The notes under the pieces: model-generated
Database searches by the model: none
Told to the model about the DNA's origin: nothing
Seen by the model: the letters and a program-made list of their open reading frames with translations, nothing else
Shown: piece after piece, positions 1 to 64,000 of the stretch
Layout: the number at the start of each line of letters is the position of its first letter
How positions within the stretch are numbered: the first letter of the stretch is position 1
Assembly (NCBI GenBank): GCA_964016885.1
Contig: OZ024745.1
Coordinates: 15,066,001-15,130,000, forward strand
Direction: 5' to 3'
Source: Eledone cirrhosa
Taxonomy: Eukaryota
DNA length: 64,000 nt
Translations under genes and position numbers: made by a program

Positions 1-26
1 TCCGTCACCTCGTGCGTCTTCTTCCC

Positions 27-44
27 TTATTATTATTATTATTA

Positions 45-105
<61 letters not shown>

Positions 106-112
106 GTTGTTA
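27..112. repeat. (TAA)n/(TTA)n microsatellite, 3' tail/target of Dong-B copy
   Basis: Pure TTA run directly abutting the 3' end of the minus-strand element. Confidence 0.95.
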
Positions 113-1211
113 TTCCTTGAATCTCAGTCATTGATGTTGGTTAACTGGAAAGTCCGTTGGAATGAATATCAAGCCACTACCTTCAGCCTCAGATATTCAG
201 GACGTATCGGAGGGTTCTTGCTGTTCCCAGCAAGCATGCCTTTTGAAGCGTTCCAAAAAGCGTGAAGGGGCCGATTTTCTTTAACCATCCCTGGAAACTT
301 TTGGAGATAGTCCCCAGTGCGCCTATGACAATCGGGATCACTTTGACTTCATGGCAGTTCCAAATCCTTTTCACCTCCCACTTTAGGTCCTGGTATCGGT
401 TAATTTTCTCCCTCTCCTTCTCTTGCACTCTCGTGTCGAAAGGGCAGGCCACATCCACAATCAGACACGATCTTTTTTCTTTGTCCACAACCACCAGGTC
501 AGGTCTATTGTGTTCCAGTTTTTTGTCCGTCTGTATCCTAAAATCCCACAGCACCTTCACCTGATTGTTCTCCATCACCGCCTCTGGCCTATGCTCATAC
601 CATTTCTCAGAATGTGGTAAATTGTTTACTTTGCACAGGTGCCAGTGGATCACCCTGCCCATCACATCGTGTCTCCAGCCCTTATAGTGGGTCTGGGCTA
701 GGTGTTTACACTCGGACACAATGTGAGCCACAGTCTCCTCTCTCTCTCCACAGATCCTGCACAGTGGGCTAGCCTCCTTCTTGTAAATATGGTGCTTCAA
801 CCACTTCGCTTTGAGGGCCAGCTCCTGCGCAGCCATTAGCATTCCTTCTGTAGCCTTTTTGAGGTCTCCTCTTCTCAACCAGTTCCATGTCTGTGGATCT
901 CTAAATTCAGTTTTCTCAAAGAAGGTACTATGAAGGGATTTTCCCTTAAGGCTGCTCTTCCTCCTTGATGTTATTTCCTCCTTGGACATCCCCTGGCCTA
1001 CTGTCCCCTCCTTCAGTACAGTTCTGAGCATTGGCTCCTTACTATAGGTCACGTATTTGTATAGGTTGTTTTTCTCCATCTGAACACAGTCCTCTATGCT
1101 GATAAGACCTCTTCCACACTCAGATCTCCTTAGGTAGAGTCTATCGACATCACTCCTCTTGTGGAACATGTTGTAGATAGTCAATAGCTTCCTAGTCTTC
1201 CTATCCATTTC

Positions 1212-1212
<1 letters not shown>
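113..1212 (-). mobile_element. R4/Dong-like non-LTR retrotransposon family B, 3' fragment (RT thumb, CCHC knuckle, RLE endonuclease)
   Basis: CRICGEREETVAHIVSEC, RHD, LWDFRIQTD, NRPDLVVVD..IVDVACP, EKINRYQDL motifs; near-identical to 33561-35170. Confidence 0.92.

Positions 1213-1300
<88 letters not shown>
1213..1300. repeat. (TAA)n microsatellite between Dong-B and Dong-A
   Basis: Pure TTA run. Confidence 0.95.
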
Positions 1301-1301
<1 letters not shown>

Positions 1302-1443
1302 GTTGCATTTATCTTGCTTTATGTTCATACGAGTTATCACCAAGTAACAACCAGTCACCTCAAGAGACAATAAGGTTCGCCATGTTCAAGAAAGAACATA
1401 CATATTCACACATGCATCTTTAGTGTTTAGACTTGTGATGTAC

Positions 1444-4400
1444 TTATATTGATAGAATCTTCCTTAGTATATGGGCAGTTCCCATTAGTACTATCTTTTG
1501 TATTTCTCCTATACGCGGGTTTCCTGGGATTTGCGATATGTAATCATTAGACCCCTTAGGTATCATTCCCAGAGCGCCTACAACCACTGGTATTGTTTTA
1601 GTTCTCAATTTCCATATTTTTCCAATTTCTATCTCCAGGTCCTTATACTTGCTCAATTTTTCAAATGTTTTTATAGATACATTCTTGTCTATTGGAACAG
1701 ACATATCAATTAGCAGGCATACCCTCTTTTGAAAGTCCTTCAATATTATATCAGGTCTATTTGCATCTATTTTTCTGTCTGTTTGGATGCTAAAGTTCCA
1801 CAAGATTGAGATGTGATCTTTTTCAAGTATGGGAGGTGGTTGATGCTCCCACCAATTCTTTTGATGGGGCAGGTCAAAATGCTTACACATTATCCAATGT
1901 ATATATTGTGCAGCTCTGTCATGCCTGTTTAGGTATTCGGTTGGAGCTATAGGACTGCACATTGAAATTATATGGTCAATGGTCTCTGGTTGTTTTTTGC
2001 ATACACGGCATAATGGGCTGCACCCATTTTTTATTATGTTGGCTTGGTAATTTTTTGTTGGCAGACACTGATCTTGTGCTGATATAATCATTCCTTCAGT
2101 CTCCGATTTCAGTCCAGAGGATGCCAACCACTGATGGGTTAAAGTTTTGTCAACATCAGGATTGTTAGCTCGCTCTGGGTATTTTCCATACAGAGGCTTT
2201 TCTTGCCATTTCTTAGCCAGTTTCTGTAGCAGTTCTTTCTTTGCAGTTACTTTTACCTGCTTTGCTTTTTCTGTGTTTTCCATTTCAGCAGTAAATGGGA
2301 CTTCTGAAATTTGTAGTCCATTACTGTATCTTTGTGCATCTTTTGTAATGGAATATGATCTTTTGATGCTTTCGTGTTTCAAAACGAGTTTGATCATCCA
2401 ATCATGTGATTCCCTTAGATATGTAGATAATCCAATTGTTGCAGTTTTCAACCCAATGTCTAACTGGATTAACCCACGTCCTCCTTCTTTCCTAGGGAGA
2501 TATATTCTATCTATATCTGCCTTAGGGTGATGCATTCTGTGCATGGTTAAGAATTTTCGAATTTTTGTATCGAGCCTACGGATCTCTGTGCTTGACCAGT
2601 TGATGACATTGTAACTGTAGGTTACTACTGGTATGGCAAGCGTGTTTATGGCATCGATCCTATTCCTTGCATTCAATTCCGTTCTTAAGATTGCTCTTAC
2701 TCTGCGGTAACATTGCTTCCTTATCCTTTCCCTCATTGTCGAGTGCTTGATTCCGTCTCCTTCACAAACACCTAGATATTTGTAAGTTTTTTCTTGATCA
2801 AGTTCTCTTATCACGTTCCCCCGATCAAGATTAATGTCTGAACTCTTCAGCAGCTTTCCTCTGGTGAACGTTGCTTTGGCGCATTTATCTAGTCCAAACT
2901 CCATTTTAATGTCATCACTGAACTGCTCCACAGTGGATAATAGCCCTTGCAATTGTTCATCATTTTTTGCAAATAGTTTCAGGTCATCCATGTAGAACAG
3001 GTGATTAATGGTTTTGACATAGACTTTATATCCATGTTTTGTTTCATTGAGCATTTTACTTAATGGTATAAGTGCGATGCAGAATAAAAGCGGTGATAAA
3101 GAGTCACCCTGAAAAATTCCACAATTAATATTAACTTCTCCAGCTTCCAGTGATTTTGTTTCACTATTCAAAAGGAGTGTCGTTTTCCATGTCTTCATAC
3201 TGAATGACAAAAACCTCCTGACAACGGGGGATATTTTGAAAATCTCTAAACATTTTTCAATCCAACTGTGTGGCAAACTATCGAATGATTTTTATAATCT
3301 ATCCAAGCAATCGATAGATTTTTGTGTCTATTATGACAATCTTCCAGTATCATTTTGTTAACCAGAAGCTGATCCTTACAGCCATATGAGCCTCGTTTAC
3401 ACCCTTTCTGCTCAATGGGAAATAGGTCATTTGTTATCAGGTGGTCATATGTGTATTCAGTTAGGACTGATGTTAAAATGTTATACATTGTCGTCAAGCA
3501 AGTTATCGGTCTGTAATTTTTGGGATTGTCTGTCTCATCATTCTTCGGAAGCAGGAATGTAATGCCGTTAACTAGCCATGATGGTATCTTTTCTGGCTCC
3601 TTAACTATTTCATTGTAAAGTTGGGCTAACAGCTCATGAGACTCTGTGAAGGCATTTATCCAAAAGTTTTGTATTTTGTCTTTTCCTGGGGATTTCCATT
3701 TGCTGGTTTTTCTTAGAGCCAAGCGCAACTGTTCAACTGTTATATTTTCCCATATTTGTTCCTCAAGGTGAGCTGTATCTTTCATTTGTCTGTCTATCCA
3801 TGGGGCATGTATGTTATGAACTTTTTCTTCGGCCCAGATCTTTTCCCAGAATTCTTGCACTTCCTCCTTGGGTGGTATTGATTTACGAGTTATTGTTGAC
3901 TTACCAATTTTTCTGTAGAAGTTTCTCTGGTTGTTTTTGAACATATTATTGTCCTTATAGAATCTAGATCGTTTTTCAAAGCGCCTTATACGAGCAGCTT
4001 TGGCCGACACTTTTTGCTTGATTATTTCTATCAGCATGTCTATGTCACATGTTGATTTTATACTGTACTTTTTTTTCAATTTTCTAAGTTTAGTTTGTTT
4101 AACATGTTCACCTACTTTATAGTTTGTTAAAATTTCTATATCAGATCGGAGAAGGTTTATTTGGCGATTGATGTTCTCTTGCCAAGTAGATTTCTTGTGG
4201 GAATTCCTTTGTTTTTTCATCTTCACTCCACATAAGTGAGTGGTGACTTTAGCCGATGCATAATAGAGATGATTTAAATCAGTAATGTTTAGTTTGTTTG
4301 TGATGATAATGTTTTTGAGAATTATGTTAGTCTTGTGTATTATCTTTTGGTTCTGTTTGGAGTTCTGGATCTTAGGGAGGGTGTCTCGTTACCCCATGTC

Positions 4401-5093
4401 AGATTCTTTCATTTTCATCCATTCGATCATTATTTCATCCTTCAAGTTGGCAAGTTCATTCTCATTCATTTCTTTATCATTTACGATCTCATTATTTTCA
4501 TTTGGAGTTTCATCCTGAGCATGAACTCCCTCCACTTTTTCGATCCTTTCTTTAATTTGTTCTGTTGCCAGTGATTCCGCCCCAACCCTGGGATTCGAAG
4601 TGTTACAGTTTACCTCGTTTTCACTGACACATGTTTCATTTTCCCTTCGCTGACTTTGTGCTAATAGCTTGATCTGATCAATTTCTATATCAGTTAGTAA
4701 CTTTTTTTTAACAATATTTCTTCGTATATTGGCTAGTTTGTTACTGTCAATATAGCCTCTGTTTTCGGGATGTTTCTTTTTCCAGTTGATATATGTCTGT
4801 TCTGTATTCGATGTATTTGATGGGTAGTACATGGCAGTGTAGAAAGCCTCAAGGACTTCTTTATTATCTTCCCTTGACCATTTTTCTCTCTTTTTCTTTG
4901 GATTTCTTGGTGGTGAGCATGGAGGGCCAACAGTAGGAGTATTCCGGTTATGGGAGGTCTCCAGCTCCGAAGTGATGGGAAGGTTTGAACCATTAGCTGA
5001 TTTTTCGACCCCAGTCTGATTCCTCTCTGAGGGACGCGACCCTTTTTTACCCGGGTGACGGCCGATCCGGTATAAGATTTTATCATTAGACAT
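1444..5093 (-). pseudogene. Dong-A RT-RLE polyprotein (disrupted; ORF pieces 4389-5093, 3246-4226, 1444-3276)
   Basis: Pieces 1 and 2 are in the same frame separated by a stop; piece 3 is frameshifted; together they give N-terminal domain + RT + CCHC + RLE. Confidence 0.88.
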
Positions 5094-5158
5094 TTACTTT
5101 ATTTTGTCGCGTTTTATCCTTATCCGCCAAGGGGTAATCATTTAGTGTTACCACTTCT

Positions 5159-5247
5159 AGAACGAGTGTCAACCAAGACTAGAGGGGTCGTTCTCCCCTA
5201 GAGACACGGCTATTCCCCGCCGGCCGCCATCCCGGTATTTCTTGGTC
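5159..5247 (-). ncRNA. Candidate HDV-like pseudoknot in Dong-A 5' UTR
   Basis: GACCAAG/CTTGGTT pairing with first G-U wobble, AGAACG/CGTTCT, AC-CCCTCTA-GT; J4/2 atypical (GACACT). Confidence 0.35.
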
Positions 5248-6251
5248 ACGGGTTTTCTTTTTGTTGTTTTTATTAAATTGTTATTATCATGAGTGGTTCC
5301 TTAATGTGAGCATTGCGTGGCTTAAGAATGAAATTATTAATAACTGTCTCCACTCCAGGCACAGGGCCAGCAATCACCCAGTGCATTACAATAATATAAT
5401 ATACTTTTTGTTGTAGTTGGCTGTTATTGTTGTTGGCTATGTCGGTGGTGGTGCTGGGGCTTTTTATATTGTTGGTGAGGAAGGGGTGAGCCAGCAGTCC
5501 CATAGTTGTTGATGTTGACGTTTGGCCGGTGGCCAGGTCACTAAGTCAATCTATTTATATCTTTTGCTAGCCTCTCCCTTGTCTAGTGATACCGCCACCT
5601 TCCCCTTTCTCTCTCAAGTTAACAGGGGAATAGTGGTGGTAGCAATGAAGGAGTGGTGGCGGCGGCGATGGGATAGTGGTAGCAGTGATGGATGGGGTGG
5701 GGTGGTGGCAGCGGTGGCGTTGTGGTTACTGATATGTAGTATCTATGAGTTTGTGTTCGTATGTTTAATATATATTTTTATTATATATTGTGTTGACATG
5801 TTCCCGTAAAATTTGAATTAAACATTTTGTTAACATTTGAGACAATAATAATAGTAATTATTATTATGATGCTAGGATTGATGGCGGTGGTGGTGAAATT
5901 GCCGTTATCTGGCTGTTATATTTAGTGTGATGGGATAGGTGGTGTATCAAGTTTCTGGTGTTGGTAAAATTGCTGTTATTTGGCTGTTCTATATAGTGTA
6001 GACAGAGGGTGTTTTCTTCCATTTATAACCATTTTCTTTTTTTGAATACAAAATATAAAATACAAAATTGTATATTTGAGCGATACAACAATATAATATG
6101 GATCCGAAACATTATGGGACCTCATTCGGTGGTTTATGCAACATTTGTACTAAGAATTATTTCACAATTGATTTAAATATGTTAAAAATCAAAAACTTAC
6201 GGGAGCGATTTCATGACCTTCTACCACCTCGTGCGTCTTCTTCCCTATTCC

Positions 6252-6304
<53 letters not shown>

Positions 6305-6352
6305 TATAAGTATCTATACGTACATACATATATGTATACAGACGTACAGTAG

Positions 6353-6412
<60 letters not shown>

Positions 6413-6796
6413 CATGCCCACATATATATATGTACGTATGGATTCACCGAACATTTATCATAATGCTCGGTGTGTTTGTAAACAAACATCCCGAATTAAG
6501 CCGTACAGTGTCTAGCAACCATCGTTGCTCATTTGTTCAACACTGTACTTATTAGCTATCATCAGCAACGTATACCTTCCTGTCAGATGGTTGAACGTCT
6601 GAAAATATATACTTTCCTTGTGCATATTAACGGCTGAGCAGCCTAATTTGCATATCCAGTGAGTTAATCGGCCGGGGTACCGAAAACGATAAACGGAAAA
6701 AATGAAACGAAATTTCATTTCTCACTCTTAGTACGGCTGTTACTTAAATATAAGTATGTATACGTACATACATATATGTATACAGACGTACAGTAG

Positions 6797-6841
<45 letters not shown>

Positions 6842-7168
6842 GCACACATATATATATGTACGTATGGATTCACCGAGCATTTATCATAATGCTCGGTGTG
6901 TTTGTAAACAAACATCCCGAATTAAGCCGTACAGTGTCTAGCAACCATCGTTGATCATTTGTTCAACGCTGACAAAGGAACGGTGTACTAGTTTCAAGTT
7001 TATTAGCTATCGTCAGCAACGTATACCTTCCTGCCAGATGGTTGAACGTCTGAAAGAATATACTTTCCTTGTGCATATTAACCGCTGAGCAGCCTAATTT
7101 GCATATCGAGTGAGTTAATCGGCCGGGGTACCGAAAACGATAAACGGAAAAAATGAAACGAAATTTCA
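6305..7168 (-). mobile_element. Hammerhead-bearing non-coding repeat family A, ~2 tandem monomers (~445 bp period)
   Basis: Direct repeat with starts at 6307 and 6751; homologous to 45819-46559 and 60359-60963; hammerhead and ATTTGCAT motifs; internal (TA)n. Confidence 0.85.
6980..7022 (-). ncRNA. Minimal type I hammerhead ribozyme (family A)
   Basis: acgttg-CTGACGA-tagct aata aactt-GAAA-ctag-TA-caccgt; one mismatch each in helices I and II; the first monomer (~6545-6572) has lost GAAACTA. Confidence 0.75.
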
Positions 7169-7173
7169 AAATC

Positions 7174-7450
7174 ATTTTTACCTCCCACTTTAAGTCCTAG
7201 TATCGGTTAATTTTCTCCCTCTCCTTCTCTTGCACTCTCGTGTCGAATGGGCAAGCCATATCCACAATCAGGCACGATCTTTTTCCTTGAGCACCAATTC
7301 CAAAACCACCAGGTCAGGTCTATTGTGTTCTAGTTTCTTGTCCGTCTGTATCCTAAAATCCCACAGCACCTTCACCTGATCGTTTTCTATCACCGACCCC
7401 AGCATATGCTCATACCACTTCTGAGAATGTGGTAAATTGTTTACTTTGCA
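7174..7450 (-). mobile_element. Dong-B internal fragment (RLE region)
   Basis: KVNNLPHS..VKVLWDFRIQTDKKLEHNRPDLVV; followed by (TAA)n 7451-7514. Confidence 0.85.
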
Positions 7451-7514
<64 letters not shown>

Positions 7515-10500
7515 GTTGTTATTCCTTGAATCTCAGTCATTGATGTTGGTTAACTGGAAAGTCCGTTGGATTGAATATCAAGCCACTACCTGCAGCCTCA
7601 GATATTCAGGACGTATCGGAGGGTTCTTGCTGTTCCAAGCAAGCATGCCTTTTGAAGCGTTCCAAAAAGCGTGAAGGGGCCGATTTTCTTTAACCATCCC
7701 TGGAAACTTTTGGAGATAGTCCCCAGTGCGCCTATGACAATCCCACAGAACCTTCACCTGATCGTTTTCTATCACCGACTCTGGCTTATGCTCATACCAC
7801 TTCTCAGAATGTGGTAAATTGTTTACTTTGTATAGGTGCCAGTGGATCACCCTGCCCATCACATTATGTCTCCAGCCCTTATAGTGAGTCTGGGCTAGGT
7901 GTTTACACTCGGATACAATGTGAGCAACAGTCTCCTCTCTCTCTCCACAGATCCTGCACAGTGGGCTAGCCTCCTCCTTGTAGATATGGTGCTTCAACCA
8001 CTTCGTTTTGAGGGCCTGCTCCTGCGCAGCCATTAACATTCCTTCTATAGCCTTTTTAAGGTCTCCTCTTTTCAACCAGTTCCATGTCTGTGGATCTCTA
8101 AATTCAGTTTTCTCAAAGAAGGTACTATGAAGGGATTTTTCCTGAAGGCTGCTCTTCCTCCTTGATCTTATTCCCTCCTTGGACATCCCCTGGTCTATTG
8201 TCCCCTCCTTCAGCACAATTCTGAGCATTGGCTCCTTACTATCAATCACGTATTTGTGTAGGTTGTTTTTCTCCATCTGATAAGACCTCGTCCACCTTCA
8301 GATCTCCTTAAGTAGAGTCTATCGACATCACTCCTCTTGTGGAACATGTTGTAGATAGTCAATAGCTTCCTAGTCTTCCTATCCATTTCTTTTTGTTCAG
8401 CAACATTCCATCTCAGAATTCCCGCACTGTACCTAATAATAGACACAGCTCGGGAATTTACTGCACTTATGGCATTCCTATTGTTCACATGTGACTTTAA
8501 TACGCTCCTTACTATCCGAATGTATTCAGATCTTATCAATTCCTTCATTTTTCTGTTCTTGATGTCATCAGCCTCCAGAACACCCAAATACTTGTATCCT
8601 TCTTCAGTGTCAATTTCCTTTATCATCTCACCTGTTGGTACCTGGATTCCGTTGCTCTGCTCAATTTACCCCTCTTCATCACAAGGACTCCACACTAACT
8701 AATACCAAATTGCATACATATATCATTGCTGAAAATACGGACAGTGTCAACAAGCACATCCAACTCCTTCTCACTCTTCCCGAAGAGCTTAAGATCGTCC
8801 ATGAAGAGGAGGTGATTGATGGTAAGCTCTCCCTTTCCCAACTTGTATCCTGCTCTCACTTTTCGCAGTATAATGGTCAGGGCATCAGGGCAAGGACAAA
8901 CAACAGAGGGGACAGACTATCTCCCTGGAAGATACCTCCCTTGATCTTCACGCCTCCCAAGGATTCTCCAGCTGACGTTAACTCTGTCTTCCAGGTCTTC
9001 ATACTTTTGCTCAACAACTGTCTGATGTTATCTGCGACCTTGAAGATCTCTAGGCTTTTGGTGATCCAAGAATGAGGCACCATGTCAAATGCCTTTTTGT
9101 AGTCTATCCATCCCATGGCAAGACCAGTGTGTCTCCTCTTGCAATTCCTCATTACCATCTTATCAATAAGTAACTGGTCCTTTGTACCACGGGACTTCTT
9201 TCGGCATCCTTTCTGTTCGTCCGGTAATAAGTTGTTTGTGTGGAGGTGATAGTAGATTTCCTCAGACATAATGCTTGTCAACAGTTTCCACATTACGGAC
9301 TGACATGTGATAGGTCTATAGTTGGTAACATCATTACCCTTGATTCGGTCTTTCATTACCAGAACTGTGGTACCTTTTGTCAACCACTCTGGTACCTCAC
9401 CTAACATCAAGCAGTCATTGAACATGTTTGTCAGTTTCGGGTGGAGGGATGTTATATTTTTAATCCAATACCCCTGCACACCATCTGGGCCTGGTGATTT
9501 CCAGTTGGTTAGTTTTTTGGCCTGCCCCTTAAGAGTTTCAATTGTGATTGTGATACTCAAATCAGTTTGTTGGTGTGCCTGTTCACTAATCTCCTTTTGT
9601 ACTGTCTCAATCCACACTGCCTGGTCATTATGTTTAGCATCCTTCTCCCATATACCTCTCCAGAATGTCTTAGTTTGTTCCGCCTCAGGGATCAAGTCGT
9701 TGCCTCTTTCTTTCCCTTCAAGCTGTCCAAACAGCATCTTCTAGTTGTTGTCAAACATGCGGTTCTGTCTATACTGACTGACTCTGCTCTCGTATCGCCT
9801 AATTTTTGCACTCTTTGCTACAATGCGTTGCTTCAGTTCCTCTATGATAATATTTAGCTTTTTCCTCCTAGTTTTGTATTTTATTTCCAGTCTATTTTTA
9901 GTGTCTATGTTTTTTAGTGTCCCATTCAGTAGGGTCTCAAGCTTTCCAATGTCATTTCTCATTTCCCTGATTTGACCATTCTGTCGTTGCTTCCACCAAG
10001 GTTCTGATCTTTCTTGTTTGTTGTTTCCTCTCGTTTTTATGCCAAGTAATTTCCTCACCGCATTTGCTGTTGCTTTGAGGATATTGTTGCACTGGTGAAG
10101 GCTCCTCGCCTCAAGGTATGGGATGACTTTGTTTACCTTAGCTGTTGTTTCTTTTAACTTTTTCCTGTCTACAAATCTTAGGTTCATAGGTTTCCCACTA
10201 TCATTGTTCAATTCATCTACCACTAAGTTTAGGATATCAACCAAATCTTGTCCTAGCCCGTCAGCATTCATCTCCTCAATGGCCGTATCTTTGTTCCAGG
10301 TATTATTTATTTCAGCATTCAGATCATCATTGTCTGCTTCGGATGGTTTCTCCGTTCTCTCAACCTCTTCACCTTCATTTCCCACTGGCTCGTTTTCCTG
10401 GCATACTCCACTCTCCATTTCCAACCTAATCGCTCTGTTCAGTTCCTCCAGTTCCAGCTCGCTTATCCACCCATTAGTTCTTATTACCCGAGCCTGCCCG

Positions 10501-10830
10501 GCCAATTTTTGTTCATCTAATTTAAATAGACCAATCTCGTTCCAGATGTTATGCATCCGTTTCCTATAGCCTTTCTCCTTGGGGTTACTCTTAAGGTAAC
10601 ATTGCATAACAGTTCTATTCAATTCTTTCGTCCAGTTGGTTCTGGTCCCTTTCCTTCTTCTTCTTCCTCCGACACCAGCAGTATTTGGTTGACAGCCAGG
10701 TCCCTGCTGCTGAGCCAGGGAGCACCTGCTGGGTGAGAGTCTGTCACATGACATTCCAGTCTCCACTTCACCGTTATTCGAACTGTTTAGGTTCGACATT
10801 TAAACACTCTTATCGAGGATTGGTGAATGT
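7515..10830 (-). mobile_element. Dong-B near-full-length copy, disabled
   Basis: ORF from 10799 with in-frame TAG at 9741, frameshift near 8880, and deletions near 8680, 8280 and 7740; NWKSPGPDG, YRPITC, IDYKKAFD, QGDSLSP, FMDD, CCHC. Confidence 0.9.
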
Positions 10831-10987
10831 ATGGTTACATTTCTATGTTTTTTTTTTATTATAACCTTTTTTACACGACCAAAACCCTCTTTGTATCTTC
10901 CTGTACCGTTCTCTGCCATCTGTAATGTTTTTATTCATGTTAGCCGTTGTGGCCAATAAAGAAATCATTATTATTATTATTATTCAA

Positions 10988-11238
10988 GCGGAGGTGGCTG
11001 ACGCGTACATCGCGTCCGTCATCTACTACCGCCTGACCGTCGTGCCTTGCCCTAAGCCCCGCCTGACTGCGCTGGAGCGTTTCCTCTTTCTCTTTTTGTG
11101 GAAAGGATGCGCTCCGATTGTCAGAAGTCCATCAGCTGTCAACACCCGCTACGTAGCGGGCTGGGCATGCCGTGGCTGATGATGCGCAGACACGCGCTCA
11201 GGCTACGACATCTCCACCTCTTCCTCGACGGTGATCAG
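10988..11238 (+). mobile_element. Tx1/L1-like ORF2 fragment (post-RT region)
   Basis: AEVADAYIASVIYYRLTVVPCP..LERFLFLFLWKG..GLGMP; GC-rich like ORF2 at 15.8-18.2 kb; preceded by (TTA)n. Confidence 0.7.
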
Positions 11239-11546
11239 TCAAAGACTAAGACTAAAGCAAAGAGTGAAAACAGCCAAGATGGCTGAACATGAACGCATGC
11301 TGTATCTAAAAGGAAGTTATTAAATACGGCAGATAAATAAAGAAACAGTCAAAAGGTGGGGTTGATTTGCTTTTCTTCTCCACCTCAGAAATTGTTAAAA
11401 GCAATACGATGCCGAAAAGCAGCACGAAACCATCCCTGTATTCCTCCAAAATTCCAAGACAAACACAAAAACCTCGCCAATGAGGCTACACTGCGCTGTC
11501 CAACTTTCTCATGGTTAGTCTTGCCTTACGGGGTCGAGAGAATAAA

Positions 11547-11860
<314 letters not shown>

Positions 11861-12580
11861 TATTTGAGAGTATGTATGGTAGATTCTACAAAGTATTGTT
11901 TAAAATTTACTGCTAAAAAAATCTATTTTTTATATTCAAATTTATTTCTAAATCTAATAACGTCTACAACATATAAATTTATTTCAACAGTTTGTCTCTG
12001 CAGTTACTGGCATGTTATTTAATATAGTGTAATCGTTTTAGAGGTAGTAATAAAGAACTCTTTTTGAAAATATTTCATACATCTTGTCGATCATCTTACC
12101 TCCAAAACAAATGAGGGTGGAGTATATATTGTAAACATTTTTTTCCAATTTTTATGGTACTAATAGGTTTTATTTGCTATGTTTTTTATATGATGACAGA
12201 TATTGATGGCTTTTAGTTTTCTGCTACTTCTACCTACTTGTATCATTTTGAAAATAATCCGACATCAACCTTACGCAACAGAAACTACTCACACCAAACA
12301 TGTATATTACATATATGAAAAGTCATCAAACATGATAATTAGACAGCTGTGTAATTGAAAACTTGTGTTTGTATGTCAGCATGCCAAAGTATAGACATTT
12401 GATGGTTTATTAAGATTTCCGTTACGTTCAGCCAACATATGTCGTACTTAATATACATAGTAAGTTGATCGCTGATGTTTCAGCCTATTACGGAGACGTT
12501 ATGCTTTCTTCAAAATGGAAAGAAACGCGTCTGACATAGTCACTCGTACGAATCTTAGAAAACGTTATTATTAGACAGTA

Positions 12581-12772
12581 GGGCGGTGAAGTGGCAGTAT
12601 CTGTAGAGGGTTGGACACCATGCTTTCTAGTATAGTTACGTCCTTTTATGGTCTGAGTTCAAATCCCGTCGAGGTTAACTTTGCCTTTCATCCTGACGGG
12701 GTCGATAAAATAAAGTACCAGTAATGTACTGGATAATTGCTGGCCTTGTGCCAAAAGTAGAAACAATTATAT
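12581..12772 (+). mobile_element. tRNA-derived SINE (abundant family with conserved core)
   Basis: ggcggtga..tggcag (A box-like), gagttcaaatcc (B box-like), core ttgcctttcatcc..ggggtcgataaaataaagtaccag, tail ggccttgtgcc.aaagtagaaacaattatt; many copies in window. Confidence 0.85.
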
Positions 12773-13049
12773 ATTATCTTTCATCAAATATAATATTTTA
12801 GCTGTCCAATCTTTAGCATAAAGCTAAGACCTTCAAAGCTCTAGAATCTCTGAAGGTATTTCCTGGGCATGAGTTCATCCCTAGCATAATCAAGATCTTG
12901 AAAGACATCTGTCAAAAGTAATAAAATATGTCACTTGTAAACATTTTCAGATGTAGGTATACTCAACCAAAGCTGACTTTGAGCTACATTACGAAGCTTA
13001 AGGGAACCGAGCACTGGTGCGTATTTTTCCTTATCTGATAGAGTTCATG

Positions 13050-13365
13050 AAGTCAGGAATTGGCAAAATTAGGAGAACGTCAAATAGAATGCTTTGTGGT
13101 ATTCATTTTGGCTCGCTGCTCCCTGAGTTCAAATCCCACCGAGGTCAACTTTCTCCTTCATTTTCATTCGAGGTCGATAAAAAAGTAACAGTCCAGTCTA
13201 GGGGTTGATTATTCCTCTATGTCTCTCACTCTCTATCCTCCTCTTAAAGAAATCTACTGTATTTAGACCTTTCAGGTCTAGAGAGGAGATAGGCTTCGTC
13301 AGGCGTAAATGTGCCCTACAAACACCATATGCCCTACATCACCATCAAGCGTTACTGGGAAAAAT
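13050..13365 (+). mobile_element. SINE variant with extended 3' segment
   Basis: SINE head/core followed by ctctcactctctatcc..gaaatctactg..gagaggagatag..gccctac, shared with 25085, 31680 and 53147 copies. Confidence 0.7.
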
Positions 13366-13845
13366 GAAGGTACAGTTCATATATACAAAACCTGTGAATG
13401 ATGAAAAAGCGCCACCCTACATTTATCTGTTTACGTCTTCTATATATTTACTGTTACTCTATTTATGTATTCTGAACTCCCGACCAATGTACAACGGCGC
13501 TAGCTTACACAATACTACCACTGATTCTCCTCTCAATTAAGATGAATCTTAGAAGATAAACAGCCTTTCTAAACACTTTACTGAAAATTCATCCTAAACA
13601 TCTTTCTCACTCTCATTCCTCGTCCTTTCTCTCTTTCTCTCTGTATATTATTATTATCATTATTATTATTGTTATTGGCGACCTACGTAGGAAATCGTAT
13701 CATCGATTTATGGAAAATTTTTGTTGTTCAGTGTTTATAAGGTCACATATATTGCTTTCGGAAAAGCACACTCAAAAAGATTGGGGCCTTGAGCCCAAAA
13801 TTTAAACTTTTATAATTATCAAACAAAAATTTCTTTGAAAAAATC

Positions 13846-15797
13846 ATGGACGACTCACAGCTACACCAACCTGACAGCCTTCCTCACATACTAATACCTC
13901 ACACCAACACCACCATTGTAAATATTACTACGTTTGCCAACACTAAAAATATAAGCAGTAGCAATAATTTAAATTTGTCTCATGCAGACATTCATTTTCC
14001 GCCATTACCAAAAACTGCAGGTGTTAAAGCCGCCACCCCCACCACCACCACCACAGCGACAACAGAAACAAAAGAAAAAGAAAAATTATTATCTCGTGAC
14101 ATCGAAATGGATTCACCCAGAATCGACTCTTCCACATCGAACACCACTGACGCCACCACCACCACAACTGAAACTAAAAATAACAATAACAAAAATAACA
14201 ATAACAACAACAGCAACAACAATGAGAATGACAACAAAAACATCAACACCACCGCAAATGTGTCGTTTGCCAAAGCAGTCAAGAAATGCGAAACAATCGA
14301 GGTAACTCAGGAGGAATTAAATGAAGCCAAGGGAATGGTAAAGAAAGATGGGTACATGGTCAGCTTCCTCCCCTCTAATAAAATGGAGCATCGGCGCCTA
14401 TGCACCGTGTCTTATCGGACGATTACCACAAAATCGCGCCGAGTGGAACGGGCATCCGAGTCCCAAATCCCAAAAGCTTTGGGACATGTGTGGGCGGAAA
14501 AACCCACATCAGACGTGGGCAGAAATATGGAACCGTGGACGTGTTCTTTGGAACACCACAGGAGGCCAGAGAGCACTTCAAGGCCCCATTAAGAAGCGAC
14601 GAATTCACACTCGTCCCAAGCTATTGTGGCCAGAGACTCGTGAAGATCAGAGTGACCCACGTTCCACCAGCCATCGAAATTCCCTGGCTAATGGCTGCGG
14701 TCCTCGCCGGCATCGAGGCTAACACCAAAATAATTGAAGTATCAAAAGAAAAGCAGGAGAACTGGTCCTGATTTGGGATGGAGCTCCTGATCCAAGCGGA
14801 CCATAAAAGCAATGAGGAAATCCCAGAGGTAATAGACCTCACTGACGGCAGCCACCTCACCGTAATCGTCGAGGGTAGAAGGCCTAGGTGTGTCATTTGT
14901 GGTGAAGGAACCCACATAAAGGCTTTCTGCCCTCAGGCTAAAAAGTTGAGGCCACCTCTCTTACCCACCCCAGTGACTCAACCATCAACACCACCACCAG
15001 CAGAAATGGCAGCAACAACTGTAGCAGCAACAAGAGAAGCAACTGTAGCAGCAACAACCCAAGCAACAGTAGCAAAACAAACACCACCACCACCCACCGC
15101 GCCAGAACTAGCACCAGCGCCTCCACCATCCCCCACGCCACAACCAAAACCAATGCTTGTGGAGGAATTTCCACTCCCCGACCTATCGCAACTGGAGACA
15201 GATTGTGACGACGAGGAGTCGGAAACTGTATCAGGAAAAAAGAAAAATAGAAAAAGAAGCCAAAAAAGAAAAACATTCTCTTCCCTCCCCTCCAAAAAGA
15301 AAATACAGAGGGAAACAAATAAACTATCAAACGAAAAAGTTAGGACAGCTATGCCACCATCCACACCAGCATCACCATCACCATCACCAACCCCATCACC
15401 CCAAACACCAACACCATCACCATCATTAACCCCAACACCACCATCACCAACACCACAAAAGTCACCAAAAAGCGAAAGAGAAACAAACCCACAACAAACG
15501 CAAAGAAAACAAAACAACCAAAATGATACACACTACACAGCATTAAATTTGAACAACAACCAATTATTACACTACATCCAACACAGCACCAGCATCACAG
15601 AAAAAGACGACACAACATCCCAAAAGTTCACACCACCTCCACACATACAAATCACTCGCATCACACAGAAAACGTACACAACACTAAAACAAAAAATTAT
15701 TCAAAGACAAGCACTCTCCAGGAGGATTTATAAGGACATCCTTCCGGTGGTAGCCACAGGCAGTGAAAAGGATGGAGAAACCATCCTTCCTCTATGA
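13846..15797 (+). pseudogene. Tx1-like ORF1 (gag-like, CCHC knuckle CVICGEGTHIKAFC, Pro/Thr-rich tail)
   Basis: Pieces 13846-14592, 14400-14771 and 14778-15797; frameshift near 14495 and in-frame TGA at 14769; homologous to 35560-37235. Confidence 0.8.
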
Positions 15798-15843
15798 GAA
15801 GTAAGGTAAGTGGTCTTTCCCATCTTTTCCACTCCTTTTCAAC

Positions 15844-18192
15844 ATGACCTCACTCAGAATAGGCAGCACAAATGCGCGTGGCTTGGGGTCGTCATGGAAG
15901 CAGGGCCACCTGCTCAACGACCTTAGTTCACTAAACATAGATGTAGTGGCCATCAGCGAGACCAGAATATCCGAAGCACGGGCCTTCCCACCGATCTTCG
16001 GCGGCTACCATGTGTACGCATCTCCCAGCCGTCCTGGATCGGGGGGTGGAGTTGCTGTGCTTTTTCGGAGAGGTTTGAATCTCGCCATACGGGCCATTTT
16101 CCTGGACCCAGAAGGTAAGTTGGTGGTGCTGGGCATGACCAGCGGAGGCGGGCAAGCTTTCAGGCTAGTGGCCGTCTATGCTCCGACAGGGGCAGGGCCG
16201 TCTGATTTCTTCCAGCGTATGGAGACCTTTCTAGGAACGTCCCGCTCTTTAGTGTTAGTGGGCGACTGGAAGGGTATCTTAGATGCACGCTGGGACTGTG
16301 TGGGATTAGCGGATAGGAGAGGAGGGTGCAAGAGCCTCACCAACTTGCTCAGGCGTTTTGAACTGTCTGACAGGTACCGATTGGATTTCCCTAATGTGCC
16401 AATGTGGACTTGGACAAACCGTATCGGGTCATCCAGATCATATCTAGATAGAGTATTTTGTAGGGAAATAGATAGGTTCAGCATAGGCTGTCCACAATTC
16501 AAGATAGTCAGCTAACGGACCACAAATCCGCGATCTGTGTGGTTGACTTAGATAGGCTTCATAGACAAAGACCCGGCTACTGGAAGCTAAACGCGTCCTT
16601 ACTAGCGCGCAAGGCCTACACAAACCGGATTAGCGAACTAATTAAGCGGGCGTTGACGGGGGCCATCGTCAACAACAAGTGGTTGTTTGTTCTGAAAAGA
16701 GCGATTAGAATAGAGTGCATTAGGTTTAGTAAGGCTTTAAGTATGGAGAAACATAGAGCAGAGGGAGAACTAGTTAGAAAATTAGACGAGGCGCTTAGCA
16801 AAAGCATCGCGACCGACGTACTTGCGGCGAAATTGGCCTTTGACCAATTCTTCAATGCAAAGCACGAAGGCTGCGTTGTCAGAGCTAGGGCGCGTGCTCT
16901 CAGACACGAGGGGACGAAAGCCGTTCAATGGGCCCGAGTGGCGGAGGCGCGTCGTGGCAACAAAGCCACGATCCGGTCTTTGGTGGACCACGACGGGCGC
17001 ATGCTACTCGATCCCGGGCAAATGTGTGAAGCTTTTCAGCGACACTTCGCTCAGATGTTCGGGGGCAGCGGCGGGCCAGATCGAGGTATGGACTTTAGTG
17101 TCTACCTCGACGGACTGACGCGGCTCGGCCACTGAGACGGAGTGTTGCGAAAAGCCGTTAACAGCCGCTGAAGTACGGGAGGCAATGACTGGCTGCACAA
17201 GGGGTAAATCGCCTGGTTTGGATGGTCTGCTCTATGAACTTTACGTACAAATGCCAGACTTGTTCGGAGGCCTCTTGGCGGACGTCTACTGTAACTGGCA
17301 ACAGAACAGGAGAATTCCCAGCTCTGTGAGCCGAGGAGCGGTGGCGCTGCTGAGAAAGGATCCGAACAAGGGGGATAACATAGATAATTTTAGGCCCATA
17401 ACTCTGCTAAATACAGAGTTCAAGATTTTGGCCAAGGTGCTAGCAAAATGGTTGGCGCTTGTCGTTTGTAGTCTGGTAGGAGAGGTGCAGACATGCGCCA
17501 TTCCCGACAGATCCATCCACGACAACCTCCACCTCATGCGATACATTGTGGAGAGGGTAACTAGGGAACCTGGCACGGATGGGTCCTTGATCAAATTAGA
17601 TCAGTCGAAATCTTTCGATAGGGTCGACTATCGTTACCTAGCGACAGTCCTGAGGGCGGCTGGCTTCGGGCCCCTCTTCAGAGGCTGGATCGCTGCCATG
17701 CACAGAAACATCTGCTCTGTGGTGAGAGTGAACGGTCACCTTTTGGAACCGTTCAACATCATGCTCTCGGTCCGCCAAGGATGTCCCCTCTCGTCCCTCT
17801 TGTACGTATTGACTCTCGAGCCATTACTGCACAAACTGGAGACGTTGACATGGATCCGCGCGAACTAGGATGCGGATGATCCGTATCTGCATATGCGGAC
17901 GATGTCACCGTAGTGGTGTCGAACGCCAAACAGATCGAGGCAATCGGCACTACACTAAGAGAATACGAATCGGTGACAGGAGCAATGATCAACCAGGAAA
18001 AGTCAGTGGCCTGCAGCTCGGCACCTGGAGAGGCAGGTCCATGCCGTCCACCAGCGTCGTCGGGCGCTGGACGGTCGGACCGGTTAAATTGCTACGGGTC
18101 TGGTTCGGTCCGGACCTCCAGACGGACAAAAACTGGGATGAGGTGACGCGCAGGGTGGCTTCTCTCACCCAGAAATGGGCGGAGAGGAAGCT
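15844..18192 (+). pseudogene. Tx1-like ORF2: AP endonuclease + reverse transcriptase (disrupted)
   Basis: NARGL, SETR, VYAP, GDW, YLDRV, TDHK (APE); YWKLN; KSPGLDG, NFRPITLLN, DQSKSFDRV, RQGCPLS, AYADD (RT); several stops and frameshifts. Confidence 0.88.
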
Positions 18193-18298
18193 AGACTTTG
18201 CCTTTCATCCTTACGGGGTCGATAAAATAAAGTACCAGTAATGCACTGGCTAATTGCTGGCCTTGTGCCTAAAGTAGAAACAATTATTATTATTATTA
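18193..18298 (+). mobile_element. 5'-truncated SINE with (TTA)n tail
   Basis: actttgcctttcatccttacggggtcgataaaataaagtaccag..gtagaaacaattattatt. Confidence 0.85.
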
Positions 18299-20925
18299 CA
18301 GTTGCATTTATCTTGCTTTATGTTCATACGAGTTACCACCAAGTCACAACCAGTGACCTCAAGAGACAACAAGGTCCGCCATGTGCAAGAAAGAACATAC
18401 ATACTCACACATGCATCTTTAGTGTTTAGACTTGTGATGTACTTATATTGACAGAATCTTCCTTAGTATATGGGCAGTTCCCATTAGTACTATCTTTTGT
18501 ATTTCTCCTATACGCGGGTTTCCTGGGATTTGCGATAAGTAATCATTAGACCCCTTAGGTATCATTCCCAGAGCGCCTACAACCACTGGTATTGTTTTAG
18601 TTCTCAATTTCCACATTTTTCCAATTTCTATCTCCAGGTCCTTATACTTGCTCAATTTTTCAAATGTTTTTATTGATACATTCTTGTCTATTGGAACAGA
18701 CATATCAATTAGCAGGCATACCCTCTTTTGAAAGTCCTTCAATATTATATCAGGTCTATTTGCATCTATTTTTCGGTCTCTTTGGATGCTAAAGTTCCAC
18801 AAGATTGAGATGTGATCTTTTTCAAGTATGGGAGGTGGTTGATGCTCCCACCAATTCTTTTGATGGGGCAGGTCAAAATGCTTACACATTATCCAATGTA
18901 TGTATTGTGCAGCTCTGTCATGCCTGTTTAGGTATTCGGTTGGAGCTATAGGACTGCACATTGAAATTATATGGTCAATGGTCTCTGGTTGTTTTTTGCA
19001 TACACGGCATAATGGGCTGCACCCATTTTTTATTATGTTGGCTTGGTAATTTTTTGTTGGCAGACACTGATCTTGTGCTGATATAATCATTCCTTCAGTC
19101 TCCGATTTCAGTCCAGAGGATGCCAACCACTGATGGGTTAAAGTTTTGTCAACATCAGGATTGTTAGCTCGCTCTGGGTATTTTCCATACAGAGGCTTTT
19201 CTTGCCATTTCTTAGCCAGTTTCTGTAGCAGTTCTTTCTTTGCAGTTACTTTTACCTGCTTTGCTTTTTCTGTGTTTTCCATTTCAGCAGTAAATGGGAC
19301 TTCTGAAATTTGTAGTCCATTACTGTATCTTTGTGCATCTTTTGTAATGGAATATGATCTTTTGATGCTTTCGTGTTTCAAAACGAGTTTGATCATCCAA
19401 TCATGTGATTCCCTTAGATATGTAGATAATCCAATTGTTGCAGTTTTCAACGCAATGTCTAACTGGATTAACCCACGTCCTCCTTCTTTCCTAGGGAGAT
19501 ATATTCTATCTATATCTGCCTTAGGGTGATGCATTCTGTGCATGGTTAAGAATTTTCGAATTTTTGTATCGAGCCTACGGATCTCTGTGCTTGACCAGTT
19601 GATGACATTGTAACTGTAGGTTACTACTGGTATGGCAAGCGTGTTTATGGCATCGATCCTATTCCTTGCATTCAATTCCGTTCTTAAGATTGCTCTTACT
19701 CTGCGGTAACATTGCTTCCTTATCCTTTCCCTCATTGTCGAGTGCTTGATTCCGTCTCCTTCACAAACACCTAGATATTTGTAAGTTTTTTCTTGATCAA
19801 GTTCTCTTATCACGTTCCCCCGATCAAGATTAATGTCTGAACTCTTCAGCAGCTTTCCTCTGGTGAACGTTGCTTTGGCGCATTTATCTAGTCCAAACTC
19901 CATTTTAATGTCATCACTGAACTGCTCCACAGTGGATAATAGCTCTTGCAATTGTTCATCATTTTTTGCAAATAGTTTCAGGTCATCCATGTAGAACAGG
20001 TGATTAATGGTTTTGTCATATACTTTATATCCATGTTTTGTTTCATTGAGCATTTTACTTAATGTTATAAGTGCGATGCAGAATAAAAGCGGTGATAAAG
20101 TGTCACCCTGAAAAATTCCACAATTAATATTAACTTCTCCAGCTTCCAATGATTTTGTTTCACTATTCAAAAGGAGTGTCGTTTTCCATGTCTTCATACT
20201 GAATGACAAAAACCTCCTGACAACGGGGGATATTTTGAAAATCTCTAAACATTTTTCAATCCAACTGTGTGGCAAACTATCGAATGCTTTTTTATAATCT
20301 ATCCAAGCAATCGATAGATTTTTGTGTCTATTATGACAATCTTCCAGTATCATTTTGTTAACCAGAAGCTGATCCTTACAGCCATATGAGCCTCGTTTAC
20401 ACCCTTTCTGCTCAATGGGAAATAGGTAATTTGTTATCAGGTGGTCATATGTGTATTCAGTTAGGACTGATGTTAAAATGTTATACGTTGTCGTCAAGCA
20501 AGTTATCGGTCTGTAATTTTTGGGATTGTTTGTCTCATCATTCTTCGGAAGCAGGAATGTAATGCCGTTAACTAGCCATGATGGTATCTTTTCTGGCTCC
20601 TTAACTATTTCATTGTAAAGTTGGGCTAACAGCTCATGAGACTCTGTGAAGGCATTTATCCAAAAGTTTTGTATTTTGTCTTTTCCTGGGGATTTCCATT
20701 TGCTGGTTTTTCTTAGAGCCAAGCGCAACTGTTCAACTGTTATATTTTCCCATATTTGTTCCTCAAGGTGAGCTGTATCTTTCATTTGTCTGTCTATCCA
20801 TGGGGCATGTATGTTATGAACTTTTTCTTCGGCCCAGATCTTTTCCCAGAATTCTTGCACTTCCTCCTTGGGTGGTATTGATTTAGCAGTTATAGTTGAC
20901 TTACCAATTTTTCTGTAGAAGTTTC

Positions 20926-20926
<1 letters not shown>
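18299..20926 (-). mobile_element. Dong-A, 5'-truncated copy
   Basis: Near-identical to 1301-3927; flanked by TAA repeats on both sides. Confidence 0.93.
18443..20860 (-). CDS. Uninterrupted 805-aa RT + CCHC + RLE reading frame of Dong-A (N-terminus missing)
   Basis: ORF track; RT motifs IDYKKAFDS, QGD, FYMDD; CRVC..H..C; RPDII..LIDMSVP. Confidence 0.8.
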   Translation of the reverse strand: MQEFWEKIWAEEKVHNIHAPWIDRQMKDTAHLEEQIWENITVEQLRLALRKTSKWKSPGKDKIQNFWINAFTESHELLAQLYNEIVKEPEKIPSWLVNGITFLLPKNDETNNPKNYRPITCLTTTYNILTSVLTEYTYDHLITNYLFPIEQKGCKRGSYGCKDQLLVNKMILEDCHNRHKNLSIAWIDYKKAFDSLPHSWIEKCLEIFKISPVVRRFLSFSMKTWKTTLLLNSETKSLEAGEVNINCGIFQGDTLSPLLFCIALITLSKMLNETKHGYKVYDKTINHLFYMDDLKLFAKNDEQLQELLSTVEQFSDDIKMEFGLDKCAKATFTRGKLLKSSDINLDRGNVIRELDQEKTYKYLGVCEGDGIKHSTMRERIRKQCYRRVRAILRTELNARNRIDAINTLAIPVVTYSYNVINWSSTEIRRLDTKIRKFLTMHRMHHPKADIDRIYLPRKEGGRGLIQLDIALKTATIGLSTYLRESHDWMIKLVLKHESIKRSYSITKDAQRYSNGLQISEVPFTAEMENTEKAKQVKVTAKKELLQKLAKKWQEKPLYGKYPERANNPDVDKTLTHQWLASSGLKSETEGMIISAQDQCLPTKNYQANIIKNGCSPLCRVCKKQPETIDHIISMCSPIAPTEYLNRHDRAAQYIHWIMCKHFDLPHQKNWWEHQPPPILEKDHISILWNFSIQRDRKIDANRPDIILKDFQKRVCLLIDMSVPIDKNVSIKTFEKLSKYKDLEIEIGKMWKLRTKTIPVVVGALGMIPKGSNDYLSQIPGNPRIGEIQKIVLMGTAHILRKILSI

Positions 20927-20973
<47 letters not shown>

Positions 20974-20974
<1 letters not shown>

Positions 20975-21936
20975 TGCATTTATCTTGCTTTATGTTTATA
21001 CGAGTTATCACCAAGTCACAACCAGTGACCTCAAGAGACAACAAGGTCCGCCATGTTCAAGAAAGAACACACATATTCACACATGCATCCTTAGTGTTTA
21101 GACTTGTGATGTACTTATATTGACAGGATCTCCCTTAGTATATGGGCAGTTCCCATTAGTACTATCTTTTGTATTTCTCCTATACGCGGGTTTCCTGGGA
21201 TTTGCGATAAGTAGTCGTTAGACCCCTTAGGTATCATTCCCAGAGCGCCTACAACCACTGGTATTGTTTTAGTTCTCAATTTCCACATTTTTCCAATTTC
21301 TATCTCCAGGTCCTTATACTTGCTCAATTTTTCAAATGTTTTTATAGATACATTCTTGTCTATTGGAACAGACATATCAATTAGCAGGCATACCCTCCTT
21401 TGAAAGTCCTTCAATATTATATCAGGTCTATTTGCATCTATTTTTCGGTCTGTTTGGATGCTAAAGTTCCACAAGATTGAGATGTGATCTTTTTCAAGTA
21501 TGGGAGGTGGTTGATGCTCCCACCAATTCTTTTGATGGGGCAGGTCAAAATGCTTACACATTATCCAATGTATGTATTGTGCAGCTCTGTCATGCCTGTT
21601 TAGGTATTCGGTTGGAGCTATAGGACTGCACATTGAAATTATATGGTCAATGGTCTCTGGTTGTTTTTTGCATACACGGCATAATGGGCTGCACCCATTT
21701 TTTATTATGTTGGCTTGGTAATTTTTTGTTGGCAGACACTGATCTTGTGCGGATATAATCAGTCCTTCAGTCTCCGATTTCAGTCCAGAGGATGCCAACC
21801 ACTGATGGGTTAAAATTTTGTCAACATCAGGATTGTTAGCTCGCTCTGGGTATTTTCCATACAGAGGCTTTTCTTGCCATTTCTTAGCTAGTTTCTGTAG
21901 CAGTTCTTTCTTTGCAGTTACTTTTACCTGCTTTGC

Positions 21937-21940
<4 letters not shown>
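20974..21940 (-). mobile_element. Dong-A, short 5'-truncated copy (CCHC + RLE)
   Basis: Matches the 3' ~1 kb of the other Dong-A copies; (TAA)n at 20927-20973 and 21941-21977. Confidence 0.92.
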
Positions 21941-21977
<37 letters not shown>

Positions 21978-22317
21978 GTTGTTGTTCATACGTGTTACCA
22001 ACAAACAACTTTTTGGAGTTAATGACGCCAAACGTTAAGAAATGTTCTGTGGCACTCATGTGGACTCCCACGTGTCTTAGAAAATAGCAATGTGATATTT
22101 CAATAGACGTTTACAATACTGTTATCAAAGAGTAAGTGTGACGTCGTTTCCCTTGACAATGATGACAAGAATATACTAATTGTCAACATAGAAATAGCAA
22201 GTGTCTATAGTGCTGTATAGAATTAAGCTTATAAAGCAAGTAACTACACAGTAATAACTGTTTAGCTAAAGCCTGAAATCTGTTAATGAATATACCTATC
22301 ATCCAATATCTAATACA

Positions 22318-22960
22318 ATAACTGTTTCTACTTTTGGCACAAGGCCAGCAATTATCCAGTGTATTACTGGTACTTTATTTTATCGACCTCATAAGGATGA
22401 AAGGCAAAGTTAATATCTAATACAATAATGAATCCAGAATTACTCTGTCTACCAAGAACAAATGCTATCTTTCTATGATTCTTTGGCTTGCATGTGTATG
22501 CTAGGGAGCTCATCTCCTCCTGCCATACTCGACATTTCCACCCAACATTTAATAAATTTACTGATAATAATTGTTTCTACTTTTGGTACAAGGCCAGCAA
22601 TTACCCAGTGCATTACTGGTACTTTATTTTATCGACCCCGTAAGGATTAAAGGAAAAGTTAACCTCGGTGGGATTCGAACTCAGACCGCAAAGGGTCGTA
22701 ACTCTATGTTGCAAAGCATGGCGCCTGACGCTCTACCAATACTGTCAATCCACCGCCCGTTATTTACTGCTAATAATTGTTTCTACTTTAGGCACAAGGC
22801 CAGCAATTACCCAGTGCATTACTGGTACTTTATTTTATCGACCCCGTAAGGATGAAAGGCAAAGTCAACCTCGGCGAGATTTGAACTCAGATCGTAAAGG
22901 GACGTAACTATGCTGGAAAGCATGGCGTCCAACCCTCTATCGATACTGCCAATCCATTTA
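22318..22960 (-). mobile_element. Cluster of three SINE copies (22318-22412 partial, 22567-22765, 22772-22960)
   Basis: Reverse complement of SINE core and tail occurring three times. Confidence 0.82.
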
Positions 22961-22984
22961 CTGATAATAATATTTCCATTTAAC

Positions 22985-23240
22985 ATTTGTTTAATCGATC
23001 GACAGGATGCCAGAACACATTCGCATACCGGGGATGGAATTCTTCAAATGGGACCCAAAAAACAATTTTTCCATTGGTCTTTACATTGCTGAAACTATCT
23101 ACAAGACACAACTTCGGCCAGAAAGATCAACGTGGGATAGTGTCTTGCGCAAACACATAACGCATCATCCTGTCTGGAAATCCAACTCGCAACCTTGTGG
23201 ATGTGAATTCAGTTCTTAAACTACTCAGCCACGCGCCTTA
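22985..23240 (-). mobile_element. Second tRNA-derived SINE family, degenerate
   Basis: Minus strand aaggcgcgtggctgagtagtt.. then gagtt..atttcc; loosely similar to 27030-27300 and 51870-52170. Confidence 0.5.
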
Positions 23241-25084
23241 ACATGTATATCTAAATAATAGAGATATCAATAATATACCAGAGAAATGTAACTATTAAAA
23301 ATATCTAGATGTGAAAGGATAGATATAAAGACACAATGAAGGCTAAATAATATATTAATGCCAGTTATTTAAATGAGGTGAAACAGTCACATTCAATATA
23401 ATTTTGTTCTATTTATCATAGCCACTATTTTCTACCTTAGAGGATTGTACTTGTAATTTAAAAGGATAGCCTTGTCACATATTATGTGATGTTAATTCAG
23501 CTTCGAAACCATATACACCGCGTTTCCATGGAATACTCAACCACTAACACGTTAATGTTTTGGATATAGGTTGCTCATCGATAATCTAATCACCAATATG
23601 TACCCATTACAAGCACACATATATGGTGATATTCCTCTTTAAAGTTTCAACGATGACTTCTATGTATTAGTTAGCTACAGGCGTCATATTCCTCCACCCA
23701 AAAGACTAACCTACATACTTGTCTTCTCTCACGTCTAAAACATCTCGCCACCCCTCTCCTTCTTCTGATAATAAATTAATAAAAATTTGGAAATATAGTT
23801 ATGGTTCGCAGAAGACAATACATTTTTGGAGATCAATGGTAAAAATCAGAATTTTACGGGCTCTACAAGAAACTGTTAACCAGGTGATCAATTCATGTTT
23901 GTGAATAATTCTATCAGAAAGCATACCAAATATATTGATGTTTCCTATTGAATATGGGAAGCAATTCAGCTTGGAAAAATCAGACGGATTAAAGTGAGCA
24001 CTATCGGTAAATCTACCATTTTAAAATGTCTGATTCAATTTTAGAAATTAATCACTCAAAGAATATATAGATTATTGATATATCTGTCACAAATATAACG
24101 CCAGTTAAAATGAGAAAGTACCAACAGTTAACCCTTAAACTGCGTAATAAGAGAAATAGTAACGACTTATAGATTGAATAAACCGTGATTGGTTGTTTTA
24201 GTGGAAGATGAACCAGAGATGCTTAGTCAAAGGAAACAAAGCGGTTGAGGAAATTTATATACTGATGCTGATGTAATTTGCATGTGCATGTATATTGTGT
24301 CAAAGTGAAACAGCTTTTACCACAATGTTGTCTAATAAGACCTAAGACTCGGACTATGTTGTCCCATAATGAGGTGATAGAATAATTTTGTTCAGTCCTA
24401 AAGAACTGATGAGTTATTAGTTCATCCGACCCAAAATAATTAAAAGAAGGCGCATTTCGTCATAATTAGTCACGGGTTTAGACTTGGAAAGCTCCTTTCT
24501 AAAACTCAATCTGAGCAAAGTGTTTTGAGAAAGACCAGCAGTCGTCCAAACATGGACGTCTGCCTTCCCCATGCCAACAATGTTTTTCGAAAAAAAGGTA
24601 GAAGCCGATATAGCTTAACACTAGCAACATCGCAGGTGAACTCTGAACTTAAGGAGTTAAAAGAGATTGCTCTTGGCGTCACATTTACCGCTCTCAAATG
24701 GTACTTTATTTATCGACCTGAATGAATGACAGGCACATTTGATTTCGGTAGAATTTGTATTTAAGAGCAGGGAGTCACTTTAATCTAACATTTTTATTCG
24801 CATAATCAATCAATGAACATAGAATGCTTACAACAGCAATAGTACACGTTATTGCAGTAATTCTGTGAGTAATTTACAAGGAAAATAGTTCGTTAGATAT
24901 ACACCAACACAAATGCCAGACCATAGTTCTGCTAAGAGTACACACACACCATTTAGGATAATCTTTGTCGAGCAGAAAAATAGACTAGACTAAATATATG
25001 GAAGAAAATGCTAAATATCCATTGCAGAATGATACTATGGGATGTGATTGTATAAACTATGTGCTGCCTGTGTTGTGTTATAAA

Positions 25085-25420
25085 GCAACGAATTGGCAGG
25101 GTCATTAGAACCTCGGATAGAATGCTTTGTGGTATTCGTCTCGTCTCTCTGAACTCTCTGAATTCAAAACACGACTTGGTCAACTTTCCCTTTCATCCAT
25201 TCGAAGTCGATAAAAAATTTACTAATCTCATACTAGGATCGATTCTTCTTCTATATCTCTTTCTCACCTCCTTTCTCACTCTCTCTATCCTTCTATGGAA
25301 GAAATCTACTGCATTCAGTCCTAGAGAGGAGATAGACACCGCCAAGTTTTAAAAATGCCGTAAAAACGCCGTATACCACTACGGCGCCCTACGATTCCAT
25401 CAGGAGTTACGAGACCAAGC
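25085..25420 (+). mobile_element. SINE variant with extended 3' segment
   Basis: Homologous to 13050-13365. Confidence 0.7.
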
Positions 25421-26794
25421 CATGTAGTGTTATACTATGAGGAGATGATTATGTAGATAGAATAGGTTTTTCGTATATGGTGATATATTATTGGCCGGTG
25501 GTTAAGTGGAATATGGAATACCTACTTCGTACGTTACGTTATTTTGTAGTTGCTGTTGTTGTTTAGTCCCAGTAAGACGTGATCGAGGAAAGCATTCTAC
25601 ACTTGAGCATCTCATCTCTAATCAGATACAGTGCATCTAGGAATATATCCCCTGAGGGCAACGTTTGAATCGAAGGAGATTTGGTAGTTATATAATTTTG
25701 TGTTGTGATCATAGTTCCTAAAATAGGGAAGGTTTTGTTATGGGTGCTATAGTATCGGTACTAGTTGTTGTAGCGGCGATACTTATCGTAATGGGAGTAG
25801 TTATAGTAGGGGTGGTAGTTGTTGTAGTTGTCGTAGCTGTAGGATAATAGTTGTGGTGGTAGTGGTACTTATGGTAATGACGATACATCTTTAATAGTAG
25901 TGGTGGTAGTTTTAGTATCGTCGTAGTTGTAGTATTCATAATACTATTTGTAGTAATGATGTAATAGTAGTAATAGTGGTGGTGGTGGTGGTGATACATA
26001 TATTTGATCTTTTTTCATTTTTCTTTTCATTTACAATCGCTATTTTGGAGTTATTGTTACTTATCAAGCCCTGGTGTTTGTTTGAAATTATATTCATCAA
26101 AGCTATCGACCACTCACTGGGCATTCTTTTGTCCCTCGCAAAAGGTTTCTCCCTTGTTGTGCGTCAAAGATAAGCCACTCGATGGAAAATTCTGCTTCAA
26201 AAGTAAAAACAAAAACATAACGTCAATAGCTACTGGATAACCGAAAAATTACTGATACCTGAAACCGGAAATATTGTTATGTTTGGAAATATGAGATATG
26301 AAACAATCAGCAAAGAATGCCTTAGCAAAACACACTCCAATCTATACATACATTCATTTACATTCATGTATTTATGGATGCATGCTGACTTTAGGTATAT
26401 ATGTATATTTATGTATATTTAGATTTATGTATGCAGAAATACGAACGGCATTCAAGTGTGAAAACACACGTTTTTATGGGAATTTACTATCGTATTATGT
26501 ATAAAGCATGAAGCTGTATTCGCTTAGATAGGGAGATGCATGTAGAGACACGCCACACACACACACATATATATATATATATGCACACACATACACACAT
26601 ATACACACTCACGCACACACACACACACACACACACATTTATATATATATATATACAATTACACAAATATTTATGTGTGGCTAACTAGAAGCTCCCATAT
26701 CGACATAATGCACATATATTATATATGTACAGCAATATTCCGGCTATTTGAAATGCTTCTCTATACTTCTCTAATTCCTACCCTCTTCCTGTAC

Positions 26795-26851
<57 letters not shown>

Positions 26852-26854
<3 letters not shown>

Positions 26855-27023
26855 TTCTAGAGAAGAATGAACACCATGCATACAAATACCCGCACACATA
26901 TACACACACAAACGTATATATAATAAAGTATTATATGAAACTAATACTTTATTATATATACGTTTGTGTGTGTATATGTGTGCGGGTGTTTGTATGCATG
27001 GTGTTCATTCTTCTCTAGAACGA
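26852..27023. repeat. Near-perfect inverted repeat (82-bp arms, 8-nt loop TATGAAAC)
   Basis: 26852-26933 is the reverse complement of 26942-27023 with one mismatch; abuts (TA)n. Confidence 0.92.
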
Positions 27024-27365
27024 ATTATGACCAAGTCGATCAAACTAGCGTTCAATTTGATCGGGTGTTCCACAAACACGTGTAACCTTAACGTAATTCT
27101 GAGGTAAAATCAATATTGTAACCAGACAGGCACAGTTCATGAGCCGGTCTTCTATATAATGCCCATCATCATGCAATGCACTGTAAAGGCAACGGACGAT
27201 CAGAGGGGTGGTGAAATAGATTAGCTGAACATACCACACAGTAGGATTGAACTCAATACCTTGTGATTGCAAATCGAACTACGGAACCATTCGGCCATTC
27301 AGAAAAACATAGCCATAAGGCGAAGAACAATTTCAATCTTTTATTATGTTCTGAAAAATCTTAGT

Positions 27366-27417
<52 letters not shown>

Positions 27418-27707
27418 ACAAATAACGAAACGAAATTAAATTTCGTTTCGTTTGTAACTCACTTTTGTATGGCTGACGCTTAAACAATTAAGTTAAAAAT
27501 GTACATCCACATATGTATACTGAAATACTAGTATGCATATGAATACACACACGTATACATATGTAGATGTACCAAGTTTTTAACTGGTCACTTTACCGTG
27601 AGTGTCCAGCTATTCTGTATGTAAACACACAGACAAACCGGTTTTTAGAGTCATACTGGTTTTTGAGGAAACACCTTTCCTCTATTCTGCAGAAAGCCAG
27701 ACAAGGA

Positions 27708-27750
27708 ATATTGAACTAGTTTCGTTGTTGTTACAACTCATCAGCAATAT
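27708..27750 (-). ncRNA. Minimal type I hammerhead ribozyme (family B)
   Basis: atattg-CTGATGA-gttgt aaca acaac-GAAA-ctag-TT-caatat; perfect helices I and II, palindromic helix III, GUU site. Confidence 0.88.
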
Positions 27751-28172
27751 TTACCTATCTACCGGCCTTTCTGGAGAATCGTAAAAGCACATATCGTTAT
27801 ATGCTTTTTCTATGAAAATTAGTAGTGGGCAGACTAATTTGCATAGAGTGTGAGTACGTACCGGTTCAACGGAGACGATAAAAACAAATAACGAAACGAA
27901 ATTAAATTTCGTTTCGTTTGTAACTCACTTTTGTATGACTGACGCTTAAACAATTAAGTTAAAATGTACATCCACATATGTATACTGAAATACTAGTATG
28001 CATATGAATACACACACGTATACATATGTAGATGTACCAAGTTTTTCACTGGTCACTTTACCGTGAGTGTCCAGGTATTCTGTATGTAAACACACAGACA
28101 AACCGGTTTTTAGAGTCATACTGGTTTTTGAGGAAACACCTTTCCTCTATTCTGCAGAAAGCCAGACAAGGA

Positions 28173-28215
28173 ATATTGAACTAGTTTCGTTGTTGTTACA
28201 ACTCATCAGCAATAT
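28173..28215 (-). ncRNA. Minimal type I hammerhead ribozyme (family B)
   Basis: Identical to 27708-27750. Confidence 0.88.
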
Positions 28216-28406
28216 TTACCTATCTACCGGCCTTTCTGGAGAATCGTAAAAGCACATATCGTTATATGCTTTTTCTATGAAAATTAGTAGTGGGCAGACT
28301 AATTTGCATAGAGTGTGAGTACGTACCGGTTCAACGGAGACGATAAAAACGAATAACGAAACGAAATTAAATTTCGTTTCGTTTAGAAAGGCCGGTAGAT
28401 AGGTAA

Positions 28407-28449
28407 ATATTGCTGATGAGTTGTAACAACAACGAAACTAGTTCAATAT
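28407..28449 (+). ncRNA. Minimal type I hammerhead ribozyme (family B, inverted arm)
   Basis: atattgCTGATGAgttgtaacaacaacGAAActagTTcaatat on the plus strand. Confidence 0.88.
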
Positions 28450-28668
28450 TCCTTGTCTGGCTTTCTGGAGAATAGAGGAAAGGTGTTTCCTCAAAAACCA
28501 GTATGACTCTAAAAACCGGTTTGTCTGTGTGTTTACATACAGAATAGCTGGACACTCACGGTAAAGTGACCAGTGAAAAACTTGGTACATCTACATATGT
28601 ATACGTGTGTGTATTCATATGCATACTAGTATTTCAGTATACATATGTGGATGTACATTTTTAACTTA

Positions 28669-28719
<51 letters not shown>

Positions 28720-28761
28720 GAAAGGTATAGAAATTGTTTTAGCGGGAAGCTAACAGTATTC

Positions 28762-29155
28762 CATAACATATATGCGACTATGTCATAACATATATGCGAC
28801 TATGTCATAACATATATGCGACTATGTCATAACATATATGCGACTATGTCATAACATATATGCGACTATGTCATAACATATATGCGACTATGTCATAACA
28901 TATATGCGACTATGTCATAACATATATGCGACTACGTCATAACATATATGCGACTATGTCATAACATATATGCGACTATGTCATAACATATATGCGACTA
29001 TGTCATAACATATATGCGACTATGTCATAACATATATGCGACTATATCATAACATATATGCGACTATGTCATAACATATATGCGACTATGTCATAACATA
29101 TATGCGACTATGTCATAACATATATGCGACTATGTCATAACATATATGCGACTAT
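28762..29155. repeat. 22-bp minisatellite, ~18 copies (cataacatatatgcgactatgt)
   Basis: Direct reading; nearly homogeneous. Confidence 0.95.
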
Positions 29156-29472
29156 ATATATATATTTACCTCCATCATGGATCTACTAAGCACCCTTGCT
29201 ATATTAACACGTTTTGATCTGTTTTTCTTCAAGAACTATGCCTGTAAATAACATTAATTTTTTTCTTTCACATTGACTTATTATGCTCCACATTACGCCC
29301 CTTTTTTTCCTTTTTCTTTTTTCTTTTTTCTTTTTTCTTTTTTCTTTTTTCTTTTTTCTTTTTTCTTTTTTCTTTTTTCTTTTCACTTCATAAACCTTGT
29401 TTGTAAATAACATTATTCTTTCTGCACCATTACTCTTAACATGTCCAACACCGCCATTCTACACCAATACAT

Positions 29473-29523
29473 ATTGTTATCATTTGATAATGCATAAAAA
29501 TGCTGAAACCGGTAATAGACAAT
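29473..29523 (+). ncRNA. Hammerhead variant with U3-A8 core (probable solo PLE pLTR remnant)
   Basis: attgttatcat-TTGATAA-t gcat aaaa atgc t-GAAA-ccgg-TA-atagacaat. Confidence 0.6.
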
Positions 29524-29757
29524 TATTAAATAAATAGATAAATGCCATTGTTAATTAATAAATAAATCAACTAATACCTTAACACTTCACACAAAGTAAA
29601 ATATTTCGTTTTAATCATGTTCTAACCCAGAAAAAAGAGAGAAATAAATAAAAAGGGAAAAAAAAAATGTTTCTTCCTAATAATCGTCTTTTTCTCCCTG
29701 TTGTCATATATATATATAATTATGTGTGTGTGAATGTGAATGTGTGTGTGTATACAC

Positions 29758-29798
<41 letters not shown>

Positions 29799-31011
29799 AC
29801 ACACACACATACGGTCACATCCACACCCACGCACATTTGTAATATATCTATTTGTCTATCTCCCCCTTTCTCTCTCTCCGTATATATATATATATATGTG
29901 TGTGTGTGTATGTGTGTATGTATATATATGTATGTATGTATATATATATGTATGTGTATATATGTAAGTATGTATATATCTGTGTATGTATGCATATAAT
30001 ATACACTAATGCAATCTCAACCATGAATACTTTGAGAACAAACACAGAGAACAGTTAGAAGTGTGTTGTTTGTTTCACGCATATATGAAATGTTAAAACA
30101 AATGTCTCCAACACATCGGAGACAATTATTGGTAGGAGACAATAAGTAAGAAAAAAGTCAGATATGTTGGGCTGAAGTTGACAAGATTTTAGGAATACAT
30201 TTATTCTACGTGGTGATGTGTATGTAATTGTAAGGGCAGAGCGCCCTGGCCTCTCTATGATACTGTGTGTGTCTTTGAGGGGCATCGTGTGAGTGCGTCC
30301 AGTTTTCATGTTATAAGTCTGTCTCTGCGTGCGTTTCGAAATAATTGTTAGTTTGTGTGTATAATATAGTAATATGTGTTTTTGTTAGTTTGGTATGAAT
30401 GTCGTTGAGGGTGTGGGTGTTCATTAAATAGTGTGCATATCGATTTGTATGTTTATCGTGTGAATCAGCCGAAGCATGTAAATGTAAAAGTGAATTATTG
30501 TACACGTTTATTTGTGCTAATCGGGTTTGTGAATATCGAGTTCCTGTTTGTCGACGTGTGCTTTTAAGTGTGTATCTCTGGATATTTGTGTGTGCCACTT
30601 TCTTAGCGCCATTGGGAGTGTCAAGCAGTTTTTATCTGTGTATATATAAATGTGTATATATAAAAATTTCCTGTTCGTTTTGAGAATACGCAGCTCAAAA
30701 CGTTTTTAAGGAAAACAATAACAAAACCACGCCCCTTGCTGCAGCATTGATGAGGAGGCTGCAGATGAGGGGTTTAGATAACAATATACACTAAGACTGT
30801 TGATATATATACAATAATGATCTGAAATACCTTTAAATTGATATTTGAATATCTGAAATCCTTAACATGTTGCGTATAAACTATTCCATTATTTCGCCAA
30901 AGCTATGAGATCGATGGACAGTTTCCAATCCTATTCAGTAAAATATTTCTCATTATTCATGATTCCTATAATCAGCTAAAATCTAAGAGAAACAGCAAAT
31001 AAGGACGGTAA

Positions 31012-31245
<234 letters not shown>

Positions 31246-31679
31246 AGTTTGTCTACAGTCTGCGATAACATTTATTTATATTTTGGTTGAATATGTCAGT
31301 CTTTGTAACTATTCCAATTTACTCCGCCACTCAAAAATACACTATAATATACCCCTTAATTTTTGCAATTTAATTAACGTATATACCATTTTTATAGTCA
31401 GTGAAAACTACAATGCCTAAAAGAAATTGTCTGTTTGATGTTTCAATAGCATTTCTGCTAGCTTTCAATTACATATAGCTGTATTAAATGAGGTAGTAAC
31501 TATATCATTGTGAGAATATGCTAATGTATATTTGTTTAAATAAAAGTGTATCAGTTGGTGTATCTTGGTTATCATTCAGAAATACAAAATGAATTCCATA
31601 TATTGTATTGATGTATTTGTTTTGCTAATATCATTTGGAACCTATCGTAACTTTTTAGACATAGTTATACTTGCATCAT

Positions 31680-32000
31680 AAGCAACGAATTGGGAGAATC
31701 GTTAGAACGCCGAGTGGAATGTATTGTGGCATTCGTTCCGGCTTTCTACTCTCTGAGTTCAAATCCCGCCAAGGTCAACTTTGCCTTTCATCCTTTCGAG
31801 GTCGATGAAAAAGTACCAGGCTAGTACTGGGGTCGATTCTTCCTTTATGTCTATTTTTCACTTCCTCTCTCACTTTTGGACTCCGGAGGAAATTTGTTGT
31901 TTTCAGACCTGGAGAAGGGAAAGCTTCGCCAGGCTTAAAATACTCAAGAAAGTTCATACGTCAACACGGCACCACTACCAGTCCATCAGGAGTGTGAGGG
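31680..32000 (+). mobile_element. SINE variant with extended 3' segment
   Basis: Head ggagaatcgttagaacgcc, gagttcaaatccc, core, then gacctggaga..gcttcgccagg extension. Confidence 0.72.
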
Positions 32001-33513
32001 CCGAATCATACCATATATATTACATCTAACGGATATAATGGTAAGGTAGCCTCTAGAATAGAGGATGATATTAAACTGACTGATGTTAGTCAGCTGATAA
32101 TAAATTTAATAGTTATACAGTAGTGGTAAATTGTTAGATGATAATAAAAACTCCATCGTGTCTTTGTTATATATTCACGTTAAGGAAATCTTTAAGATAA
32201 TTTGGGAAAGATTTGTAAACCAAAACATAAATGTAGTGAATATTTCATGTGAATCTGAGATACAAGTCTCTTGCAAAAGTATTCCTTTTCAGGATATCTA
32301 CTATGCCAGTATCTAACATCTCTCTTTATGTGGTAAAATATGTAATTATTCTTTGAATGGTCGTTTAATGTGTTACTCAACTAATTTCAACTCATCTTAG
32401 ACTGAACATATATAATTAGTGATATATGTTGGAGTCGGAGTTTTGCAATCTTTCATTAGCTTCTATAATTGGATGAGGAAGGACATTAACTTTGAAAACT
32501 AATCTAGATGCCATGGACAATTAAAGACGGGTATTCGACGTTAATTCATCAATCCATTGATTACTTGATGATTCAAGATATATCTAGATTATAGGAACGC
32601 CATTTATCAAGTGAGCTGATCACTAGTTAATTGCATACTTATAAGAAATCATATAATGTCAGGGTTATAAAGATTTACTTGGTACTTTACATTACTATCA
32701 TGATAGGAACCGACTCTTAAAATGTATTAAAACTATTAGAAAATATTCTATTAATTAAAGATATAATACATTACTGACCAGTATTTTATAAATCAATATA
32801 ACTATCAGAGATAGTATCAAACCCTTATATCAAAATCGATCAGTATCACGAGAAAACACGCCAAAATAGTTTTTATTTTCGGTTTTTGAATTAGTTAAAT
32901 TATTGATTAGTGATCGATAATAGATCAATTATGTGCCGTAATAAGATGTCCTGTCTGAAATTGTATTGACCATCAAGCTGTGATAGTTGCATACTTCTAC
33001 GTTATACCTAGTACATCGATAACATTTTAATACAGCTTCTATACATTTAGGTGAAATACTTTTTGAAACACATGATTTGCTGTGGTTCCTAAATGCAATA
33101 GTAAACAAGACATATTTACATGCGTTTCTTTGAAAAAGAATTACTTTATATGTTTGCAGTAAACCCATAGAAACTTTTTCCTCAAATATAATCTGTTTAG
33201 AAATGTAAGCAAGGATTTTAATTAAATTCCATCTGAAATTAGATTAACATAAACACACCTGAAAGCCAGTTCTTGCGGGAAACTTTCCATCATATATAAA
33301 CACTATTGAACAATTATTAGATATCACATTTTATCAAATTGCAATGTGATTAATCAATAACGAAGAGAATGGGAATAAGAGAGTATTATAAAACTTTTCA
33401 TGAAATTTTAAGAATTAAAATGTCTGTTTTTTAAATATTACTTTCTAATTACCTACAGGATGTAAAGGATCTTTCTAATATCCATATTTGCTGAAATATT
33501 TAAATGTTTCAAC

Positions 33514-33560
<47 letters not shown>

Positions 33561-33561
<1 letters not shown>

Positions 33562-35170
33562 TTGTCCTTGCCCTGATGCCCTTGACCATTATGCTGCGAA
33601 AAGTGAGAGCAGGATACAAGTTGGGAAGGGGAGAGCTTACCATCAATCACCTCCTCTTCATGGACGATCTTAAGCTCTTCGGGAAAAGTGAGAAGGAGTT
33701 GGATGTGCTTGTTGACACTGTCCGTATTTTCAGCAGTGATATATGTATGCAGTTTGGTATTGGTAAATGTGGAGTCATTGTGATGAGGAGGGGTAGGTTG
33801 AGCAGAAGTAACGGGATCCAGATACCAACAGGTGAGATGATAAAGGAAATTGACTCTGAGGAAGGATACAAGTATTTGGGCGTTCTGGAGGCTGATGGCA
33901 TAAAGAACAAAAAAATGAAGGAATTGTTAAGAACTGAATACATTCGGAGAGTAAGGAGCGTATTGAAGTCACATCTGAACAGCAGAAATGCCATAAGCGC
34001 AGTAAATTCCCGAGCTGTGTCTATTATTAGGTACAGTGCGGGAATTCTGAGATGGAATGTTGCTGAACAAAAAGAAATGGATAGGAAGACTAGGAAGCTA
34101 TTGACTATCTACAACATGTTCCACAAGAGGAGTGATGTCGATAGACTCTACCTAAGGAGATCTGAGGGTGGAAGAGGTCTTATCAGCATAGAGGACTGTG
34201 TTCAGATGGAGAAAAACAACCTATACAAATACGTGACCTATAGTAAGGAGCCAATGCTCAGAGCTGTACTGAAGGAGGGGACAGTAGGCCAGGGGATATC
34301 CAAGGAGGAAATAACATCAAGGAGGAAGAGCAGCCTTAAGGGAAAATCCCTTCATAGTACCTTCTTTGAGAAAACTGAATTTAGAGATCCACAGACATGG
34401 AACTGGTTGAGAAGAGGAGACCTCAAAAAGGCTACAGAAGGAATGCTAATGGCTGCGCAGGAGCAGGCCCTCAAAACGAAGTGGTTGAAGCACCATATCT
34501 ACAAGGAGGAGGCTAGCCCACTGTGCAGGATCTGTGGAGAGAGAGAGGAGACTGTGGCTCACATTGTGTCCGAGTGTAAACACCTAGCCCAGACCCACTA
34601 TAAGGGCTGGAGACACGATGTGATGGGCAGGGTGATCCACTGGCACCTGTGCAAAGTAAACAATCTACCACATTCTGAGAAATGGTATGAGCATAGGCCA
34701 GAGGCGGTGATGGAGAACAGTCAGGTGAAGGTGCTGTGGGATTTTAGGATACAGACGGATAAAAAACTGGAACACAATAGACCTGACCTGGTGGTTGTGG
34801 ACAAAGAAAAAAGATCGTGCCTGATTGTGGATGTGGCCTGCCCGTTCGACACGAGAGTGCAAGAGAAGGAGAGGGAGAAAATTAACCGATACCAGGACCT
34901 AAAGTGGGAGGTGAAAAGGATTTGGAACTGCCATGAAGTCAAAGTGATCCCGATTGTCATAGGCGCACTGGGGACTATCTCCAAAGGTTTCCAGGGATGG
35001 TTAAAGAAAATCGGCCCCTTCACGCTTTTTGGAACGCTTCAAAAGGCATGCTTGCTTGGAACGGCAAGAACCCTCCGATACGTCCTGAATATCTGAGGCT
35101 GCAGGTAGTGGCTTGATATTCAATCCAACGGACTTTCCAGTTAACCAACATCAATGACTGAGATTCAAGG
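33561..35170 (+). mobile_element. Dong-B, 5'-truncated copy flanked by (TAA)n
   Basis: (TAA)n at 33514-33560 and 35171-35191; homologous to 113-1212 and 7515-8900. Confidence 0.93.
33576..35096 (+). CDS. Uninterrupted 506-aa partial RT + CCHC + RLE frame of Dong-B
   Basis: HLLFMDD, YKYLG, GGRGL, CRIC..H..C, RHD, RPD..D, EK..RY. Confidence 0.78.
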   Translation: MPLTIMLRKVRAGYKLGRGELTINHLLFMDDLKLFGKSEKELDVLVDTVRIFSSDICMQFGIGKCGVIVMRRGRLSRSNGIQIPTGEMIKEIDSEEGYKYLGVLEADGIKNKKMKELLRTEYIRRVRSVLKSHLNSRNAISAVNSRAVSIIRYSAGILRWNVAEQKEMDRKTRKLLTIYNMFHKRSDVDRLYLRRSEGGRGLISIEDCVQMEKNNLYKYVTYSKEPMLRAVLKEGTVGQGISKEEITSRRKSSLKGKSLHSTFFEKTEFRDPQTWNWLRRGDLKKATEGMLMAAQEQALKTKWLKHHIYKEEASPLCRICGEREETVAHIVSECKHLAQTHYKGWRHDVMGRVIHWHLCKVNNLPHSEKWYEHRPEAVMENSQVKVLWDFRIQTDKKLEHNRPDLVVVDKEKRSCLIVDVACPFDTRVQEKEREKINRYQDLKWEVKRIWNCHEVKVIPIVIGALGTISKGFQGWLKKIGPFTLFGTLQKACLLGTARTLRYVLNI

Positions 35171-35191
35171 AATAATAATAATAATAATAAT

Positions 35192-35559
35192 GAGTTGGAT
35201 GTGCTTGTTGACACTGTCCGTATTTTCAGCAATGATATATGTATGCAATTTGGTATTAGTAAGTGTGGAGTCATTGTGATGAGGAGGGGTAAATTGATCA
35301 GAAGTAACGGAATCCAGGTACCAACAGGTGAGATGATAAAGGAAATTGACTCTGAAGAAGGATACAAGTATTTGGGTGTTCTGGAGGCTGATGACATCAA
35401 GAACAAAAAAATGAAGGAATTGATAAGAACTGAATACATTCGGAGAATAAGGAGCGTATTAAAATCACATGTGAACAGTAGGAATGCCATAAGTGCAGTA
35501 AATTCCCGAGCTGTGTCTATTATTAGGTACAGTGCGGGAATTCTGAGATGGAATGTTGC
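35192..35559 (+). mobile_element. Dong-B internal fragment
   Basis: DVLVDTVRIFSND..YKYLGVLEADDIKN..LRWNVA. Confidence 0.85.
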
Positions 35560-37449
35560 GGTGGGGTTGCCGCCGGTGGTGATGGTGGTGCTAGTGTGGG
35601 TGGTGATGGTGTTAGTGGTGTTGCTGCTGTAAATCTTTGCAGTAGCCTTTACCCATTTTTCGTTTCTTTCCTCCCTTTTCGAAGGCGATGATGCGCTGCT
35701 TCTGCGTTTGTGCCTTCTTACGACCTTTTGCCATCCCTCTCCCACCTCACATGCCATGTCCGATTCTGTGAGGTCGAGGAGGGGTACCAGCTCCACTCTT
35801 TCACTTGTTGTTGTTGGTGATGTTTGCAGTGGAGTCTCTGTTGCAGCTGCAGTTGGTATTGCTGTTGTTGTTGTTAGTACTTCCACTGCTACTGCTGTTC
35901 TTGATTTCCGTGGCGTGGGTATGGGTGCCACGGACCTATCCTTCCTGGTTGCTGCCTGTCCTGTTGCTGGTAGCAGTGGAGCCGGTTTCGGAAGGAGGGG
36001 GGTTTTCTCCTTTCTCATGGTGTTCTCATTGCAGAAGGCCCTGAGGTGAGTCTTCGATCCACAGTGAAAGCATTTCGGGCGTTTGCCCTCAACACTTATG
36101 GGCAGTTGAGTGCAGTTATCGAAGTCTATCACATCCGGGATAGCTTCGATGCACTCCTGGTTGGTTTGGATTACCATCTCAATGGAGGTGCCGACCCAAT
36201 CTTCTCGTACTTTTTTCTGTACTTGCAGTACAGTTGTTTTGTCCTCGATTCCGACGAGGACAGACGCGGCCAGCCAAGAAGGGGCCATCCGGGGGGGGGG
36301 GGGGTCGTCACAATTTTTTGTCCACAGTAGGAGGGCACCAACACCATTTCCTCGCTCCTTAGGGTCACTAAGGATTGAGCCTTTGCCTCCTGGGGTGTGG
36401 CAAAAAGCACGTCCACGGTGGCATATTTCTTGCCTCGGGTGATATGCGTTTTCCGCTGCCACACAGACCATAAGGCTTTTTGTATTTGAGCCTCTGTGGC
36501 CCTTTCAACCCTACGGGATTTTGTGCTTACTGTACCGTACGTGACCGTACAGTACTGTTGGGTTTCGAAACATTTTTCGGCTGCCGTGCAGATTGCTCGG
36601 TGTTCAGTTTTCGTCACCATCTTCTTTGCTTCCTGTAATTCCTCATTTGTTATAAGGATGGTTTCCAGGTTCTTTGCGATACCTGCAAACGAGATTGGTT
36701 TTTCTTTGTTGTTGTTGTTGTTGTTGTCGTCAGAGCTGCTGTTACTTTTGTTGTTGTTGCTGGTACTACGACTACTGCCGCCGCCGCTGTTGCTGTGGTT
36801 GTTGTTGTTGTTGCTGCTGCTGCTGCTGCTGTTGTTGTTGTTGCTGTTGCTGCTAATGCTGTTGTTGTTTATGCTGCTGCTGATGCTGTTGCGGCTGCTA
36901 CTGTTGTTTTCCCTGTCACTGTTGCTGCTGCTGCTGTTGTTATTACGGCTGCTACTGCTATTATTCATGACGTCAATCGAATGAAATGGGTTTTCGTATT
37001 TACCGCACACCTTTTTCGTCGTTGTCGTCGTCGTGGAGAAGTGTTCCACGTTTTGCACGTGATTTTGGAAACTATTTTTCTTTACTGGCGTCGCTTGCGA
37101 AAGAGAAGGGAGGGAGAGAGACACATTTAGAGAAGGGAGGGAGAGAGACAATCTTCTCTCTGGTGTAGTGACGATTGAGGAAGAAGAAGAGGGAATGAGT
37201 GGGAGTGACTTGTGAAAATTCTTTTTTGTAGCCATGTTTTTTTTGGTTTAAAATAAATATTGGGCACAACACCCCAATAAGCGGTTATTTAACCCCGAAG
37301 GGCCAAATAACGGGCAGAAAGACCCCTCTCACGAGGAGGAGGGTGTTTTTGTCTACAATTTGGTTAAAGTTTTAAACAATTTACAATTGTTATAGCGGTG
37401 AAAATTTACAATACCTTACAGAGCCGAGCCTCCGTCAACCATGGCATTC
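35560..37449 (-). mobile_element. Tx1-like LINE 5' part (5' UTR + ORF1 from 37235, frameshift at G-run near 36300)
   Basis: STKSRRVERA, HITRGKKYATVDV, VPSYCGQ, VEGKRPKCFHCGSKTHLRAFC homologous to ORF1 at 13.8-15.8 kb; starts after a TTA run. Confidence 0.85.
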
Positions 37450-37479
37450 AATAATAATACTAATAATAATAATAATAAT

Positions 37480-38283
37480 GAAAACTGAATTCAGAGATCC
37501 ACAGACATGGGACTGGTTGAAAAGAGGAGACCTTAAAAAGGCTACAGAAGGAATGCTAATGGCTGCGCAAGAGCAGGCCCTCAAAACGAAGTGGTTGAAA
37601 CACCATATTTACAAGGAGGAGGCTAGCCCACTGTGCAGGATCTGTGGAGAGAGAGAGAGGAGACTGTGGCTCACATTGTATCCGAGTGTAAACACCTAGC
37701 CCAGACTCACTATAAGGGCTGGAGACATGATGTGATGGGCAGGGTGATCCACTGGCACCTATACAAAGTAAGCAATTTACCACATTCTGAGAAGTGGTAT
37801 GAGCATAAGCCAGAGTCGGTGATAGAAAACGATCAGGTGAAGGTGCTGTGGCATTTTAGGATACAGACAGACAAGAAACTGGAACACATAGACCTGACCT
37901 GGTGATTTTGGACAAGGAAAAAAGATCGTGCCTGATTGTGGATGTGGCCTGCCCATTTGACACGAGAGTGCAAGAGAAAGAGAGGGGAAAAATTAACCGA
38001 TACCAGGACTTAAAGTGGGAGGTAAAAAGGATTTGGAACTGCCATGAAGGTCAAAGTGGTCCCGATTGTCATAGGCGCACTAAGTACTATCTCAAAAAGT
38101 TTCCAGGGATGGTTAAAGAAAATTGGCACCGCCACGCTTTTTGGAACGCTTCAAAAGGCATGCTTGCTGGGAACAGCAAGAACCCTCCGATACGTCCTGA
38201 ATATCTGCGGCTGCAGGTAGTGGCTTGATATTCATTTCAACAAACTTTCCATTTAACTAACATCAATGACTGAGACTCAAAGA
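37480..38283 (+). mobile_element. Dong-B 3' fragment, frameshifted
   Basis: KTEFRDPQTW..CCHC..RLE; 3' UTR catcaatgactgaga; (AAT)n tail. Confidence 0.88.
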
Positions 38284-38354
38284 ACAATAATAATAATAAT
38301 AATAATAATTATTATTATTATTATTATTGTTGTTGTTGTTGTTTTTGTTGTTGC

Positions 38355-38387
<33 letters not shown>

Positions 38388-38494
38388 GATATTTAAATAC
38401 TAGTGTATTTAAGTGCAAATAAAGAAAAGCTTATGGTGTAGTGTGAGGATAAATGAATGCTATGTTTATTTCACTCCACACTGAGGAAAACAGC

Positions 38495-38910
38495 TCTTCT
38501 TCTTCTTCTTCTTCTTCTTCTTCTTCTTCTTCTTCTTCTTCTTCTTCTTCTTCTTCTTCTTCTTCTTCTTCTTCTTCCAACCGAGCTCGTGGCTGTTATC
38601 CAACCATCTTGCTTATGGTCTACCTCTGGGTAACCAACTGGTTGTCTTTTCCCGTAAACTCTGTTCAGCGATTCTTTCTTGAGGCATGCTAATCATATGT
38701 CCGTATCACAGGAGCTGTCAACTCTCGATTAGGTAACATAGTAGCTCTGTCTGGAGCGACTATCTATTCTCTGAGCTATACACTCTATCTAGTAACGTGA
38801 CTTCAAAAACCCTTCGGTAAAACCCCATTTCGGTCGCTTGTATTCGCGATCGTATTCTTTCGGTCATTGCCCACGATTCATTACAATACTGAATAGTGGT
38901 TACGAACACC
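38495..38910 (-). mobile_element. RTE-like LINE 3' fragment with (GAA)n tail
   Basis: ESWAMTERIRSRIQATEMGFYRRVFEVTLLDRV is a typical RTE post-RT motif; (TTC)n at 38495-38577 on plus. Confidence 0.7.
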
Positions 38911-39285
38911 TTCCTTCTTCTGATGTCCAAAGCATCTACCTTCCTTTTCTTGATGACCAAGGCAACTACCTATCTCTTTTTTGATGACCAAGGCATCTAT
39001 CTACTTCACTTCTGATGTTCGAAGCACCTATCTTTCTTCTTTTGAATACCATCACACCAACCTACCTCTCTTTTGACGGCTAAGACACTTACCTCCCGTC
39101 TTTTGATGACCAAAGCACCAACCTACCTCTCCTCTGACGACCAAGTCATCTTCCTACATCTATTTTCATAACCAAGTCATCTACCAAACTCTCTTTTGAT
39201 GGCAAAGTCTCTTTTCATGACCAAGACACCAACCCACCTCTCTGTTGATGACAGAGACACATACCTCTCTTTTGATGACTGAGTG
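38911..39285. repeat. Degenerate ~33-bp tandem repeat (ttttgatgaccaaggcatctacctacctctc-like)
   Basis: About 10 diverged copies of the tgatgaccaag motif. Confidence 0.7.
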
Positions 39286-40769
39286 CTGAAGAACAATTCC
39301 GCTTTCAAATTAGTAGACATACATGTTAACAATTAAATGTTATCATAAAAGTTTATGATGAACATGTAAAATATCTTTACATTATTCAGGATATAAATAT
39401 GTCATTAGGGATTCACACTTGTGGGAATTTGCGACGAAAACGTTTAATTTTATTTTACTTAAAAAACTTGTTTATATTTTATTATTAATATAATTATTTT
39501 AGGAACATTGATAACATCAATATATATTTAATGAAACATTAATTACATACTAGTTGTTGTATACATCTGAGACGCAAGGATGAAGTTAGAATCCGTCAGA
39601 CAAAAGACTTAGTTATTTTTTTAATTCTTATTTGTTTATCTAATATTTCAAAGTTATTTTCTATTCAGTATATTTCAAAGTTGTGTTGTATCCAGTAGTT
39701 TATATCAATGGATCGTATCACAGTCGTACGCACTTGATAAAACCACATAAACAAATATTATTTGAACACATCTAAATTATCTCTAATTCTACAATAATTC
39801 CATATTAGCAGAAACATTACGGAAGTGACATTCCTTGTTCTAAGTAAACTCATATGTCATATATAGAAATAGATATGGTATTGGTGAAAATACCCCAATG
39901 AAACTTATAAAATAGGGTATAATGAACTAACTCCAAACTTAAAGAATAATTTAGGAAAAAAATAAATAAATAAACAATATCGATCGACTGAAATTATTCG
40001 AACCAAATTATTCACGATCGATACAATTTGTTATCTATATATAACATAAGAGTTTTACTCGCTCACTCCACTGTTTAATAGTTTTCTCTTTTTTTCTGTT
40101 TCTCTATTGATCAATAAGGGCGTTGGTATTCATTTGAAAGTGTGCAAATCGATAGTTAATTGCATGGCTGGGATTGTGTATTTCTTTATCCACAAGCAGA
40201 GAGAAGTTTACAATAATAGTAGACGTTATAAAGGCAAAACATATTTAAGAAGAAATTATAATTATGTTCCATTGTAATGATGTAACGGCTTCCAAAGAGC
40301 TTCAATAACATTATTCTAACGCAGATATAATTCTAAAGACAGGATGTGATATTGTTTTATTTTTTATTATTTAGAGTCAAACTGTATTCTAATATTTCTA
40401 TACCGGAATAAACGCACATTAACATTAGATTGTTTTTTCTACTTTGCTGAAACACAGGGCTATGACAACATAATAGCAGTAATGCAAATGTTAAGAAGAA
40501 TGTTGTTTAGATGTGTTAGTATGCTGGGGTATATCAGATAACATCATCCTTCTATACTAGGAGTCGGTATTCATCTAGCACCTAATTGTAGTTAAAAGTT
40601 TCAAGCAATTATTAATTATGAATTGGTAATATTTGTCCGAAACTAATGCTATTTAATCAATCAGACGAGATTTAAAAATAGTTCTTTATAAATTAGTTCA
40701 AATTTATAAATCACTAGTCACTAAACTCAAAGAAGAACACATATAACTACTAAACTATTTAAGATAATC

Positions 40770-40798
40770 CTTCTCTCTCTCTCACTCTCTCTCTCTCA

Positions 40799-40867
<69 letters not shown>

Positions 40868-40898
40868 ACTCTCTCTCTTTCTCGCTCTCTCTTTCTTT
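40770..40898. repeat. (CT)n microsatellite
   Basis: Direct reading. Confidence 0.9.
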
Positions 40899-42090
40899 AT
40901 AATAATAATAATGAAATTATTGTGTACAGTGCTCAGGTGCACTACAACTCATCAAAGGTTCATGTATAGAACATAGAATAATATACAAATGCCAGAGAAG
41001 TGAATAGTGTACGAGTCATGATATACATGTCTGCGTGTGTATGGAAGGGAATATCAGGTGATGTATTGGCGAATCTCAGGAAGCATGGAGGTTTTAAAGG
41101 ATGCAGTGTCTCGACAGCTAACAACTGATGCAGGTAGTTTGTTCCATGGAGGTTTTAAGAGATGCAGTGTCTCGACAGCTAATAACTGATGCAGGTAGTT
41201 TGTTCCATGGAGGTTTTAAAGGATGCAGTGTCTCGACAGCTAATAACTGATGCAGATAGTTTGTTCCATGGAGGTTTTAAAGGATGTAGTGTCTCGACAG
41301 CTAACAACTGATGCAGGTAGTTTGTTCCATGGAGGTTTTAAAGGATGCAGTGTCTCGACTGCTAATAACTGATGCACGTAGTTTGTTCCATGGCGGTTTT
41401 AAAGGATGTAGTGTCTCGACAGCTAATAACTGATGCAGGTAGTTTGTTCCATGGAGGTTTTAAAGGATGCAGTGTCTCGACAGCTAATAACTGATGCAGA
41501 TAGTTTGTTCCATGGAGGTTTTAAAGGATGTAGTGTCTCGACAGCTAACAACTGATGCAGGTAGTTTGTTCCATGGAGGTTTTAAAGGATGCAGTGTCTG
41601 GACAGCTAACAACTGATGCAGGTAGTTTGTTCCATGGAGGTTTTAAAGGATGTAGTGTCTCGACAGCTAACAACTGATGCAGGTAGTTTGTTCCATGGAG
41701 GTTTTAAAGGATGCAGTGTCTCGACTGCTAATAACTGATGCAGGTAGTTTGTTCCATGGAGGTTTTAAAGGATGCAGTGTCTCCACAGCTAACAACTGAT
41801 GCAGGTAGTTTGTTCCATGGAGGTTTTAAAGGATTCAGTATCTCGACAGCTTACAACTGATGCAGGTAGTTTGTTCCATGGAGGTTTTAAAGGATACAGT
41901 GTCTCGACAGCTAACAGCTGATGCAGGTAGTTTGTTCCATGGAGGTTTTAAAGGATGCAGTGTCTCCACAGCTAACAACTGATGCAGGTAGTTTGTTCCA
42001 TGCTTCAACAACGTAAACAAAATGTTTCCGAAAGTCATGGGAGCTGTTTTCTGACTTTCTGTACATTTGACCATGATATAATTAGACATA
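40899..42090 (-). mobile_element. CR1/L2-group LINE 3' end with internal tandem amplification
   Basis: Minus strand ..HDFRKHF..EAWNKLPASVVSCRDTASFKTSMLPEIRQ, a WNxLP..F motif typical of the CR1-group ORF2 C-terminus; (TTA)n tail. Confidence 0.72.
41084..42002. repeat. 61-bp minisatellite, ~15 copies, derived from LINE ORF2 end
   Basis: Unit catggaggttttaaaggatgcagtgtctcgacagctaacaactgatgcaggtagtttgttc. Confidence 0.95.
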
Positions 42091-43089
42091 TGATTTTAAA
42101 ATACAATCATTTTTTCATGTTTATTCTTAATACCTGACCAACAATTAACACCAGCACATGGGTACCGTTGGCTACCCTTAGTTGAGTCCACTGTGTCGCC
42201 AGAAATCGGTCCTGATCACTGGTATGATAACTTCATCCATACCCGTAATAAGTTCCGAAAAAACTGCAAAACGTCAAAGCCGTCCCACTTTATTCCTCTG
42301 ATTAACTCAAAGAAATATTACTATCTACTAACTTCCTTTTGAAACACACTTCCTATTTGGGCAGAAGGCAAACAAGAAAACAAACAGCTTTCATCATTCC
42401 GAATTTTGTAAATTATTCAGTTGAAGAACTAATGGCTCATTTTAGCCAGACAATGTGTATTCCTTTATGATTCCTCATATATATTTTAAGTTTGATAACC
42501 TGAAGACAAAGGGATCCGTATCTATTCAACATCCTTTACTGAGAAAAGTGAACTTTATTTACATGCTAGCATTAAATCCTTCTAACTGTACATGGACTAC
42601 ATTACCGATAGCTATAACTAATGCAGTACTCCCATATTGCTTTATATTTACAGATATCAAAGTTCAGATGATAAAGAACCTTCATGATAACTTTAACAGG
42701 GTCGCTCTAAAGGAAATTTACAATTTATCTAAAGTGGCATCCAATTGCTGTTAAACATTAACGTTATCTTTACTGAGCTCACTTTTTCTGAAGCGGATAT
42801 TTATTTCCTGTAAAGAAACATCAAACTGAAACCTTGAGATAACTGCATCAATAAATGTTATATGTTGATTTGTTTATGAAATGTGGCAAACAAAATGTGT
42901 AGGTATCAGGATAGAGGTATCGGAGAGAAGATAAGATATATATCGTAATATCCTTGCCTTTCTAAATACATTATTCGGAAACCGATATTGTTTCATCGAG
43001 CATAGCATATTGAATAAAATATTGGTTTCATTTTAACTAGACATTAACATTTGAAGGAAAAAGAAATGTTTCATTTTTCAAATATTTAT

Positions 43090-43200
43090 GGTGGTCGTGA
43101 GTTGAAATTCCGCCGAGAACTTTGCCTTTCATCATTCCCGGGGTCCATGAAATAAAATACCAGTCAAATACTAGAAAGATTTAATCGATTTAATCGATTT
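43090..43200 (+). mobile_element. SINE fragment
   Basis: gagttgaaattccgccgag..ctttgcctttcatc..ggggtc..aaaataccag. Confidence 0.7.
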
Positions 43201-43399
43201 ACTCCAGACCCCAAATTGAGAATGAGAAATTTAATGAGCAGGAGAAATTATACATATTTTAAAGGTATTAATTGGAATAAGTATTTCGATTTCACTCTCC
43301 TTTCAGTTGTTTGGATGGATGGGCGTTAGCTAAACAGTTATAACAATAGTACCGGATGGTTGAATACAGTTTAGCGGCATTTACATCAATTAGTGGTGT

Positions 43400-43590
43400 T
43401 GAAATAATGGGGTTTTGTTCCATTGTGACATCAATGGGGTTGAACCAAGGGAATGGTAAAAGGCCAGACGGCATGACAATCTTCTCGTTCGGTGCAGGTA
43501 GCCTACTCCTACCTCATTTGGGATGCCATATGTTGTGACATTTTCTCTAGCGGCAATCTGGTAGGTTCGGCTACCTGCACAGGCTTCTCT
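43400..43590 (+). mobile_element. Degraded RLE endonuclease fragment, CRE-like non-LTR element
   Basis: GL..GNGKRPDGMTIFSF..G..L.WD..C pattern. Confidence 0.5.
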
Positions 43591-44167
43591 GCCCGAAACT
43601 GTTTAAGTGTGTTTAATTGATATGAGCTAGTGTCATACAACAATCAATGTTGATTGAATGTTAGTGGTAGTTGAATAAATACAGATTAGTGTCTTGGAAG
43701 GAAGGAAATATTATTTAGTGAGTATAGCTAAAGTCAGTTGTGTTTGTCATAAAACTAAGCAGGGCCAGTTACGAGATATTAACCTTATTGATATACATGT
43801 GTTGTTGTTATTGTCACTGATGCTGGAGTTGCCTTCCTCTTGTTAATGGTGGTGGTAGTTGAAACTGCTATATATTCGGGCTGCCAGGCTGGTTGCTGGG
43901 GATCGAATGGCTTCTTTCAACGAGGATGCGGGCTCGTAGTTATTGTCACTGTTGCTGTCGTTGCCTTCCTCTTGTTAATGGTAGTGTTAATTGATGGTGC
44001 TACCTATATAGGCTGTCAAGCTGGCTGCTGTATCAGCTTCTGTGAGTGACGCTCCAATGGGCTTTTTGATCGAAGATGCGGGTCAATGGCTTTCGGCATC
44101 ATTTAGCAGCACAACGACACATCTCTAGATCTCAGTACTAAATATTAGGAGGGTCAACTGAGATGTG

Positions 44168-44341
44168 CTAAACAAGATACTCTCATGGAATGGCCAAATG
44201 AGGTTTATTTTTCAACATAGTCCCTGGAAAGAAAAAAATGCGGCTTTTATAAGAATATTTGAAATTAATGTATGCGAGATTTCACAGCTCAAGCATCACT
44301 CCTTCATAGTCAGCCTATGAACTTTTCATTCGACCCTCCTA
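44168..44341 (+). mobile_element. Mariner-like MITE, partial
   Basis: Shares catggaatgg..tttatttttcaacatagt and terminal catagtcagcctatgaacttttca..ccctc with 57294 and 59755 copies. Confidence 0.65.
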
Positions 44342-44702
44342 CGTAAATCTAGATGAATATTGAAACAAAGATCAAACTAAAATTGTCGCGAATTTTCCTC
44401 TAGAGTTATGAGTGCTGCAATTAGTATATACATCAAAATATTGACATAACATATATATCAACGGTAGTACTGATTTTTTCAGTCAAGTAATATAACCAAA
44501 TGAATTATTTATTTGCTTATTATATCAAAGCAACTGTAGACAAATAAATGACGAGAGTATATGCATAATATATATTCAATGTGTTTGTTTGTGTGTATGT
44601 GTGTGGGTCTATGTACATATAAACATATATACATACATATATACATATGTATTCATATATATATATATATATTTATGTAATAAACAACATAAGGCAAATT
44701 AT

Positions 44703-44761
44703 TTCATTTACCAGTGGTTTCTTGAAAGCAAACAAATTTTGCTTTCAATCATCAGAATGAA
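44703..44761 (-). ncRNA. Type I hammerhead ribozyme in Naiad pLTR
   Basis: ttcatt-CTGATGA-ttgaaagcaaa atttg tttgctttcaa-GAAA-ccactgg-TA-aatgaa; perfect helix I and 11-bp helix II. Confidence 0.9.
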
Positions 44762-45064
44762 AAAATCCTGGTGTATTTATTGACATTGGATTTTAAAAAC
44801 AAAAATATAATCTATATGAAAGTGAGGCTGGAAAAGGAAGAAGGAAAGGAAAAATAAACACACATGCGCACACACACACACAATTACATACACACACATA
44901 TATATACATACACATATATATACATACACATACACATATATATATACATACACATATACATACATATACATACGTACAAATACACATACATATACATACA
45001 TACACACATATATCAACATATCCATAATACGCATACACACAAATACACAAACACACACACACAC

Positions 45065-45117
<53 letters not shown>

Positions 45118-45125
45118 TATATACA

Positions 45126-45165
<40 letters not shown>

Positions 45166-45673
45166 CACATAATCATACATATATACACACGTACATACAC
45201 ACACATACACACATATATACACGCATACATACGCATACACAAATATATATATATGTACACACACACCTACATATGCACACACACAATTAATTATAAGAAA
45301 AAATATAATAATAAAAATACCGTCACATAAGAATAAAAAATAAATGTACAAATTATTATAAAGTTGACAGCGATACAGGCAACAAATAAATGAACACGTG
45401 GTAAGCAATACACACAATTGCATATACACATACATACAAAAATAAATACATACACACACACACATACATATACATATACACATACATAGACATACACATA
45501 TACATACACACATACACATATATATATATATATATATACACATATATATATACATACATATATACACACACATACATATAAATTCATACACACACATGTA
45601 TGTGTGTAAAACTCATTCTTAGATGTATTCATTGAACCTTGTTTAACTCTTAAATATATATATATATACACAT

Positions 45674-45724
<51 letters not shown>

Positions 45725-45818
45725 AAAATACATAAATATTATATATATATATATATAAAAAAATAAAAAGGTGAAAGGGGTAAACAAATAGTTGGGAATA
45801 CGACAAATAATAAATAAA

Positions 45819-46559
45819 TAAACGGAAAAAATGAAACGATATTTCATTTCCCACTCTTAGTACGGCTGTTACTTAAATATAAGTATGTACACGTACATAC
45901 ATATATGTATACCGACGTACAGTAGTATGTATATATATATATATACATACATGCACACATATATATATGCACGTATGGATTCACCGAACATTTATTATAA
46001 TGCTCGGTGTGTTTTGTAAACAAAAATCCCGTATTAAGCCGTAAGTGTCTAGCAACCACCGTTGCTCGTTTGTTCTACACTGACAACGGCTGTACGTCGG
46101 TATACATATATGTATGTACGTGTACATACTTATATTTAAGTAACAGCAGTACTAAGAGTGGGAAATGAAATATCGTTTCATTTTTTCCGTTTATCGTTTT
46201 CGGTGCACCCGGCCGCTTAACCCACTCGATATGCAAATTGGGCTACTCAGCCGTTGATATGCATAAGGTAAGTATATACGTTCAACAATCTGGCAGGAAG
46301 GTATACGTTGCTGACGATAGCTAACAAGCTTGAAACTAGTACAGCGTTCCTTTGTCAGTGTTGAACAAACGAGCAACGGTGGTTGCTAGACACTACGGCT
46401 TAATACGGGATGTTTGTTTACAAAACACACCGAGCATTATAATAAATGTTCGGTGAATCCATACGTGCATATATATATGTGTGCATGTATGTATACATAT
46501 ATATATACATACTACTGTACGTCGGTATACATATATGTATGTACGTGTACATACTTATA
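45819..46559. mobile_element. Family A fold-back insertion (inverted partial arm 45819-46086 + ~1.1 plus-sense monomer) inside the Naiad 3' UTR
   Basis: Arms are reverse complements; homologous to 6305-7168; flanked by (TAAA)n. Confidence 0.87.
46305..46347 (+). ncRNA. Minimal type I hammerhead ribozyme (family A)
   Basis: acgttg-CTGACGA-t agct aaca agct t-GAAA-ctag-TA-cagcgt. Confidence 0.85.
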
Positions 46560-47094
46560 AATAAATAAATAAATAATCAGAAAAGGGTATAAATGTTTAT
46601 ATCTGATTTAGAGCACTCAAAAAGTTCCTGGAGCAAATGATCAATGAAAATAAGCATTAAATCACTGTATGTAATTATGCATATACATACACATACATAT
46701 ATACATATACATATATATATATACACACACAGACACACACACAACCATACAAATATACACACATATACATACATAAACATACATATACATATATATATAC
46801 ATATAGGACAAAGTATGACCCTGATGGCAGAGCTCAAGCCGTTTCGGAGGCTACTATATATATACACACACATAAACAATTATATAAAAATACACATATA
46901 CACACACCCACACATATCTACAAAAAGTTACGTCACCATCTTAATAAAGATACACACACACAAATATAAAAGCACACACACACATATATATACACACACA
47001 CACAAATACAACAGAAGCATATAAAATACAATTATATACACACATACATATACATACAGATATATATAATTATATATACACATACATATACATA

Positions 47095-47132
<38 letters not shown>

Positions 47133-47379
47133 TATACACATATATACACATATACGCAACACACACACACACACACACACAGAAATAAATATCTAAAAAT
47201 AAAAAAGGTGGGTATGTAAAGGGTAAGGTAGAAAGTAGGGGCGAATAATGAAAATAAATACATAGGAAAAGGTTTAAATATAAGGGGAGATAAGGGAGAA
47301 AAAGAATATAAGAGTACAGAAAGTGAGTTCAGAAGGTAAAAAAATCGTAGTGGATGTAAGGCGTAGAGAGCAGAGAAGT

Positions 47380-49179
47380 TCAAGGTGGTTGAGTCATCGT
47401 AGGAATGTCAATCCAGTTACAGATCAGATGTGATTTCAGGTGAGGACAACATCTGAAGATCTCGGTCTTGGAGTTCAGGCAAGTTGAGGTGGCTTTCAAG
47501 TTTTGTAAAATCCTAAATTTTTCAGTGGTACACAAAGAACACTACTTTGTGCCCCTTTGGTACTCCCTCGAATGGTCTAAAATAGACCAATCGATAGAGT
47601 ACGGTATGTTTTTATCCTTGAATTCCCACACCTTATTTGCGAGAGCCGTTGCTGTTCTTTTATCGGAGTGTTTAAAAGAAGCTACATGTGCATTAAACCT
47701 GCTTTTAAACCTGTCCTGAGTCATGCCAAGATATCGTTCACTCATGGCTGGCTGGTTGTTAATTAAAGGTGTTACTGTGGCCTCATATACAACGGATTTG
47801 GTGTTACATTTGCCCTGTAATGGGCATTCATCAGGCTTCCTGCAACTGCATCCTGGATTTATTCTCGTACGATTAGAATTAGTGATTTTAGACTCCATTG
47901 ATGAGCAGCAAGATTTTAACTACATTTCTCTTAAATATCTTATAATATCTATGATTAGGAGGAAAATGTTTGTCTAAGACGTCAAGGAATTTCCTTCCTA
48001 CATTAGTTTTGAAAGTTAGAGAGAAGGGGGGTGTAAACCAAATAATTTTCCTTTTCCTTTTATTGTGGTTAGTTTTAGGGGGAGGAGTAGGTAAATAATT
48101 AATGTGTTCTGTAAATCCGCTGTTATTACGGGCTTTATTATAATAAGGGGCGGCTTTATTAAAAATGTCTAGAGACGAAGATAAGGTAGAAATCCTACGG
48201 CTAATGTTGGGAATAAGATTTTTAAAAACTATAGGCGGATTGCAAGACTCTTTGTGGATATATCTAAGATGTTCGTTAGGTTTATGATAAGGTTTAAAAG
48301 AGGCAGTAAGTAGATCAAGATTAATGTCAAGAAAGTTAGCATTGGTAAGGTTCGTAGCTATAGTAATTTTAAGGTTAAGATTAGCAAAAGTATTGATTAA
48401 ATCTTTACGGAATTTATCAAGGTTATGGCCGTTGGTTGTATGAGAAACTGCCAATCCGTCGTCACGGTATAAACCGATATTATGGGAAGAAAATGTCTCT
48501 TTGAAGGTGTGGAGAAGGAATAATCCTACTAAGTCACACACATCCGCACTGTCATATGAACCCATTGTAACATCAAAAGAGTTTTCAGGGTTTGACTTTT
48601 TAACCCAAATACTTTCATTAGTAAAGAGTAGAGTTTTTCTAGCATGAAAGATAATGTCTTCTTCTAATTTAGAAATATTAATGAAGGGTCTTGTAAAATC
48701 TAAGGCTTTAGTTAATAAGGAAACGGTAACAGCGGGGTAAAAATCAACAATATCAAATTGGGTAAATCTACACTTATTTTTACCTTGTATATTATTAAAC
48801 CAAGAAATAACAGAGGATGTATTTAACCATTGTGATAAGTTAGTCTTAGTTCTAATTTGGAGAATTATTTTTCTTAAGATTTTTTTTACTTGCAAGGCCA
48901 ACTTAGGATTTAGACGGGTTAATCAGTCTACAAATAGGTCGATTAGTATAGTCTAATTTATGGTCTTTAAAGGTAGTATATTCTTTACGTTTAGCTAGGC
49001 TTTCAATCCGGTTGTCTATTTTTAAAGAACTAGCTAGTTCTTTAGCTTCTTTATTAATAGTATTGTAGGTGTTATTATTAGTTAATTGATATTTGTTGGT
49101 GATACTATTAGTTAAAAGTTGGTTATACAAAATACTATTAACTTCAAAGAGATTTTTAGTTTTATCGGAAAGAACAAAA
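47380..49179 (-). pseudogene. Naiad-type PLE RT + GIY-YIG endonuclease (disrupted, N-truncated)
   Basis: SDKT, KDHK..CRLINP, QFDIVDFYP, FDVTMGSYD, GLYRDDGL, NFLD, WFTPPFS; CSC..CPLQGKC, VVYEA..YLG, FKSRF..H, CSLC..EK, LNSKTE..CPH; stops TAA (48903) and TAG (47542), frameshifts near 48885 and 47910. Confidence 0.88.
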
Positions 49180-49282
49180 GTATATATGTGTGTATGTATG
49201 TGTGTGTATGTACGTGTGTATATATGTATGATTATGTGTATGTATATATATATATATATATATATAAATGTATATATATATA

Positions 49283-49361
<79 letters not shown>

Positions 49362-49500
49362 GTGTGTGTGTGTGTGTTTGTGTATTTGTGTGTATGTGTA
49401 TGTATGGATATGTTGATATATATGTGTGTATGTATGTATATGTATGTGTATGTGTACGTGTATGTATATGTGTATGTATGTATGTATATATATATATATA

Positions 49501-50110
49501 TGTCAGGTCACCAGTTGGTGCTACTGGTAACATGTATCCCAGTACAACCTGTCTCATGGTCGGGTCGTTGGCGACTAAACTGGCAACCCTACCAAGGTTT
49601 CCTGGTGAGGAGGGTGACTTTGGACATCCTGCAGGACTAAAAACAAAACCTGTCAAAGGGCAAAGGAGCTCTTAAGAGTCAATAGCCATCCAAAATCACT
49701 GGGAGAGATGACCCCTTAGCCTTTGTCAAGGCAGAATTCTAGGAGAAGGAAAACTCTGATATAACACCTGCAACCCTGATGGTATCCAATGATGTTGACT
49801 TGTTCTTCTTTTTGGTAAATATCATATTGGTTAAGAGAGTGGGACTGGCTTTGTGCAGTGCCTTTGCTCACTATAAAAGCTTCACAGCACAGGCATTGCT
49901 TTATATCTGGAGATCTCTCTGCACTTGTCATCACATGGTACCATGGGCCCTGCACTATGTGTCAATAATGGTCACAAGTGTAGTCTTTGTACCAGAGTTT
50001 TCAAGTCGCTGACTGGACTAAAAAGTCACATTCGTTCAGCGCATCGGTAGGGGTTCTCCTACATGGATATAAAGTAGTGGCCGTACTCGAAAACGAGTTG
50101 GCAGCCACCA
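49501..50110 (+). mobile_element. RTE-derived bipartite non-autonomous element inserted into (TA)n of the inverted pLTR
   Basis: Interrupts the inverted-repeat arm; 3' part encodes HKCSLCTRVFKSLTGLKSHIRSAHR* (C2H2, typical RTE ORF end); 5' part is UTR-like. Confidence 0.62.
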
Positions 50111-50300
50111 TATATATATATATATGTGTGTATATGTATGTATATATATGTGTATGTATATATATGTGTGTGTATGTAATTGTGTGTGTGTGTGTGCATG
50201 TGTGTTTATTTTTCCTTTCCTTCTTCCTTTTCCAGCCTCACTTTCATATAGATCATATATTTTTTTAAAAATCCAATGTCAATAAATACACCAGGATTTT

Positions 50301-50359
50301 TTCATTCTGATGATTGAAAGCAAAATTTGTTTGTTTTCAAGAAACCACTGGTAAATGAA
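50301..50359 (+). ncRNA. Type I hammerhead ribozyme in inverted Naiad pLTR
   Basis: ttcattCTGATGAttgaaagcaaaatttgtttgttttcaaGAAAccactggTAaatgaa; one G-C changed to G-U in helix II. Confidence 0.9.
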
Positions 50360-50453
50360 ATAATTGCCTTATGTTGTTTATTACATAACTATTAAGCTAT
50401 GTAACCTACATAGTGCACTCTTTTTTCCTGGACCTTTCCGACGGAATTACTTC

Positions 50454-50512
<59 letters not shown>

Positions 50513-50525
50513 AATATATATATAA

Positions 50526-50578
<53 letters not shown>

Positions 50579-50588
50579 TGTTACACAC

Positions 50589-50626
<38 letters not shown>

Positions 50627-50794
50627 GTAGATACGTAGGTGTAGGAGATTGTTAGGAACAAGTGTGAAAGTATGAGTAATAAATATTAGAAAGTATATTT
50701 CTACCTAAATCTATTTCTGTATATCTGTAACCAGTTTCTTGCAGACAACTTGTTAAGTCTATTCATATACGACCCACAAACCGACTGCTTTTAA

Positions 50795-50985
50795 ATAATT
50801 GTTTCTACTTTTGGCACAAGGCCAACAATTACCCGGTGCATTACTGGCACTTTATTTTATCGACCCCGTAAGGATGAAAGGCAAAGTCAACCTCGGCGGG
50901 ATTTGAACTCAGATCGTAAAGGGACGTAACTATGGTGGAAAGCATGGCGTCCGACCCTCTACCGATACTGCCAATCCACCACCAA
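50795..50985 (-). mobile_element. tRNA-derived SINE
   Basis: Very similar to 22772-22960. Confidence 0.85.
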
Positions 50986-51110
50986 TCCACTGCTTTCAAA
51001 TACTGGAATAGAAATATATCCACTATTTCAATACTTTACTATGAAATATCCATGTTTGTAAATGTTCTTACTTGTCAGTCACTTCGCTCTTTCTCCTCAT
51101 ATTTCTCACC

Positions 51111-51214
<104 letters not shown>

Positions 51215-51525
51215 TTACCACATGCCTCTGCACCTTCCTTTCTCTTTCTCTTTTATATACAAACTTCTATGCACATATTTTCAAAAGCATGTTTTACACT
51301 GTTATAAACTCTAGACTATTTACTTAATGTCGCTGCACATTATATAAGGAATGCAATATAGAATGCTAGCTAAGAAATTTCATTTCTGTTATATTTCTTA
51401 ATACATCAGTATGGTAGAAATAGCAGCAAGCTGGAATAATACAGTTTAATGTCCACTAACGTTGTTTATGTTCAGGGATCAGATTCTACATATATGATGA
51501 TATATTAAATGTAAAATGGTACATG

Positions 51526-51824
51526 CAGAGTTGGATTTAGACATAGGGTGGTCCAGAGCACTTCAGGTTTGGGGGTTCCCACATACACAAAGAATTAGAA
51601 TACACAGTAAACGCCTCAATTTAACATATCAGAGTTAGCTTGGTGCAAGTAATTGGAATTGAAGAGTTATACATACAGGTATTAAATTCAAAAATTCTCA
51701 CCATCCTAAAACTAAAAAGTCTTGCTAAGGGCACAAATATATTGCTACGTCTGCCGCTGGTGGGGCTCCCACTTCAAGGGGCCGGAGCTATTGCCCCCTT
51801 TGCTCTCCATTGAATCCAGCCCTG
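51526..51824. mobile_element. hAT-like MITE with 8-bp target site duplication
   Basis: GGTACATG at 51518-51525 and 51825-51832; imperfect TIRs cagagttggatt / aatccagccctg. Confidence 0.78.
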
Positions 51825-53146
51825 GGTACATGGCTTAATCTAATGGGATATATTGTTCACCTTGTCAAAGGTAGAATTCGACTCCTGGACCGAGTGAACT
51901 GTTGTGTCTTTGTTAAAAAAACGCTTTATTTCACGACCCACTAGTTCACTAAGCTGTAGAAATCCCATGTAGCTGAGCATTCCACAGACACGTGTATCCT
52001 TAATGTAGCTTTCAGTGACACAGTTGTCTCTTTATATTGTAGGTACAAGTCATTTGTGCCAGTTAAGTGGAGTGGTGTGGAGTGGAGCAACATAAAATAG
52101 AGTATCTTGCTGACGGATAGTAGCACAATCGACAATCGAACTCACGACCTCACCATTGAGTAGAACACATTAAACAAGACTCTGTCTACAATACATAGAC
52201 ACAGTTACTCCTTACATATATTTAAGATGAATAACTACTGCATGCGATATAAGTGGCAAGTACCATTTTTCTTTAAATTTCTTATGTAAAGATTATTCGA
52301 TAAAAATATCAAACACACGAGAAGCTATTCACAGCCATAATATTCTCTGCATTATTATAGTTGGTTCCTACTTTTTTTTTTTATTAAGGAAAGTTATAAA
52401 TAAAGTAATCGATATGTAGTCGAATATTTCTGGTGAACAACGTAGAAATGTGTGGACGGGGAAGTGCTTTCAGATTTAATCGGTAAAATGTAAGACGGAT
52501 CATTGGCCTCTAGAAGCTTCGTATATAACCTTATAAGTGTTACCTAACCTTACCATCTCTAATGCAGTTAGTGATCAGTTTTCAGAAGCTAAACTGAAAT
52601 AAAAATGCATGAGATTCAACTAAAAGTTAACACCATTTATGTGATGATATTTTGATTAAGTGCCAAATTTGTATAGGAAAACTATAGTTTATAGTAGAGA
52701 CATTTACTAAGCTTTTTCGCTACAAAAATGATATTTCCCTATACAATGAATTAAGAATTCGCCTATTCTATATTCCAGTTTTATTGAATGATCTGTACAT
52801 TATAAAAATCGTTTCGCTGCTCACTTCAAGTACATTACCGAGCACACAGTTAATACGCATATACAAGTGAAAATGCCTTTCACTTTTAGATGTACCCATA
52901 AATACAAACAGTTCTATTTTCCATTGATCCTGGCTAGATTTCCTTTTCATTTATATTTTGTTTACTTGCAATGAAAATATTTTAATGCATTTTACTTTTC
53001 CTTACATTTTCTCCCTCAGGCTAGTAGAATATTCGTTAAATGTGAATAATGTTATTTTTATTACACACTTACAAAATACCTGTGGTTGGTACAAACGCTA
53101 TAACAGTGGAGGAAGAATGTTATAGTAGTTAGCCAAATATTTCTAA

Positions 53147-53420
53147 GGTGGCGAGTTGGCAGAGTTGTTAGAACGTAAGATAGGAAGCTTTGCTTTGTAG
53201 TCTTCTGATTTTTGAATTCAAATCTAGGTCGAAAAATGTAACAGTCTAGTACTGGGATCAATTCTTCCTCTATATCTATTTGTCATTTCCGTTCTCTCAC
53301 TCTCTATCCTCTCTGGAAGAAATCTGTTGTGTTCAGACCTGGAGAGGAGATGGGTTTAAAATGCTCTTGAATCGCTGTAGGTGAAAACGGCGCCCTAACA
53401 ACACTCTTAGGAGACCATGC
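53147..53420 (+). mobile_element. SINE variant with extended 3' segment
   Basis: ggtggcgagttggcag head; ctctcactctctatcc..gaagaaatct..gacctggagaggagat..cggcgcccta. Confidence 0.68.
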
Positions 53421-53672
53421 ATGATTCTGTAAGATATAAGGTCAATTCTAACTTCTATTGTGATGGTTTTCATGGTTTGATTAAAACAAAGTTAATTCAA
53501 TTCGGTTGAGAGAATATTGAGATCCATTCAGTCGTTTGTTCTCTCTTTTCTCTTGTTCCAATGCAAGACATCAATTCGCCATTTCGATCAGTGAAATCTA
53601 TATATAATATAAAAGAAAGATATTTATTGGCTGGCTGGTTGGTTGGTTGGTTGGTTGAATCGCACGAAAACT

Positions 53673-53757
<85 letters not shown>

Positions 53758-54957
53758 TACTCACACATCAAAAGACAGAGAGACACAGAGGGAGAGGCAG
53801 AAAGAGAGAGATAGGCTGTTATACAGAGAGAGATACAATTAAAGTGTTAGATATTCAGAGAGAGAAAGAGAGACGTCCCACAAAAGTATATCAGTTGAAG
53901 GTTTAACAATATTGCGTTAGCTTTTATAAAGTCTTTTTACAGTCTTTGGTTTTACAGAACAAAGAAAAAATCGATACTATTTGAAATTAATTTACCCTCC
54001 AGCTTTTATCCATATACTATTTACAGTCCATAATAACATAGCAACACTTCAGAAGTAATGTTATGCAGTATATTGCTGAGTTTCAGATGACGCCGTTTGG
54101 AGCTAAAAAAGATGATACTGACTATGGTTATTTTACAACATTTAAAATCCAAGGCCATTTAATCGGCAGTTTACTTCGCAAGCCTAATAAGGAAGTTTTG
54201 TGATTATTTTTTTATGTTTCGCTCACACACACTCACACACACATTACGATCTCACCTCATACCAAACAACATATCCAATATAGTGGTTTTCTCTTTTATC
54301 CGTCTTCTCTTAACTGTTCTCCAGAGCGAATTATATGCAGTAATGACAAAATTAATAATAGCGTTTTATATAAACCCAAGGATACACTTATGAAGAAGAA
54401 ACGTGTATCCGATAAAATGGAACCTAGTAGGTTGGCTTTTATATTATTGGTCTTAATGCCGTAGAAATTGAACTACTCAGCTCACAAACGATACGAAATC
54501 AATAATGATAATAATCAACCATAATAATACACCCCGTTTGTATATTTGTATACAGCTACATCTATAACTCATAACACTTTGCACACAAACACATGCGCAC
54601 ACATACACACAGTATACTTCCCATCTCTGACATGTTGCTACAGGAAGAAGTTGACTCTCCACTCACAATGTCCGGCATATAGTTATTTTTCCAAAGTTAC
54701 TCTACATTTAATACTGTATATCATTTGTACATATATACTGAATATTTATGTAATTATATCCTAGAAGCAGATTATTAAAATATCACTTCCACGTGTACGT
54801 AGTCAACGGAAACTATAGGGTTTCTCCTATGCAAACTATTAATTTATAAAAAGGCCAAGTATTCATATATCCGGTAACCTGGTAAATATGGCATACGAAA
54901 CCTGGATTCTAAAACTTAAAGAGATAGAACGTTATAACCATTCTTATTGACGGCACT

Positions 54958-55180
54958 AGGGCGGGGTATTGGTAGTAGAATCGGTAGAGGGTTGGACAGC
55001 ACATATTTTGCGGCATATAGTTATGTCCGTTAAAGTTCTAAGTTCAAATTACGCCAAGGTTAGCTTTGCCTTTCATTCTTATGAGGCTCGTTGAAATAAA
55101 ATACCAGCAACGAACTGAGATCGATTTAATCGACTTTTCCCCCTTTTCTAAAATTGATGGCCATGTGCCTCAGAAACCAT
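54958..55180 (+). mobile_element. tRNA-derived SINE
   Basis: Head, B box-like agttcaaat and core present. Confidence 0.75.
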
Positions 55181-56049
55181 GATTGACGACATTGGTCCAC
55201 TATAACATAATATTCACTCAATTTAGCTGATTCCTACTGTAAGATTTTTTCAACTTAATTAATGAACATACACGCTGAAAGATAGCAAATATACACAGTT
55301 ATTCCATAGTATAGCAAACACACTAGACTGATAATTAATGATGTGTCAGTAACTTGTGACAAATATTATATATACTATAAAGATAAAAATGATATATTTT
55401 GTACAACAAAATGGAGTCCGATGTATATTGAGATAAGTATAATGTGATTCTTATGTATTTCATTTCTTTGTTATTTCTCAAGAGTATATATATCGTTTCT
55501 TAAGAAAACGACAAGTGTTTCATGAATATCACATGACCGTCATCATGGTAAAAAATCAAAGGACAAGCTGAAATCAATTCATAAGAAGCTTTTTTTTAAT
55601 GATGCCGTTTGAAACTGATTAATCATACCAAATATTTAATGCATAACGTACAATGGATCATATGCCAGACGTAAATGGGTAGCTCTTCTGTTTGAATAAG
55701 TTATTAAAGGCAAAGAAGACTTTCAGCCGAATTTCGGTTGTTATATCAAAGACAGAGAAGGAAAAAGTTTCAATAATACTTCAATGTGGAAAGATCTGTT
55801 GTAAAAGTTGTATGGTAATTACATGTATTTAATCATATTAGACAACGACATGCATACCAAAAATAAACTTAGGTGACCGAACTATTCTTGATTTACTATG
55901 AAATCAATACTTTGAAAGTATTCTAGCCTTTATCACAGCAATACAATTATTAAGATTTCTAGAGCGTTTCATTTTCCTTTATCATGGACATTCTCTTTGA
56001 ATTACCATTATATCTTATCTAAGACTTAACAAATTTATTATTTTGTGTG

Positions 56050-56246
56050 TCAGGGAAGTGAATTGACAGTATCGGTAGAGGGTCGGACGCCATGCTTTCC
56101 AGTATAGACTTACGGCCGTTTATGGTCTGAGTTCAAATCGCGCCGAGGTTAACTTTGCCTTTCATCTTTACTGGGTCGATAGAATAAAGTACCAGTAATA
56201 CACAGGGATAAATGCTGGCCTTGTGCCAAAAGTAGAAACAATTATT
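56050..56246 (+). mobile_element. tRNA-derived SINE
   Basis: Closely matches 12581-12772. Confidence 0.82.
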
Positions 56247-56296
56247 TGTTGTGTGTGTTATATTACCTATTTCCTTCCTTTCTTTCTTTCCTTCTC

Positions 56297-56340
<44 letters not shown>

Positions 56341-56489
56341 TATTTATTTATTTATTTATTTATGGTTCACTCTCTCCCCCTCTTTCCCTCTCTCACCCTG
56401 ACTCAACACACACGTGCTTTCCTTCAAAAATTGTTTTCCGTTCCTTCCTCTCCTCACTCTTTGTCTTTCTATTTCATCTTTTATTCCTC

Positions 56490-56529
56490 AATCTTCCGAT
56501 GAAGGACTATTGTCTGAAACGTAAAAATT
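56490..56529 (+). ncRNA. Degenerate minimal hammerhead (U4C core)
   Basis: aatctt-CCGATGA-a-ggac tatt gtct-GAAA-cg-TA-aaaatt. Confidence 0.4.
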
Positions 56530-56910
56530 CTTTCTTACTATATCAAGCGTGAAATTAATATGATATTAATATAGTTGTTGATTGTACAGTGTTATACGTA
56601 TTTCCACGTGTATATTACGTCATTTCAAAGCTCCCAACTGACTAACATGAACAATCTTATAACCTGAATAATCTATTATTTTTTGAATTTTCACAGTTGT
56701 CTCTCTCCACCGATTTAACGTGGGTTGACTCCCCTTTGGGAAGTAACTTCTTCTGCACATGCGTATTCGTACAATTGTTTTTCCTTTTCCACATAATCTT
56801 ATTTAAACCGAGCTGATGATCCGACTAATGTGAAATAATTGTTATCGGAAATGGTGAACTAACTGTTTAACTGTTGTTGAACTACTTCTATGTATATATA
56901 TATATATATA

Positions 56911-57175
56911 GCTAGGTTATGAGTTCGATTCCATGACCTGGTGATGTGTAGCGTTGTGTCCTTCAGCAAGACACGCTGCTCCAATTCACTTAGCTGAAGA
57001 AATGAGTTGCGACGTCACTGGTGCCAAGCTCTATCGGCCTTTACACGGATATGGGAGGCTGGTATGTATGGATTGCTGGTTTTCCACAAACACCGTTGCC
57101 TGGACTTGTGCCTCGGAGGGGAACTTTCTAGGTACAAATCCCATGGCTACTCGTGACCGAAGGGAGTCTTTACCT
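56911..57175 (+). mobile_element. CORE-like tRNA SINE, 5'-truncated
   Basis: gagttcgattcc B box; gttgtgtccttcagcaagacac; aaatgagt; tail related to the minus-strand segment at 24500-24690. Confidence 0.55.
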
Positions 57176-57293
57176 CAAAATAAAGTTTCTTTAATCCTAA
57201 CAAGAGTTTGTTGGATTGGCATAATTGGTAAAGCGTCGCATTAAATGACCGCTGCGGTATGTTTTCATCGTATCTCTGTGTAATGTTTTATTC

Positions 57294-57490
57294 TACGAGG
57301 CTAAAAAATTCATAGGATGACTATGACACTTTCATGGAATGGCTAAATGAGTTTTATTTTTCAACATAGTTCGTGGAAAGAAAAAATGCTGTTATTAATA
57401 AGAAGAGTTAAAATTAATGCATGCATGATTTTACAGGCCTAACATCATGCCTTCATAGTCAGACTATGCACTTTGCAGGCGACCTTCATA
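57294..57490 (+). mobile_element. Mariner-like MITE
   Basis: TA-CGAGG..aaaaattcataggatgactatg start with reverse-complementary end catagtcagactatg..ccttcaTA. Confidence 0.7.
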
Positions 57491-57504
57491 TAGCGACATA
57501 ATAA

Positions 57505-57720
57505 GGCGATGGATTGGCAGAACGATTAAGTAATATGACAATAAGATGTATGCTATTTGTTCTGGCTATTTATATTCTTACTTCAAATTCCGCAGAGTTC
57601 AACTTTGCCTTTAATCCTTCCATCGTCGATACAATAATGTATCAGGTAAGTAGTGGTGTCGATATAATCGACTTTCCCCTTCCCCTAAAATTATGGCCTT
57701 GTGCTAAAATTAAGAATAAT
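57505..57720 (+). mobile_element. tRNA-derived SINE, degenerate
   Basis: aggcgatggattggcagaa head; ttcaaattccgc; ctttgccttt core. Confidence 0.7.
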
Positions 57721-57850
57721 TATATTACAATATAAAATTAGTTGTATCGTTAGTTGTATCAATTAGGGCATCTATTTTAATAAAACTTATGAAGTTAAAA
57801 TATTAATCAAAATATATTTCAAGAAGAAAAATATTAACAATTTTTTTTAC

Positions 57851-59004
57851 CGTGAAACATTAGAGGTGATTTTCATTTTTAATATTGGTAGATCATCAAG
57901 CATTGACTATTCTCTCAATGATAACACCTTAAAAATATTGCATCTATACATGAAATATGATCAATCATTTAAAGAATGAATCATTCTCTCTTCAGAATTT
58001 AAAGGAATTTTCAAAATAATTCATATAACTCATACAATATTCCGGTTATATTCTCTTCATTTCAAACTCATCTTGCAATGATTAAAAGATTCTTTTAAAA
58101 TATTTTCAATTGTTTCATTTAATATAAAATTTTTCCTTCGTCATTTTACATTTAGTCCATTTTCATTTAAATATATTTAACATTTTCATCTTTAAATTTT
58201 TTATGTATTTGTCTGTATTCAACAAACATCTCTGAAAATGTATTTCCCACAGTGACATGCAACTTCTTATTGTTGAAACTTCAAGATCATTTAATTATAA
58301 AGGTTTCCCAAACTTTTCATTAAATGACTAATAATATCTCAGATTCTTCTACAACCGGAACAATTATTTATTTTTGATGGGAATTGTTAATTTTTTTTCT
58401 TTGATCAGGATTCAGCACAATTCCAGTAATTTTGATTCATTATGAATGATAATTTCTTTGTGCTATTTCTTTCCCAGCAATGACATCAAAGAAACTCTTT
58501 ATAAGGTTTCACTATAGAAACAAAAAATAATGAACATTTCCAATATAAAATCAGTACTTGAAAAGAGATTAAATTACCTCACACTTTTAAAAGAATTTTA
58601 TTTTTTCATACAAGATTTCGACATTTTAATCCTGCAGTTACAACATATAGCAACTGTTTCTATTGTTTTAAAATTTTAATCAATCGTGTCATTGTATAAC
58701 ATCAAACGTGAACAATAATTCAGCTATTTCTCCTATCTTAGAGGCAATCGTTCTACTATCAGAATCAAGCCAGATTTATTTTTTTCAACAAACTACATTC
58801 GTAAATAATATCCATAAATTATATATTAAGGCAACAGCTTATTTTATTAGTTTCTCAAAAATATTATTCAAACCTCAGGTTTTCCTTCCATCATATTTCT
58901 TGATAATTCCTATAGAAATAGTTTTATTGTATTAATTTCTAGTGTGGATTTATTGTTTTAATTGTGGTATGAGGAGAGGACATTGCCCTTAGCTTTCGCA
59001 ATAT
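57851..59004 (-). pseudogene. Possible decayed spliced gene remnant (two exon-like blocks)
   Basis: Acceptors ctttttctacag (59005) and ttttgtttctatag (58512); donors gag|gtaatt (58577) and acg|gtaaaa (57850); protein-like peptides interrupted by stops. Confidence 0.3.
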
Positions 59005-59754
59005 CTGTAGAAAAAGCAACAGAAATAGAATCAAAATTATTTTATAAATACTTTTATTTATAAGTAACTCTGTATGCTGTAACTTTCATGGATATCTAAA
59101 AATGTTTATATTTGTTAGTATAAATTATATTTTTGTTTTCGAAATACATGTCATAGGATTACTAAACACTTTTTTAGACACTGGGCCATGTGTAGATACA
59201 CAAATAACATTAAATGAAATATAAAAAACGAAAACTATGTACTAAAATACAAGTAGTGGTTAGATGGTTGATATGGTCACAGCAGGCAACTCGATGTAGT
59301 AGGTTTGTTGAGAGTGAAGTTGTATAATTATTCACAGATATGTGGCAGGTTTAGTTATAGACGATTCAATAGCAGATATTGTCATAGCAAAGTAGTAGAT
59401 GTGGTCACAGATAAATGGTGGAATTGCTCAGAGGAATTTCAGATATAGTCACAGACTACTGGTTTATCCGCTCGCTGACAAGAGGCGGAGTTGATCACAA
59501 ACAACTAACGAATTCCATTAAAGACTAGTGGTATATAGACAAATAGCTAATGCATTCGGAATCATCTAAAAGTATGTACACGAAAATATTATTTTATTTT
59601 CCTTTTGCTAAGTAAAAATGCATATATTTTCAGGGAAGAAAAATGATATATTGAGCGTTTATACCTTACTGGGTAACAGATACAGATATCAACTTAAACC
59701 ACTTATTTAAATTAAAATCCACGGATAGTTGTACTGACTTCTATCTTTTAATGT

Positions 59755-59953
59755 CTCACCTATGAACTTTTGAAAAGTTCATAGGGGACTATGAAGTAGT
59801 GATGCTAGAGCTATAAAATCGTGCTTACGTTAATTTCAACTCTTCTTATTTAATAACTGTATTATTTCTTTCCAGTGACTATGTTGAAAAATAAAACTCA
59901 TTTGGTCATTCCATGAGAGTATCTTGGTCAGCCTATGAACTTTTCAACCTACC
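59755..59953 (-). mobile_element. Mariner-like MITE
   Basis: Reverse complement of the 57294-57490 family; TIRs gaaaagttcatagg / cctatgaacttttc. Confidence 0.7.
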
Positions 59954-60327
59954 ATGGTATACCCACTTTTACTGTTTGACCTGTTCCAGCTCGCTGAGGA
60001 GCCGCTGCTTCATTTTTATATGTTCTATATGTATTCGCCATTTGTTGGCATTTCATGAATGACGTGGTTTGTTACTGCAACCCTCCTGTAGGATCGTCTG
60101 GGATCCTAAGCAACCATCCTGTAGGATTGTCTGGGATTTAGGACAGCAAAGTTTCGAGAAACTTCATAAAAAAACATCTATACTCATTTCAGTTCTTTTT
60201 GTAAGATATTAAAGCAATTTAAAATCTAAACTTTTCTAGTATCACGTACTTACTCTAGATGCTAAAGGTGGAAACTTTGACACTATGGTGACTTGTTCCG
60301 TGGTTAGAATGGTCATGAATATACTGT

Positions 60328-60358
<31 letters not shown>

Positions 60359-60362
<4 letters not shown>

Positions 60363-60963
60363 AGTATGTATGTATGTATACGTACATACATATATGTATA
60401 CAGACGTACAGTAGTATGTATATATATACATACATGCACACGTGTATATATGCACGTATCGGTTTACCGAACCTTTATTATAATGCTCGGTTTGTTTGTT
60501 TGTAAACAAACAAACAGCCCGAATTACGCCGTACAGTGTTTAGGCAACCACGTCACCGTTTTGTTCAACACTGACACAGGAACGATGTACCAGTTTCAAG
60601 CTTGTTAGCTATCGTCAGCATCGTATACCTTCCTGCCAGATGATTGAACGTCTGAAAGTATATACCTTCCTTATGCCTATTAACGGCTGAGCAGCCCAAT
60701 TTGCATATCGAGTGAGTTCAGTCGGCCGGGCACACCGAAAACGATAAATGGAATAGAATGAAACGAAACAACCGAGCATTATAATAAATGTTCGGTAAAC
60801 CGATACGTGCATATATATATATGTGCATGTATGTATATATATACATACTACTGTACGTCTGTATACATATATGTATGTACATATACATACATACATACTT
60901 ACATTTAAGTAAGTGCCGTACTAACAGTGAGAAATGAAATTTCGTTTCATTCTATTCCATTTA
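60359..60963. mobile_element. Family A fold-back insertion (minus-sense arm 60359-60768 + inverted arm 60769-60963) in (TA)n
   Basis: Homologous to the other family A copies; arms reverse-complementary. Confidence 0.87.
60582..60624 (-). ncRNA. Minimal type I hammerhead ribozyme (family A) with compensatory helix I change
   Basis: acgatg-CTGACGA-tagctaacaagctt-GAAA-ctgg-TA-catcgt. Confidence 0.85.
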
Positions 60964-60979
60964 TCTATCTATCTATATA

Positions 60980-64000
<3,021 letters not shown>

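Follow-up and report, generated by a model that had tools for sequence, protein, structure and literature searches.

A tandem hammerhead repeat with the insertion footprint of a Penelope-like element in the genome of Eledone cirrhosa

We have analyzed a 64,000 bp stretch of the Eledone cirrhosa genome (GenBank assembly GCA_964016885.1, contig OZ024745.1, positions 15,066,001 to 15,130,000 of the forward strand), here called the window and numbered from its first base, which is AT-rich and dense in microsatellites and contains LINE-type reverse transcriptase (RT) frames together with relics of Penelope-like elements (PLEs). Locus B, the subject of this work, is a young, protein-free mobile repeat. 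Read on the minus strand, which is the RNA sense of the repeat, it is composed of a (TA)22 microsatellite, a 289 bp inverted arm, 41 bp of a third unit, unit 2, unit 1 and a second (TA)22. Unit 1 (27413-27878, 466 bp, delimited by TRF and alignment) and unit 2 (27879-28343, 465 bp), both on the minus strand, differ at four positions (three substitutions and a one-base indel; 99.1% identity), and for the direct part as a whole (27412-28384) TRF gives a period of 465 and 2.1 copies at 99%. The start of the third unit (28344-28384, minus strand) provides the 5' end of the long arm, which lies at the foot of a hairpin in the tail. The inverted arm (28385-28673, plus strand) is 5'-truncated; it is the reverse complement of 27484-27772 and is 99.3% identical to each unit. 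Within the 289 bp common to all three copies unit 1 has one private difference, unit 2 has two and the arm has one. The (TA)22 target tracts were placed by TRF at 27369-27412 and 28673-28716, and because both ends of the locus lie in (TA)n a target site duplication cannot be read. Unit 1 ends at what we call the long 3' site and the inverted arm at the short 3' site; the approximately 72 nt between these two fixed ends (27412-27483, minus strand) are the tail, which is present in the long arm only. A palindrome of 29 nt with the potential to form a hairpin lies in the tail of unit 1 (27424-27452), recurs in unit 2 (27890-27918) and stands exactly at the inversion junction (28355-28383). At this head-to-head junction of the inverted arm to the direct part microhomology is not evident. 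Simple fold-back self-priming at the junction palindrome was considered and rejected, since the arm resumes 117 nt away (28237) from the point at which a fold-back at 28355-28383 would go on. An initial annotation of this DNA had described two near-identical 465 bp units and an inverted arm with a third hammerhead, both of which are confirmed here and extended by the 41 bp of the third unit; it offered no account of that arm or of the (TA)n ends, although these two features tell more than any other part of the locus, being the signature of PLE integration.

Each unit and the inverted arm carry a type I hammerhead: 27691-27762 (minus strand; core start 27744, H17 at 27714, predicted cut after U27714 in the triplet GUU), 28156-28227 (minus strand; core start 28209, predicted cut after U28179) and 28395-28466 (plus strand; core start 28413, predicted cut after U28443). 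The three are identical, with a helix I of 7 bp, a helix II of 5 bp and the palindrome ACUAGU as helix III, and they show the CUGANGA and GAAA boxes, the type I helix order and an NUH cut site. A descriptor scan of the window found seven hammerheads, and none in each of 100 dinucleotide shuffles; the descriptor missed a family A copy at 7016 which has a mismatch in helix I. The other four hammerheads it found have the triplet GUA, whereas those of locus B have GUU, which is cut more slowly than GUC or GUA. Rfam Hammerhead_HH9 matches all three hammerheads of the locus with E=6.1e-8 and 38.6 bits, below the gathering score of 52 bits, and at the gathering threshold Rfam gives no hit in the whole window; the low score lowers the case for membership of the Rfam family, not that for the hammerhead fold. 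Among the four distinct hammerhead sequences of locus B and its sister family A, a small and related set, 6 of the 16 pairs have changed on both sides, a value that none of 500 shuffles reached and that slid controls fell far below. Because the pairs covary across families that are 58-64% identical, the fold has been kept. Judged by their sequence, the hammerheads of locus B are genuine, and the descriptor, the shuffles, HH9 and the covariation all bear out the earlier observation of three intact hammerheads with ACUAGU as helix III. In the initial annotation they were described as minimal; by the terms of PMC4209133 they should instead be called canonical type I hammerheads with a short helix III, a form given there a 6 bp helix I and a palindromic loop 3; GUU is listed among the active NUH cut sites in PMC3138052. 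An exact search of 185,579 prokaryotic genomes with the 29 nt hammerhead pattern returned no match, and in a squid genome 235 hammerheads have been counted (PMC6962438, in a passage that gives the count without analysis). At position 28468 of the arm, which is equivalent to 27689, the single private base of the arm would complete a Watson-Crick pair in an extended helix I where units 1 and 2 have a C-C mismatch; this change cannot be polarised.

The predicted cuts in the two direct units bound exactly 465 nt (28178-27714, geometry in silico), in agreement with the earlier suggestion that a tandem transcript would release a unit-length RNA. The predicted monomer (27714-28178, minus strand) is strongly structured (z -9.9, with none of 100 shuffles as stable, and 66% of its bases predicted to be paired as a circle); its longest ATG ORF has 57 codons, and the 465 bp unit has a GC of 0.36 and no ATG ORF above that length. 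It should be noted that the fold energies ignore tertiary contacts and that the model gives the monomer a helix III of 1 bp. Two monomer folds are predicted to be worse than the strand-swapped dimer fold by 13.3 kcal/mol when 27670-28250 is folded and by 7.8 kcal/mol when 27412-28384 is folded. The free MFE in these predictions is an inactive fold with a long helix I in cis, in which the CUG of the core is paired to the palindrome; the dimer fold lies above it by 1.9 and 7.4 kcal/mol for the shorter and the longer segment, respectively, and the probability of an intermolecular helix III is 0.11 and 0.0. This inactive cis fold is thus predicted to dominate in locus B RNA. The circular monomer shows the same predicted pairing of the core CUG with the palindrome, so that a circle would be protected from self-cleavage, and in a read-through RNA that contains the arm 286 arm bases are predicted to pair with a direct unit and would sequester one hammerhead. 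The earlier statement that such hammerheads cleave efficiently as dimers holds for the retrozymes of the axolotl, which cleave well as dimers (PMC7229834), and at locus B the dimer fold is indeed the better one when set against two monomers; against it stand the predicted dominance of the inactive fold, the eight of nine Xenopus retrozyme dimers reported without cleavage (10.64898/2026.07.22.740005) and the poor cleavage described for the minimal hammerheads of PLEs (PMC4209133).

Family B is present in the window at one locus and its sister, family A, at three; the two families are colinear over the whole unit with 58-64% identity. The first family A insertion (6306-7168, minus strand) is a near-dimer which extends from the short 3' site in (TTA)n and has no inverted arm. 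A deletion of about 25 nt took the 3' half of the hammerhead in its 3' unit, and its 5' end directly adjoins LINE sequence. The second (45818-46558) has a 469 bp long arm on the plus strand and an inverted arm with the tail on the minus strand, in (TAAA)n, and the third (60361-60964) has a 408 bp long arm on the minus strand and a 196 bp inverted arm with the tail on the plus strand, in (TA)n/(TATC)n. The four A and B insertions have seven arms, and each of these stops at one or the other of two homologous 3' sites on either side of the hairpin; the spacing of the sites is about 72 nt in B and 61-62 nt in A. The 3' end of every arm adjoins an A/T-rich microsatellite, i.e., (TA)n, (TTA)n, (TAAA)n or (TATC)n. 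The inverted 5' arm is present in three of the four insertions (locus B and two of the three family A loci). The tail is carried by the long arm in B and by the inverted arm in two family A loci, the third being the one that has no inverted arm, and the alignment of the A and B tails beats shuffled sequences, which score as high in 0 and 4 of 2000 cases. In all four loci the parts of one insertion are closer to each other (95.9-99.3%) than to the other loci of the family (84.7-94.4%), a pattern which fits one template lineage per insertion. The longest words common to B and both full A units are two 10-mers, one of which contains ATGCAAAT, which we take to be the octamer motif. It is found at the same position in all six A and B unit copies that cover the site (27837-27844 in unit 1 and 28302-28309 in unit 2, both on the minus strand, as well as 6653, 7104, 46231 and 60706), and this conserved word may be an internal promoter element in a class which is said to have none. 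We treat it as a lead only, because a review states that retrozymes seem to be without promoters (PMC7761336) while newt satellite 2 reportedly has an internal promoter of the snRNA type (PMC2220036).

The arrangement of locus B has its closest parallels in the pLTR arrangement of EN-containing PLEs. An insertion of this kind is described in PMC8557442 as a partial tandem with an inverted, 5'-truncated copy, a tail of 30-40 bp at one end and a (TA)n target; PMC3846280 describes a PLE with two pLTRs in direct and one in inverted orientation, a tail and a palindrome at the inverted junction, and reports that pLTRs alone suffice for integration in trans; and PMC11167929 equates the tail with the interval between two start sites of the RT. 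With these elements locus B has in common the partial tandem, the head-to-head inverted truncated copy, the tail at one end, the junction palindrome, the hammerhead within the repeat and the A/T microsatellite target, and pairs of hammerheads on opposite strands are also described in truncated PLEs (PMC4209133). It differs from them in three respects: an RT-EN ORF is absent, the tail of 61-72 nt in A and B is longer than the 30-40 bp given in PMC8557442, and no homology to the pLTR of an autonomous PLE was found in the window, where searches of the unit against either PLE relic (blastn, nhmmer) returned simple-repeat matches only. The identity of an autonomous PLE was rejected for locus B, as the unit has no RT and GIY-YIG ORF. 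The locus is best read as the PLE arrangement minus the ORF, i.e., as a metazoan non-LTR retrozyme that is a non-autonomous PLE passenger. We consider it very probable that locus B is a retrozyme mobilised by PLEs, and the explanation taken as a whole, which includes mobilisation in trans by a PLE RT/GIY-YIG endonuclease, is likely.

One of the PLE relics shows the same insertion design as A and B in an RT-EN-coding element. This broken, 5'-truncated relic of the Hydra type (44677-50459, minus strand) has hammerheads at 44755 (minus strand) and 50307 (plus strand) and an inverted 5' arm; its tail measures about 70 nt and its ends are of (TA)n. It contains the Hydra-clade motifs DKT, CxCx5C, CxxC and CxH, and its hammerheads constitute a third family with an 11 bp helix II and GUA. 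Its tail has the same length as those of A and B and similar terminal bases by eye, but this was rejected as evidence for a partnership, since 317-1065 of 2000 shuffles align as well. With no measurable homology between its tail and those of A and B, the relic shows that the machinery existed in the genome, not that the two are partners. Its clade call rests on motifs because the relatives of the RT fragment had uninformative names; the homology search gave 690 relatives, and among the matches listed (120 of 690) these are proteins of about 600-820 aa that carry no informative name. Pfam recognised no RT or endonuclease on four PLE fragments and gave one weak DUF hit. The 3' region of the relic has received a family A insertion, and about 600 bp of single-copy sequence (49501-50110) interrupt its inverted arm in a TA-rich repeat.

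On the retrozyme side, locus B contains two full tandem units in succession, and the type I hammerhead of each is complete. The metazoan non-LTR retrozymes of coral, mussel and axolotl, as described in PMC7229834 and 10.64898/2026.07.22.740005, resemble it in being non-coding with a GC below 50%, in their tandem units with one type I hammerhead each and a weak palindromic helix III, in a highly self-paired monomer and in the presence of PLEs in the same genome. The unit of 465 bp is slightly longer than the 150-450 bp of the former report and lies within the 51-972 bp of the latter. The GUU triplet sets locus B apart from these retrozymes. An inverted 5' arm, a tail and fixed 3' ends are undescribed for metazoan retrozymes in the parts of these two reports covered here; in 10.64898/2026.07.22.740005 the word tail does not occur and inverted appears only in a reference, and the supplements of both reports may describe similar ends. 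Our literature search found no report of this combination on a retrozyme, and supplements and subscription papers may hold one. A retrozyme of the plant LTR type, which has type III hammerheads in its LTRs, a PBS and a PPT and a 4 bp target duplication, was rejected, since the hammerhead of locus B is of type I and the units stand head-to-tail. An intact SINE-like tRNA head is absent as well, because ARAGORN found no tRNA genes in the window. Among elements described elsewhere, the non-autonomous Chlamys elements such as MRC1 (PMC8557442) are likewise PLE passengers that have no ORF, bear pLTRs and insert in several head-to-tail copies; unlike locus B they are green algal, are described as generally without canonical hammerheads and have autonomous partners identified by 3' similarity. 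Newt satellite 2 (PMC2220036, PMC7229834) is also a tandem hammerhead unit, with a hammerhead active as a dimer, and the conserved candidate promoter word of locus B recalls its reported snRNA-type promoter; in contrast to this satellite, the A and B families form dispersed short insertions and not long arrays within the window. Apart from homology to an identified autonomous partner, locus B shows all the sequence features by which metazoan non-LTR retrozymes and non-autonomous PLE insertions were judged here. That animal retrozymes are mobilised by PLEs has been suggested on the grounds that the two share hammerheads and occur together, and from the phylogeny of pLTRs (PMC7229834, 10.64898/2026.07.22.740005), with retrozymes seen as circles mobilised by PLEs (PMC7229834, PMC7761336) or as derivatives of pLTRs (10.64898/2026.07.22.740005). 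To this locus B and its three sisters add structural evidence, i.e., ORF-less hammerhead repeats with the full PLE integration footprint, in which the two RT start sites are mapped to the nucleotide. The value of locus B lies in this clear mechanistic footprint; as a genomic parasite the element is of an ordinary kind.

A route which would produce such an insertion may be outlined as follows. A tandem parent would be transcribed on the hammerhead strand, and two hammerheads in the transcript would swap strands, with the ACUAGU palindromes forming a 6 bp helix III and cleavage at GUU (geometry in silico). The released 465 nt monomer would be closed by a host ligase into a circle, whose lone hammerhead core is predicted to adopt an inactive form. 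A PLE protein would bind near the tail hairpin and nick both strands of (TA)n, and two cDNAs would be primed at two fixed sites of the RNA about 72 nt apart; here the ends are observed and the putative chemistry is taken from PMC11167929. One cDNA would reach 973 nt (two units plus 42) and stop at the hairpin while the other would reach 289 nt, and their far ends would then be joined head-to-head, an architecture which is observed in the genome, its order being presumed. Five of the seven arms in A and B cross at least one hammerhead cut site. Of the other two, one does not extend as far as a cut site, and the other, in family A, comes to within 7-10 nt of the cut, which is what a cut linear template would produce; since the arms cross cut sites, the template was for the most part not a cut linear monomer. 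Beside the 973 nt arm of locus B, family A has long arms of 863 nt (nearly two laps, with the end 29 nt into the tail), 408 nt (nearly one lap, with the end 25 nt into the tail) and 469 nt (one unit plus 44). Three of these four long arms end in the tail hairpin region, for which p is about 0.013 if ends are random, in a test made after the pattern had been seen. Tentatively, locus B may preserve the trace of a PLE protein dimer that reverse-transcribed a circular retrozyme RNA in rolling, twin-primed fashion: two RTs would start on either side of the protein-bound hairpin and one of them would lap the 465 nt circle twice and stall there. The weakest step of the explanation is the circle itself, which has close to, and slightly below, an even chance of having been the template. 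The initial annotation had ascribed the array of more than two units to rolling reverse transcription of a circular template; this is plausible in that the arms cross the cut sites, but it is not singled out, as an uncut multimer fits almost as well. If the twin-primed reading of a circle is true, arm lengths should peak at whole laps with no ends at the ribozyme cut, and such footprints would tie retrozyme circles directly to PLE integration.

The alternative that survives best is a PLE insertion templated by a linear RNA multimer which had remained uncut and whose transcription began close to the tail hairpin, perhaps from an internal promoter at ATGCAAAT, with hammerheads that are weak, gated by protein or mere passengers and with circles taking no part in transposition; this is a reasonable possibility that falls short of being probable. 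The hairpin ends of the three long arms could equally mark a transcription start, and both an RT on a circle that stalls at the protein-bound hairpin and an uncut multimer that starts at the hairpin explain the arm ends; for such an internal start newt satellite 2 provides a precedent (PMC2220036). An Anolis PLE behaves in vitro much as this alternative would have it: unprocessed RNA is its dominant substrate, its hammerhead requires protein, and hammerhead mutants left insertion unaffected, while the RNA-seq reads described in the same report include none that end at the cut site (PMC11167929). The inactive cis fold predicted to dominate at locus B and the Xenopus dimers without cleavage (8 of 9; 10.64898/2026.07.22.740005) point the same way. 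The covariation of the hammerhead pairs across the two families argues for a fold that has been kept and so speaks against mere passengers, a linear route without template jumps should not be able to give daughters longer than the parent array, and retrozymes of molluscs (mussel) and corals are reported to accumulate as circles (PMC7229834). Counting arm ends could test whether tandems of the PLE type originate from circular or from uncut linear RNA, and with this the role of the hammerhead.

It is unlikely that a PLE inserted a monomer plus 42 bp and that unequal crossing-over or slippage at the 42 bp direct repeats afterwards added the second unit. Local amplification of PLE termini into tandems has been modelled in 10.64898/2026.07.22.740005, and units 1 and 2 share a base at 27689 that the arm does not have, which could be a shared derived change but is unpolarised. 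Against it, the private differences number one in unit 1, two in unit 2 and one in the arm: the probability of so few changes private to the arm is 0.037 if the duplication took place at 0.25 of the age of the insertion and 0.003 at 0.1, and as it is 0.18 at half that age only a much younger duplication is disfavoured; family A, moreover, contains an independent near-dimer. An assembly artefact as the source of the dimer, the inverted arm or both is highly improbable because the ends fall on family-conserved sites: PLE tandem and inverted structures do trouble assemblies (PMC8557442) and both ends of the locus lie in (TA)22, but each copy has private differences, the inverted arm ends at the homologue of the family A short site and the long arm at that of the long site, which a misjoin would not reproduce, and the same design is found at three other loci including a PLE relic.

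Several other features of the window were recorded. A fold-back at 26847-27028 has arms of 87 nt which are 97% complementary, with an 8 nt spacer; it begins in a (TA)n tract and is the sole copy within the window. A second broken PLE relic (62600-64000, minus strand) has a CX4CxxC linker and a GIY-YIG-like motif and is Neptune/Nematis-like; a relaxed hammerhead scan of its 3' region (61140-62950) found none, and a 238 bp direct repeat lies within this region (61529-61766 and 61842-62077). Two minisatellites were found, one with 17.9 copies of 22 bp (28762-29155, 98% matches) and one with 15.1 copies of 61 bp (41084-42002, 94%). Two LINE families are present, with several copies beside (TTA)n (18443-20989 on the minus strand, 189-5093, 7578-10799, 21115-21939 and 33561-35096), and one LINE frame is open for 848 codons and has an RVT_1 domain. 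A further fragmented element (13816-18241, plus strand), presumably L1/Tx1-like, has a low-complexity ORF1-like frame, an Exo_endo_phos domain and an RVT_1 domain.
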